DNA from: Stegostoma tigrinum
Taxonomy: Eukaryota
NCBI RefSeq assembly: GCF_030684315.1
Contig: NC_081374.1
Coordinates: 34,508,630 to 34,572,629 of the forward strand
DNA: 64,000 bases
Direction of reading: 5' to 3'
Shown: in pieces, positions 1-64,000 of the stretch
How the letters are laid out: each line of letters opens with the position of its first letter
Position numbering within the stretch: position 1 is the first letter of the stretch
Position numbers and translations under genes: made by a program
The notes under the pieces: model-generated
Seen by the model: only the letters and a program-made list of their open reading frames with translations
Told to the model about the DNA's origin: nothing
The model's database searches: none

Positions 1-149
1 GACTATCATCTCCAACTTGGTTTGTATGTAATCAGGATACCAATCACCTTTTCTATCTACATGGGGAGGTAAGTAATCAGGGAGGTGGTGAATTGAGGCT
101 CTTAAATGGCCATTAACTGACCACTAAAGGGCCTTAACTCCTGGTAAAT

Positions 150-305
150 GGAGATGTGTAAGTTAGGTGGATTAGCCATGGGAAATGCTGGGTTACAGAG
201 ATTGGGTAGAGGAATGGGTCTGGGTAGGATATTCTTTGGAGAGCTGGTGTGGGCTTGTTAGGCCGAATGGCCTGTACCCACACTGTAGAGATTCTATGGA
301 TTTTA
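150..305 (+). mobile_element. 3' part of HE1/V-SINE-like SINE
   Basis: Matches the 3' half of the fuller SINE copies at 26852 and 62815 (gttaggtggattagccatgggaaat...ggccgaatggcctgt...cactgtagagattctatg). Confidence 0.7.
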
Positions 306-810
306 TGAAAGTTGCTCAAGTATATTCTTACCCAGCATCCAATTGCCAAACTCAAGAGAAAACAGCAAGATTTTCCTCCAGGGTTAATTTACCCAGTTTC
401 TTCATCTCCTCATCCCTTCTCCCACTACCTCCAGAGACAGAAAAAATCCGTTCACAATTGTTTTGGCTTACATTGATTTCCTTTTATTTCAAAATACCCT
501 TCAAAGTACTGAATTCTTTGTCTAAGCTTTATAATTTGAAATGCTGTTTACCATTCCTGAGATTCTTAAACATTCACTCCTGCCCTCTGGCTTTGATCAA
601 TCATTCTCACTTTATCTCAGGTTGTTTTCCCTCCAGTTTCATTCCCCCAGTAAGATTCCACCTCTGGGCACCAAATTAACAACCAGAAGGCTCAGCAGAA
701 CAGCAACTCCATGATTAGTTACTTTTATCTATGGTTTATTCATAAGATTTGTTAGCAAATTGTTCTGGTCTGACCTCCATGTGACTCCAATCCCACAACA
801 ATGTGTTTGA

Positions 811-945
811 GACAGAGACAATGGGAACTGCAGATGCTGGAGAATCCAAGACAACAAAATGTGAGGCTGGATGAACACAGCAGGCCAAGCAGCATCTCAG
901 GAGCACAAAAGCTGACGTTTTGGGCCTAGACCCTTCATCAGAGAG
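811..945 (-). mobile_element. ~135-bp PLE-derived monomer (family A) with hammerhead motif, 10-bp TSD
   Basis: Reverse complement matches the 3' end of the PLE at ~20952-21083. ATGTGTTTGA is duplicated at 801-810 and 946-955. The core reads CTGATGA...cccAAAAcgtc (G12>A). It is inserted in an older SINE remnant (~765-1000). Confidence 0.85.
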
Positions 946-1993
946 ATGTGTTTGACTCTGATTGACCCTCTGGGCAATAAGTGCTTGCTGAGCCAGCAAC
1001 ACCCTCTTCGAAGGTAAATGAATTAAAAAATACAATTACTAGTGTCAATCGCATGCTACATTATTAGACAAAACAAAAAAAATGTTACTGGGTAAATTTA
1101 ATTTTGTCAATCACAATGGGATAAATCAAAGACAGTGATAAAGAAAATTGGACTTAAAATAGATGTAAAGCAAATTATTTGGTCCATGTTTGCTTACCAC
1201 TGTTACAGTTCACCCCTGTTTCATTTAAAGCTAATATTGTTTCTTAGCCACATTGAGTGGACACATACTGAGCTGAAAGGAGTGATGGTCATGGAGGAAT
1301 GTAGGCAAATCTGTTACATTATCCCCAGCAATCAATTTCCATTAAGAGAGCTAGATGTGGATCAAACCAAACAGGTATAATATATTCTTAAAATTTAGAA
1401 TTTGGATTTTAGGATGGAAGTAAAATAGGTTTGTGGTTTCAGTTCTGTGGAAGTTACTTTCTAAAAAAAATTGGTCAGCAAGTCATTTGGAACAGATATT
1501 TAACTACATAGTTTTGAAGAAAATGTACGATTTAATTTAAATTCTTCAAATTGGGTACATTAATTCATGAAGTTTTCGAAAGTTGAACTTCTGTGATATA
1601 GAGAGAAAACTAATCAGAAGCAGTAATTTTTTGAATTCAAAGGCATCAGGTTTTGATTCAGAATTGGGTTTCTGCTCAAAAGAGTCAGGAGTTCAGACCA
1701 GAAGAATGGTTTCATATCAGCAGAATAGTAGGTTAATTTGTGGTGTCTGCAAGCTTTGAGATAATGTGTAGAAAATTTCAATCTGTCAGAATCGCGAAGA
1801 GGGTTAGCACATTAGAATCAGAAATAGGATTCTAGATCATCAGGCCTGGAAGGAATTCATTAGCTAAGAAATTAAAGCATTGAAACAGGAGGGGCTGTTC
1901 ATTGCTATTGAATATGTGTAAATTACTGGAAAGTAGTTTGAAACTTTATTTTGCTATTTATGTTAAAACTTTCAAAACTATATTATATGTTAT

Positions 1994-2125
1994 AGTTCTG
2001 AGGAAGGGACACCGGACCCAAAACATTAACTGATTTTTTTCTTCACAGATACTGCCTGACCTGCTGAGCTTTTCTATCAACTTCTGTTTTTGTCCCTGAT
2101 TTACAGCACCCACAGTTCTTTTGCG
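1994..2125 (+). mobile_element. PLE-derived short element (family B) with decayed hammerhead motif
   Basis: agttCTGAGGAagggacaccggacccAAAAcattaact followed by cacagatactgcctgacctgctgagc...acagcacccacagttcttt; homologous to 32528-32662. Confidence 0.75.
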
Positions 2126-2546
2126 TTCTATTTTATGCGTGTATTTTTTGCGTAATGAATGTATTATTTTGTTAAACAACAATGGCAGCCTCATATGAAT
2201 ATGTTTCAGTCACTAAACATTATGGTAACCAACTGAAACAATAAAGTTATGATCTATCAAACCAGATTTCCCACTGGGATTTGACTTGCCCAGTGTTATC
2301 GTCAGCTAGGATCATTACATAAGTTACATGCCGTATTAGAGACCTCCGTACAATAAACAGCCACTGGACCTTTAGCAGCAAAACACAAACATTATTTTCA
2401 CAAGGTGAACTCAGGAGAGGAAATTTGTCTCGGACACCAATAAAATGCTTGCATTTCCTAATCCAATTAAATTGTAAATTAGTCAAGGTTTTGACTCTTC
2501 TAGAAATCAATTCTGGCCCTTTCTTTCTGATGAATGTTTTTCTCCC

Positions 2547-2690
2547 AAAAAGAAGTAAAATACTGCAGATGCCGGCAATCTGACATAAAAGAGGCAATTG
2601 CAGGAGAAACTGTGTAAGCCTGGCACATTCCTTGGAGAGAGAAAAACAGAGTTAATGTTTCAAGTCCAATGACAGTTTTTTTGGAATTTG
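2547..2690 (-). mobile_element. Degenerate family-B-like PLE terminal fragment
   Basis: atactgcagatgc...ggagagagaaaaacagagttaatgtttcaagtcc resembles the reverse complement of the family B copies. Confidence 0.5.
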
Positions 2691-3729
2691 CTAATATTAA
2701 TCCTTACATCTATCAAATTGAATAATCTGTAGCCAGTACTCGAGATTAAATTTTATTGCACTGTGTCATTCTAACATTTCTTTCAAGTTGTTTCCTTTCA
2801 AGGCTAAAAAGCCATTTCTTCTGCCTTCCTTCACAACTCAAACATTATTGCTAATTTTTAGCCTTGTAAGTCCCACCCTCAATGCCCTGAGTTTCTGAAT
2901 GATCCTCCTGTGCCTAAAAATTAAATCTGGTCTTTTGTTGTTGTCTAAGCAGAATCGTCCCCTACTAACAATCACTAATATTCACTATTCTGGGCAATTT
3001 AGTACAATTTGGTAAATTTGCATTCATTTAATTACCAGATGAAAAATAAATCATTAAACATATATGTAGTGAGTTAATCTTCCCACACCTTCTAAATGTT
3101 CATGTGTCCCTATAATCTTAATACTACAAAGTACTGAAAGGCGATATTGCTGGGTCTCTGAAAATTATATAACTTTGTACCAATTCTCTAATGCTTTGCT
3201 CCATTTTCTGTTTTAAAATTGTTACGGATTTTGCTTTCACTGCTTTTGACAGGACATTCAGCATCAGAATAATTTCCTGCGTATATGAAATTTCTTGACC
3301 TCTTGTGTTTGGTAATTACTACAAATTAATACGCTTTACTAACTGACTTAGCAATCAATGGATTTCTTTTATGATGTGGTTTTTCAAGACCCTTATCATT
3401 TGAAACAAATAAGCATCTTCATTACAATGAAAATAGCCCAATTTATCTCATCTTGCCTCATAATTAAAAGTTTTCACCCTTACTATATCTTAATGAATCT
3501 CTTCTGTACACTCTCCATGATATTAAGGTTGATACAACATTCTGTTCACTGTTATTTAAGCTATGCCAATCCATGCTGCCAGATACCCTGCAATTTCATC
3601 TGGTTAAGGTCACAGGCACTTTTACCAACAACCTTTAAAAATTTATTCACAATATCCAAATGCTTCGTACAAAAAGTCAATTGTATAATTAATTGCATTT
3701 TCAGAAAGCGAAGTTGTCATTAGATTTGT

Positions 3730-4580
3730 TTTATTTATTCAAGGGTATGTGACATTGCTGGCTAGTCCAGCCTTTATTGTATATCTCTTATTGCCCTGGA
3801 GGAGGTGGTAGTGAACAGTCTTCTTCAACCGCTTCAGTCCTTGGGGTCCACATACTCGTCATTTCCATTTCTTTCGTAATATTTCCATGCATCTGCTGCC
3901 TTTGTCCTCCTCGGTGTGTGTGCGCTCATAAATTTGAAAAGCATTGTCAAAGGAGATTTTCAGAATTGCTCAAGCGAGTTGCACTTTGTAGATGCTACAG
4001 CTACTGCCACTGTCAGCGGTTAAGGGATTGCATCGTCAAGGTAGTGGATATGGTGCTAATAAAGCTGGATTCTGTGTCTAGGATGGCATTGCTGGAGCTG
4101 CACTCATCCAAGCTGGTGGGAAGCATTCCATCACATTCCTGGCTTGTGGCTTGTAAGTGGTGGAGAGGCCTTGGGGAGTCAGGAGGTGAATTACTCACCA
4201 CAGACTTCACAACATCTGATCCATTCTTTCAGACAAGTGGTGTATATGGCTAGCCAACTTCCGTTTCTCATCAATAGTAAGCCCCAGGGTATTTATAACA
4301 GGGTACTCGGTGATGATGATAACTGAATGTCAAAGGGCAGTGTTTAGATTCATGCTTGTTGAGCTAGTCATTGCCTTGTACTTGCATGGTACAAATGTCA
4401 TTTGCTATTGGTCAGCTCAAACCTGGATTTTTTTGGGCCTTGCTCTATTTAGACATCGACTGCTTCAGTATCTGAGGAAGGGTGACTAACGTTGTGCAGT
4501 CATGAGCAGACAATCCCACTTCTGACCTTCTAATGGAGGAAACATCATTGATGAAGCAGCTGAAGGTGTTTGCGTTTTGG
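3730..4580 (-). mobile_element. Degenerate non-LTR retrotransposon (CR1/L2-group) 3' fragment
   Basis: Homologous to 40100-41310 and 33170-33540. Its 3' tail (gggcaataag...caataaa.gctgg.ctagccagcaa) is shared with the SINE at 22350-22705. Confidence 0.55.
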
Positions 4581-4659
4581 AACTACATTTAGCGTTTTTT
4601 TTGTCATGAATTTTAGTCATTGGACATATCTAGGAAGCTTTCTACATTCTTGGATCAAT

Positions 4660-4880
4660 TTTTAAATAAAATTGTTCATGAGATGTAGGCATCGATGGTT
4701 AGAAAAGCATTTATTACCCAATTGCCCAAAGGGTAGTTAAGAGTGAATTACATGGGTCTATACTCATGACTGATATGTAGGTCAGATCAGGTAAGGATGG
4801 CAGATTTTCTTCCCTAAAGGCAACGAGTCAACCAGATTTTTTTTTGACAGTCAATAATGGTTACACAATCACTAATAGGA
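4660..4880 (-). mobile_element. tRNA-derived SINE fragment, same family as 22350-22705
   Basis: tgtaggtcagatcaggtaaggatggcagattttcttccctaaagg matches 22463-22506. Confidence 0.65.
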
Positions 4881-7164
4881 TTTTGTGGGTGTCCCATTGT
4901 TTCCTTGGGACTGGAAAGATCTGGGTCTACAGAACAGATGCAAAATCAAAGTCAAATTCTTACATTGAAAAAGTAAAACCATACAATATGAGTTGGAGGT
5001 GGGCAAACTAAGCACTTATCTGTTCAAAGTGCATTTTGATCACTATGCCTCTTTCTCCTTACCAAGGCAGAAGGGAGGCTGAGTTATTTGGGAGAGATTG
5101 GACAAACTGAAACATTTATGAAGGAATTTCTGACATCATCTTAAAGAATTATCTCAGTAAATGCAATGGAAAAGATCATCTTAGAATTTTATTTTAAAAA
5201 CAATTCTAAGGTGATGAAGGGGTATTGGTTTAAACTAGTAAAAAGCAAGTTTATGATTGATGTCAGTAATTGCTTTGTTTTGCAAATAGATTTGTGGAGG
5301 TGATAACTGGATTCTGAGAGAAACGATCTTTCAGGGCTACTCTCCATGGGTATCTTAGAATGAGCTAAATGGGTTCACTGAATGTAATTGGCATGTGATT
5401 GACTGAATCATTGTATCAGTAACTCACAAAACCTTTTCTTATTTTGTTAAAACCTGAGGAATCAACTGTGTAAACTACTGCTCCCAAATAAGGAGTATGA
5501 AGTGAAACAGAATCTGTTGTAAAATTTATAGCCAGTCAGCTATGATCTGAACAGGAAAAGCAGGTTGACATTCTTATCTTGAATTTCCAGAGGTTATTGT
5601 TTTTATGCGTTTTATGTCCATATTTATGCCAATTGAGAAACCATATGTTTCAGTGGTTCCCTAGTCATTTGTTACAGGGAATAACTTTATAACTAAATCA
5701 TTGCACAATGCAGTTAGTCTGATAATCCTGCAGATATTACTCCGTTCACAACTATTTAGACTAATGACATCTTCTTGCTGGAATGAATTGATAAAGGCAA
5801 AGATTAAACAGATTGTCTGGTCATACTCAGTGTTTGACTTCTATCTCGGAAAGTTGTCTAGTTGGGGTCTGAAACATAATTAGAAATCAAAGTGTCCACA
5901 AGTAAAAGCCAGGCAGTACTCTATGTAAGGGGGAATAAGCTCATAGTTATTGCAAATAACTATTAGAAGGGATATAACAGTTTTAGTATCAGTCGCATTA
6001 ACATATGCTTCCAACACAAATTGAACTGACTTTTTTCAACTGACATTGCCAATTCTGGGCAGTTCTGTACGGGATGGAATCAATTGTTAGGAGGTGGAAA
6101 TGGGAGGTGGGAAACAGAGATCAGAGATAATGTGTTCTCAACAGCACATACACAACTCCACAGATACACATACATCTACAAAATAAAAGATTGTTTTTTA
6201 CAAAAATTCAAAAATTCCAAGGCCACAAGAAATTTTGAAACATTGCAGGCTTATGATTCCTTTTTACTCCACTGAAGAAGTAGATTTTGGAGGTTGATGA
6301 AGATGGATTCACAGTAACTTATTGCATTCAATGGTGGGTTTCTCTGGTCTTATTCTAGTCAAGGTGCATGCAATGAAAAGATAGATAGAGGCTAACCCAT
6401 ATTTCCATGTGTCCTGGTGGATTTTATGCAGGACTCCTTGCCATTCTGGAATGTTTCCTCAATCACTCTGTGTAATGCTCCCAAAAATGATTAAGTGTTC
6501 TCTATCAAAAACCTAGTTCCTGTCACCTCGGTTTTCCACCATCTTCACAAATGATTTCTGATGACTTGGCATTGACATACAGTGTGTGCAACTTCTATCC
6601 ACAATGTGGTGATAGAATACTTTTTTTGATAGAGATTTTTTTTTCCACACCCATTCTTTGGAATTCCTGTCTGAAGCCAGGAATGTGCAAGTCCATCATA
6701 AATTAATTTCTGTAGCTATTTGGATAATGGCAGCAATTAATTCACAGGAAAGGTTTGTTGCATTTTATTGCCTTCTGAGTGAAATATCCAAATATGCAGG
6801 CTATGTCAAGGGTCTTCTGTAGTTCCATCCATATTGTCAGAAAGGAAAGAAAAGGTCACCTTAACACTCAGCCCCATATTGTTTCAAATGCAATATGAAA
6901 CATCCTTCATTTTGTTTTAAGTAAAATGTCTATTTTCATTAAATTTATGGGCCCATACCACGTCAGTATAGCACTGTTTATAATGGAGTATGCCTATCTA
7001 GAGTAGATACATTGTGATTATATCCTCCTCTTTCAAATGGCTTTGCCTCCTGTTGAGGGCAGGTACAGTTCTTTACATCAAAATTTTTAAATTATGAATG
7101 TGGAAAGAGAAAATCAAAATGGGAGAAAAAGTTTCATGTCCACCCACCTGCAGAATGTTTACTA

Positions 7165-7740
7165 TAGAATCACAGAGCTGTACAGCATGGAAACAGACCT
7201 TTCAGTCCAATTCACCCATGCCAACCAGATATCCTAAATTAATCTCCTCCCATTTGGCCCATGTCCCTCTAAACTTTTCCTGTTCATATACCCATCCAGA
7301 TGCCTTTTAAGTATTGTTATTGTACCAGCCTCCACCATTTCCTCTGGCAGCTCATTCCATGCATGCACCAACCTCTGCATGAAAAAGTTTCCCCTTAGGT
7401 CCCTTCTAAATCTTTCTCCTCTCATCTTCAAACTATGCCCTCTGTTTTGGACTCCCCCAGTCCCAGAAAAGACTTTGGCCATTCATCTTATCCATGCCCC
7501 TCAAGATTTTATAAACCTCAAAAAGATCACTCCTCAGCCTTCGACCCACCAGGGAAAATAGCCCCAGCCAATTGAGCCTCTCTCTAAGGCTCAAGCCTGG
7601 CAAAATTCTTGCAAATCTTTTCTGAACCCTTTCAAGTTTCACAGCATCCTTCCATATAGCAAGGAGAGCAGAATTGCACATAGTATTCCAAAAGTAGCCA
7701 AACCAATGTCCTGTACAACTGTGACATGACTCCCAACTCA
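7165..7740 (-). mobile_element. CR1 LINE 3' fragment (ORF2 C-terminus + 3' UTR)
   Basis: Minus-strand ORFs contain LERVQKRFARILPGL, RRLRSDLFEVYKILRG and RGHSLK...RGNFFMQRLVHAWNELPEEMVEA, typical of the CR1 ORF2 C-terminus. Confidence 0.9.
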
Positions 7741-8829
7741 TATATTACATTATAGACAGAAAAGGTCCTTCACCTCCATTTATTTATAACGTACTCAGCC
7801 GGACGGAACATTAAGGCATACATTCTAACATTTTCATATATTTTGTTTGAGCTTTCCATGACCTCAAACCTTGGCCAGAATCACCTCTTTGGTTCTTTAA
7901 AACAATTTTCTACATGACAGTGGAATAGCTGCTTTGATAGAAAAGCACATCACTCTTTGATGCCTGGTTTCCATCACAGACAGATGCATTGAAAGTTTTA
8001 TTTTTCTTGGCACTTACTAAAATTTTAATTAAAATTAATTATGTCAGTTTTGATTCAGCTCAGTTGTTGTGAGCTCACAACATGAACTGCTCTTGATTTG
8101 GCACTGATTGCAATTAAATTAGTTTCACTCTAAAAGATACACAAAGATGAATTGGAAGGAGTTGGAATTATGCACCAGTGCAGCATGCATGGTCTCTTCA
8201 AGTTATTGATTAAGCCTTCAAAGGAAGTTTTAATCTGAATCTAAGTAGTTAAAAGCTGATCTCAAGTTTTTGGTCATGTCTGTGGTAGCAACGAAACAGT
8301 AAATAAACTGCTTTAATTGTCAACATGGATATCTTTCACTACAATGAAGAAATAGTTATTTTCTTTTAATTTTACTAGAAGAAGTTTGCACTGATTTTAT
8401 ATGCAGTTTCAGTCATCTGCTTCCACAGGGCTGATAACAGCAGCAGAAAGGAATAAAGTCGCTAAAGTGAGGATATGCAAGTGGAGTTTAAATGAGGACC
8501 ACAGTTATGAGACTTAAATTCTTAATGTCAGATTGCACTAAGTTTCAACATTTCTTCTGTTACCACTAGGTGAGAACTAGCTCTTCTCTTTTCAAACTCT
8601 ACAGTTGATGACAACAAACGTTTACCTCTCTCCAACAAAAACGCATCTTTTTTTTCCCATAAGCAATTAGAAGTCAGTCACAAGCTTATCTCGAGTTAAG
8701 CAGAAAGCAAATTTATTGCCCACTAATCCCAAGCAAAATAATAAATGCTTCAAGCATTCAGCTTTTATGCATTCATTTGGGCTCTCAAACATCCACACCT
8801 GCAAATTAACACAGGTGCAAGGTAAGGAG

Positions 8830-9000
8830 GAGTCAGAGTTAATATTTTGGGCCCAGTGACTCTTCCTCAGACCCTTCCTAATCACTGAACTGAAATGTTA
8901 ACTCTGATTTCTCTTCACAGATACTGCCAGGCCTGACAAACTTTTCTAGCTTTTTTTGTTTTTGTTCCTGATTTCCAGCATCCACAGGTCTTTTGGTTTC
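8830..9000. mobile_element. Partial fold-back family-B PLE element
   Basis: cagagttaatattttgggcccagtgactcttcctcagac (minus-strand decayed hammerhead) followed by + strand gaaatgttaactctgatttctcttcacagat...ccagcatccacagg. Confidence 0.65.
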
Positions 9001-9047
9001 TATAAGTTAAAGAGGATTGTATCCAGTACAAAGGAAGATACAATACT

Positions 9048-9300
9048 TCAGTCTGTGTGGTTTTCCTCCAGGTGCTCAGGTTTCATCCCACAGTCCAAAG
9101 ATGTGCAAGTTGCATGGATTGGCCAAGCTAAATTACCTGTAGTACTCAGGGATGTGTAGGTTCGGTGCTTTAGCCAGGAAAAATGCAGGCTTACAGGAAT
9201 ATGGAAGGAGTTTGGGTCTGGGTGGGATGCTCTTTGGAGAGCCAGTGTGGACCAATTTGGCCAAATGGCCTGTTTCCACTCTATAAGGGTTCTAAGGATT
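9048..9300 (+). mobile_element. 5'-truncated HE1/V-SINE-like SINE
   Basis: gtctgtgtggttttcctccaggtgctcaggtttcatcccacagtccaaagatgtgca (V-SINE central domain) plus a CR1-like tail. Confidence 0.8.
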
Positions 9301-10079
9301 ACAAGACTATGCAGTTCAAAGCCGTTTGGGTATGTCCTTGAGAAATAAGTTAAGAGCAGGGTCATATAGTTGGTTCTGTGGATGCAATCAGCAGTCATTA
9401 ATTTTACAGTTATTTTTTAAAGTTCTCTGTCTATTGGCTCTTCTCTGCTTGAGTCTGAGGGAAGCAGGCCAGTTTCTTTTAGAGAGAAAGATGGACAATA
9501 ATAGTGACAGCATCTTTCTGCTTAGGAGCCTTCAAAGGTTTACAGAATCTCCTTTGAAATACTGATTCCAGTATGTATTTTCAACAGGTCCTTTCAGCCA
9601 GATTTGTTTGTAACAGCTTTGCTGTCATTGTCCAGTATTTTGCATTTGTTAATGTCTTCCTAACACTGTAATAGGTTTTGATAGGCTTGGATTGTAGGCG
9701 TTGCCTCTTATTGCACTCTACTTCATGGTCCTGGGCTACTCATTTGTTCTCGTTCCATCACTTTCATATTTTTTTAAACAACTTTTTTTAAACTTGTCTC
9801 TATTTAATTTGCGACCATATCAATCCAATGATATGTTAAAAAATAAAAGGATACAGTCTTGAGACATAATGACGTGTTATTTTTCTCATACAAAAGAATG
9901 CTATAATTTAATCAATTTAGTGAAACTGTCCCTTTGCATATAAACAAACATCTTCTGTGCCTTGTTGAACTGGCCATGCCACTGAGATGCAGGAAGCCAT
10001 TCAATTATGGGGAACAAGAAAGCAAATTGTGGTTGTAGAGGATAATATTGTGAGAGTCATAAACAAATCTCACTGCAGC

Positions 10080-10985
10080 TGACAGTGAGCCTGGAAGGTT
10101 ATGTTGCCTGTCCATTGTCAGAGCTCAGGACATCTGGTCTGGGCTGGAAAAGAATGTTCAGAATGAGGAATGCATCCAGTTGCCATTGCCCACATGGGTA
10201 CTGATAAAATAGATAAGTTCAGGAAAGAGGTCAAAAAATTATTATGTGACCTACAATTAGCGTAGGGTAACTAATTAGAGAACTGAAGGCTCAAATACAG
10301 GTTTAGAAAAAAATACTGTGGATTTATTCCCTGGCTAACCAGTACCAATGCTTGTAAAAGTGAAAACTGTAGCACTGGGAGGAGTTCCAACAGTTTTCTG
10401 TTGCGTCATATAACTAGGGCAGCAGGGAAGACTTCAGGTTAAGTTGAGAGGGAAGGAATCATGTGAGAGGAAACATGATAAGGTTTTGGAGCATGGTAGT
10501 GATTTGAATAGCGATAACAAGGGAGTAGCAGCAAGAAATAGAGCAAAAACTGCAGAGTGCACCAAGATATAAGGCCAGAAATTGTGAAAATGGAGTTATC
10601 TGATATCTGATTGCACATAGCATTCATGGCAAAATAGCCAAATGACCAGCACACGGATTAAAATAAACATATATGACCTCTTACATATTGCAGAGATATG
10701 GTTCCAGGGAACCAATGCTAAGAATTGCATTAGTGCGGTTGTGTTTTTAGACTGTGGAATTCTCTTCCCTGGAGGGCAGTGGAGGCTGGGTCACTGCATT
10801 GATACAGGACAATGTCAGATTTGTGATCGACAATGGAGTCGTTATGGGGTGTTATGGGTTATGGGGGGGTGGGCTGCAGACAAGGATATGAAATTGATAC
10901 CACACCCAGATCAAGTATAACATTATTGATTGGTTGAGTAGAAATGAATGGCTTACTCCTGGTCTTAAATCCTATGTTCCTATGT
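10080..10985 (+). mobile_element. Old, internally deleted CR1 (ORF1 esterase remnant, endonuclease start, 3' end)
   Basis: 10100-10230 resembles the CR1 ORF1 SGNH esterase (CLP..R.QDI...HMGTDKI). 10610-10710 resembles the endonuclease N-terminus (YDLLHIAEIWFQ, cf. YD..AITETWL). 10750-10985 resembles a CR1 3' end. Confidence 0.6.
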
Positions 10986-12899
10986 GTCAAAGCCTACTAT
11001 AGTATTTCTTACATTCATTGAATTGAATGGTATCTGGGCAAGCCCTATGCATTAAAAATTAATAACATGCAAAAATGATGCAGTGTCTGCCTACTATGCT
11101 GGTGATTATTTCTACAGACGTATCTTTTCCAAGAAGTGCAAATCACTTATGGGAGATCATTTGCATACATGAATTAGGAGAAGCACTTTGCTATTCGGCA
11201 CCTTGAGCCTGCTATACCATTTACAAAGATCATGGCTGAATGACTTGTGGCCTCAATCTACAACAATATTTTATAGAAGGTGTTGGCTTGTATTGCTAGA
11301 ATTGATACCTGTAGTTTAGCAATACATCTTTCCATTCAAACATTATCTTCTCCATTATTGCATCATTCATGAAAAGATTTTCTGCACTTAACAGAAATCC
11401 CCAGAGGTCACATGCTGTTTTAGTGACCCTCAGTCACTCAGAGATCACGAAGTATTTACAATAAGGAAGCAAGCAACAGTACCTTGTGCAATTGGGTCAT
11501 CTACAGTGTTATATTGAAATCTCTAGTCACTGACAAGATAATGGTTCCTTAAGGCAAGTTGGTGAAGAATTAATTGTCGCGAAGGAAGCATATTGACAAA
11601 CACAGTTTATATACAGAACTTAATGAGCACGCAGACATGTTGAGAATCTGCAGCTCTAACACATGTCAAAGAAGTAGGAGTGTCCTGCCAATGATATTGG
11701 CATGTACTGAGAAAATGAATCCTGGTTCTAATCAATGATAAAAATCCAGCTGGGTCTTGACCAGTCAGTACATTCTTTATGGTCATCAAGTACGTGTATA
11801 ATACCATCTGACATTTTAGAACATGTTTTCTTTGTTCATCTAGAATAACTCTGTCGGATGTGACACAAGCGTTTATTTGGCATTAATGAAAATTAGATTG
11901 TCATACTTCCAGGCTCTACCTGTTGCTCAGAGATTCACTGTAGACTGTCACAGAATATGAGTGGATCTGAGAGACACATTACAAATCTAGAATGGTTTTT
12001 AATTTACTGAAGTGTAGGCTGAATTTTAAGACAGTAACACTGTTGTTTAATAGTGTTAACGTCATTCTAATTACTGGTGGCAGCAGCATTTGAATGCAAA
12101 AATAGCACAGCATTTTAAACACTCAACACAAAGTTCTTATGGCATTTTGATTTCATTGCTCAAAGATAAAAGAAATAGATTTCAATGGAGCTAATGCTTT
12201 ATGCCAGTTAACTTTGCTTGTTTTAATGGCAGAGAAAAAAGTAGCTCTCATTGTTCTACACCTTCAATTATTTAGAACTGGCATCCATAAGCATGATGGA
12301 GTAAGGAGTAAATGACTCAGGATTTTGAATTCCCCTTTTCCTGTTGGCTGAGGTACCACAGATCACATGGCTTGTCCTTTAATGCTTCATTTCTACACAA
12401 AGGATGGAAAATAGAACATTGTTCAACTGTTATATTCAAAGTATACTAATTGTTGGATACTGGTTTATTACACAGAAGTGAAAATTTGAAAGCGAAACTA
12501 TCAATATAATACTCAATGTGACCTCCAATTTGTTTTAAAACAATGAGGAGCGCAGAATTGTTATCACATTTATTTTACTACTTTAGAGTTAAGCTGCTCT
12601 CAGAAAGTTAAGTGGACACTTACAAAGCCTTTCTAACTGGAAGATAGAAATGTGACCACAAGAACTTGCAGATGTAAGGAAACAAATATTTTTAAATGCA
12701 AATCCTTTGAATCTCCATTTCAATATCCAAGATCAAAGACTTTATCCCAAAAAGTCATGCAATTGGAATACTAATTGTTTTCACTGTTCAGCTAGATAAA
12801 ACATGAACCTGCAATGCTTCACATTCTAAATTATTCTATAAACCCTACATGAGTTCAGAAGTTTGCAAATATTAACACTGTAAACAATAACCTAAAAAA

Positions 12900-13190
12900 C
12901 GTAGCACACAAATTGCATATAGCAAGTTCTTAGAGGCAGCAATCTGAATATGATTAAATAATCTATTTTAGTAATGCTGATTGAGGGATAAATATTCATC
13001 AAGCTACCTGAGATAACTCCCCTGCTCATTCAATAGGGCGTCATAGGATTTTTTTATCCATCTGGCAGGAACTCTTCCAAAATACAACTTCACTGATAGA
13101 GTGTAACACATTCCTAGTGCTACACTGCTGCATTAGCCTTGATATTTATGCTTAGGCCCTGGAATGCAAATGAAGCTAGAACTACCTGTA
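12900..13190 (-). mobile_element. DeuSINE (AmnSINE/SacSINE-like) remnant
   Basis: Reverse complement contains gagcaggggagttatctcaggt...aatatttatccctcaatcagcat, matching the Deu-domain consensus as I recall it. Confidence 0.65.
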
Positions 13191-14889
13191 TGTCAGAACC
13201 CACGTTAATCCTCTTTCTATTCTCCACTACTCATTTTCATTGACCAACAATCTTGGCATCTATTACACTGATCTACATGATTCACCACACATACAAATAT
13301 TTAAAAAGTGGAATAGAAATAGTCTGTTCATCCTATTCAGTTACGTTACAATACACAACACAACTTGTTATGTTTCTCCCCACTAGCAGCTATGTTATTT
13401 GCTGGGAAAGGCAAGCATGGTCAAAAAAAACCTTGATCAAAGAAGAGGAAAGTTGTTATCTTTCTTTGTGAAGAAGGTTAGGTGAAAGCATCAATTGCTG
13501 CAGCCTCTCTCTGAATTAATTAATTAATACTGAATTAAGATACAGATGAATCATGTCCTCTGGGAGAAAGATTACAAATCCTTTTAAGCAGAGGATCAAA
13601 TCTAATGCAAGACGTGGAACAGTAAGAAACTATTTTCCCACATTTTATTCTCTATGAGGAGCCTCAGCCATTGAGAATGCATGTCAAAACTTAGAACACA
13701 TGACTTGTTTCTCTTTAAATACTTCTATTTAGATTTTGACTGGAATAGCTTTGTGCAGTGATCCAGAGTGTACAAGTTTAGCATTTTATATGCAGAACTA
13801 AGGGTTAAATACACTTCTATTTGAAGGCTAATAAGGTAGCTACAATTTTATGTTCATCAATGTTCAGACTTGCAACAGCTCATTGGGTGTTCCTTTCAAG
13901 TGTCTGATAATTTTGCAGTTTTTTAGAAGAAACCAGATTTTTGAATTACTGGAGTTGGCTTTCTTTTGCAATTTATGTCATTGAAAGGATTCTGATAATC
14001 CAGCTATGTTCCAAAATGCAGCTCAAGTATACAACTGGAGGACATTGCATCATTGGTTTGGATTTTTATTCATCTGTGGGGTGAATCAAAATCCTCATAG
14101 GGTATCGAATGCCTCATAGGGAAAATGTTGGGTAGAGATTGAAAGACTGGGAGAATTACCTAATGGTGTGGATTTTCTCAAATTATGTAGGGTTTACTTA
14201 AACATGCACATTGTACTGAGCAGGTATTTTAAAATTCACTCACTACCTAGATCTGACAGCCCTCAACTCAATTTCAAAAGAGAATGAACAATGAGATTCA
14301 ATTGCTTTATTATTGTATTTAAACTACACCACACCTCCATGGAAGAGTTTGGTCACCTTGCCACCTTTAAAAATAGCAGTTGGTGTGATGAAAGAAGGCT
14401 GAGGCCAGGATTGATGCAACACTTGATCTTTTTGCCTGTACCTAACCAATTCATCGTTTAAGGTTAAAACATACCCTTATCTTCCCCAAAAGATTATTGC
14501 CATTCTATTTTATTTTATATCCATGTAGTGGTCCCTTGATATGAGGCTGACAATTCCTAATGGCAGGAACCTACATGTAAAATCTTTTAACATGAGGAGA
14601 TGGTTGCACTGCTGGTACATCACAGGGCTCAGCTTACCACAAAATTATCCTTCTCTTACTGCCTGTCGAGAGGATTTACAGATTGGCAATTAACCTGTTT
14701 GGTTATTTTACATCACATATTGTAAAGTCATCAAGTCCTGAGGTGAGACTTGGACCTGGGGAGTCTGATTCACAGTTAGGAACACCGGGTGGCAAGACTA
14801 CCTTTGCTGTTGGCTCATATTGCAGCAGGTAAACATGCTCCGTAATGGTTGCTAAGTCTGAAATTACATGGGAGAGTAAAAATAAATGG

Positions 14890-15170
14890 AATCTGTACTA
14901 TGTGAAAAAAATCCTGTTTGTAAATTAGAACAATTTTTTTATACAAAGGCTCCCATGTAATAAAATGTCCTAAGATGCTTCGCAGGAGAATTATACAATA
15001 AAATTGATAAAATTTAAATTTGCAAAATAAAATTTGATCCCAAACTACATAAAAAAAATTTGGGAAGATGATCAAAAGAGGCAGTTTTTATCAAATGTCT
15101 TAACTGTGATAGGAGGTGCAGATGCAAAGAGTTTTAAGAAGGAAATGCCAGAGCTTCATACCAGTGGTAA
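14890..15170 (-). mobile_element. Degenerate L2-like LINE 3' fragment
   Basis: aaatgtcctaagatgcttcgcagg...ggcagtttttatcaaatgtctt...ggaaatgccagagc resembles vertebrate L2 3' ends; low identity. Confidence 0.4.
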
Positions 15171-16659
15171 CTATAGAGTAGTATGAATTCCAGACGGACT
15201 AATTGAAGAGGAGTAATTAATGCCGCAATAATTAATACCTCAGTGTGTTTTCCATTTAGAAATATTTTGATAAATAGATTGCGCCTGAAAATAAACTGCG
15301 TGAATAATTAAATCATCACGGTCATTAATGCAAGACTGACTGTCTTCATCCTCTGGGAACTAAAATCATTCTTTTGTGGCATGTGGGGTATTCTGTAAGC
15401 AATTTTTTTTAGCCTGAATGTGGGGACTAAACACTGTGCTCACAACTAGAAAACCATATCGATTAGGAGAGTTACTAGCCATTGACTGCTGCTGAACTGA
15501 TCACAAAACAAAAAGCTTTGTTATCTTGGGATTAAAAACAAAGTCATTGATGATTCTAAGAATGGGCTTTTACAAAAAGTTTTTACCTCATTAATGAAAG
15601 GACACAGTTTTCTAAAGCTTGAATACAGGAGGCAACAATGGTGTTTTCACGGATATTTACATTTCTGCTTGGACAGTTTGTCCACTTTTAGAAGAAGCTA
15701 AGACTGTAACGAAGGGCTTGGTCGAGAATCAAGTTGCTGAGACGTGTTTGCTTGACATTACTATATTGAACAGACTGGGGTGATCATAAGGTCAGTTCCC
15801 ATCAGGTCCCGTGTGATATTTCCTGAAGGCAACTAGAAACCCAATACCTAAACAAGATTTACTAGAAATGCAATAGCTTTGAAAGATCTCCAATTTACAT
15901 TAGCACCTGCATTTATTTAGAATTTTTTAGAGTCAGAATGAGGTTTATTGTCAAGGTACAAAATACAGGAGTACAGTGAAATGTGTCCCATGTCGCCACA
16001 CATTGCCCGAGCTCAACGTTATTCCCAATCTGACGGGGCAGTCATTGTCCAGCGGCTGTAGATGTTGCTGTGCCGGATGACGGGAAGTAAACATTGTGGA
16101 GCAAGTGTCGCTGGAAGTATACATTTCTCACCACATCTTTGAGCAATGACCAGTCACCAAGCTGGTCTCGGAGCCCTTACAATTTAGCCCAGCTGGTAAA
16201 TTTGATCTTTAAACGTGAGCTCGAGCTGAGGTTCTTTCTTTTAGTTCTTAACATCATGAGCCAGTCAGGAGCTCTGTTGCCCATAGAGGGATCTCTCAGT
16301 GAATGAAAGTGCAGAAGGTATTGTCTCTTTGCCCCCAAATATTGGAGAAACTAAGAGACGGGAAAATACCTCCAAGTGCAGCAGGCGGGATTAGAAACAT
16401 TAACCTGACCCTGACAAGGAACTGAGTGGGACTAAGACATTCTCTGACCCTGTAACGTGCATGAACTAAACACTGGCCCTCTGTTAACTGATCGCTTCGG
16501 TCTGATGTTGGCGTCCCCTGGGGTGTTACGCATCGTATTAAAATGCCCAACGCAACCACTTTCAGCAGACAAGTCGTTTTAAAGGTTTCATTTTAACTAG
16601 CTTGCTGTGAAAGTGACTGTTGTCAGCCTGGGGAAGAAATGCCAACACACAGACACAAT

Positions 16660-16695
16660 CACACACACACACACACACTGCGAGAGAGAGAGAGA
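16660..16695. repeat. (CA)n/(GA)n microsatellite in the intron downstream of the receptor exon
   Basis: cacacacacacacacacactgcgagagagagagaga seen directly. Confidence 0.9.
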
Positions 16696-16988
16696 TGAAA
16701 ACAAGCCACAGTAAGGGAATAGCAAGACGGACGATGCTGTTTTCAGTACCTGCACTGCGTTGGTCTGAAAGAAGTTGCTCAAAAAGCCGCACTCATTTCT
16801 CCAAGCGCCCAAATACAGCTTCCACTCAGCCTGACTAATGTCCTTGCTTTAACACTGGCTGAAGGACATATCCCTTTACTGATGTTTCCAACCTGAAGCT
16901 GCACACAAGGAAAGCGCTCCCCTAGCTCGCACAAGGTGTGTATAAGGGGGAAGCCATGCTGCAAGGTTGGCGGGGTGGGAACATTTAC

Positions 16989-17350
16989 CTGGTTGGGATC
17001 CTGACCCGGAGGTAGCGGTCGATGGCGATGGCGAGAAGCGCAAGGATGGAGCTCTGGGTGAGAACCAGCACGGTACAGGAGAAGAGCAGGCAGCTGTAGA
17101 AGTGAGTGTGGAGCCCGATACTAATGGTGATGGCCAGGGGGATGACCAGGGAACCCACGGCGATATCAGCCAGCGCCAGCGAGACGATGAAGCTGAAGGT
17201 GGTGTCTCGAAGGGCACGGTTGATCCTGACCGCCCAGCAGACCAGCACATTGCCCAGCACCGAGGCTACAGCGATCAGCACCTCCACACCGATGTAGATA
17301 ACTAGGGAAGGGGTGATAGTGACTGCTTCACTCTCCCCGGGAGCAGGCAT
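16989..17350 (-). CDS. Adenosine receptor (A1/A3-type GPCR), first coding exon (N-terminus, TM1-TM3, DRY)
   Basis: Translation MPAPGE...[23 protein letters not shown]...[13 protein letters not shown]...HFYSCL...[25 protein letters not shown]. The exon ends at a phase-2 donor AG|GTAAAT (GT at 16988-16987), the conserved intron position just after DRY in adenosine receptor genes. ADORA1 vs ADORA3 is not resolved. Confidence 0.95.
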
Positions 17351-17390
17351 CCTGAATCCGCCCAGCTAGAGCTGTCCCGCCTGCACTCCC

Positions 17391-17420
17391 TCAGCCCCTT
17401 CCCTGGGAAGCTCTCTGCAT
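17391..17420 (-). promoter_or_regulatory. Candidate upstream ORF (MQRASQGRG*) ending 40 nt before the receptor ATG
   Basis: ATG CAG AGA GCT TCC CAG GGA AGG GGC TGA read on the minus strand; its inclusion in the mRNA is unverified. Confidence 0.45.
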
Positions 17421-18297
17421 TGGGCCAGCCGCTGGATTCTTTCCCTACCTCTTCACTGCCGCTTCTCTCCGGGAAGGCAGCTAGACGCTGCTCCTGCTTC
17501 ACTGCCGGCCAGCTGTGTGTCTCCGTCACCCAGTCTCCCCCAAAACTGCCGACCACCCCGCCCCCCCCCCCCCCCCCCACCCTCCTGGACGTTAGCAAAA
17601 GAAATGTCTCCCCTCTTTCAGCGCACCTTTCCAATTCCAGTGATCTATTCGGAGCTCAACCCAGTGTCTGCAAGCAGCAGCTCCCGTCCAAACGCACGGT
17701 GCTGCAGGTATTCAGCAAGGGTGGCCAGCATCTGTCTGGAAGGATAAAGCGCTAACCCACCAGGTCGATGACCTTTCCTTTAGAACTGCGTGTCCTTCCG
17801 AGCCCAGCTCAATCCTGGCTCTCCCTTTTCACAGCTTGTGTGTGTTTCTCTGCTGATGTGCTGCTCTGTCTGAGGGTGTGAGTTCCTGCCTTTGTAAGCC
17901 TCTGTGTGTTTGCTCTCCATGTGGTTTGTGAGTTCATTTTACAGGGGCCTGTGGTGGGGGGAGGGGGTGTGTGTAATTGGAGTGGGAGGCGGTGTCTGAA
18001 CAGGTTTGGTAAAGTTGCTGAGTGTATTTCTATCTGCCTGGAGTGTGTGTGTGTGTGGTTCTGTTTGCGAGTGCTTCACTTCTAATGCTCCCTATGTGCG
18101 TGTGTTTGTTTGGGCAGTGGGGGGGTGGGGGGGGGGAGAGGCTTCGCGTCTTTGGTTTCCCAGTGTCTCTGCGGTGATTTAAAGCGTACACTTCGCTCCC
18201 AGCAGCCAGATAAGGTACAGTGCCTGGGAGGAAAGGATCTGTCCGCTTCCAAATCACCGCATTCTTCAGAAGCAGCAACAATCTACAGCCTAGAATT

Positions 18298-18383
18298 TTT
18301 CTGAAGAAGGGTCCGGACCCGAAATGTCAGCTTCCCTGCTCCTCTGATGCTGCCTGACCTGCTGTGCTCATCCAGCTCACACT
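18298..18383 (+). mobile_element. PLE terminal fragment (family A variant) with hammerhead motif, no tail
   Basis: ttCTGAAGAagggtccggacccGAAAtGTCagcttccctgctcctctgatgctgcc...ccagctcacact. Confidence 0.75.
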
Positions 18384-18663
18384 TAGCCTAAAACCAGTCT
18401 GGATCGGGGCTCATGATCAGAAACGCACGTCCCACGTTGGATTAAGTAGGAATGTAAATTTAACAATGTACATGTGTTCGGCTGTGGTAAAGTTATACGG
18501 ACAGCTGAAATTTATTGTATTTGTAGCCAAATCTAAAAACCTGTTTCCACTGCCATTTATTTATTGATGGAAATGGATAGAGAATGCAACATTCTCTTTA
18601 CAAAAGTTAATCACTCTATAAATAAATGATTTATAGTTGGAAAGGATACAATAGAAACACTAG

Positions 18664-18696
18664 GATTCTCCAGCATCTGCAGTTCCTATTATCTCT
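18664..18696 (+). mobile_element. Solo PLE 3' tail flanked by a 14-bp imperfect TSD
   Basis: gattctccagcatctgcagttcctattatctct lies between AATAGAAACACTAG (18650-18663) and AATAGAGACACCAG (18697-18710). Confidence 0.75.
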
Positions 18697-19150
18697 AATA
18701 GAGACACCAGTCCTTGTTTCATTTCGACTCAAGAACTGGGACTGTACCATGGTTATATTAAAAAAGGAACATGAACCGCGTTGCTGCGTTAATTGTCAGT
18801 ATTTCGATCTAAGTCAATGATGGAGCCGCGACATGCAATAGGGTTTGAACGGCCGAGATTGATAATCCCTCAATCCATTAGTTACAAATCTTTTAATGTA
18901 AACCAGATGTCAAGGAACACGCAGCGAGACAGCAAAGAGAGAAAGAAAGTCCCCCAAGAATGAGCCACCTCATTCTAATTGTTCATTCATGCTTGGTGAC
19001 CTGAGAAAGAGGAATTTCTTATCAATGGCACGGCAATGCAGCAGAGGGAGCTATTCAGGGACTGAAAGCCGACCAACTGCACAACCAAGATAATAAAATG
19101 TGAGGCTGGATGAACACAGCAGGCCAAGCAGCATCTCAGGAGCATAAAAG

Positions 19151-19182
19151 CTGACGTTTCGGGCCTAGACCCTTCATCAGAG
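19151..19182 (-). ncRNA. Minimal type-I hammerhead ribozyme motif (intact core)
   Basis: Minus strand: cu-CUGAUGA-A-GGGucuaggCCC-GAAAC-GUC^ag. Helix III is reduced to the palindromic ACGU. Confidence 0.8.
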
Positions 19183-19708
19183 AGGGGGATGGGGGGAGGG
19201 AACTGGAATAAATAGGGAGAGAGGGGGAGGCGGACCGAAGATGGAGAGAAAAGAAGATAGGTGGGGAGGGTGTAGGTGGGGAGGTAGGGAGGGGATAGGT
19301 CAGTCCAGGGAAGACGGACAGGTCAAGGAGGTGGGATGAGGTTAGTAGGTAGCGGGGGGTGCGGCTTGGGGTGGGAGGAAGGGATGGGTGAGAGGAAGAA
19401 CCTGTTAGGGAGGCAGAGACAGGTTGGACTGGTTTTGGGATGCAGTGGGTGGGGGGGAAGAGCTGGGCTGGTTGTGTGGTGCAGTGGGGGGAGGGGATGA
19501 ACTGGGCTGGTTTAGGGATGCAGTAGGGGAAGGGGAGATTTTGAAACTGGTGAAGTCCACATTGATACCATATGGCTGCAGGGTTCCCAGGCGGAATATG
19601 AGTTGCTGTTCCTGCAACCTTCGGGTGGCATCATTGTGGCAGTGCAGGAGGCCCATGATGGACATGTCATCAAGAGAATGGGAGGGGGAGTGGAAATGGT
19701 TTGCGACT

Positions 19709-20731
19709 TGTGTCCATTTCAAGCCCACCGACTCCCACAGCTACCTAGAATACACCTCCTCCCACCCACCCTCCTGCAAAAATTCCATCCCCTATTCCCA
19801 ATTCCTCTGCCTCCGCCGCATCTGCTCCCACGATAAGACATTCCACTCCCGCACATCCCAGATGTCCAAGTTCTTTAAGGACCGCAACTTTCCCCCCACG
19901 GTGATCGAGAACGCCCTTGACCGCGCCTCCCGCATTTCCCGCGACACATCCCTCACACCCCGCCCCCGCCACAACCGCCCCAAGAGGATCCCCCTCGTTC
20001 TCACACACCACCCTACCAACCTCCGGATACAACGCATTATCCTCCGACACTTCCGCCATTTACAATCCGACCCCACCACCCAAGACATTTTTCCATCCCC
20101 TCCCCTGTCTGCTTTCCGGAGAGACCACTCTCTCCGTGACTCCCTTGTTCGCTCCACGCTGCCCTCCAACCCCACCACACCCGGCACCTTCCCCTGCAAC
20201 CGCAGGAAATGCTACACTTGTCCCCACACCTCCTCCCTCACCCCCATCCCAGGCCCCAAGATGACATTCCACATCAAGCAGAGGTTCACCTGCACATCTG
20301 CCAATGTGGTATACTTCATCCACTGTACCCGGTGTGGCTTCCTCTACATTGGGGAAACCAAGCGGAGGCTTGGGGACCGCTTTGCAGAACACCTCCGCTC
20401 AGTTCGTAACAAACAACTGCACCTCCCAGTCGCAAACCATTTCCACTCCCCCTCCCATTCTCTTGATGACATGTCCATCATGGGCCTCCTGCACTGCCAC
20501 AATGATGCCACCCGAAGGTTGCAGGAACAGCAACTCATATTCCGCCTGGGAACCCTGCAGCCATATGGTATCAATGTGGACTTCACCAGTTTCAAAATCT
20601 CCCCTTCCCCTACTGCATCCCTAAACCAGCCCAGTTCATCCCCTCCCCCCACTGCACCACACAACCAGCCCAGCTCTTCCCCCCCACCCACTGCATCCCA
20701 AAACCAGTCCAACCTGTCTCTGCCTCCCTAA
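19709..20731 (+). pseudogene. Truncated PLE ORF: RT C-terminal/thumb region, Cys linker and GIY-YIG endonuclease
   Basis: KPTDSHSYLEYTSSHP...IPYSQFLCLRRICS (PLE RT C-terminus), CNRRKCYTC (Cys linker), NVVYFIHCTRCGFLYIGETKRRLGDRFAEH (GIY-YIG with CxxC) and LGTLQPYGIN. The frame is open but the RT catalytic core is missing. Confidence 0.92.
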
Positions 20732-20953
20732 CCGGTTCTTCCTCTCACCCATCCCTTCCTCCCACCCCAAGCCGCACCCCCCGCTACCTACTAACCTCAT
20801 CCCACCTCCTTGACCTGTCCGTCTTCCCTGGACTGACCTATCCCCTCCCTACCTCCCCACCTACACACTCTCCACCTATCTTCTTTACTCTCCATCTTCG
20901 GTCCGCCTCCCCCTCTCTCCCTATTTATTCCAGTTCCCTCCCCCCATCCCCCT

Positions 20954-20985
20954 CTCTGATGAAGGGTCTAGGCCCGAAATGTCAG
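20954..20985 (+). ncRNA. Hammerhead motif with a C>T change in helix III (GAAAUGUC)
   Basis: ctCTGATGAagggtctaggcccGAAAtGTCag. Confidence 0.65.
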
Positions 20986-21092
20986 CTTTTGTGCTCCTGA
21001 GATGCTGCTTGGCCTGCTGTGTTCACCCAGCCTCACATTTTATTATCTTGGAATCTCCAGCATCTGCAGTTCCCATTATCTCTCAACTGCAC

Positions 21093-21520
21093 AACCAGCC
21101 CAGCTCTTCCCCTCCACCCACTGCATCCCAAAACCAGCCCAGCCTGTCTCTGCCTCCCTAACCGGTTCTTCCTCTCACCCATCCCTTCCTCCCACCTCAA
21201 GCCGCACCTCCATCTCCTACCTACTAACCTCATCCGACCTCCTTGACCTGTCTGTCTTCCCTGGACTGACCTATCCCCTCCCTACCTCCCCACCTATACT
21301 CTCTCCACCTATTTTCTTTACTCCCCATCTTCGGTCCGCCTCCCCCTCTCTCCCTATTTATTCCAGTTCCCTCTCCCCATCCCCGTCTCTGACGAAGGGT
21401 CTAGGCCCGAAACGTCAGCTTTTGTGCTCCTGAGATGCTGCTGGGCCTGCTGTGTTCATCCAGCCTCACATTTTATTATCTTGGATTCTCCAGCATCTGC
21501 TGTTCCCGTTATCACTGACA
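21093..21520 (+). mobile_element. Second, 5'-truncated PLE pseudo-LTR in tandem with the large copy
   Basis: Direct repeat of ~20663-21083 with several substitutions. CAACTGCAC recurs at 21521-21529, a candidate TSD of this earlier insertion. Confidence 0.88.
21387..21418 (+). ncRNA. Minimal type-I hammerhead ribozyme motif (intact core)
   Basis: ctCTGACGAagggtctaggcccGAAACGTCag. Confidence 0.8.
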
Positions 21521-21653
21521 CAACTGCACCATTCAGCTCCTTTGTAACTTCAGCGGATACACTAAGCGGAAAGAGAACACCGACAAAAAATGCTGAAAAA
21601 ACCCTGGCAGCGTCTGTGGAGAGAGAGCGAGAGAGAGAGGGATCAGGGATGCC

Positions 21654-21730
21654 AGAGACAATTGGAACTGCAGATGCTGGAGAATCTGGGATAACAAAGT
21701 GTGGAGCTGGATGAACACAGCCTAAGATGC
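21654..21730 (-). mobile_element. Short PLE 3'-end insertion with imperfect 13-bp TSD
   Basis: Tail plus part of the arm, between GATCAGGGATGCC (21641-21653) and GATCAGACATGCC (21731-21743). Confidence 0.7.
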
Positions 21731-22159
21731 GATCAGACATGCCGGTTTGATTTGTTATTGAGCTATGTAATCAGAAATATAATTGCACCATTTTCCTTCA
21801 GCCACTGAAACAGTACATGGGAACAGCCGGGCATTTATAGATATATGTTTCCTCATCTCAACACAAATCATCGTACAAAAAAAACAAGTTAGTAAGGCCA
21901 AAATGATCCGACCGCCTCTAAGTTTAAAAGCAGAAATAAATATGGCGCACATGACAGAATGAATCTACTTTATAGGCACTCTGGGACGTACAAGCCACTC
22001 TCGCATAATAAATTATCACAACTAACTTGGTGCAAATGAAGTGTAGAGATAACTCATTTTCGTATTTTGAATCTCTATTCTCTTCTTTACATTCTTCTCC
22101 TCATGGCTGCCTTCAAAAAGAGATAGTGTAAAATGATGGCAGTGAGTACAGTTTTGTCA

Positions 22160-22320
22160 TTTATGAAACATTTAGACAGGAACATAGATGGGATAAGTCT
22201 GTGGGCATATGAACCAAATGCAGGCAAATGGGACCAAGTTTAAATTGTGAAAAGTGAGTGACATGGGCAAGTTGGGCCAAAGGGCCTGTTTTTACGCTTG
22301 GAGCCCTCTGTGATAGCACT
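22160..22320 (+). mobile_element. CR1 3' UTR fragment
   Basis: catttagacagg...aaatgcaggcaaatgggac...gggccaaagggcctgttt. Confidence 0.6.
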
Positions 22321-22349
22321 AGATTTCTACAATTATTGTGTCCAACTCC

Positions 22350-22705
22350 TTTATTCATTAACTGGATGAGGATATTGCTGGCTATGTAGCATTTATTGTC
22401 CATCACTAGTTGCCCAGAGGGCAGTTCAGAGGCAAACACATTGCTATGGGTCTGGAGTCACATGTAGGCCAGACCAGGTAAGGATGGTAGTTTCCTTCCC
22501 TAAAGGACATTAGTGAACCAGATAGGTTTTTCCCGACAATTGGCAATGGATTCACAGTCATCATTAGACTCTTAATTCCAGATATTTTATTGAATTTAAA
22601 TTCCACCATCTGCCCTGGTGGGATTCAAACCCGAGTCCCTGGGATGTTATCCGGGTCTCTGGATTAACGGTCCAGTGATAATACCACTCGACCATTGCCT
22701 CCCCT
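22350..22705 (-). mobile_element. Near full-length tRNA-derived SINE (possibly MetaSINE-type)
   Basis: Minus strand has an A-box-like tggtcgagtggt and B-box-like ggtttgaatccc, a central tcctttagggaaggaaac...cctggtctggcctacatgtgactcc, and a LINE-shared tail. The superfamily name is from memory and uncertain. Confidence 0.8.
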
Positions 22706-22816
22706 TAAATCTGCATGATAGTGTGAGACTCACAGCGTTTTTAAAAATATCTCCACGGCTGCCGTATGCTCCCAAAGGCAGGGCCTGCACGCACACGCAT
22801 GGTGGTTCTGTATATA

Positions 22817-22900
22817 GATAACACAGTGTGGAGCTAGAGGAACACAGCAAGTCAGGCAGCATCAGAGAGGCAGGAAAGCTGACGTTTCAGGTATTTCTGA
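22817..22900 (-). mobile_element. Collapsed PLE remnant (partial tail-less arm) with ~13-bp TSD
   Basis: GGTTCTGTATATA (22804-22816) and GGTTCTGTATGTA (22901-22913) flank agataacacagtgtggagc...gctgacgtttcagg. Confidence 0.7.
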
Positions 22901-23629
22901 GGTTCTGTATGTACTCTGGAGCTACTCGAACGGCTAAATAATAGACTTATTTTAAAAAAAGCTGGAATTTGCAACATAGGACTGTTTTCTAAAACCAGTG
23001 GTGAAGGCAAGCCATACATTTCTGCTTTCCCCTCTGTGAATCATTTCCCTGAAAATAGAACAGTATCACATTTTGTATGCTGTCAATATAGAATTAGGCA
23101 GAATGAAGAGACCATGTTGAGCACAGAGACTTGTGCCAGTTCTTTGGAAAGGTTTTGCAGCTAATCTCTATCCTGCTTTGTAACAGTCCAAGAACCCCTG
23201 CACATTTTGCCACTGCAAATTATTATTGAATCTGTTTCCCAATCTTTTTGACAGTACATGCTAATTTATAAAAACTTGCTGTGCAATTTATTTTTCTACA
23301 TGCTGGCTTTGGTTCTTCTGCTAATTTTTTTTTGACCTGTGTCCCTGTGGTTACTTTTTTTTCTGCCACTGGAAATCATTTCTGCTTGTGCACTTAATTG
23401 AAACTATACATGATATTGAACATGTCTATCAATTTAACTGTTAATCATATCTTCTATGATATAGATGAAGTCCCTCATCCCTGGTACCATTCCTGTAAAC
23501 CTCTGTACCTTCTCTAAGGATTTGACATTCTATCTGTAGTTTGTTGCATGTGATTGACTACAATACTCTCGTTGGGACCTTACCAGTGTTTTAAATAGAT
23601 TTGGCAAAATATGTTTCTGTTAGAACTCT

Positions 23630-23858
23630 AGATAACAAAGTGTGAAGCTGGATGAACACAGCAGGCCAAGCAGCATCTTAGGAGTACAAAAACTGACATT
23701 TCGGGCCTAGACCCTTCATCAGAGAGCTCTCTGATGAACGGTCTAGGCCCAAAACGTCAGCTTTTGTGCACCTAAGATGCTGCTTGGCCGGCTGTGTTCA
23801 TCCAGCTTCACACTTTGTTATCTTGGATTCTCCAGCAGCTGCAGTTCACATTATCCCG
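23630..23858 (+). mobile_element. Fold-back (palindromic) PLE mini-element, 97-bp arms + 35-bp tail, 11-bp TSD
   Basis: 23630-23726 and 23727-23823 are inverted with no spacer (centre gagctc). GTTAGAACTCT occurs at 23619-23629 and 23859-23869. A hammerhead motif is present on each strand, both with point changes. Confidence 0.92.
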
Positions 23859-26189
23859 GTTAGAACTCTTAGGCTTTATTTATTTATAAGCAAAAGATCA
23901 CTCGTAAATGCTTTTTTAGTCAAAAGAAAGACCACTTGTAGCTACAACTTTACTGTCATTTTTGTTCAATTCCCAATTTTATTAGGGTGCACATTGTATG
24001 TAATACTTGATGTTAATACTGAGACCTGATTCTGGAATTTGTAGGGATAGGAATTTGTAGGAGTAAGCCATTCAGTCCTTCAAGTCTATTTTTGTCATTG
24101 AGTTAAATCATAGTTGATCTGAGCCGATCTTCATATTCTTTGATACCCTTAACTGAAAGAAAACTTGATCTCAGCTTTGAAATTGTGAATGAATGAACCC
24201 CCTGCAGGTACTAGTCTTTGTGTGAAGGAATGCCTTAAAATCAAATATTGTGACACGGTTGTCTCATGTGCAAAATCCAAATGACTGGATGCTGTGTGTA
24301 GTCTATTGTTAATAAAACACTTTGGTTAATGTGTTGGATTGTCTTGAAATTTGATCTGCTCTGTAATCAGACCTGTTAATGACAAGAGTCTCAAGATGTT
24401 GGATTTCCACTGTCATAACATAGTGAGTGGTGTTCTGTAAGTCTGGTGGTTGACGTGGTGCTGTTTATTTGCTCATACATACGAGACATCCTCTGGTGGG
24501 CAAATTTAAAGCATAACTTATCATTCAGATGAGTTTGGTCATATAGTTGTTCTGAACCCTCTGCTTCTCTCTCCTATTTATGACGCTTCATAAAATCCAG
24601 CTGTGTAACCTGTTCTGAAATCTTCTTTGGCTGAATGTCAACATGTTTTAGTTCTGCTTACGTTCTATGAAAATCCTTAGGAAGATTCTTCGAGTCGCTT
24701 AAAAGAGTTAGATCAATAAAAGTACTGCTGCTTGTAAGGTTAAGAATTAGTGACAGCAATGCACAGCTTCACCTGACACAATAACACAACCACAATTCAA
24801 GCATGAAGTTTTTTACACCCTCAGTGTTTCCACCTGGATTCAAAGATAATCTGCATTTCTTTCACATGATACTTGATAGGAGCAGTGGTCATATCGTAAA
24901 AAGCTACCCTCAGCCTAAGTAGAGGTAATGGAATTAATTAGAGTTTATGCTGCAGTATAAACACATGGTGCCGGTGCAATTTTATCCTAAAGTGGCATCA
25001 CATACGCTGGCTAAAACATTGAAGGGATTCACTGCTGTTCAGTCCTCAAGCTCCATTATTATTTGCTCCCAGAGTTAAAGAATTTCAAAATTGCTGCCAC
25101 AACTCACACATGTAAGAGCAATATAAAAGAAACTCGGTGATCTTTATAGATCCACCTATCAAACCCTCCACTAGAATTCCTCTTGCCTACTTTCTGTAGA
25201 GAGATTAGGGGTGGGCAACAAATGCTGCCCTTGGCACTGGCGCCCCCATTGGCGAAGAAGACCTCCCCAGAAATGACGAGGCCTCCAAATCTCATTGTTA
25301 AAATCCCTTCACTTGCACTTGACTCTTCATTGCAACCAGGCATTCCGACAGCAGGAAATATTGTCCTCTTATTACTTGTTTACCTGCACTTTTCGAGCAT
25401 TTGAGAAGAAAAGATTCTCACTAAAATTTGGACTGCATTCATTTTGTATACTTTGCCATAAAAATCCATCATAAGTCACTTTTAAAAATTGACAAGCCTT
25501 CCCTCCACAAGCTATTCAATCCACTCAGCTTGATTTCTATGTCAATACTAGATTAATGAGTTGGAACATAAAATCCAAGGATGATACCCATTTTCGATTA
25601 GGTTTTTCAGAGTTAGGTTTGTGTTTGGTCTAATGAGACTGAGAGGAATAAGTGTATATGGTTGGAGATTGGCTTAATGAAGCCTGCTTTTGCCTCATTT
25701 AAGGTATGGCTTTCAGGTTGTGCTTAAAGAGAAAACTCCTGAATAATTTAAAGTTCAACCCTTTGTTGTGGCAAACCTTATTAGAAATGCAGTGGTACTC
25801 ATTGTTTCTTGTGGATTTCAAAGCTACATGGCAATGCAGTGCAGGGATCAATAAGCCTTATGCAAACAACAGTTAAGAGACATACATGCACAGCAGATAG
25901 TCTTAAAAAGGCCAAACTATGCAACAAGATCAGCAAGCAGAAAATCGAGGGTATTAATAAGTTGTTAACTGTGTGATTGCTCACACATTTGCAAACCCCA
26001 TAAAATACTTTGAAGAGGCTTACCTCGTTTTTTTTTTAACCTTATCACTATAATCACCTTGCCCTATCCGTCCACCCCCCCCCCCCCATCCTGTTGCCAT
26101 TCCCTCATCCCCTAGCAGCTCTGTTTGGATTTTTTTTGTGGAATGATAAACAGCAGTAACAATTAGTTTGGTCCCAACCAATAAAAATC

Positions 26190-26525
26190 AGAGATGCTGA
26201 GGCCATATGAACTGGAAGAATGCCACAGAGGTTTGTGGGATTGGAGGAGGTTGCAGACACAGGGAACAGCAAGGCCATAGGAACATTCAAAAACAACAGT
26301 GGGAATTTTAAAATTGAGGCATAACTTAATTACCAGTTAATGTAGGGCAGCAAACAGGGGACAATGATTCAACCGAACTTGGAGTGACTTCAGGTATTGG
26401 CTGTAAAATTTTATAAAACATCATGTATGTGATTGGCAGAACTGGGGACTTATCCATGAGTGCACTGAAGTAGTCAAATCTAGAGGTTTCAAACTTATGA
26501 ATGATAGTTTATGCAGCAGTTAAGC
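26190..26525 (-). mobile_element. Degenerate L2-like LINE fragment
   Basis: aggccataggaacattcaaaaacaacagtgggaattttaaaattgagg...tagtcaaatctagaggtttcaaac resembles the antisense strand of L2 ORF2. Confidence 0.45.
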
Positions 26526-26529
26526 TCTA

Positions 26530-26762
26530 TATCACCTCAAGGAAGAACCTCTCTGTAGCGATTGGAAGGAGGGTCAAGGAAGGTCACCCTTGATTGATGC
26601 TGTTAAACTGGGCCATTCAGGGAGCCCTTGCTGCCAGATGTGAACGGGCGATGCAGAAAATCTCCTCATTTGGAGCGAGCTGGCTGGTCAGAGCCATGTA
26701 CTGTGCACATGCAAATAAAAGTGACTTGGCCATGGGATATTGGCCTCTCTGCAATTATTTCC
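26530..26762 (+). mobile_element. LTR-like repeat (diverged copy of 60728-60971)
   Basis: cagggagccct..gctg.cagat.t.aac...gtcagag.ccatgt.ctgt.cacatg.aaataaa.gtgacttgg...ttattt is shared between the two loci. Confidence 0.55.
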
Positions 26763-26850
26763 CCCTCTTACTCATTACAGAGCCCAGATATTATATATCA
26801 ATGGGCTATCTGATTAAAGGGAGCATCACAGGAACGTATCACAACCTGAG

Positions 26851-27168
26851 TGGCATGGTAGCTCAATGGTTAGCAAAGCTGCCTCACAGCAGCAGGGACC
26901 CAGATTCAATTCCAACCTTGGGTGACTGTCTGTGTGAAGTTCACACATTCTCCCTGTGTCTGCGTGCGTTCCTTCCCCTTTCCTCCCAAAGTTCAAAGAT
27001 GTGCGGACTAGGTGGATTGGCCGTGCTAAATTGCCTGTAGTGTTTGGGGATGGGTAGATTGGGTAGGCCATAGGGGGATGGGTCTGAGTGGGATGTTCTG
27101 AGGTTCGGTGTGGACTTGTTGGGCCGAAGGGCCTGTTTCCACACTGTAGGGATTTTGTGATTCTATGA
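26851..27168 (+). mobile_element. Full-length HE1/V-SINE-like tRNA-derived SINE
   Basis: A box tggtagctcaatggttagc, B box gattcaattcc, V-domain cacattctccctgtgtctgcgtg, and CR1-type tail gggccgaagggcctgtttccacactgtagggatt. Confidence 0.88.
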
Positions 27169-27849
27169 GCCAATTTTCATTTGATATTTGCACATGTACG
27201 TTCCAAAAACTTTCACTAAATATCAATCAGGAGTTTGAAAAATGGATAATTTATCTCACCTAAATCCAAGAGTCATTTCTGGAGATCCATTAGGAAATGT
27301 GGCAGCTGCTGTCATCAGTTGAATGTAGTGCAGTGGATGTTACCAGTCGTGTTGACTTTGATTGTTGAACATTTGTAGCTTGTTTGAAACTCTTTCTGTC
27401 CCAATTGCTCTTGCCAGTGGCTGACTGACAGCACATTCCTTTGCAACACAGGGATGTTTAGATGGCACCTCATGAAGCTGTGACCCTCACAACACGCTAG
27501 TCCATATCAAGACATCAATCCACTAATATTCAGACCACAGTTAAAGCTCACTTTTAATCTCTTTGCCTGTGTATTCTTGAAAGGGTGAAATACAAATGTA
27601 CATCTTGTCCATGCTGCTGTCTTTCTAGCCATAATGTTCACAGCCAGAGATGATCACAGGAGATTAAAGTACTGTTTATAGTGCATTTTGATCTGTTTGA
27701 AGCATTTTTAGTTCCTCACCAGATGTGAGCAGCAGTCACTGAGTTCACATTTTAAATCAACTTTTGTCATATAAAAAAATTGTAATTAAAATTTGTTAAG
27801 TATTTAGGAGATCTGGGGATTTGATTTTTGCTCTCGTCATTTTTTTAAT

Positions 27850-28090
27850 GTAAGGAGCTCTCCAGCCAAATAGTGCAGAGCAACTTTCCAGAACTGCAAA
27901 ATAATGGACAAATAATTTGCTTTCAATGGTTCGGTTAAGTGACAAATTTTGGTCAGGACTGTGGGAGAAATTCCCTTTTCTTTGATGTAAAGTGCTAGAA
28001 GATTGATTCTATCTGATTTCAGAAAACAGATAGGGCCTCAGTTTGACACGTGATTTGGAAGTTGGGACGTAGTGCAGCATTGTCATATCA
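27850..28090 (-). mobile_element. Degenerate DeuSINE remnant
   Basis: Similar to 12900-13190 (aaattttggtcaggac...gggagaaattccct...gggcctcagtttgac). Confidence 0.45.
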
Positions 28091-28262
28091 ACCTAGGTTG
28101 TACGCTGACTGAGATGCGAGTACCTTTAGGAAGCTCATACCTCACATAAATCATATAGATGTTTTTTAACAATACAAGCTTATGTCACGAAATGTGAGAT
28201 TCAATTTTTCTATGCCATGTGTTGTGTGATATAAATGTGAAAACAATATATAAATAACATAG

Positions 28263-28478
28263 CATCAGTGATAATGTGAGCTGCAGATGCTGGAGAATCC
28301 AAGATAACAAAGTGTGAAGCTGGATGAACACAGCAGGCCAAGCAGCATCTCAGGAGCACAAAAACTGACGTTTCGGGCCTAGAGCTCTCTGATGAAGGGT
28401 CTAGGCCCGAAACGTCAGCTTTTGTGCTCCTGAGATGCTGCTTGGCCTGCTGTGTTCATCCAGCTTCACACTTTGTTG
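28263..28478 (-). mobile_element. Fold-back PLE mini-element with perfect 14-bp TSD
   Basis: TATAAATAACATAG at 28249-28262 and 28479-28492. The tail is on the left. The left arm lacks ~14 nt next to the agctct centre. Confidence 0.92.
28387..28418 (+). ncRNA. Minimal type-I hammerhead ribozyme motif (intact core)
   Basis: ctCTGATGAagggtctaggcccGAAACGTCag. Confidence 0.8.
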
Positions 28479-29681
28479 TATAAATAACATAGTTTTATTG
28501 CCTTTAGATCATTTTAAGTCAATTTAAGAATACTTCTCAAAGAGCATTGTTCAAATCTCAGATTCAGCTGGTGCGTTGTTTACTCTGAGTGTAATGTAAC
28601 AGAAATAACTGAGTGCTAAATCATCAGAGAACTCAGAAGCTTTGAAGGTCTGTTCAGTCCTTCTAATCAAAACTAACAGGCAATAAATGTTGATCAAAGA
28701 GATTACAGTTAGGTACAGAGACATGAAGCATGACTGCTTCCTTCCATGTTTAATGAATGTGCACGTAGTCTGGGTTTGACTATAGAAGCACACTACAACT
28801 GTCGAGAGGTAACATTGCTCATGAGGGCTCAGCTGCTGAACAATGGGTATTTGGTTTGCTTGATATGACATATGTATAGCTTCCGGTCATATCTAGTAAA
28901 TGTTCCAATTCTGCATTTAGATAGAAGCACTTTACACTACAATATTCAAACTAACAAATATGATATTTTTATTATATTTTCTGTGATATAACTAATTGGT
29001 TGACTTAATTTGACTTTAACTGCTTTATAATGTGCTTGTCGGTAACTTATGAATTTTTTTTGTTGTAATCAATTAAAAAGTGGTATTTGGTTTGCTACTG
29101 ACTTGACTAAGTCATGAATATCCCTGACCTGAACCTAAGTTAGTAATGATTCCTTTGTTAGGCCGGCAACTGGAATACTACAATTGACCCTAGTATTTGT
29201 AGATTAAATAAAGTGCATGAGAGGAAGCAGACAAGGATGTGACAGCCAAGCTGGTACTAATGTTGCATATTTGTGGCAACAGTGTGATGGAAGACAGATT
29301 GAATAGACAAAAGAGGCATGGACCTATTGATGTGCACTCTGCTGCCTGTCTGTAATGACCTGTGGTGGATGGAGGTTATCTACCTCAAGAGCCAGAGAAT
29401 GGTAAGAAAAAGATTTTTTTGCACTATGCACAGGTTACACAAGAATTTCTAAATACTTCCCTGGACAGTGCCTGTGACTTATGACTGTGGGACATCATTA
29501 CAGTGGGTGGAGTGTGTCACACCCTTGCAGATATAAACCTTTTCAATCCCATGCACAACAGCTATTATATCCCTGATGAACTGAACTTTAATGTCACCTA
29601 CAATAAGTGACATATTTGGAACCTGTGCATAAATAGACTTTCAAGAAGCTTAGAATGACTTAAATTGAGAACGTTCTGATA

Positions 29682-29905
29682 CAGGTAGTTCAGGTAATGT
29701 GAGAGTTATATTTTTGTATGACCTCACACTGTAGAAATTCACGCAATAGAAAACCGCTATAGAAAATCATGTTGTAGGGAAATCTGAAGAGAAAATCGCA
29801 ATACCTCTACAGCAAAAAGTTGGCATTATCCAAACAGCGTTCACTGTTCATCAATCACGACAAGCCAGTTTGCATTAGAGACACGTGTTATCGCAGAACT
29901 ATCTG
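29682..29905. mobile_element. MITE, Tc1/mariner-pogo (Tigger-like)
   Basis: TA|CAGGTAGTTC ... GAACTATCTG|TA terminal inverted repeats (1 mismatch in 10) with TA duplication; no ORF. Confidence 0.7.
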
Positions 29906-30771
29906 TAATATCTTCGAAATATTGGGAACAAATGATTTGGGTAGACTGGTGTAGAACAATATTGCATTTAATTCTTTTTCCCCCCCGTCTGCATGAGTGA
30001 TTTGTTTAAATACTCAACTCTATTTTTTTGAACCTGGCTGTGCATGCAATCCCTCTATAATTTAAAGGAAACATTCCAAGGCCTGTCTTTCATGGAGACA
30101 TTCTGGCTGCTGCTTAGAGGGAACATTGGTATGGAGCAAATTTCTTCTTTGAATTTCTGCAGTCTTCTCTGTTGACTTTACTCTGTTAACTTGACTTTAC
30201 ACATTCAGTATCTCAGGATTCCTAATATCCAGACACTAATTTCTGTAAGAGATCCCAGATTCCCAGTGGATGGAAATGTAAAACAAAACCACAGCAATGA
30301 CCTGGCAGCCAGACCCTTCCTTTCCTGCAAGGTGCTCTACAAGTATCATGTATTTAGTTGGAAGAACCATTGAAACATTGAAAATTAAACAATGCTACAT
30401 TATCATGCGTAATCAGTTCATAATGCCATATTGAATACTTGGGGTGTAGTGATCGCTGTAGTACTGCATCAGGTTTGTAATATCAGATCCATTAGCTCTC
30501 AGTTGACAAGTGGAGATGAATTTTACTGTCCTAAACTGTGCTCTACACTGGTGAGAGTTATGCAATGTGCTGGATTGCCATTCAGCAGCTCTTTCATTAC
30601 CTGTTGTTGGTTATGCATTGTACCTTGACAAAAAGTTAGTCAGCCAACAGGATACATCAAATTATAGCCATTTTCATATTTGAACATAATGCAGTGAATG
30701 TGAAGGATCACTGTATTGTGTGTGAGAAGATAATCTTTAGCTGGATTCTGAATCGTCCAATGGACTCAAAT

Positions 30772-30845
30772 TGTGAACTCTTGTTCTCTCCACAGATGCT
30801 GCCAGACCTGCTGAGATTCTCCAGCATTTTCTGTTTTTGTTTGAA
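30772..30845 (+). mobile_element. Family-B PLE terminal fragment
   Basis: aactcttgttctctccacagatgctgccagacctgctgagattctccagcattttctgtttttg. Confidence 0.65.
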
Positions 30846-31125
30846 GCTGATCTCTTGTAGCAGTGTGATCTACTCTCCAACAGTCAAGTAGCTGAGAAAC
30901 AAGACATCGTGCTTTAGTGCCCACCTTTGCATTCGGTGGCCTTGTATAAGCATCAAGGAATGGAGGCAGCATGTTATCGTGCAGGTGGGTACAACAGATT
31001 ACATTCGTGTTGGCATGGCATATGAACAGTATGTTACGAACCATGACATTCTTGAAAGAATTGTCAGAGTTATAGATCTGGTTTTCAGTGGTCCCTTCTG
31101 GAGAGCACGTGTGACTCATGAGAAC

Positions 31126-31536
31126 CGCCTCCCTAGCCTGTTCTTCCTCTCACCTATCGCCTCCTCCCACCTCAAGCCACACCCCCATTTCCTTCCTACT
31201 AATCTCATCCCGCCCTCTTGACCTGTCCATCCTCCCCGGACTGACCTATCCCCTCCCTACCTCCCCACCTACACTCACCTCTGCTGGCTCCATCCCCGCC
31301 TCTTTAGCTTGTCTGTCTCCTCTTCACCTATCCTCTCCACTATCCATCTTCGATCCGCCTCCCCCTCTTTCCATATTTATTTCAGAATTCTCTCCTCATC
31401 CCACTTTTCTGATGAAGGGTCTAGGGCCAAAACGTCAGCTTTTGTGCTCTTAAGATGCTGCTTGGCCTGCCGTGTTCATCCAGCTCTACACTTCGTTATC
31501 TCGGATTCTCCAGATCTGCAGTTCCCATTATCTCTA
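31126..31536 (+). mobile_element. 5'-truncated PLE pseudo-LTR (family A) with decayed hammerhead
   Basis: Homologous to 20720-21083; CTGATGAagggtctagggccAAAAcgtc; ends in cagttcccattatctct. Confidence 0.85.
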
Positions 31537-32527
31537 GGATAAAACTTGTACATGGCTGATTTACTGGGAAACAATTTGTTGACATTAATTTCCAGGTGTA
31601 TGCTTGTACAGTTAAATCCCAAAATGAGTTAATATATTGTTGAAAGGCAAACGAAAAGAACAGATAATAAATTAACAACCACCAAAGGGTTGAATATAAT
31701 TAACATATAACTCTCTCAAGTTAAAATGCATATAATTTCATTCAGTTTAACATTGAATAGAAAATTCACAGAATAGCACTTCATCTTCAAAATACAAGGT
31801 TAAAATATTTATTGATTTCAGTTGGAGTGTGATTGTAAAAGGTACTTGACCCAAACAAATCTGCCAGAGACCAAATTAATTTAATAAATGTGTGCTTTGA
31901 TAGATTTCATGGCAAAATGAAAATAATACAAATGGCACTAAAAGCACAAAATATGACTCCATTAAAATGCTTGGGGAAAAGAACAGCTGCTATTAGGATC
32001 AGGCAAAAGTGCGCCAATTATAATTCCTGAGAAGGAATAATGAGGTTATCATGTGATGAAATAAGGCAGAGCAGGAGCCATATTTAGAATGCATACTACT
32101 TTATTTACATTTGGAAAAAAAGAAACATTCTAAATTGCAACAGGCAAAATGTGGAGAACCAAGGTAAGAAGTTCAATTCATCTCCAAATGAATAAATTCA
32201 CAATATATTAAAATACTAAAGTCAATTTTGTCAATCACAAATGAACCATGAGTAAATGTAATTTTTGTAAGATGGCTCTGTGTCAATGTGACTCAGCATT
32301 AAATATGTGAAGACAACTAATCAAATTCAAACACCTTCTATCGAGCTAACTAGTTCGAATTATGCAATGCACTGCTCCCTGGTTCAAAAGGTAAGAGAGA
32401 GAGCAGAGTATCATCTTTTCTTTATGTTGATTGATGACATTTCCAAAGCTTGTCGAGTTAGGTATAGCTGCTCTTACACTGAAAGCAGAGAAATGAGGTC
32501 CTGAGGCCAAGTAGGTTATCTTTCATA

Positions 32528-32662
32528 AAGACCAAAAGAACTGCGGATGCTGTAAATCAGGAACAGAAACAAAGTTGCTGGTAAAGCTCAGCAGGTCTGG
32601 CAGCATCTGTGAAGGAGAAAACAGAGTTAATGTTTTGGGTCTGGTGACCCTTCCTCGGAACT
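32528..32662 (-). mobile_element. 135-bp family-B PLE monomer with perfect 14-bp TSD
   Basis: GGTTATCTTTCATA at 32514-32527 and 32663-32676. The minus strand begins agttCCGAGGAagggtcaccagacccAAAAcattaact. Confidence 0.88.
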
Positions 32663-33169
32663 GGTTATCTTTCATATATCTATTCTACGTATACCTGAGA
32701 AGGCAAACCATTTTTTTTTGTGGTACCATTCTGGGACAGCGTGTAAAAGTCCACAAGAGCTGGGCACACTCCACAAGACCAAACCTGTGACTTTTTAACT
32801 GTATGCAGTGCATCTCTGCCAATGACAACAACCCCATCCATAAAAGTGGAGAAGGTAGAATTAAAAATAAATATTTGTATTAAATACTGGTTTATGATTT
32901 ATTACTCATTACTAGATTTTGTTTAACTGGGCCTCCATTTTGCATATTAATTCTTAACCACAGCTGCCTTTGATGCCGAAGTTCACTGTAAGGTAAGGAT
33001 GGCAATTCCAAGTATGCAGTGTAATTGAGATCAGGAAGTGATGTTTGCGAAGGACTGACTAGTGCGCATACAATGGCCTCTAAATGTTTTGGTCTCACAT
33101 TATCACCCTATCAATGTGGCATCTGGCATGATTATTCACTGTTGACAATTCCGTGAGATGTAAGTTTTT

Positions 33170-33540
33170 TATATTTACTTGCTTGTGGGACGTGGACACC
33201 ATGCGCTGGCCAGCATTTATTACCTGTCCCCAGTTGCCTGTGAGAGAATGATGGTGAGCTCCCTTCTGAACTGCTGCAGTCTACGTGCTCTAGATTGATC
33301 CCCAAAGCCCTTATGGAGGGAATTTCAGGACTTTCGTTTTCCAGGTCAGGCAGTAAGTAGCTTGTATGGATCTTGCAGGTGTTGGTGCTCCCATGTAAAT
33401 ACTGTGCTTGTCTTTTTAGATGGATACTATTATGCATCTAGAAGGTGCTATCTAAGGATCTTTGGGGTGAATTTTTTTAGTGCACTGCATCTGCTCTGAG
33501 CATTAGTGGTGCAGTGAGTAAATGTTTGTGGCTGTGGTGC
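33170..33540 (-). mobile_element. 3' fragment of the CR1/L2-group LINE family seen at 3730 and 40100
   Basis: gctggccagcatttattacc...gagaatgatggtgagc...gaactgctgcagtc similarity. Confidence 0.55.
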
Positions 33541-34204
33541 ATTATTTCAAAGAAAGAAAGCATTGGATGAATGGATCTTTAGAGAACTAGGCCATCCTTT
33601 GCAACCATGGTCAGTAAGTCAATTAAAATTCCATAAGAAACGATACCCTGGATCCCTTATGATCTGCCTGTTGCTTTTTGATTGCTATTTCCACCTTTCA
33701 GAAACATATCCCATGAAGCTTTGTGCAAGGTAACACAATGTGCAAAGGAGAAATGCCATAATGCTTCAAATGTGTAAGAGACCATTTCCAACAAAAGTTT
33801 ACGCAATTGTCATTGTTTGTCTAAAGAAATGTGTCGAAAACTGAAAAACAGACTAATATTTCACCTTTGCTCTTAACATCAGTATGCTTAGTCTTCATTT
33901 GCACTGATAAAATCAGAGTTGGGTGACTGCATTGATTTAGTTGGCAGTCTCTTCCTGGTGGTGGCTTTTATTAAGAGGGTCCTTCACCTCCAATAACCCA
34001 TTTGACATTTAGTGCATCTTTTGTAATATGATTTGCAGAGCCAAAAAGAACAGTGCTGCCTACATCTCTTCAATGTCATCATGGAAACAATTAGTTTATT
34101 TTCCTGTCACTACCTCAAGCTCCTTTTTTAATCTGAGTTTACGAACCTTTGCAGATTTTCTACTTGCTGAGCATGTTTTCTCTTGACCAAACTATGGCCA
34201 ATAT

Positions 34205-35205
34205 TTAGAGTCACTGAGGTGGGCAGCACGGAAATAGATCCTTTGGTCTATCTCGACAATGCCAACCAGATGTCCTATATAAATCTAGTGCCATTTGCCT
34301 GCATTTGGCCCATCTCCCTCTATACCCTTCCAATTCGTATACCCATCCAGATGCATTTTAAATGTTGTTATTGTACCAGTCTCCTCTACCTCTGGCAGCT
34401 CATTCCATAACACACCACTCTCTGCATGAAACAGTTGCCCCTTAGGTCCCTTTTATATCTTGACCTTCACCTTAAACCTATGCTCTCTAGTTTTGGACTC
34501 CCCTAGCCTGGGAAAAGACCTTGCCTATTCACCCAATCAATGCCTGTCATGATTTTATAAACCTCTATAAGGTCACCTCTTAGCTTCTGATGCTTCAGGA
34601 AAAATAACCCTAGCTTCTCCTTAAATCTCAAACCCTCCAACTCTGGCAACACCTTTGTAAATTTTTTCTGAACCCTTTCTAGTTTCACTATGTCCTTCCT
34701 ATAGTCCTGTACAGCCACAACATGACCTTCCAACTCTGATACTCGACACACTGACCAATAAAGGCAAGTGTACCAAACACCTGCTTCACTATCCTGTCTA
34801 CCTGTGACACCACTTTCAAGGAACTATGAATCTGCACTCCAAGGTTACTTTGTTCAATGACACTCCCTAGAATCTTACCATTAAGTATATAACTCCTGCC
34901 TTTCCAAAATGTAGCACCTCACATTTATCTAAATTAAACTCCATCTGCCACCCATTGGCCCATCTGATCAAGATCCTGTTGTACTCTGACGTAAGCTTTT
35001 TTGCAGTCCAGTACACCTCAATTTTAGTGCCATCTGCAAACTTACTAACCATATCTCCTTTGTTCACATCCGAATCATTTATATAAAATGACAAAAAGCA
35101 GTGCACCCAGAACCGAACCTTGTAGCACACCATTGGTCATAGGCCTCCAATCTGAAAAGCCATCCCCCACCACCCTCTGTCTTCTACCTTTGGGCCAGTT
35201 CTGTA
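34205..35205 (-). mobile_element. CR1 LINE 3' fragment (RT C-terminus, frameshifted)
   Basis: Minus-strand peptides SKFADGTKI, WQMEFNLDKCEVLHFG, LERVQKKFTKVLPEL and LRGDLIEVYKIM. Confidence 0.9.
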
Positions 35206-36212
35206 GCACATTAAAATTAGAGGATCGTTGTAGGCTGCAGTATTTGTTTACACCGCATGTATCTCACAAGTGCACCCGCTTCCTGGCGTGGTATACTTTA
35301 GTTTCAAGTTGTTTCCATTATAACTTACAATATGTATATTTTAGAATATTGCCTAGTCTATCACAGCCGAATTACACAAGCTAATGAGCAAGTCCTTCAA
35401 GTGGATCAAAATGCTCTCTGACATTCTTTCATCTGCATTGTTCTTTCGGGTAGTAAAGCCCATATAATGTCTATATTAAAGATTTAAGCATATTTTACAA
35501 AATAATGTTGAATCTTATGATTTGTTGATTGTTGAGACTGTTTAATGACTCTTGAAAGCCAGAAGATCTAATTTCTAACATTTAATAAGCAATGGGGTGA
35601 AAAGTGAAATGTACTAGTGGAATGAAAGGCAGATTGAAAACTAATTTCCTCAATTTAAACCCGAAAAGGAATAAGTGAACAAAAGGAGAGAAACATAAAA
35701 TAATGATCAGTTGGAGAGGATTACACGATACTGATATCAGCATTTAACAAATCTATACTAGGCAATGAGGGTAATTTTCCAAGCATGAGCTAAATCATGT
35801 GGAAAACTGTCTTTGTGAAATGATTTAAGGTAATTTTTTTTAGTACATGCAAGTACATTAACCATTGCATATTTATGTAATTATGTAAAATAATGAGTTG
35901 TCCTTGTGCTCGGATTAAATGCAAATTGCCTTCTTTTCAAAGCACTTCCCGGAGATTATGGAACAAAACATTTTGTACTAAAATTCATCCTTTAGCAATA
36001 AAAATTCTGTATTTCCAAAGAGGCTAAATGAAGCAGATGGATTCAAACATAGAAAGGACTGCCAGCAGTGAGACAACCAGGTGGAAACCATTGGCAGCAG
36101 ATGAAGTGAGAGTTTAATTTTAGCTACAAACTGAGAGTGGAGGAAGTACGCTGCAAATAACCCACAGGAGGAAACTATAGCATTCTATATCACTGCAAGG
36201 TCATTGGCTAAA

Positions 36213-36330
36213 CATATGGATGATAATGGAATAGTGTAGGTTAGATGGGCTTCAGATTGGTTTCACAGGTCGCCGCAACATCGAGGGCCAAAGGGCCTGT
36301 ACTGTACTGTAATTTTCTATGTTCTGTGTT
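36213..36330 (+). mobile_element. CR1 3' UTR fragment
   Basis: Near-identical to the 3' ends at 51730-51845 (reverse) and 59105-59225. Confidence 0.8.
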
Positions 36331-36780
36331 CAACATTGCTTATATTCATGGCGAGGAACTGGTTGGAAAAGTCAATAATTCAATTCTACATGATGTTGTG
36401 CAACAGTGGAAGATGACATTGTAAAACCTTCAATATTTATGTCAAGAAAGAGCTTGGGAAGCTCAATAGGATCCCCAATCATTGTGTTTTGTTGGTTTTA
36501 GAGCAGGATTGAGATTTAACTGCCCAGAGAAGAAGAGTTTTGTTTAATTATAGCATGTTTGCTTGTAAGTTTTAAAAAAAATGTTTGTTCAATCCCATTC
36601 TACCCCAGAAATATGGGCAGTTAGGACCCAGTGATCTCACAAGGCAAGGGAGGTCAAAAATAACCAAATAGCTTGTCAAGGCTGGACTTACCGAAGCCAC
36701 AGTAAACAAATTAAATGGGCCATATATCGTTTACTTTTGTTTCGTTGCACGCTTTTTATCTGGGCAGATTGATACCAAAT

Positions 36781-37000
36781 AAAACAAATGAAGAACTGTA
36801 AGGTGCTGGAAGTCAGAAACAAAAACTGAAATTATTGGAAAAACTCAGCAGGTTAGCAGCATCTGTGGAGAGAAAAACAAATTAACATTTCATCTCCAGT
36901 GACCCTTCGCTGTAAGGGGTCACTGGACCCGAAACGTTAACTCTGCTTTCTCTCCACAGATGCTTTTGGACCTACTCAGGTTCTAGCAATTTCTGTTTTT
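36781..37000 (-). mobile_element. Older fold-back family-B PLE mini-element
   Basis: cagcatctgtggagagaaa...ccagtgacccttc / gggtcactggacccGAAACGTTaactctgctttctctccacagatgc, inverted about ~36911; tail on the left. Confidence 0.8.
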
Positions 37001-38559
37001 CAATGTTGGCTGGATTGATAGCCTGGCAGAGGCTGGAAAGGTTTATTCCTCACCATGGGATCGTTCAGCACAGTCTCCGGCAATTGGGAGGGGAGTCGTA
37101 AACAAGTGCGATATCAATCCATGTTTTAAACAGTACGACCCTTAATAATAAATTAGTTTCTGTATCCACTCCAATCAAACTCTAAGCTGCATATTTAAGA
37201 AGTCCTAGTATTGTCACGAATGGGCTGGGAATCAAGAGAGAGGTGTAGTGCAGTGTGAGGATAAGTCATTTGCTCTGTGAGGGCTTCATTAAAGTATGTG
37301 AATGCAGTATCCCATGGAGGATACTAACATGTCATAAAATTATACTCACTTGCAGTGTAAGAGTTGGGAGCCTTTTTATGAAATTACCTCTAATGTGCCT
37401 GATTATAAAGAACATTCATAGAAATATAATCTTGTCAGTTACAGATTGGCTTTTTTTTCCTGAGGATTTCAGAGATACTGAATGATGAATGTACACTGTG
37501 ACATTTTAAGAACGCCTCCTCTAATTTACCCTTTCAAATGTACTTACCTTAGAATCTTGTATGAGTTGACTAAGGGTTTTTCCTGAATTGTAACATAATT
37601 GATGCTGCCATATTGCAGAGCTGGAACTGAAATGTTAAATGAACAGTTGGACTGTACAAAAATTAAATATGTCCAAGTCTTTGAAGGAAGGTTTCAAAAA
37701 ACTCTTCTGAAAGAGAATAAATCAGAAATGCGTTCTCCTCTGAAAGACTGTTAGATAGCCATCTGTAGCTCAGGTTGGAGGTTTTAAGCTAAAATTGATT
37801 GATTAAAATAGGTGGAAGTGATTGCCAAGCAAGATCACCATTTATCAAGTTCATCACAAAGTTATTCAATGGGTTTATCTTACAATTCTTTTCCAATGAA
37901 TAGCTGATTTCTTTACATTGTGAAAATTGCTGTATTTTATTAGTATTTTCTGAAGTCACAGCCAATAGTTTAAACTGTATTAACCACAAAGAAAATGCAT
38001 CACTTTTACTGTTTTCACGGCTTCACTACATAATTTTATTTTCACTTTATTTCACCACTCATGAAAATACTTATAAAACACTTGTTTTATATATGGACTG
38101 GTCTAGTTACTGATTAACTAAAAGAAAAAAAGGTAACAAAGAGAATAAATAATTCTCTTTTCTTGCAAATAAGCCTAATGAAAAATGTTGCTTTTTGTAT
38201 GACCTCTGAATTGTAGATGATTTTTAAATCAAATTATTAAGATTATTGTTCTGAGTAAGAAATGCACATTGATAACAACAGTTAATGAATTAACATAATT
38301 GTGAGCCTAATCGTATGAGGTTCTGCATTTAAATTCTATTTGGATGTCTCTTCCAGCAATTATGGCATGTCTCTACTCAAGCGTGACTATTTTCTGACTC
38401 TGGCAGGTGTCTGTAGAATCTGTTTCCACTATAGTATATTCTCTACTGTAAGGTAGCATATCTCTCTTTGGTACAGATTGATGCTGCTCTCTCCTCGAAG
38501 TCTATGACTCTTGATGTTGCTGCTACACCTTCGGTTACATTGCTGCGCCAATGGAAAAT

Positions 38560-39240
38560 GCATTCTAGGGAGCCCACACCTTCTTACATTCGCTGTACAT
38601 ATTCACATCTTTCATCTTGCAGGTAGCTTTCATCCATCCCTCAGAATGTGGTCCAGATCATGTATCAATAGTGACAACTCCTCAGAAGGGCTTACTCCCC
38701 TGAGGGTGCACCATCACAGGACTCAGGCAAACCATTCTCCAGTTCAGATGCACCCCAGTGCTGGGGCCGGTAATGCAGATAGTTGGGCTTTCACTTGTTG
38801 GCCCATATTTCACACAAGAAGAGGAGCAGATGTTGGAGTCAGGAGCAGCAATGGTGAGCCTGTGTCAGAGGGCACAGGATCCTTCAAGCTGTTAGCTGGG
38901 TACAGGTGCTATACCTCGGGGCCATTGACAAACAGAATACTTCTGCAGCAGTCACTGGCAAAGTACAATGTGCTGATAGGATCCCCAAGCACAGTGCAAA
39001 GCTACAGAGAGATTGGACATATCCATCTCAGGCATGAGTGGCAGGATATCATAGGGCTTTGGAATGATGACTGCATCCATGCACAGAGCAACAAATTCAA
39101 CAAATATGTTACTGCGTGTAGCTCTTCTCCGTTGGCTTGCAGATTATGAATATCACCTTAAATAAGATGAATAGCATCCTAAAATTAGCCCATCATCTCT
39201 CCGCTATTCTGCAACAAAATATTCAGATTGCCAACAGGGA
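38560..39240 (+). pseudogene. Possible fossil PIF/Harbinger DDE transposase
   Basis: Across frames: AGSFH (cf. xGSFQ), FKLLAGY + LGAID (cf. F..AGFP..IGAIDG), GLWNDDCIHAQS (cf. GSVHDxxIFxNS) and WLADYEYHLK (cf. LGDxxYPL), with plausible spacing. Heavily decayed. Confidence 0.4.
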
Positions 39241-39288
39241 AATGTGGTTAACCCATTAGTTGGATGATGTGAAATCACCAACTAATGT

Positions 39289-39372
39289 GAGTTCAAGAGC
39301 CATGAAGTAATGCTCCAGTTGTACAAATCCCTGGTTCGGCCAGATCTGGAGTACATATTTGCCCCAGTCTGC
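39289..39372 (+). mobile_element. CR1 ORF2 fragment
   Basis: gagttcaagagccatgaagtaatgctccagttgtacaaatccctggttcggccagatctggagtac translates as EFKSHEVMLQLYKSLVRPDLEY. Confidence 0.75.
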
Positions 39373-40099
39373 CATGTTCAGGGCAAATGTCAGCAACTGT
39401 GTGAGGCAGCTCCGCATTGGTAATGTTTGTCCAGGCGCACAAGAGCCTTTTAAAGATGGTGCCAGTGTACTGGATGTAATTCAATCCTTGGTCTCCAGTG
39501 TGTGGTGTGTTGCTCCAGGAACAGTGTGTAATAACATGGGTTAGAAACAGGGTGAGTTGCTCACCAGGGAAGCTCAATATCAATTAAAGTGGTGAGTTTG
39601 GTAAGATATGGTGAACAAATTTGCCCAGATCCGACTCCACCAATCTCAATGTGACTTGTCCTTTGCAAAAAAAAGAGTTTGCAGTGTTTTGTTACTAAAT
39701 TGGAGAAAGACCAATACAGCTATCTTCTGGAGATCTCCTTACTTCTCTTCATCTGTTTCAATCCCCTCACAGAGTCTGTGTTAAACAGCAACCTGACCAC
39801 TCAGAGGCTTGTTACTTTGGGGAGCTCTCTTGAATCCATAAAATGTGGTGCCAATTTGTATGGGCTCACAGACTCCAAAAGTTATCATTGTTTGATAAGT
39901 TAGCTTCCTTTGGAAAACAACACCCTCTAATTTTCCTTGCTTTTAAAGCAGTGCCCATCCTTTTCATTTTCAGTCTACAGGCCAAAGGATGTGGTCCCTT
40001 ACAATATGCTGATGTCACCACAGAGATGAATGGACAATAATCAGGAGTCAGTTAATGTTCCCCCTTTTCAAAATGGGTGGATTAGAACAGTGGGTCAGA

Positions 40100-41310
40100 T
40101 GTTTTTTATTTGTTCATGAGATGCAGATATCAGTGTCTTGACAAGCATTTCTTACCCATCGCTACTTGCTCTTGTGTTCCAGGATTTTCACCCAACAGGA
40201 GGGAATGGTGATAAGGTTCCAACTCAGGATGGTGTATTATTTGGAGGGGAACTTACAGATGGTGGTGTTTCCATGCATCTTCTGTTCCTCATGCTCCTAA
40301 TTGGTAGAAGTCATGGGATGGAAAGGTGCTGTTAAAGGAGTTTTGGTAAGTTGTAGCAACATATCTTGTGAATGGTGCACAGTGCAGCCACTGAGTGTTA
40401 ATGGTGAATGGGCTGCATTGTCCTCGATGGCATCAAGCCTAATGAGTGCTGTTCGAGCTACACTCATCCGTACCAGTGGAGCGTATATACCATCATACTG
40501 CTGACATGTATCTTGTAATTGGGGACAGGCGCTGAAGAGTCAGGAGCTGAGTTACTCATTGTAGGATTCATAGCCTGGAACATGTTCTTGCAGCCATATA
40601 TTTATATGACTGGTTCAGTTCAGTTTCAGGTCAGTCGTAACCTCCAGGATGTTAATAATGCAGGATTCTGCAACAGTAATGTCATTGAACATCAGGGTGA
40701 GATGGTTATATACAGTCTTGTTGGAGATGATTATTTCCTGGCACTTATGTGGCAAGCTGTCACATGGAGTGAAATGAATTGGCTAAAGACTGGCATTTGT
40801 AATGTTGGAACCTCAGGAGGAGGCTGAGATCGATCATCCACTCGACATTTCTGGCTGAGGACTGATGCAAATGTTTCAGCCTTGTATTTTGTACTAATGT
40901 ACTGGGCTCCCCCATCATTGTGGATGAGAATATTTGAGAATTGACCTCTTCCTATTAGTAATTTAGTTGTCGACCATCGTTTGCAACTGTGTGTCTGAGG
41001 ACTGCAGAGTTTAGATCTAATTTGTTGGTTTGAGATTTCTTAGCTCTGTCTGTTGCTAGCTACTTCTATTGTATAGCATATAAGTAGCCTCCTGTTTTGT
41101 AACCACCAAGCTGTCACTTCAGTTTTAGGTCCACCTGGTGCTGCTCTTGGCCTGCACTCCTGCACTCTTCATTCAATGGTTTGTGCAGTGGTGGTAATGG
41201 TACTGTAGGTGATATCTCAGGTCATGCAGATACCAGTGTAGGTGGATACAATTCTATGCATGCTGATGGCCCACACTGCCTCATGCAGGTCCCATTTGGA
41301 GTTGTTGGAC
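40100..41310 (-). mobile_element. Degenerate non-LTR retrotransposon (CR1/L2-group), internally deleted
   Basis: Minus strand includes an SQKCRVDD...PPEVP-like linker. Its 3' end is homologous to 3730 and 33170. Confidence 0.55.
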
Positions 41311-41533
41311 CTGTTGAAATTTTAAAGATCCAGACGGGCCTCTATTTTTAGGTTTAATTAAGGTGAATCTTGGGGTACCGAGCCAACCCACATGCAGTAT
41401 GTGGTGTTGCAAGTTAATTATTTTCCTGGGCTGGCAGACTTGCAGCTTTCACAATGGTTAGCTGCATTTCTCAGGTCTCTGAAAACCTGGCAGTACAAAG
41501 GAAGCAAGGACAGCTTTGTGAGAGACTGCACAA

Positions 41534-41536
<3 letters not shown>

Positions 41537-41574
<38 letters not shown>

Positions 41575-41600
41575 CGCTCGCTCTCGCTCTCGCTCTCTCT
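41537..41600. repeat. (CA)n followed by (CTCTCG)n/(CT)n microsatellite
   Basis: Seen directly. Confidence 0.95.
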
Positions 41601-43878
41601 TAGCTTCTTCTCTGCATCAAACTCACTACATTATCAGGGATTGAATCTCACACTGTGATCTACTTCAGAGTCTTCCTTGTGGAACTGCATGAACGCTGAG
41701 TTGCTATCATGATATGCAGAAGAAATGTGTTCAGGTCAGAAGGCTCATTCTGCGAAGTTAAATCTCTGCAAAATATGGACTCAATTTCCCCATCTGAAAT
41801 TCTAACCCCCTCCCACCTCTGCATCCCCAGCACCAACACAGCAACCCACTTGTGTTAATATATACCCCTATCTGCTGCCCTTCTTGATATTAGCTGATAC
41901 AGCAGAGACAAGGGTCAGATTTAACATTAATAGCACTCTGCTTAATAGCACTCTGACTAATCCCAATAACCACCAAGTAACTGGGGGAAATTGACCGGTG
42001 CTTAAAGACATTTTACCTTCTCTCCACCTAATTGCTATGTAATAGGATTCATAACCATTTTATTCAGTAAGTGAATGATTTTGATTGATCATCCATTGAA
42101 TTGGCTAACAATTTAGCGGATTGAAATATGTTCCTATGATTGACTCAACAATTTGCCAAACATCATAATATTAGTATTTCTTGGGGCTAATCATATCATG
42201 GCGCCTGCTCTGCTCAGGCAAGCTCATTGAACCACACAAGGGATTTCTGAGGATTTACTTTAAAGGGAAACAAAATGACAAGACAACTTTTAAAAATCCC
42301 TTCATCTTCCTTACATCATTGCATTTTGGCTCATTTTTTACAAAAATATTGTGTAAGTGAGAGGCAAAAATGATTACACCAGACTGTTTCAATGTTATGA
42401 CTTTTAACTATAATTACATTGATTCCAAAGAACCATATTGCAATATCAAAGCACTAAGATTACAGTGTGGCACCAATGCACATTTTTAGTAGTCAGGCAC
42501 ATGTCTGACAAGATTAGTTAAGGAGATAAAAGTTCAGAGTTTCCAGTGTTTTTGTTGTTAGTTTTGCTGTTATTACCATTATACATCTTAAGATTTGAGG
42601 TCATCATCATCTCCCCCCAGTGTCAGAACTGTCAGAAACAAAGTCCCTGATTTTAGTTAATTGATGTATTAATTTGCCAATGGCAAATATGTAAAAATGC
42701 CTCCTGGTAATTCATTGCTTTCTGTAGTTTGCTTCCCCTAAACAGGAGAGATCTGTATGTTGCCCCCTTTCTCCCACCTCTGGCTCAGTGGATATTAAGC
42801 ATTGGTGGGTGAATATGGTGAATGTAAACTCATACTTTGTTGCTATGGCCAAGCATGTCCAATTATCACTGTGGTCCACTACTTGAACAAATGCAAGAAT
42901 AAGCCTGTAATGTTAAATTCAGCTGGACAAAAACAGAAAGAGAATTTATTCAGCTTGTTGTAATGATAAGATCATAAAATTGTAAGAAATAGGAACAGGA
43001 GTAGGCCATTCAGCCCATCATGCCAGCACTGCTAGCCAGTGTAATTATTTCAGATTGCAAACTTAACCCCACTTTATCTGCCTGTCCTTCAAATTCCTTG
43101 CCTCCTTTATAGATTCAAAACATACTTCACCCAGCCTTGAATATATGCACGGATCCCATTTCCATTGATCTTTCTAGAAGAGAACTTTAAAGATTGTGGT
43201 CTGAAACTTACTATATTTTGGCTGTGGCAAGTTTATTGAGTTTCCCTGAGGGTATTTCTCCATGAGGTTCTTAATCTTCCTTGTTGTATGATCGCAAAAT
43301 TCACAGCATTAACTACTATCCATTAACTATAGCACCTCTCTAATCCACTGCTAGCTTAATTCTACTGCTCACCACAGCTGGAAAAACACACCACTCTTCA
43401 ATTATCTCAGAATAGACTGGCATCCCTGATAAATACTCTCCAAACACCCAGCCAATGGCTGGCATTCCAGAGTTTCCCTTCATCGGCACTGTAATGGCAC
43501 AGTAGCCCCAGACGCAAGCTGATCTCAGCACAAGGCTGACACTCCCTGGCGCATTCAGCTCCTTTTTCCTACCCCAGGCCTGATGTCCCAACAATACAGT
43601 TTACCTGGCTTTAGCTATATTCCATTTTTCATCAAGTCACAGTCACTCTGACCCCAGTGTCTGTGATACACCAGCATCTTATTGTTATCCAACAGGGACC
43701 AAGCATTCAGACAATTCCACAGATGATTCTTTTATTTATAGCCACCAAACATTAACGCAAACAAATTCAGTAAAGATTACCCCCCACACTGTAAACACAA
43801 TACTGCAATGGTGACCCGTCACTATTTTACAATCCACAATTGTTTGCTGCACGTAGCTTTCATCTACTGGAACCTAGT

Positions 43879-43984
43879 TCAGTTCTGAGGAAGGGTCACT
43901 GAACCCACAAAGTTAACTCTGATTTCTCTCCACTGATGCTGCCAGGCCTGCTCTGTCTTTCCAGCAATTTCTGTTTTTGTTTCC
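43879..43984 (+). mobile_element. Family-B PLE arm without tail, decayed hammerhead
   Basis: agttCTGAGGAagggtcactgaaccc...gttaactctgatttctctccac; flanked by the similar catctactggaacctagt and catctgctgaaacctggt (possible old TSD). Confidence 0.75.
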
Positions 43985-44367
43985 CATCTGCTGAAACCTG
44001 GTATCAATCTTGTTGTAGTGCCTGATGCAGCTGAGCTCTGTCACATAGAAGGAGAGCTCCCTCCTCCTCAATGTCCTGATCCACCCATCAGACAATTGTT
44101 CCCATTCACTCCATTCCTCAGCATCCAACACAAGGCAACATTGCCTCCTCCCATTGTGCATGCCAGGATGACACAATGCACTTGCTGAGAATATATTGCA
44201 GTGTTCTAATCTGGCAAACTGTGTTTTAATTGAAATATGATGTAGCTGTGTGCTAAAATGGTTTTAAATGTTTGTTGTGATCAACTGAGGAAATTTTGAA
44301 AAAAGAACAAAATCATTCCTCTTCACCAGGTCATAATAGGGTCAAGATCCATTTCCAATATCCCCTT

Positions 44368-44848
44368 TCATAGAACAGTATAGCACAGTACAGGCCCTTC
44401 AGCCCACGATGTTATGCCAAACCTTTACCCTAATCCTAACGTCTATCTAATCTCCACCCTGACCTTATACTATCATCCATATGCCTACCTAGTAGCCACT
44501 TAAATGCCGTTAATGAGGCCAACTCCACATCCCGACCACTGAGTAAAGAACCTACTTTTGACGTCTGCCCTGTATCTGCCTTCACTCACTTTAAAACTAT
44601 CCCCCCTTGTAACAGCTACCTCCACCCTAGGAAAAAGTCTCTGGCTGTCTACTCTATCTATACCTCTGATCATTTTGTACACCTCTATCAAGTCACCTCT
44701 CATCTGTTGTCGTTCTCAAGAGAAAAGCCCTGGCTCTCTTAAACTTTCCTTGTAAGACCTTCCCTCCATTCCAGGCAGCATCCTGGTAAATCTCCTCTGC
44801 ACCTTTTCCAATGCTTCCACATTTTTCCTGTAATGAGGCGACCAGAAC
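44368..44848 (-). mobile_element. CR1 LINE 3' fragment
   Basis: MRGDLIEVYKMIRGIDRVDSQRLFPR...TRGDSFKV...FFTQ. Confidence 0.9.
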
Positions 44849-45169
44849 AGAAAAGCAATGGGCCAAAGCAAGAATCCAATGAAAACTACAGACTGACCAT
44901 TATTGTGTAGATGACATCAATGTATCATTGAACGATTGAGGATTGTGAAAATAAACCATCTTATTTTGTAATTTTGGACTCATTATACATAATATTTTCC
45001 TCTGACTACAGTAGTTCTTTCCACTCCTGATGTTGGTATATTTTTGTTTATGTTTTGTTTGAATATACTTGCATGTGCGTGGGAATTCTAAACAGGGTAA
45101 AGTTTAATACAAATAAATTTGAAGCCCTGTTCTTTTATTGTTCTTGTTAAAATTGGCGTTTTTTTAAAG

Positions 45170-45415
45170 ACCATAAGACATAGGAGCAGAAATTAGTCCA
45201 TTCGGCCCATCGAGTCTGCTCTGCCATTCAATCATGGCTGGTAAGTTCCTCAATCCCATTATCCTGGTTTCTCCCCATAACCCTTGATCATCAAGAACCT
45301 ATCTGTCTCAGTCTTAAATGTACTCAATGACCTGGCCTCCACGGCCTTCTATGGCAGTGAATTCCATAGATTCACCACTCTCTGGCTGAAGAAGTTTCTC
45401 CTCATCTCTGTTTTA
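45170..45415 (-). mobile_element. CR1 3' end fragment (second subfamily)
   Basis: accataagacataggagcaga tail; gaattccatagattcaccactctctggctgaagaagtttctcc is the antisense of RNFFSQRVVNLWNS. Confidence 0.85.
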
Positions 45416-47517
45416 ACAGTCACTGAAGAAAATTGGTCTGCTTTTGCAATTCAGAGACAAATTCAAAATCACATCACATTTGTTTTGAGTCCTGGAGTGA
45501 AACTTGGTGGGTTGTGGCAGTGTATAGCCGTCAGATAAGGAATACTCCACTGCAGGGGTTTCAATGGTCGGCAAGTTGTCAGCACTTAACCATTTGAAAT
45601 CAAATGGAACCAATGAATTTTTGATTGTGACTGTGACTGTAGAGTGCATTTCTCCGGAGATGAAAGTAAAAGGGGAAAACAAAATGATAAGTGTGCTTGT
45701 GCTTCTTTTTAATTGCTATTTATTTGTGAGAGCTTACAGCCTTGATAAAAAGAATCTGAAACATTTACTCGTCTCCTCTCCCTGGAGATGTTTCCTACCC
45801 CAGCTGAGTGCAAGTCACCAGTGCATTGTCTTTTCATCTTAATTGAAATTTTATTGAGTCTGGTTCTTGCTATCCGTCAATGTCTTTTAAACAACTGGCC
45901 AGTCTAGAAAGAACTTCTTCAAAAGCTAAATTTGAAGCCAATTTTGTTTTGTTGCCTACTGCAGTAGCCTGCTGATTCCTGTGCATTGGTATTTCGAAGG
46001 AAGACATGGCCAGCTGACATGAAGCTTTGACCTAATTTGTTTCTCCGTTCTAGCAGCAACAAGAGCAAAGCGATAAATGTAACTGCCACTGTTTAAAATT
46101 GCTCATACATCCAAAGAATTTTGGCCATTCCATTAACAAAAAGCCAGAGGGCCCTGGTTTCAGCTGAAGCCAATTTTAAATCATATTCACCATGTTTACC
46201 TGAAAAAACAAATATATGTGACCCAAAGTTCTCTATTTAATGCAGGCACAGAGAGCCTAAAATTAGCAGGGGAGGAGTTAACACATTAACAACATAAACT
46301 TATGTAAGGCAATATGTGATGTTGAAAACATCTGATATAACAGTGGTTAGCAGTTCTCACTTTCCAAACATGCATCAGCTTGCAGACTCTAAGTATACCA
46401 TGCCTTTGGCTATTCGGGGAGAATGCATTGTAAAGTATACTGAATATTATGCTTGTAAAATCTTTATTACTACAGTTAATTAAAAAAAAACTCCTGCTCG
46501 TGTTTCCCATCCCAAAGTGAAAATTCAGCTCTGAAAATTAAAACACGAACAAAAACAAAAAACAAAAGAAATTCAGGCATCAACCAATTAGGAAGGCAAA
46601 TGATATGTTGGCCTTCATTGCAAAGGACCCAAAGTGCAAGGATGAGAAAGTTGTGTTTAAGACTTTGGGGAGAATATACTTGGGGGAGTAATGTCAAAGG
46701 TCCCTGATGCAGGGTGTTTAGAGGTATTTTCAGCAGTGCTGGTGTAAAATAAAATGGATCATTAACACCCTGCCTTTCTTGTCCCTCCTGAGCCATCTCC
46801 TATAATATGATGGGTAATATTAAGATATTATGCAGCCACACAAACCTTGGACCTACTAAGGCCCTTAGGTGACCAATCGATGACCAGTGAAGGGCTCCTT
46901 TACCAACCACTTCCACAATAACATATGTAGCTGGGGAAGATAGGGTTAAACCACCACTTTTTCATCTCAGGTGAAAAGGTGGGAAAGAATAAGAACTACC
47001 TCATTTAAAGAGGACACCCCATGCCCCGGCAAAATGTTACCAGCCCCCTTTTCGCCTTCCCCTTAACTTTTCCCTCAGGATCCCAATCACACAGGGCACC
47101 AAAATCTCCAGTAACCACATTGCCTCCGTTCTTCTTAGAACTGCTCGTAGTCCCAGCAATGGTCATTAGGGGAGAGGTCTCATACTGCTGGTCCTATTCA
47201 GCTAATTAACCAGCCGTTCACAAGGAAAGATTTTAATTTGGTGAAGCCCAGAAGTCTCACAATGCAGAGACAAATCAGAATTTGTGGTTGTTTTGTTAAA
47301 GTCAGGTCCAGCATGATATTGTCATTGTGGTACCCTGGGATGGGGGCGGGCAGGGTCTTTTGATAGAATGCTATGCAAACTGGCCATCTTAAAATTCAGT
47401 CTCTGGATTTGCCATCGTCATCATTGGATGTCATTTAATTCAGAGATGATTTGTACTCAGAAACAATAGTTTCTGCAAAATTTAAATAGATATGTCAAAA
47501 ACCTGTCCTTATATCAG

Positions 47518-47760
47518 GTAGTTAGGGTGTGGAATGCACTGCCTAGAGAAGTGGTGGTGGCAGGTTCTTTGGAGGAATTCAAGAGGGAGTTGGACTTTTT
47601 TTGGTTAGTAATGGATACAAGGATATGGGGGACAGGCAGAAGATTGGCACTAGATAATAGAGCCAGACGAGATAACAGATCCAGACTAGATAATAGAGTA
47701 GGTGCAGATATAATGGGCTGACGAGCTTCCTTTGGCCGTGTAAATATCCTGTTATTCTGT
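47518..47760 (+). mobile_element. CR1 3' fragment containing an 18-bp tandem repeat (~3 copies, 47650-47698)
   Basis: WNALPREVVVAGSLEEFKRELD; ctagataatagagccaga/cgagataacagatccaga/ctagataatagag. Confidence 0.75.
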
Positions 47761-48654
47761 GAATTGTCAGATTACAAACTGAGTGACATGACCATTATAC
47801 CATCACCTCCCCTTGTCACCAGGTGAGATGGACGTTGACTCTTCTATCATGCTTCCAAAGGGAGCTAAACCATTCCCTGACCAAAGCAGAGATTACATCA
47901 TGTAGGAGCTGAGCCAGAGGGCATGGAAGGGACTTCTGTTGATTAACTGAGAAGGTCAGAGTGGAGTTGCACTGTTGACTCTAGTTTATTTTCTGTTGTT
48001 TTGCCCATCCCAGATTATATGGATGGAGGGTGGATTGGTGACAATGGGGAGATTTGGGGATGAAAGATATGTTTACTGTGATGACATGGTGCAGGCATAA
48101 TGAGCAAGCAGGTTTATTTCTGCCCATCACGTTATACGCTGATGTAAAGCTGCAATGAGTATAAAATGATGTGCACAAATCAGTTTATTTACTAATGTAA
48201 ACCATTATGGGAGCTCTTTTTCTGGAGCATGGTATGAAGGAGATATTTAAAAAAAAGAGTTCTTCTTCCTCTGAAGTTTTTCACCACCAGCCATGCTGCA
48301 GGAAGGTGGTCAGAAGGATGATGGGGTGGCCATTTCTGTCCTAAACCAGTGGTTGCAAATAAATCCAAATCTCTGCTTTGCCAGTTGTGGAGCAAGTTCA
48401 AGGGTATGTCAATCACATGCTGTATACACATCCTAGCAGGTCTGAAAACTTATACCAAAGCATCTTTTTCTTTTCTTCTCTGTACAGCCCAAATTGTGAC
48501 TCTGCATCAAAACATACCAATTACTGAACTAATAGCACAGCTACGTGCTTCCTCTGAAAGCTATAGATGGCAAACAAGAACAAAAATCTCCTGTAATAAA
48601 CTGCAATAGAAATTACCTTCAACCTGTCAAACTTAGATAGTTCATTGTATTTTG

Positions 48655-48852
48655 AAAACAAAATGCTTGAGAAACTCAGCAGGTCTGGCTGCATCTGTGG
48701 AGAGAGAAACTGTTACTGTTTCGAGCCGAATATGACTTTTTTAGAACTGAAATACAGTCATGCTGGACTTGAAACATTAACTCTAATCTCACTCTACAGA
48801 TGCTGCCACATCTGCTGAGTTTCTCCAGCAATTTCTATTTTTACTTCAGATT
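48655..48852. mobile_element. Old fold-back family-B-like PLE mini-element
   Basis: gagaaactcagcaggtctggctgcatctgtggagagaga is inverted with ctctacagatgctgccacatctgctgagtttctc; the centre is decayed. Confidence 0.75.
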
Positions 48853-48973
48853 TGTAGTAGTTCACCTTAATCTGCTTTTGAAACCTGGCTTCTCAAACTG
48901 TGATCATTTATTTCTAGATTTTTGTCATGAAAGCATCAGGGAGGAAACCTGTAAAAGGAGCCATTACCACTAA

Positions 48974-49448
48974 GAGACAGCAAGAACATTTCAACGCCCC
49001 ACTTCCACTTGCTGAGCGACATGTCCATCCTGGGCCTCCTCCAGTGTCACAAAGACACCACCCACAAACTGGAGGAGCAACACCTCGTATTCCGCCTCAG
49101 AAGCTTACAACCCAATGGCCTAAACATGGAATTCACCAGTTTTAAAATCTCCCCACCCCCTGGCTTCAACTCATAATTAACCCTGCCTCCTTGACCTGAC
49201 ACAACCTGTCCACCTTCTCTCCCACCAATCCGCTCCTCCCAGCTAACTTACCAATCCCCATCACTCCCTACCTACACTCACCTATCACCATCTCACCTAT
49301 CTCCCCCAGCCCCACTCATCCTCTATTTATTCTGGAGCTTCCTTCCCCCTCCCCCATTTCTGATGAAGGGCCCAGACCCAAAACGTCAGCTTTCCTCTTC
49401 CTCCAAAGCTGCCTGGCCTGCTGTGTTTCTCCAGCTCCACACTGTGTT
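48974..49448 (+). mobile_element. Collapsed PLE insertion: inverted tail stub + tail-less arm with GIY-YIG C-terminal remnant; 15-bp TSD
   Basis: AGCCATTACCACTAA (48959-48973) and AGCCATTACCGCTAA (49449-49463). gacatgtccatcctgggcctcctccagtg is homologous to 20468. Hammerhead reads CTGATGAagggcccagacccAAAAcgtc. Confidence 0.8.
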
Positions 49449-50117
49449 AGCCATTACCGCTAATACTTGAGCTGTGAATATAAACCTTGTTTTCCAATTA
49501 GTATTGTGCAACTTATGCATGTTAACTTTGCTGACCCAGTGAAATTGCATTTCACTGAAATTGAATAAGTGAGCTGCCAGTACTAATTACCTCCTAATCA
49601 GCAGCTGAGCAATTCACAGGTCAGGAAATCTGTCCTCATGACGTAGGTAGGGCCCTGGGAGTGGACTTTAATTAAAGATAGCCTGCAGCCTTTTGAAAAG
49701 GAAGAACTGCATTTCAACAGTAGTCAATGGAGAGTGAGTTTGATAGTCAACAGGCAATGTGATATCATGCAGCGTCCCTGAAATCTCTCAAGCAGCCACA
49801 GACATATTGTTAGGGCAGATGATTGAGTTACTCTGAGTCGGTCCATTCCCCCCGTAACCTTGAATAGTTCTTGGGCATCTTGTTGAATTAGCCATTAGTC
49901 AGTTCCAAATCTCACAGAGCTAACTGCGCCGTTGAAGAAACTTAATAAACTGACATCTCTCAGGATGACTGGCAATGGCTAAATATGCATTCTTTAACCA
50001 GTAGAGTGCTAGTGTGAGAAAGCCAGCTGAATCACCCTATCTCAGCAGATGGCCAGCATGTGAATCAGCAGCTGGGCTGTCAGGCATGCAGTCCTTAAGA
50101 TAACTGCCCTTGAGCAT

Positions 50118-50935
50118 TCACAGAATCATAGAGTCATAGAGATATCCAGCACAAAAACAGACCCTTTGGTCCAACTCATCCGTGCCAACCATATATCCCA
50201 TATAAATCTGGTACCATTTGCCAGCATTTGGCCCATATCCCTCTAAACCCTTCCTATTCATACACTCATCCAGATGCCTTTTAAATGTAATTGTACCAGT
50301 CTTCACCACTTCCTCTGGCAGCTCATTCCATACATCAACCACCCTCTGCTTGAAAAAGTTGCCCCTCTCACCTTAAACCTATGCCCTCTAGTTTTGGAGT
50401 ACCCAAACTCAGAAAAAAGACTTTGTCTATTTACCCTATCTTTGCCCCTCAGGATTTTATAAACCTCTATTAGGTTTCCCCTCAGCCTCCAATGCTCTGG
50501 GGAAGATAGCCCCAGCCTATTCAGCCTCTCTATAGCTCAAAACCACCAACCCAGCAAAATCCTTGTAAATCTTATCTGAACCCTTTCTATTTACACAACA
50601 TCCTTCCTATAGGAGGGAGGCCAGAATTGCACGCAATACTCTCAAAGTGGTTAATCCAATGTCCCGTACAGTCGCAACATGACCTCCCGACTCCTATACT
50701 CGATACACTGGCCAATAAAGGCAAGCATACCAAACACCGTCTTCATATCCTAAACACGCGCGACTCCACTATCAAAGAACTATGAACCTGTACCCCAAGG
50801 TCTGTTTGTTCAACAACACTCCCAAAGATCTTACCATTAAATGTATAAGTCCTGCCCTGATTTGCCTTTTCAAAATGCAGCATCTCACGTTTATCTGAAT
50901 TAAACTGCATCTGCCACTCCTCGGCATTCCATAAA
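50118..50935 (-). mobile_element. CR1 LINE 3' fragment
   Basis: WQMQFNSDKREMLHFEKAN, DLGVQVHSSL and VWNELPEEVV...FKRHLD. Confidence 0.9.
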
Positions 50936-51729
50936 CTCTTGTCTGAGATACTGCAGCCACCCACCTCCGATGCTGCAGAAGCTGAAAGATTTGAAATTGT
51001 ACCTCGAACCACCAAATCTCGATCATTAATATGGATGAAGAATGACAGTTTTCCTAATGACTATCCTTGGGGAAGTCCATAACAGAGCATCCTGTGTTCC
51101 ATAAGTTCACCACTACGTGTTATTTTTAGAGAGCCAAATGTGTATCCATGCTGCCATTATCCCTTTCATTCTATTTGCCTTAAGTACATTAAAGTTAAAA
51201 CTTCAAAAACCTTTTTCATATAGGTTTTGGCACTTCATTTACGTCACATCATCTGCATTACCCACATCAATCTTCTCTGATACTTCATCAACACCTTAAG
51301 CAAGTTAGCTCAAAACAATTTACATTTAAAAAGATTTTCCTTAATTGATCCTCTTATGTCACCCCAGATTATCTAAAAGTTACACAGTGGCATAGAAATT
51401 CAATTCTGCTGTGATCTACAGCTCCAGGTGTGGGTGACAATTTCCCTAGTCTTGTAAAGTCATCTCATGAACTGTACTTCACTCTTCTGAAAATAGCTGG
51501 AACTCCTTTTGTACACTGTTTCTCAGTAATCTGGATGTGTTGCTGAAGCCCCTGGTTCCCATCTTCATACACTGCTTGTTTACTCACTGTTGAAGCCCCT
51601 GAGCCTCATGTCTCTGATTCTGCTGCTATGGCTCTTCCGTTCTCTTCATCCTTCAGCTTCTTAGCTTTATCAATGTGAAGATAATGCCTGGGCCCAGCAG
51701 TTAAAACATCTGACATGAAATTCTGATCT

Positions 51730-53510
51730 ATAGAATGTAGAACATTACAGCACAGTACAGGCCCTTCAGCCCTCGATGTTGTGCCGACCTGTCATACCAA
51801 TCTGAAGCCCATCTAACCTACACTATTCTGTGTACGTCCATATGCTTATCCAATGACGACTTAAATGTACTTAAAGTTGGCAAATCTACTACCATTGCAG
51901 GCAAAGAATTCCATTCCTTTACTACTCTCTCAGTAAAGAAACTACCTCTGACATCTGTCCTATATCTTTCACCCCTCAATTTAAAGCAATGCCCCCTCGT
52001 GCTCTCCGTCACCATCCTAGGAAAAAGGCTCTCCCTATCCACTCTATCTAACCCTCTGATTATTTTATATGTCATTAATTAAGTCACCTCTCAACCTTCT
52101 TCTCTCTAACGAAAACAGTCTGAAGTCCCTCAGCCTTTCCTCGTAAGACCTTCCCTCCATACCAGGCAACATCCCAGTAAATCTCCTCTGCACCCTCTCC
52201 AAATCTTCCACATCCTCCTTATAATGCGGTGACCAGAACTGTACGTAATACTCCAAGTGCAGAAGCACCAGAGCTTTGTATAGCTGCAGCATAACCTCTT
52301 GGTTCCAGAACTCGATCTCTCTATTAATAAAAACTAAAACACTGTATGCTTTCTTAACAGCCCTGTCAACCTGGGTGGCAACTTTCAAGGATCTGTGTAC
52401 ATGGACACAGAGATCTCTCTGCTCATCTACACGACCAAGAATCTTACCATTAGCCCTGTACTTTGCCTGGGTTACTCCTACCAAAGTGCATCACCTCACA
52501 CTTGTCCGCATTCAACTTCATTTGCCACCTCTCAGCCCAGCTCTGCAGCTTATCTATGTCTCTCTGCAACCTACAGCATCCTTCGTCACTATCCACAACT
52601 CCACCGACCTTAGTGTCGTCTGCAAATTTACTAACCCATCCTTCTACGCCCTCATCCAGGTCATTTATAAAAATGACAAACAGCAGTGGACCCAACACCG
52701 AGCCTTGTGGTACACCACTAGTAACTGGTCTCCAGGATGAACATTTCCCATCAACTACCACCCTCTGTCTTCTTTCAGCAAGCCAATTTCTGATCCAAAC
52801 TGCTATATCTCCCACAATCCCATTCCTCCGCATTTTGTACAATAGCCTACTGTGGGGAACCTTATCGAATGCCTTGCTGGAATCCATATACACCACATCA
52901 ACCGGTTTATTCTCATCTACCTGTTTGGTCACCTTCTCAAAGGACTCAATAAGGTTTGTGAGGCACGACCTACCCTTCACAAAACCGTGCAGACTATCCC
53001 TAATCAAATTATTCTTTTCTAGATGATTACAAATCCTATCTCTTATAACCTTTTCCAACACTTTACCAACAACTGAGGTAAGGCTCACTGGTCTATAATT
53101 ACTAAGGTTGTCTCTACTCCTCTTCTTGAACAGGGGAACCACATTTGCTATCCTCCAGTCATCTGGCACTATTCCTGTAGACAATGACGAGTTAAAGATC
53201 AATGCCAAAGGCTCGGCAATCTCCTCCCTGGCTTCCAAAAGGATCCTAGGATAAATCCCGGGGACTTACCTATCTTCACACTCTGTAGGATTTCTAAACC
53301 TCTTCCTTGTGAACCTCAATCCCACCAAGTCTAGTAACCTGTATCTCAGTATTCTCCTCGACAACATTGTCGTTTTCTAGAGTGAACACTGTCGAAAAAT
53401 ATTCATTTAGTGCTTCCCCTATCTCCTCTGATTCCACACACAACTTCCCGCTACTATCCTTGATTGGCCCTAACCTTACTTTCGTCATTCTTTTATTCCT
53501 TAAATACCTA
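51730..53510 (-). mobile_element. 5'-truncated CR1 LINE with the RT domain of ORF2 (frameshifted)
   Basis: [55 protein letters not shown] and KFADDTK. ORF2 is split over 53488-53294, 53238-52450, 52484-52065 and 52075-51818. Confidence 0.95.
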
Positions 53511-55404
53511 TAGACTACCTGTGAAGCAAGAGCAGGAATGAGATGTACGTTTTATGTTTGGCTGTGAAAGCAATGCAAGAAAATCCAAGTAAGCACTTTT
53601 TCCGCCCAATAACCAACCATTACAACTTGCAGTGTAAACTTGTTCATATCGTAATTTTGGCCTTATATCAGCCTGCTTTAGCGTTGGGTGAAAGTCTGGC
53701 CTGCCATCACCTGTATGTGAAGTGAAAACTGTATCACCCATAACTGAATCACTTCTATCCTAATGCTGACTCATGCAAGATAGCTGTGCACATTATCTTA
53801 ACATTGTTTTGCCTGGATGTGTCAAATAGCACAATGTAAATTTATTTGCCCTTCATTGCCCGCTGCAATGCAGTACTGACGTGTTGAAAGCTTCAGTCTG
53901 AATAATTGATTCATCCCAAAGCTGTTAACTCTCCTATGCATGGGTCAGTGCTGATGAATCATATCAGCCCTGCCTATAAAAGATGAACAATGGGAATGAT
54001 TTAGAACTAGCTGTTTGTAACTTTTAGATCTTAAATGCCTTTAATGTGCAGTGATTCTATGCCTTCAAGGCAAGGGCCTTAAGGAATTGCTTGTGCAATA
54101 GCTTTTGGCACTTTTAGTTTTGGAACGTTCATTTGAGTGGAAGTTCCCCTGACCCTATGCTGTCCTTGTTTTTGTACTGTGCAAGATTAAAAACTTTCAT
54201 TTGGAAAAAGGCCGGTGGCTGTTAACTTTGATTTTCTTTCACCTTCCACCCTTCCCTGCTGACCCCATTAACTTTAACGGCCCTCTTTTGACTCTCATCC
54301 CCTCTGACTTTCTTCAAATCACCCTCCTCTCTTTGATTATTGACATGTTCACTGTGTCCCATGATATTTCTGTTACTCCCTCTGATTCCGCTCCCATCGA
54401 GATCCCATGCACATCCTTCCACTTACAGGTTCCCCATTCATTTTGACCATTTTTTCTCTCTGCCTGGTGGCACACCAATGTACTCCATTGTGTTCTCCAC
54501 TCACAATAGCACACACCCTTTTAGGCTGAAGCCTGTTTAGCTTGATCTTCCATTTTAAGTTATCCTCCCTTTCATATCGAGCCCCATTTCTCTGGTCTGG
54601 TCCCATCTGCTAGAATCAGCCAGTATGGCTGCTTCGCTGGGGTAGGGCAATGGATCCATTCAGCCTGCGTCCCTAACATTATAGGCATCTCAGTTCGTGT
54701 TGGCTGGGTACGTATGAACATGGAAAGACTTCAGGCCTAACTCTGCAAGAGTTTGTGCAAAGAGGCAGATTTTTCTTTTCTGAGGAATTAGTGACAAAGT
54801 TTTTACTGACCAGAGGTTGGAGCAAGTAGTCAACACTTGCCTCCTCCATACAGTTGGGCTAGTGAACAGACAACTTTCCCATTTCTGGCTAACACAATCA
54901 CACTGCTCAATGTAATTGCAGCAAGCTGGGGGCGTTAATGTCAATGCTCGACAGACTAATGAATGCCAGTAAAGGTCCCCACTGAATGCAGTTAGAAAAC
55001 ACAACCCTCCTGGAATGTTTTGAGAACGTCATGAGAGCATGTTTTTAGGAAACAGAAATTTTGCCTTCTCCCCATTTTAGGATCCCTGGCCTCACATTGT
55101 GAATGCACTGGGCAGGCTTAGGAAATCACACCCAAAGAATTCTACTTGAGCATTCAGAGAGAGCAGGTATATCTATCATTTCCCTAAGATACTAGCATTT
55201 ACAACTAAGGTGCATTTAATATTATCATGCAACAAACCTTCCTTCTAAGAAAAATGATTCTTCCTTGGATACTCTACAATGGTATATCCTTTACTACAAG
55301 TCACTTGAAAGCCCAAGACAAAGCAAAGACAATGAATGATTTATAGCTGAGACCTAAATCAAAAAAACTTTATTGTGGTGGTAAGGTAGAACATGCCACA
55401 AGGT

Positions 55405-55634
55405 AATAAAATGTGAGGCTGGATGAACACAGCAGGCCAAGCAGCATCCCAGGAGCACAAAAGCTGATGTTTCGGGCCTAGACCCTTCATCAGAGACTGC
55501 TCTCTGATGAAGGGTCTAGGCCCGAAACATCAGCTTTTGTACTCCTGAGATGCTGCTTGGCCTGCTGTGTTCATCCAGCCTCACATTTTATTATCTTGGA
55601 TTCTCCAGCATCTGCAGTTCCCATTATCACTCAC
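55405..55634 (+). mobile_element. Fold-back PLE mini-element, ~93-bp arms, 4-nt loop, tail, 14-bp TSD
   Basis: 55404-55496 and 55501-55593 are inverted around ctgc. ACATGCCACAAGGT (55391-55404) and ACATACCACAAGGT (55635-55648). Both hammerhead copies read GAAACATC. Confidence 0.92.
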
Positions 55635-58600
55635 ACATACCACAAGGTGTCAGGAGTGGTGATCAACTGAGAAAATACCACAGTCCTAGTAAATGTTTGT
55701 CCAAACATTATTAAAATACCAGATCTGATTACCATAATGTAGATGTTTCGGGACATCCTGATGCTGTGAAAACGACTGTATAAATGCAAATTCCTTTTTT
55801 ATACTTTTTCACCTTAATTCCCCAATAACCAATCATTGCAGTTTGCAGCATAAATTCATTTGCATAGCTGTTCATTCTAACATGTAGTGTGCAAATAGCC
55901 TTGGTATTTGCATTAATCACACTAGTGACCATTCATCAAAAGTACGTCATTGACACTAAAATGCTTCAGGGCGTCCTGAGGCTGAGAAAGCAAATGTGCA
56001 AGAGTTTAAATATTTTTATATTTTAATTCCCCAACAACCAATCATTACAGTCTGCAGTAGAAACTTGTTCTCAGAGCTAGGTGCAACAACTTGAATCTAT
56101 TCCTCCGTTGGGCAATTAAGAAAAAGCCAGCAACCACCTGATGTGCAATTGCTTGATGCCAGAAACAGGATCTGAACTTTATAAATATGAACAGGAAATA
56201 AATTTGACTTCCAGGGTTCCTCAACAAAATGCATGGACATAATAATGAATTATGCAGATATTTTTGTAGTAATTATGCTGAACACCTTCAGCGATGGTTG
56301 GAATGATAGCTGAATTTAACTCTTGAAAGAAATGCTTGAGAATTTTGCTTTTAGGTTTAGGTAAACTAACCTCAGTCACGCTGAAATCTTAATGGAGAAA
56401 TTTAAATCAGCATAGTTTAATAGTATTTCTAAATTATAGTGGTGACATTCTAAGTAGACTCCTTTCTCAATTATGATTATGTTTTGCAAACCATAGCAAA
56501 TCACTGCAGCACTTTATCCTCAAGCTTGAACCAGTCCAAACAAATTCAATGGACCAACCCTCGGAATTGAAGATTAATGAAAAGTCAGACACACAGCCAT
56601 AGTGTTTTAGAAATCTCTAATTGTCAAGAGAAAATAAGCACAAGTTTATTCACATTTTCTAAAATATTGATCAACCAAAACAAAAAAAATCCTGACTGTC
56701 ACCCTAGGACATTAACAGAAAGCAAATACTTCAGTTTTTCATCTGTAAATAGTGGCTAGTAAGTATGCTTGCGCTTGTTAGGAAAATCAGTTCAAGGGAT
56801 CACCCACAACAAATATTGTATACACTTGTGGAGCCAAGAGAAACAGGAATCACCTTTCTAACATCTGACTCTGCATTAAACCCAGTTAACCATTATTCTG
56901 TACCCAATGTCAATGTCCACGGTCTCCCTCATCCCCATTGCCAGGCTATGGCCCCTGACGTGCACATTTCCAGGAACTCCACACAGCTATCTCTATATTT
57001 GTAGGTATCTTAATTCTGAGTTCCCTAGATTGTCTTGAAGCCTCAAGAAACCAGCTCCATTCAGTTAACACAGGTTGCATGATTCCTATCTCCCTTCATG
57101 GATCCTGTTCTCTTGGACTCCATGTCCCTGAACCTATCTTCATTATCATTTTGTTCCTTTAGCACCAAGCACTGCACTGTGTGGTTACTCCCTGTGTTGC
57201 CTCATTGAAAACTAACATGCTATTGTATGGTGCAAACTGCACCCCCAGCCACCCCCAACTGTAGTACTTGCAGAGTGTGATTAAAGTCACCTTTTGATTT
57301 CTACAGGTCTGAAAGGGATAATACAGAGATTTGCCATAAACACCACCCAACATGATGATGTCATGTGGGCTTCTGGAAGCAACAACTTTGAATCTCAAAG
57401 GAGTGAAACCCAACATCCGGATCCTCCTCATAGTCTCTGGGACAGTGTCCATTATGCCGATGTTTATTGCTAAAATGCAATAAACCACTTTGTACTGAAG
57501 ACAAGAGCCTTTTCTTGTTAGATCACTAGGTGAATTTCTTCTAGCACCCAAGACCAAGCAGTCTTTGTGAATCCCTACGGAGGATGTTGGCAGCAAACAT
57601 CCCATAGGGTGAACTGCACTTCTACTTTAGCTGCACATACAGCACCATTGAGAAGGATGATGGTGCCCTAACAGATGGACATACCCATCATTCACCTGCT
57701 GCGTTATCATTCATAAATCATTCCGTCCTGATTTCTTCCCTCTTGGGAATTTTCTCTTTCTTAATCCCTATCCAAAGTCATTACATAATGCACCATGTTT
57801 GATTGTTATCAATATCTGACTCTAATTAGATTTCTACTAAATACAGTATTCAATTACAAAGCATTTCCATGTGTTATGATATGTGAATTTCATCTTGTGC
57901 AATAAAACATTGTAATTAACAGACAACACTACGTCCTTGGTGCTCCTTCATAACATTTAACTGAATACATTGCCTAATTCAGCTTCATATTCCTCAGCTA
58001 CATGATGAAAGATATTTTATGATGGGGAAAATTCATGTCTCAGTTTTCTCAACGTTGCATTGATGAATTACTATCATTAGCTTTGTTGCAAACTGCCACT
58101 ATTTTACCTAAAAGAAACAAAGCTGACTGAGCATAAGTTAATTTTCTTGACGTGTGAAATAAACTATTTCAGAGCGCAATCCAGTCACCATCTATGGAGA
58201 TATTATGCAGTGGAATCATAAAGTGGTATTTCTGTTCTTCACTGACAGAATTGGCCATTCTGCAAAGGAGCCAAAACAATCTGCTTTTCGAACACTTCCC
58301 ACTGATTGATTGGGTGAGGAATATTCTATCACCTTTGGAAGAATTCAGAGAGCCAAATATTTACACAAAATGTTTGCCTTGATTGTGAACTAATTGACAT
58401 TTGTTTCACAAATACTGTTGTGTTTTTCAATTGAATTTCCATTTCAATTTTAAAGTTTACATTGGGATAGAGGGTGGAATTAGCTGATATGTACAGTATT
58501 GAAAATTAAGACAGGTATTCATAAGTGATAAATTGTTGTAAAGCTTCTGAATTATATTAGGAATATTACCTAGAACTGACAATGATGGATTACCTACAAA

Positions 58601-58714
58601 TGCTGACCCATCCAGCAGTACACAAATTCCGTGAACTGAAAACTAAAAGAGAATTCAGATGTAAGGGCAGAATATTATCCGATAATGTGCCAGATCTTTA
58701 GTTTACTGTAAAAC

Positions 58715-58935
58715 AAAACAAATAAATGTGTATTCTGGAGCTCTAAAACACACACAAATGGAAATTGCTGGAGAAACTCAGCAGATCTGGCAGCATCTGT
58801 GGGGAGAAAGCAGAGTTAACATCTTGAGTGCAATGACCATTCCTCATAAGAGTTCTGTGGAAGGGTCACTCAACATGAAGCGTTAACTCTGTTTTCTCTT
58901 CACAGATGCTGCCAGATTGCAATTTTTTGGTTTGG
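58715..58935 (-). mobile_element. Old fold-back family-B PLE mini-element
   Basis: tctggcagcatctgtggggagaaagcagagttaac...cattcctca / gagttctgtggaagggtcactc...gttaactctgttttctcttcacagatgctgccaga. Confidence 0.78.
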
Positions 58936-58959
58936 TCTCATGCTTTTACTAGATGATAA

Positions 58960-59225
58960 ATTATAGCTTTAAATTGAGGGGTGAAAGATATAGGACAGAT
59001 GTCAGAGGTAGTTTCTTTACTCAGAGAGTAGTAAGGGTATGGAACGCTTTGCCTGCAACGGTAGTAGTTTCACCAACTTTAGGTACATTCAAGGCGTCAT
59101 TGGACAAGCATATGGACGTACATGGAATAGTGTGGGTTAGATGGGCTTGAGATCGGTATGACAGGTCGGCACAACATCGAGGGCCCAAGGGCCTGTACTG
59201 TGCTGTAATGTTCTATGTTCTATGT
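58960..59225 (+). mobile_element. CR1 3' fragment (same subfamily as 51730)
   Basis: [29 protein letters not shown]; tail tgttctatgttctatg. Confidence 0.9.
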
Positions 59226-59274
59226 TTAAGAGATGGGAGCACATCTTGGAATGCTGCACTGCTCATCTACTTAT

Positions 59275-59685
59275 TTAGAAGAACAAGGGCAAATCATACA
59301 GAAACATTTATAACTACGAAGGGAATAGATATGATGGAAGAAAGGAGAATGTATCCACTGGCAGGTGAAACTAGAACCAGGGGGCACAACCTCAAAATAA
59401 TAGGGAACAGATTAAGGACTGAACTGAGAAGGACGGTCTTCACCCAAATTCTTGTGAATCTTTGGGATTCCCTGCCCAGTGAAGTGGTTGAGGCTGCCTC
59501 GTTGAATGTTTTTAAGGCAAAGAGAGATAGATTTTTGAACAGCAAAGGAATTAAGGGTTATGATGAGTGGGTGGGTACGTGGAGTTGAGTTCTCGAAATA
59601 TCAGCCACGATCTTATTGAACGGCGCAGCAGGCTTGAGGGGACAGATGGCCTACTCCTGCTCCCAGTTCTTATGCTCTTATGTTC
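59275..59685 (+). mobile_element. CR1 3' fragment (different subfamily)
   Basis: TRTRGHNLKI...RTELRRTVFTQILVNLWDSLP; tail tcttatgctcttatgttct. Confidence 0.85.
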
Positions 59686-60727
59686 TGCTGCATCGGGTGG
59701 ATTCCTCCTAGGTTATTTCTGACGCATGCATTTGGGGGCAAGCCAGACTTGAGAATTTGACAAGAAATGCTGGCAAAAGGTAAACTGAGAATTCTAAAGC
59801 AGGCTACAATCGGTTAAAAACTGTTCCGACAGTAATCTGAATACGTGGGTCTACATCTGAGTCTGCTAATCCTCTTCCTTTCACTACCAAACTAGAGTAA
59901 GAAGATAAACTTCAGCACATGCTGCTGTATTTCAGGACCTAGAAGATCACAAAGGCACTTTTGATAGAGACTTTGGTGAGGAAAATGAAGGGCAGGGGCT
60001 TTGGTAAGTGAATAGGGAAGGTGTAGGGAGGTTTGTGTCATGCCTGGATGGGCTGGGGCTGAGTGCCAACTCCAGAAAGTTGGATTTATCTGGTTTGGGA
60101 AGGGTGATTGTTAGCTTCATCTGCATAGTGGGGCCGTGCCAGTAGCAGTGTGACACAGGGATATAGTTGTAGGGTGCCAGTGATGAATTAGCAGTGTCAA
60201 TTTAATGGCTACCCAGGAGTCAGAGTGCTAACGTTTAACATTAATGTTTTACCTATCTTGCTTTTGTCGGTTAGAACAATCCGAAATTTCCAAATTTAAA
60301 GGGCTTTATTGAAAGGTTTGACATGCAGAGAATTAGAAAGTTAGACCATTAGAAAAATCAATCTTTCAAGCAACTGAAATGGAATCAAATGCCTTGGGGA
60401 TTCCATATGGTCTCAAAGTGCAACTTTAGTCTGCTATTCTCCAACAATTCTCTGGCTATCAGAATACCTGGGTGATAGTATCTTTCAAAACTTCAAAATG
60501 TCCCATATAGTTTTATCATCAATTAACTACTTCTTTTAAAGAAAATAGACGCTGTTGCAACGCCTAAACCGCGCCAGCCAATTTTTGCATTGCAAACCGA
60601 CAGCTACCAACTAAGTTATATTTGTGATGTTAAGCAACAAATGATTTGCATGTCATAGAGGAGAAGTCTTTGCATGTTTTTCAAAAATAGTACAATAGGA
60701 TCTTTAATATCCATCTGAGAGGGCAAA

Positions 60728-60971
60728 TGGAATATAACTCTAGTGATCGGAACAAAGGCCAGGTAGCGCTTATTGACTATGAGATCCTTTATTGGGGTTG
60801 TGAACCTGGGACAACCAGGGAGCCCTGGCTGACAGATATAAACAGGAGTGTCAAAAGTTCCCCTCAGTGTAGGGACTGGCTTTGAGCTAACTAGTCAGAG
60901 TCCATGTGCTGTACACATGTAAATAAAGTGTGACTTGGTGTTAGGGTTCTAGGCTGTGTGCAGTTATTTCA
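60728..60971 (+). mobile_element. Solo-LTR-like repeat inserted in a DeuSINE remnant
   Basis: TG...CA ends with a loose inverted match (tggaatataac / gttatttca), internal gatataaa and AATAAA, and a second copy at 26530. The flanks (60660-60727 and 60972-61090) resemble the SINE at 12900. Confidence 0.55.
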
Positions 60972-61184
60972 ATACTTAAATGTCTCAGCTTGCACACAGT
61001 ATCTCTGGCAATGCAGCACTCCCTCAGTATAGCACTGGAGATTCAGTCTAGAATCCATCAACAGGTCTGTATAGTGAGGTTTGAACAACACAGATGCAAG
61101 ATGGCTGCCAGTTAAGCTGCAGTAAATACATACTAGTTCTGTTATTCCACTGCAGGACAAGTGAGGTTTAGCATTGTCCTATTG

Positions 61185-61425
61185 GTTTACTGAGATGAGG
61201 AGGAATTTCTTCAGCTGGAGGGTGGTGAATCTCTGGAGCTCATTGCAGCAGAAGGCTATAAAAGCCAAGGCACTGAGTGCACTTAAGACAGAGATAGATA
61301 GACTTTCAATTGGTACAGGGAGAAGGCAGGAGAGATGGGTTGAGAAACATATTAGCCATGATCGAATGGCAGACCAGACTTAATGGGCTGAATGGCCTAA
61401 TTGTGCTACAATATCTTATGCTCTT
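61185..61425 (+). mobile_element. CR1 3' fragment
   Basis: TEMRRNFFSWRVVNLWSSL...KTEIDR. Confidence 0.85.
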
Positions 61426-62734
61426 TTGGGTCTATTCAGTTGTGGTTAAGAACACACAATCAAGACTTATCTATGTATTACGTATTCAAATTTATATTAC
61501 AATGCCATGACATATTTTGAAAATAAAAGGAAGATCCAGAAACTAAATCCTGGACTTGCCTCTTGTACATTGCCTTTGTCCTTTGTCACCTCACTGATGA
61601 AGTGACAAACACTATACTGCGAGACTTTTTTTAAATTATAAGGCTATTTATTCAAGGCCACAAACTGAGCAATCAGGAGGGGAATTAACAGAATTGATTC
61701 CATCTGGATTAAATGTTCCCTTCCTTCCTTCTTGTTGTATGATTGACCTGGATCATAATAAGCCTAATGTCACAGCATCCGTGTATGTTATGTCGAGGCA
61801 GAAGGCATGGTGGCAACAACATCTGTGTTGAGCACTGTGCACACACATTTGGTGCAGCTCCTGAGGATAACATGGTACCGAGTTCATTAGGAGAATACGC
61901 GATATTTATGCAGACTAGACACATCATGAGATCAGTCGTGCTGCAATGTTGACTCCATTGTCAATGCTGTGAGGCTGTTGGTGATGAAATTGTAATTTGT
62001 AGCATTGACACTGTGCCTGAATTGTTCGGAACGAATCTTATAGCACTGACTCGGTTACAACTATCTGCCAACTGAAATCCCTAGGGAATGTTTACTGACA
62101 TTACAATGAATTTTATGAGAAATTCCTTTGCTGACCTCACTGATTGATGAGATGTGATACTTGACTATTAACAATGTAATTTGTCTCCAATAATGGATCA
62201 TTGCGTGGAAAGGATCATAAAACTGTTTCAACCAAACTTTGCAATGACTGATTTTGACCTTTTTTAAATTTAAATGGGAATCATTTAACACTGTAATATA
62301 CTGCCAGAGTTTGTGGCTGTTCAAGCACACACCATTCTGATCAATAGCAATTTTGATGTCCAATTACACCAAGAAACATATTCACTTACATTTTGCCCTC
62401 TGAATTCATCCAAGTCCCTCCACTGCAGTGATCAGTGGAGGGCCACGTTAAGTTATAAATTTTTCAGTTGCCCCATTGTACAGTACATTTCACAGTTCCA
62501 CAAACTAATACGGTCAAGCCCACTTCTATTTCCAGCAATGCTTGTTACCAACATACAGCCATGGGATAGTCAGCATGGGAAATGTGAAAAAGAGGAATGC
62601 AAATAGCAGGAGTGACATGTTAGAGAGTGATCATGAGCAAGATCCAGACAGCTTCCATTGAATGAAACAAGAATGTCCTTATCAATGGTTGAGGATTGGT
62701 TTTGTTTTCTGCCAAAGGTATGTGACTTACTCAA

Positions 62735-62805
62735 CTCAAAACATTAACTCTGATTTCTCTCCACAGATGTTGAGCTTTTCCAGCAATTTCTGTTTTCCAG
62801 CCTCT
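62735..62805 (+). mobile_element. Family-B PLE terminal fragment
   Basis: caaaacattaactctgatttctctccacagatg...gagcttttccagcaatttctgttt. Confidence 0.6.
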
Positions 62806-62814
62806 GCAATGAAA

Positions 62815-63115
62815 GGATACAATCCCTGCAGTGTGGGGGCAGGCCATTCAGCCCATACCAAGCCTCCAAAAAGCATCCCAACCAGCCCCACCCCACTCCT
62901 CTGACCCTCCACTCTCCCAGACACTATGGGCAATTTAGCATGGCTAACCCACCTAACCTGCACATCTTTGGACTGTGGGACCAAACCAGAGCACTTGGAG
63001 GAAACCCACGCAGACATGGAGAGAATGCACAAACTCCACACAGACAGTTGCCCGAGGGTGGAATTGGACCTGAGTCCCTGGTGCTGCGAGGCTGCAGTGC
63101 TAACCACGGAACCAT
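62815..63115 (-). mobile_element. Near full-length HE1/V-SINE-like SINE
   Basis: Minus strand: tggttccgtggttagcactgcagcctcgcagcaccagggactcaggtccaattcc, then the V-domain and a CR1-like tail. Confidence 0.88.
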
Positions 63116-64000
63116 CATTTTCTTTTGGTTTATATGTAATATAATTCTTGTTTGGAATTGAGGACAACTCTGCAGTGTTAAGACTGAGGACAGTCTTGCC
63201 TCATACAGGCCGTTGATGAGTTTGCGACCTCTATCACTATCTGGGTTGCTTTTTCCATACCATCCTTCAGTGTGAAGGCGGCCCCAAATCTGATGGGATA
63301 TTTAATTGAAATGTCTGGCACAGTTCAGTAGGATTTAGCCCATTTTCTTGTTGGCTCCACAGTATATGTTTGAAATTGAATTATAAGAGGCACTGTAGGT
63401 ATTGGAGTGTTTTATTTATGATTTAGTTTAAGACACATGTTTTAATGCTGAGAAAAGATATATTTTATTGGATTCTTTTGTTTTCCCACAATGGGACAAG
63501 TTTCAAGAATACAAATTCGAGAGGAAAGCTACTTTTATATTACACGAGAAGCGAGTGCTTGTTTCTTGGTAATCAGACTCTGATTGGTGGAGGCATTCTA
63601 ATGGAGAACGCACCCACAAATGCAGATTGACATTAATTAAATAAACATTTGTTTAAATTGTAAACGCTGGTTGACTCTGATCAGAGTACCATCCTGTATT
63701 AAAAAAATTAACCAGCTAGATGGTTGTTACCTGTTGTGCTGACTTGGAACTGTAGTGAATCTAAATGGTCTTTCCATCTGCAAAGACCAGAACATTGTCG
63801 TTTCTAGGAGTCCCAAATGCTGTGAGCCCAACTACAATTCCTTTTCTCGGCACACTTCCTTGCACACTCGGGACTACCCAGCAAACATCATCTAATTTTG
63901 CATTCTCACAGCAAATGTTAAACACTGTGTGGTGAGTTTTGCAAGTGTAGGCTGTTGGATGTGGTCAGTACCTTGCTATTTATATTAACAGTCAAACAGT

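Follow-up and report, generated by a model that had tools for sequence, protein, structure and literature searches.

Short insertions of a Penelope-like element in Stegostoma tigrinum share a 5' boundary at a fixed distance from the hammerhead core

Introduction

Endonuclease-bearing Penelope-like elements (EN+ PLEs) carry a pLTR, an inverted 5'-truncated copy and a tail of 30-40 bp, and also leave solo pLTRs (PMC8557442, PMC3846280, PMC2377424). In Adineta, palindromes at inverted junctions were reported along with solo pLTRs, and the palindromes were explained by self-priming on an antisense template (PMC3846280). What we attribute to these three sources, as well as to PMC4209133, PMC7229834, PMC4748587, PMC6765202, PMC6954239 and bioRxiv 10.64898/2026.07.22.740005, refers to the parts of them that were available.

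The chemistry of insertion was described for a lizard PLE, the Poseidon element PAc of Anolis carolinensis. Its purified protein nicks and extends both target strands; reverse transcription begins at two internal RNA sites that define the tail, with uncleaved RNA as template (PMC11167929). This element requires RNA beyond its start sites, to +172 (PMC11167929). Minimal type-I hammerheads of metazoan PLEs were found mostly as single motifs, with some close opposite-strand pairs, and were taken as truncated PLEs; the available part of the source did not map the copy boundaries relative to the ribozyme (PMC4209133). In D. virilis Penelope transcription starts upstream of helix I, at a distance of 46 nt plus an intron of 75 nt (PMC2377424, PMC4209133). 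PLE-derived non-autonomous elements are known as well (bioRxiv 10.64898/2026.07.22.740005; MRC1 in PMC8557442).

Here we describe short PLE insertions (stubs) in 64,000 nucleotides of Stegostoma tigrinum (contig NC_081374.1, positions 34,508,630 to 34,572,629), a stretch that we call the window. The element behind them shares with EN+ PLEs the ORF with RT and GIY-YIG domains, the hammerhead in terminal repeats, head-to-head insertions, a tail on one arm and TSDs of 9-15 bp (PMC8557442, PMC3846280, PMC2377424). Its predicted hammerhead shares with the minimal motifs the core, the unpaired base before helix II, the short helix I and the palindromic bases that replace helix III (PMC4209133). While the 5' truncations of published EN+ PLEs are variable in the available descriptions, here most of the short copies, across several subfamilies, share one end 4 nt before the hammerhead core (position -4).

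Results

The parent element

The unit of the stubs is the terminal pLTR segment of an EN+ PLE, which stands in its native place in the following arrangement.

19709-20587, plus strand: 5'-truncated PLE ORF with the RT C-terminal region, a Cys-rich linker and a GIY-YIG endonuclease
20588-20951, plus strand: C/T-rich PLE 3' UTR, preceding the hammerhead in read-through copies; 106 C in its last 200 nt
20952-21083, plus strand: terminal segment, forming the 3' end of the PLE; the C of the core is at 20956, the predicted cleavage site is 20983/20984, and the inner and outer ends are 21048 and 21083

The GIY-YIG match in the ORF had an E-value of 4e-4, just under the Pfam cut-off. We found 103 longer homologues of the ORF at E<=1e-20, most of them with RVT_1, and the best named protein match was from Chiloscyllium punctatum (66% identity). 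The element may belong to the Neptune clade. The translation contains a three-cysteine linker. A Zn-finger-like or Cys linker between RT and EN was described for Neptune and Nematis (PMC8557442). The hammerhead core at 20956 lies 368 nt past the end of protein homology, and the last 200 nt of the 3' UTR hold 14 C-runs. Thus, the ORF with RT and, C-terminally, a GIY-YIG domain was seen, 5'-truncated, in a read-through copy (none for family B), the hammerhead is downstream of the ORF, and the insertion has a tail on one end, an inverted 5'-truncated partner and a TSD.

Two monomers and their common boundary

A sequence-only reading of the window had drawn attention to two monomers, one from each of two families.

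811-945, minus strand: family-A monomer, the PLE pLTR terminal segment, running from -4 of the hammerhead core as far as the outer 3' end, 3 nt past family position 132
801-810: first TSD copy of the family-A monomer, 10 bp, perfect
946-955: second TSD copy, adjoining the 5' end of the monomer
32528-32662, minus strand: family-B monomer; its first bases, AGTT, are the 5' strand of a 4-bp helix I
32514-32527: first TSD copy of the family-B monomer, 14 bp, perfect
32663-32676: second TSD copy, 14 bp

Both are indeed 135 bp long, with perfect TSDs of 10 bp (811-945) and 14 bp (32528-32662). In the same TSD search, where the two copies scored 10 and 14, none of 300 random 135-bp intervals scored 8 or more. 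The family-A copy is 94.7% identical to the segment at 20952-21083. The claim that both copies start just upstream of the CUGAnGA core was borne out: both begin exactly 4 nt before its C.

The same reading held that the two sequences differ substantially. They do represent two families, but with 89 identities in 141 alignment columns they are homologous, so that the two ends are homologous as well and not independent arrivals at one point. The alignment has 12 gap columns; therefore, the equal length of 135 bp is partly a coincidence. Placing the start at the 5' strand of helix I was exact for family B, whose helix has 4 bp, but family A starts 2 nt before a helix of 2 bp. Thus, what stays fixed is the spacing from the core. 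The four bases at the stop vary among copies (CTCT, TTTT, ATTT, AGTT). Within the terminal segment no long frame is conserved between A and B.

The window holds no family-B copy that carries upstream PLE sequence, so the PLE origin of this family rests on its homology to A. Pattern scans of viral and of prokaryote contigs for family-B upstream sequence gave 0 and 0 matches. We also noticed that at 32602-32620 (minus strand), as in other family-B copies, a pyrimidine tract, a CAG and an ATG resembling a strong splice acceptor follow just past the hammerhead; they are not conserved in families A and C.

As to the surroundings, a rhodopsin-family receptor, presumably adenosine A1-like, has its first coding exon at 16985-17365 (minus strand; 7tm_1 positions 1-91). 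Among window ORFs of at least 120 aa there was no second receptor exon, and the family-A monomer therefore probably lies in an intron of the receptor, in sense orientation.

Inventory of copies in the window

Besides the two named monomers, we scored the following stubs, palindromes and read-through copies.

1994-2128, plus strand: family-B monomer; start at -4; TSD not convincing
18296-18384, plus strand: monomer of family C (A-related), 89 bp; start at -5, end near the inner 3' site; 9-bp TSD with 1 mismatch
43876-43984, plus strand: family-B monomer; start at -4, end at the inner 3' site; 15-bp TSD with 2 mismatches
23630-23858: head-to-head palindrome with a perfect centre -4/-4; arms end at 97 and 132; one 11-bp TSD
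55405-55634: head-to-head palindrome with 2-3 nt between the arms at its -4 centre; arm ends 93 and 134; one 14-bp TSD (1 mismatch)
28263-28478: palindrome, one arm from -4, the other missing 14 nt at its start; arm ends 136 and 94; one 14-bp TSD
58715-58916: family-B palindrome with centre -3/-4; no TSD found in the search for one
48645-48857: older B-like palindrome, one arm from -4; weak 7-bp TSD
8832-9003: family-B palindrome with an eroded centre; 13-bp TSD with 2 mismatches
36777-37012: family-B palindrome with an eroded centre; 8-10-bp TSD
22814-22900, minus strand: family-C insertion; main arm of positions 22-97; 10-bp TSD
19088-21083: long inverted PLE insertion; arms end at 97 and 132; one 14-bp TSD; boundary passed by 524 and 1243 nt
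21090-21517, plus strand: second, tandem read-through copy; 5' end at about -299
31127-31536, plus strand: read-through family-A copy; 5' end at about -278
48987-49450, plus strand: read-through family-C copy extending to the ORF end
17690-17787, minus strand: old B-like stub starting with AGTT; TSD not found
2545-2687, minus strand: old B-like stub; start at about -4, boundary uncertain

The copies near 1994, 18298 and 43879 had been said to share the start of the two named monomers. They do start at -4 or -5, but the equal length does not extend to them all: the copy at 18296 has 89 bp and that at 43876 about 108 bp, with its first 5 nt duplicated at the 5' junction. The main arm of 22814-22900 is joined head-to-head to an inverted piece of 8 nt (22893-22900) that equals positions 1-8; the window contains this 8-mer 10 times.

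Seven short head-to-head palindromes are centred at or near -4, and a TSD around the whole palindrome was found in six of them (one of the six is weak); the centre is eroded in four of the seven (28263, 8832, 36777 and 48645). The two arms of an inverted insertion end differently: in each of the four that have long TSDs, one arm has its end at 93-97 and its partner at 132-136. Monomers and palindromes alike are thus single TSD-bounded insertions.

Several other structures were observed. In a short insertion at 21654-21730 (minus strand), positions 63-135 are joined to 9 inverted nt from positions 46-54, as in twin priming. Around the long inverted insertion and its tandem partner (19074-21530) the target-site motif is present three times. 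This motif matches the PLE's own 39-bp 3' UTR repeat, and the 5' junction of the second copy therefore looks microhomology-guided. The window also has a LINE-type RT fragment and related 3' pieces, which we take to be CR1/L2-like, at 52065-53265 (minus strand), 7165-7586, 34206-34900, 44586-44848 and 50129-50856.

Sharpness of the ends in the window and in public contigs

With an nhmmer profile built from 14 window copies, some of which are also in the search set, we found 32 pieces that cover 5% of the window. The first 4 model positions were reached by 21 pieces, and 11 started further inside; 16 of the 21 stop there, and the other 5 continue upstream into the PLE 3' UTR. In hand scoring, 15 of the 20 arms that reach -3 stop at -5 to -3, compared to 0.31 expected under a constant truncation rate. 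The arms of a palindrome are not independent, and we therefore also counted by insertion: 12 of 16 hand-scored insertions reaching the core stop at -5 to -3, and so do 7 of 9 among those with long TSDs.

We then aligned contigs of the public runs X1 (253,856 contigs), X5, X9 and X22 to the window sequence 20440-21089. The run results give the best-supported loose ends; the X1 counts are lower bounds, and likeness of 80% pools subfamilies. Among the six X1 loose ends listed, three have long, heterogeneous flanks like true insertion borders. The 5' end before 20955 was found in at least 732 contigs (agreement 0.37) and is the only 5' end with unique flanks among the ends listed. The two 3' ends lie behind 21048 (at least 667 contigs, agreement 0.38) and behind 21083 (at least 649, agreement 0.38), and this pair, about 35 nt apart, makes up the PLE 'tail'. 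The other three listed ends are short subfamily indels with agreement of 0.63-0.80. Run X5 had ends at the same three places, the 5' end in at least 10 contigs; the X9 list has no 5' end.

Summed depth rises across the boundary by factors of 2.9 (X1), 5.8 (X5) and 10.5 (X9), though such sums do not give copy numbers, and conservation is higher downstream. The bisulfite run X22 was unusable for this step: depth falls on one strand and rises on the other, and conversion loses reads depending on strand and base content.

Overall, 5' ends pile up at -5 to -3 both in the window and in the contigs, and 3' ends at two sites about 35 nt apart. Random 5' truncation is thus an inadequate account, as the sequence-only reading had argued; a smooth distribution of 5' ends, which it had named as the result that would speak against its view, was not seen in the public contigs.

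Head-to-tail joints led from 21048 to 20955 in at least 18 contigs and from 21083 to 20961 in at least 13. Tail-to-tail joints of 21046-48 with 21080-83 were also seen, in 23, 54, 33 and 47 contigs among the joints listed; they point to palindromic units in arrays or to more than one insertion into the same site.

A related element without the boundary

One metagenome scan returned 33 loci (L001-L033), of which 32 represent a PLE of the same protein group from another animal; locus L010, with a different hammerhead family, was left out. This PLE has up to 54% identity to the same homologues and a nearly identical hammerhead. It is a host-animal element inside metagenome assemblies and has tails and long inverted copies. 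Its upstream sequence is T-rich, not C-rich.

The 5' ends of this PLE are spread from -10 to beyond -700 (for example, L025 reads through to -462), and none of 22 distinct groups stops at -5 to -1; the groups include two arm pairs of single insertions and several copies cut by contig ends. The difference from the window family had a Fisher p of 7.5e-6, counting one as a stop, and of 1e-4 with TSD-anchored copies only. Since the hammerhead is the same and stops number 0 of 22, the fold alone does not make the stop.

The hammerhead motif and its fold

The motif was located in both named copies.

912-943, minus strand: minimal type-I hammerhead of the family-A monomer; helix I has 2 bp and helix II 4 bp, the core occupies 941-935, and the predicted cleavage site is between 914 and 913; layout as in PMC4209133
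32625-32662, minus strand: minimal hammerhead of the family-B monomer; core mutated at three places

In the family-A copy the G of GAAA is mutated to A. The core CUGAnGA/GAAA/NUH is intact in 3 of the 16 arms scored, neither named copy being among the three. The helices pair in 76% of cells compared to 17-47% in slid controls; covariation in them was no better than in shuffles. The Rfam search gave no hammerhead match and nothing at gathering; at E<=5 there were only hairpin look-alikes of a palindrome. The folds of the monomers are as stable as those of shuffles (z from -0.68 to 0.61), and no conserved fold was seen in the 3' part of the segment (consensus energy -0.62). The predicted pairing probability is 0.05-0.16 in the 40 nt 5' of the stop and 0.62-0.67 in the core.

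Some joints lead from 21083 exactly to 20984, the predicted cleavage site; they hint at ribozyme cleavage in vivo, something not observed with the lizard element.

Discussion

Proposed run-off at the 5' end of a template

On balance, though narrowly, we think that the stubs are run-off cDNAs: reverse transcription would start internally at two sites and run off a template that ends at -4. The model supposes an abundant template RNA whose 5' end lies 4-5 nt before the core. An RT primed at position 97 or 132 would copy the uncleaved hammerhead and drop off at the template end. A single cDNA joined to the far target end would give a monomer of 90-135 bp, and two cDNAs made at opposite nicks, one from each start site, and joined end to end would give a palindrome centred at -4. 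The long 5'-truncated copies would come from templates that have the 3' UTR ahead of the segment. The two-site, two-strand chemistry is that of the lizard Poseidon element, which belongs to a different clade from this PLE (PMC11167929).

Several structures look like marks of a template end: the 5-nt duplication at 43876, the 8-nt inverted piece at 22893-22900, and the joints from 21048 to 20955 and from 21083 to 20961. A template 5' end at -4 would account for both monomer lengths, the plan of the palindromes, the 43876 duplication, the 22893-22900 piece and the restart joints. The position of the palindrome centre shifts by 0-3 nt, and at the boundary of read-through copies there is no palindrome, so that fold-back on a templated stem is unavailable as an explanation.

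The template end may be a transcription start site in the pLTR or, somewhat less probably, the point where 5'-3' trimming halts at a folded or protein-bound domain. Family A starts on a C within a pyrimidine run and family B on the A of AGTT, both of which are initiator types described in PMC6954239, although pyrimidine-rich DNA fits initiator patterns easily. A TCT pattern matched three times within about 200 nt, once at 20952, which lends weak support. A DPE-like match between the GAAACGU core and the Penelope motif (PMC2377424) was considered and rejected: it fits the spacing in B and is 2 nt off in A. The D. virilis start is 121 nt further upstream and the L001-L033 PLE has no peak; therefore, the feature is not general.

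An extra G at the 5' junction, as in L1, is a copy of the cap. None was seen at 945, 32662, 1994, 18296 or 43881, which counts against the model.

The first cDNA of retroviruses, minus-strand strong-stop DNA, is likewise a short discrete product of run-off. By analogy, the PLE mRNA would start at -4 and end past the same segment in the 3' pLTR, being terminally redundant like a retroviral RNA with R. RT would start in the 5' copy, run off after about 95 or 130 nt and have to jump to the 3' copy to reach the ORF, and monomers and palindromes would be failed transfers. We regard this extension as unlikely, if worth stating. Retroviral strong-stop differs in its tRNA priming and integrase. The trypanosomatid L1Tc Pr77, where a ribozyme and an internal promoter share the 5' end of the RNA, is a functional analogy only (PMC4748587, PMC6765202); it differs in its HDV ribozyme and LINE machinery. 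No homology is claimed in either case.

Other explanations of the boundary

The closest competitor to run-off is arrest of RT on a longer template, at the ribozyme fold, at the edge of the C-rich 3' UTR or at a protein bound there. Families A and C have the start of the C-run at -4/-5, so that the C-rich tract begins at the same base, and a roadblock at this point is the main rival; the related PLE without a peak has T-rich upstream sequence, which agrees with such a role. Homopolymer stalling, however, should spread over the 14 C-runs. The fold itself, proposed in the sequence-only reading as the cause of the stop, fares worse. An RT travelling 3' to 5' runs into the fold near position 35-39 and has already unwound it by -4, so a stall would be predicted on the other side, where no 5' end is among the loose ends listed. 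For the enzyme, the observed stop comes only after the fold, and the template 5' of it is predicted to be unpaired. The monomer fold is also no stabler than that of shuffles, and the same hammerhead plan stops none of the 22 groups of the related PLE. We consider arrest, in all its forms, distinctly unlikely. Self-propagation of monomers as SINE-like units, transcribed from an internal promoter or by host read-through and serving as the main templates, would be compatible with run-off, and it draws on the great abundance of the stubs (32 pieces, 5% of the window) and on the lack of a family-B read-through copy in the window. A monomer would nevertheless be without the RNA beyond the start sites that the lizard PLE needs, it has neither a poly(A) nor a repeat tail, and no pol III A or B box within one mismatch of the consensus is present in either named copy. 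Stopped and read-through copies occur on both sides of the one supported split in a tree of 13 rows, nine of whose ten inner branches are open; the labels change 5 times, with at least 2 changes forced, and the two kinds showed no clustering compared to shuffles (500 of 500 as low). As the main cause of the boundary, a SINE-like lineage, also suggested by the sequence-only reading, is disfavoured by the missing boxes and, weakly, by the mixed copies of this mostly open tree, and we find it quite improbable.

The end might instead be cut, either by a nick of the PLE endonuclease at -4 or by self-cleavage of the hammerhead. The tail was ascribed to EN-mediated resolution (PMC8557442), and joints from 21083 fall exactly on the cleavage site at 20984 (2 of the 7 X1 joints listed with letters between), so that cleaved templates were probably used at times. 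Self-cleavage, though, would make copies start at position 33 (20984), a start that is absent from the X1 ends listed, whose lowest count is 319 compared to 732 at the boundary. A nick would have to accept stop bases that differ among copies, and those of family A misfit the ATT preference of the lizard enzyme (PMC11167929). A cut end appears very unlikely to us. It is hardly credible that the monomers are halves left by collapse of palindromic insertions, the third origin offered in the sequence-only reading. Sequence is lost at palindrome centres, as the erosion in four of the seven short palindromes indicates, but such erosion removes the centre, the very part that monomers keep. Both named monomers retain perfect TSDs abutting -4, the palindromes are themselves single TSD-bounded events, exact loss of one arm has no guiding microhomology, and the centring of palindromes at -4 would be left unexplained. 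Equally far-fetched is a splice acceptor at the boundary, on the model of D. virilis Penelope, where an intron ends at the 5' end of helix I (PMC4209133). Family B starts with AG, as this would have it, yet B keeps that AG, and no AG precedes -4 in A and C. The letters before 20955 share no sequence (agreement 0.37), which argues against a constant first exon.

Relation to described elements

With PAc this PLE would have in common two internal RT start sites, extension on both strands and uncleaved RNA as the main template. The ORF of PAc, however, begins inside the hammerhead, and the main text gives no fixed 5' stop (PMC11167929). For the junction palindromes, joining of two sense-templated cDNAs fits the data here at least as well as self-priming does.

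Non-LTR retrozymes are, like the stubs, short, non-coding, hammerhead-bearing and related to PLE pLTRs, and dispersed monomers of them are known (PMC7229834; bioRxiv 10.64898/2026.07.22.740005). They are described as head-to-tail tandems with canonical type-I ribozymes and circular RNA, while here we see dispersed monomers and palindromes with a minimal ribozyme. The named copies are single, and head-to-tail dimers are rare in the contigs (at least 18 and at least 13). Unlike the unit of those retrozymes in the available descriptions, a stub is not bounded by the cleavage site.

Solo and inverted pLTRs, junction palindromes, tails, single minimal hammerheads and PLE-derived retrozyme monomers have thus been published, as far as the available parts of the sources go (PMC3846280, PMC4209133, PMC7229834, bioRxiv 10.64898/2026.07.22.740005). 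In the literature covered, which was mostly open-access, neither a fixed 5' boundary at the hammerhead nor these shark stubs were found described; the supplement of the retrozyme preprint, for which one chondrichthyan was sampled, may list such repeats. The stubs are a real, sharply defined variant of PLE insertion and not a new class of element.

Implications

In annotation, the stubs matter because they make up 5% of the window and resemble SINEs or miRNA hairpins. Models of the PLE cycle have to account for pLTRs, inverted ends and tails and for the role of the hammerhead. Here a sharp 5' boundary, set at a constant spacing from the ribozyme, together with two fixed 3' ends, pins both ends of the cDNA intermediate. 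If the strong-stop reading is true, it would supply a mechanism for the regeneration of pLTRs and tandems, which was called unknown in PMC2377424, and the intermediate would be preserved in sharks as a very large fossil record.

What the first reader, a model, noticed from the sequence alone, without database searches (positions are those of the whole stretch)
23619..23869. Fold-back 'double-hammerhead' mini-retroelements: MITE-like palindromes built from Penelope termini
Seen: a spacer-less 194-bp palindrome plus a 35-bp tail and an 11-bp TSD. The symmetry axis is 4 nt upstream of CUGAUGA, so each strand encodes a hammerhead motif. The same architecture and nearly the same centre recur at 28263 and 55405 and, in a second family, at 36781, 48655 and 58715. 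Long variable TSDs and the asymmetric tail point to target-primed reverse transcription, not DNA transposition. Inference: either a non-autonomous family whose RNA is a rod-like hairpin with ribozyme motifs in both polarities (formally viroid/retrozyme-like), or a reproducible product of RT fold-back at the ribozyme. I am not aware of this being described as a class in vertebrates, but cannot search to confirm.
Basis: partly seen in the sequence, partly recalled or inferred. Interest (0 to 1): 0.85.

Follow-up and report, generated by a model that had tools for sequence, protein, structure and literature searches.

The report
Penelope mirror stubs record RNA ends
These mirror-image DNA stubs are real and very abundant but are the shortest form of a known jumping-gene (Penelope) insertion pattern, likely rebuilt at each insertion, and their centres likely mark where the element's RNA starts and where its ribozyme cuts.

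Summary
The palindrome is real (97-nt arms, no spacer, 35-nt tail, 11-bp TSD). It is not a MITE, retrozyme or self-copying hairpin family. It is the shortest form of the known Penelope-like (PLE) "inverted pLTR + tail + TSD" insertion. Evidence: one tailed plus one tail-less arm in 46/47 unselected pairs; TSDs of 11-18 bp; joints scattered from -931 to +48; the same centre on six subfamily haplotypes. Roughly 10^5 copies are extrapolated. Two hotspots matter. 5' ends at -4 (7,444, against 3,088 and 2,091 beside it) are preceded by G in 85/100 rows, the cap-copy signature, at a TCT-type initiator. 5' ends at the predicted hammerhead cut, +28, number 2,747 against 312 and 320 beside it; perfect palindromes there number 580 against 120 and 21 at control words. 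Likely mechanism: two cDNAs are primed on the two target strands, run off the RNA 5' end and are joined head to head. "Double hammerhead" holds only loosely: the rod fold buries the core, and this copy's + strand motif has lost G12. The scan noted the palindromes and the transcript-start reading before in other genomes; the cut-site class was not in the notes I saw.

The parts
23619..23629 (+). left target-site duplication (11 bp)
23630..23726 (-). tail-less inverted arm: PLE pLTR positions -4 to +92 (0 = C of CTGATGA)
23695..23722 (-). minimal type I hammerhead motif on the - strand, core near intact (GAAA-T-GTC)
   Evidence: motif anatomy as in PMC4209133
23727..23823 (+). direct arm, pLTR -4 to +92; centre AGAG|CTCT at 23726/23727
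23731..23758 (+). hammerhead motif on the + strand with core G12 lost (GAAA to AAAA); predicted cut GUC/AG after 23758
23824..23858 (+). 35-nt PLE tail (between the two RT start sites)
   Evidence: PMC11167929
23859..23869 (+). right target-site duplication
28263..28478 (-). second mini-palindrome: tailed arm ends at +11, tail-less arm at -4 with an extra G; 14-bp TSD
55405..55634 (+). third mini-palindrome: arms -3 and -4, insert CTG (ends in G); 14-bp TSD with 1 mismatch
19088..21083 (+). long sibling of the same layout: tail-less inverted arm to -528, direct arm from -1246 with the ORF end (weak GIY-YIG hit; CxxxxCxxC and CCHH motifs), tail, 14-bp TSD
814..945 (-). solo one-armed stub, also starting at -4, with a 10-bp TSD
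36781..37011 (.). older second-family fold-back, decayed core, weak 8-10 bp TSD candidate
48655..48875 (.). older second-family fold-back, decayed
58715..58917 (.). older second-family fold-back, decayed, no TSD found

Best explanation
The palindromes are the shortest form of the Penelope-like inverted insertion, likely made anew at each integration when two short cDNAs, primed on the two cut target strands, run off the 5' end of the element RNA and are joined head to head. Shown: one tailed and one tail-less arm, 11-18 bp TSDs, the same outer ends as the long inverted copies, variable joints, 5'-end peaks at -4 and +28, and a G excess at -4. Inferred: (1) the enzyme cuts both strands about 14 bp apart and starts reverse transcription at the two internal sites, about +90 and +126 (by analogy to the anole PLE in vitro); (2) -4 is the capped transcript start at a TCT-type initiator, and the extra G is the copied cap; (3) +28 is the hammerhead cut; (4) the two cDNA 3' ends anneal through GC (cap copy) or AGCT (cut end), which gives spacer-less centres; (5) long copies come from circular or multimeric templates, which have no stop at -4. 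The stubs would be dead-end by-products, not a replicating hairpin RNA.
For: Tail asymmetry in 46/47 unselected and 45/47 centre-selected pairs. TSD 11-18 bp, mode 14, in 80/85; tail-less ends mostly +85 to +94 and tailed ends +122 to +135, differing per copy. Joints from -931 to +48; of 34 young joints, 15 overlap, 11 carry an insert, 8 are blunt. The centre AGAGCTCT occurs on six haplotypes with 3 or more copies each (46 copies); arms match at subfamily marks; no recurrent arm-specific change except CpG decay and arm-end noise; L199 arms differ at 4 of 6 marks. 5'-end counts: -5 3,088, -4 7,444, -3 2,091. G precedes in 85/100 rows at -4, against 42/100 at -5 and 46/100 at -3 (hand counts). 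Leaving out 46 rows where the mirror arm could supply the G, it is 39/54 against 27% background (p 5e-12). An extra G marks capped 5' ends in L1 insertions (PMC11702581). CC+1TCTCT fits YC+1TYTYY (PMC5580651), and the older subfamily's centre shifts to C+1TTTT. +27 312, +28 2,747, +29 320. Perfect palindromes: AGCT(+28) 580, CTAG(+12) 120, GGCC(+55) 21. First-pass arms stop at -8 to +5 in 61/121; copies that had already crossed the tail-ORF junction stop there in 0/12 (1/13 with L027), p 0.0004-0.003. Both-strand cutting and extension, and two RT starts bounding the tail, were shown in vitro (PMC11167929).
Against: The transcript start and the cut were not seen in RNA; both are read from DNA joints. 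TSD-bounded solo stubs at -4 in unselected DNA show the G only sometimes (1 clear, 1 ambiguous, 4 without). Full-length copies do not pile up at -4, which needs the extra assumption of circular or multimeric templates. About 63 of the first 100 rows at +28 are AGCT-centred mirrors, so microhomology inflates that peak; the remainder is only about 3-fold above its neighbours. An RT pause at a helix next to +28 would mimic cutting. The anole study found no RNA-seq reads ending at the cut, and cutting was not needed in vitro. Most arms match within a copy, which fold-back also predicts. Listed rows come from the start of contig C1 only.
Confidence: 0.72

Rival explanations
1. Single-cDNA fold-back (self-priming): one tailed cDNA reaches the RNA end, folds back and is copied, stopping about 35 nt short.
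For: Arms share subfamily marks, and 16 private changes are shared by both arms. Self-priming was proposed for PLE inverted junctions (PMC3846280). Templated inserts such as GAAGGG+TCT show 3'-end slippage (L220, L224).
Against: Zero-spacer centres (832 at -4, 580 at +28) cannot be hairpin loops, but fit two ends annealing through GC or AGCT (inference). Tail-less solo stubs end at the same +88 to +93 site, so it is an RT start. Chimeric arms occur (L199; 2-3 marks in L198, L211, L214, L225). Both strands are extended in vitro.
Confidence: 0.15
2. A self-propagating non-autonomous hairpin element (retrozyme- or viroid-like) copied as a unit.
For: 832 copies share one exact 34-nt centre. Some asymmetric centres recur in the same orientation (AGAGGCTCT 3/3, AGAGGGTCT 3/3). 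Non-autonomous PLE derivatives exist (bioRxiv 2026.07.22.740005).
Against: The same centres occur on different subfamily haplotypes with no family marks. Joints form a continuum. The left ends sit at an RT start site rather than showing 5' truncation. The core is fully paired in the rod, and opening it costs 26-32 kcal/mol. Each strand carries one sense motif, while minimal hammerheads need dimers (PMC4209133). 0/34 unselected copies keep two cores.
Confidence: 0.06
3. The hotspots are RT pauses at the ribozyme's structure or at the C-rich tract, not RNA ends.
For: Both peaks lie at the edges of the hammerhead fold. The -4 peak is a few bases wide.
Against: cDNAs on their second pass do not stop at -4 (0/12). 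The G excess is specific to -4. The +28 peak is one base wide, and few ends fall at the base of helix II. This rival is still open for +28.
Confidence: 0.12
4. MITE or DNA-transposon derivative.
For: Long inverted repeats, no coding capacity, high copy number.
Against: TSDs vary from 11 to 18 bp, ends are ragged and asymmetric, and the arms are 90-99% identical to a PLE end.
Confidence: 0.01

Closest known systems
EN+ Penelope-like element insertions with inverted pLTR and one-sided tail (Arkhipova 2013, PMC3846280; Craig 2021, PMC8557442; passages read)
   Same: Inverted 5'-truncated copy head to head, 30-40 nt tail on one end, variable TSD, palindromes at the inverted junction.
   Different: Here both arms are cut down to 65-130 nt, the class reaches roughly 10^5 copies (extrapolated), and the joints pile up at two defined RNA positions.
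Anole Poseidon PAc in vitro (Frangieh 2024, PMC11167929; main text parts 1-2 read)
   Same: Both strands nicked and extended; two internal RT starts bounding the tail; product length set by the RNA 5' end.
   Different: That paper saw no RNA-seq ends at the hammerhead cut and, in the parts I read, gives no model for palindromes. The parent here has the CX2-5CxxC linker of Neptune/Nematis, not Poseidon.
Minimal PLE hammerheads (Cervera and de la Pena 2014, PMC4209133; parts 1-2 read)
   Same: Extra base after CUGAUGA, palindromic helix III (ACGU); dual motifs on opposite strands 100-700 bp apart were already noted in Schistosoma.
   Different: The paper says in vivo evidence is absent; the +28 peak is a genomic footprint of the cut.
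Animal non-LTR retrozymes (PMC7229834; bioRxiv 2026.07.22.740005; passages read)
   Same: Short, non-coding, PLE-derived, carry a type I hammerhead.
   Different: Retrozymes are head-to-tail tandems that give circRNAs; these are head-to-head single insertions whose motif is buried.
L1 twin priming and cap-G at full-length 5' junctions (PMC11702581; passages read)
   Same: Second-strand priming, sharp 12-18 bp TSDs, end-joined inversion junction, extra G from the cap.
   Different: In L1 the inverted part is a different upstream segment. Here both cDNAs copy the same segment from two fixed starts, which gives a palindrome.

Membership tests
EN+ PLE inverted insertion | arms homologous to the pLTR of an RT + C-terminal GIY-YIG element | tested here: met
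   Arms 90-99% identical to 19088-21083. GIY-YIG hit E 6e-4 and RVT_1 hit E 3e-4 in a sibling ORF, both below Pfam cut-offs; GIY-CC-YIG and CCHH motifs visible.
EN+ PLE inverted insertion | 30-40 nt tail on one end only | tested here: met
   35 nt here; 46/47 unselected pairs
EN+ PLE inverted insertion | variable-length TSD | tested here: met
   11-18 bp in 80/85
Neptune/Nematis clade | CX2-5CxxC linker between RT and EN | tested here: met
   CNRRKCYTC in the window ORF; criterion from PMC8557442
Neptune/Nematis clade | RT phylogeny | not tested
   no reference set held; no tree built
non-LTR retrozyme | head-to-tail tandem with a hammerhead in each unit | tested here: not met
   head-to-head single insertions
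non-LTR retrozyme | ribozyme able to fold in the transcript | tested here: not met
   core unpaired probability 0.002 or less in the rod (prediction)
non-LTR retrozyme | expressed circular RNA | not testable with these tools
   needs RNA data
MITE | short fixed TSD and precise symmetric termini | tested here: not met
self-propagating family | shared arm-specific marks or a fixed centre tied to one lineage | tested here: not met

The most novel reading that the evidence does not exclude
About 10^5 mirror stubs form a fossil 5'-end map of a vertebrate Penelope RNA. They record a capped TCT-type start at -4 and germ-line self-cleavage of the minimal hammerhead at +28, and they show that PLEs integrate by two-ended priming from two fixed internal starts. 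Uncut or linear RNAs then yield only stubs, and ribozyme-made circles or multimers are the productive templates.
Probability: 0.5. Interest if true: 0.72.

Novelty: new variant of a known kind. Interest (0 to 1): 0.5.

Why it matters
The origin of PLE inverted repeats and tails, and whether their weak hammerheads cut in vivo, are stated as open in the papers read (PMC8557442, PMC4209133, PMC11167929). These stubs give base-precise, cheaply testable predictions: a capped start at -4, a cut at +28, and joining through GC or AGCT. For annotation, about 30 hairpins per Mb would be mis-called as MITEs or miRNA-like hairpins. As a 'new class of element' the finding does not hold.

Tried and rejected
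Rfam at gathering score: no hit, so the hammerhead call rests on motif anatomy. RNA runs: no RNA holder listed, which is no evidence on expression. Laying contigs of four runs of unrecorded kind on 23200-24300 gave coverage of the flanks and centre but no spanning record, and the runs may be the assembly's own sample, so it is not used as support. Arm-versus-copy distances outside subfamily marks: within 0.033, between 0.035-0.040 (82 of 85 copies); this does not separate fold-back from two cDNAs. The idea that full-length copies begin at -4 was tested and not met. The idea that the extra G comes from palindromic templates was considered: the excess is one base (after it A/T/G = 20/11/8 in 39 rows, near background), so it was set aside but not excluded. 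The idea that +28 palindromes are deletions of -4 ones was set aside because the nearer CTAG word gives fewer. Literature: 10 searches found no paper describing vertebrate PLE mini-palindromes or insertion ends at the cut site. The library lacks most subscription papers, Lunse 2017 was not held, Dfam and Repbase could not be checked, and no supplements were read; any of these could hold a description. The organism was not identified. One block of the genome sample (C7) did not exist.

Full report
Numbering: 0 = the C of CTGATGA; yardstick = the window's own long copy, 19710-21085.

1. Observation. At 23619-23869 there is an 11-bp TSD, two 97-nt arms with 7 mismatches and no spacer, and a 35-nt tail. 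The fold has z = -21.5. The axis AGAG|CTCT lies 4 nt upstream of CTGATGA on both strands. The motif is a minimal type I hammerhead as described for PLEs: an extra base after CUGAUGA, helix II GGGU-CUAG-GCCC, then GAAA-CGUC with the predicted cut after +27 (anatomy compared with PMC4209133; Rfam gives no hit). In this copy the + strand motif has lost G12. The copy at 28263 has only one motif, and 55405 has a changed helix III in both arms. The three second-family sites are decayed fold-backs with no intact core.

2. Parent. The arms match the end of a PLE in the same window, 19088-21083. It has the same layout at larger size: a tail-less inverted arm to -528, a direct arm from -1246, a tail and a 14-bp TSD. 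Its ORF end has a weak GIY-YIG hit, CCHH and a CX4CX2C linker; a sibling ORF has a weak RVT_1 hit. The linker points to Neptune/Nematis; no tree was built.

3. Genome survey (3.2 Gb). There are 832 exact 34-nt centres and 6,771 sites with two exact 11-mers 0-13 nt apart; of the first 50 listed, 8 have the exact centre. In five 200-kb blocks, the window plus 50 kb, and the flanks of 50 centre-selected loci, I found 65 unselected head-to-head pairs (3 are segmental duplicates on C10), with joints from -931 to +48 and a hotspot near -4. Of the 47 pairs at 80% identity or more, 46 have exactly one tailed arm. TSDs are 11-18 bp in 80 of 85 pairs at 85% identity or more, against 2 of 200 controls. 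34 mini-palindromes in 1.114 Mb extrapolate to about 10^5 (rough, and 4 of them lie in or beside the selected window).

4. Family or by-product. In 85 copies oriented by the tail, both arms carry the same subfamily marks (for example 27 concordant against 10.9 expected at +82). The exact centre occurs on six haplotypes with at least 3 copies each, and rarer centres also cross haplotypes. No arm-specific change recurs apart from CpG decay and arm-end noise. A few copies have arms of different haplotypes; L199 differs at 4 of 6 marks. The transcript folds as a rod with the core paired (unpaired probability 0.002 or less; opening costs 26-32 kcal/mol), and none of 34 unselected copies keeps two cores. 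So the structure is regenerated at insertion, not inherited from a hairpin master. Against this, asymmetric centres recur in one orientation; I read that as asymmetry of the mechanism.

5. Why -4. One-armed stubs stop there too. Genome-wide 5'-end counts, using patterns that demand non-parental bases upstream, are 3,088 at -5, 7,444 at -4 and 2,091 at -3. In the first 100 rows of each, the preceding base is G in 42, 85 and 46 (hand counts). Dropping the 46 rows at -4 where the mirror arm could supply the G leaves 39 G of 54, against 27% expected. An extra G is the cap signature at L1 full-length junctions (PMC11702581). CC+1TCTCT fits the TCT initiator consensus (PMC5580651), and in the older subfamily the centre moves one base, to C+1TTTT. 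It is not a plain RT pause: 61 of 121 first-pass arms stop at -8 to +5, but 0 of 12 independent copies that had already crossed the tail-ORF junction do (1 of 13 with L027; 30 loci examined, 17 of which end further downstream, one duplicate dropped). Against: TSD-bounded solo stubs in unselected DNA show the G in only 1-2 of 6, and full-length copies do not begin at -4, so long copies need another template, circular or multimeric (inferred).

6. A second end at the ribozyme cut. 5' ends number 312 at +27, 2,747 at +28 and 320 at +29. About 63 of the first 100 rows at +28 are palindromes centred on AGCT, which is self-complementary, so I ran controls at two other such words: AGCT 580, CTAG 120 (CpG decay allowed), GGCC 21. 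Without those mirrors the peak is about 3-fold. Of 10 such loci examined, 7 showed a clear tail on one arm and 4 had 14-15 bp TSDs. In the roughly ten +28 rows with unrelated flanks, G is not common (hand look), as expected for an uncapped end. An RT pause at an adjacent helix remains possible. The papers read report no in vivo evidence for PLE hammerhead cutting.

7. Mechanism. The anole PLE nicks and extends both strands and starts RT at two internal sites that bound the tail, on RNA that must include the start of the ORF (PMC11167929). Applied here (inferred): starts at about +126 and +90 on an RNA that begins at -4 (capped) or +28 (cut) give two run-off cDNAs of 65-130 nt on the two target ends. 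Their 3' ends pair through GC or AGCT or are end-joined (15 overlap, 11 insert, 8 blunt among 34 joints), and repair leaves a TSD of about 14 bp. A zero-spacer centre needs no loop under this model, whereas fold-back does.

8. Known versus new. The inverted pLTR, one-sided tail, TSD and junction palindromes are described (PMC3846280; PMC8557442; D. virilis in PMC2377424), as are opposite-strand motif pairs. Retrozymes are head-to-tail tandems. Ten searches found no description of this stub class or of insertion ends at the cut site; the limits are listed under Tried and rejected. What I saw of each paper: PMC11167929 and PMC4209133, parts 1-2 of 4; the bioRxiv preprint, part 1 of 5 plus passages; all others (also PMC6765202, and PMC6431247), passages only; no supplements. 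Earlier scan notes from other genomes reached the by-product reading and the transcript-start reading. I had noted both ideas before seeing them, and they are not counted as support.

Verdict: real, abundant, a new variant of a known insertion type. Its value lies in the two RNA ends it appears to record. Interest 0.5.

Noticed in passing
L156-L185; e.g. G000:C1:104860939-104862284, C1:110519788-110520696, C1:49657926-49658679: Internally deleted head-to-tail units of this PLE (pLTR + start of ORF + pLTR), about 200-570 nt, some in arrays of 3-5 with periods 329, 293 and 362 nt: non-LTR-retrozyme-like derivatives.
   Followed up: partly
window 19074-21530: Nested insertion: the young inverted copy sits at the 5' junction of an older truncated copy (21090-21516) and duplicates it.
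   Followed up: partly
L220, L224 (centres): Joint inserts GAAGGG+TCT look templated from +5 to +13, as if the cDNA end slipped back on a TCT microhomology.
   Followed up: partly
L014:1386-1649: Rare palindrome with tails on both arms and 94 more identical bases beyond them; no TSD found.
   Followed up: no
G000:C10:20000001-20200000: Segmental duplication with a period of about 95.6 kb; copies were de-duplicated in the counts where stated.
   Followed up: partly
   Followed up: partly
window 21555-21722: A second-family-like fragment head to head with a first-family tailed fragment across a GA repeat; no TSD found.
   Followed up: no
window 18300-18384, 22816-22891, 31127-31535, 49302-49449: Further one-armed, older copies of the same PLE end.
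   Followed up: no
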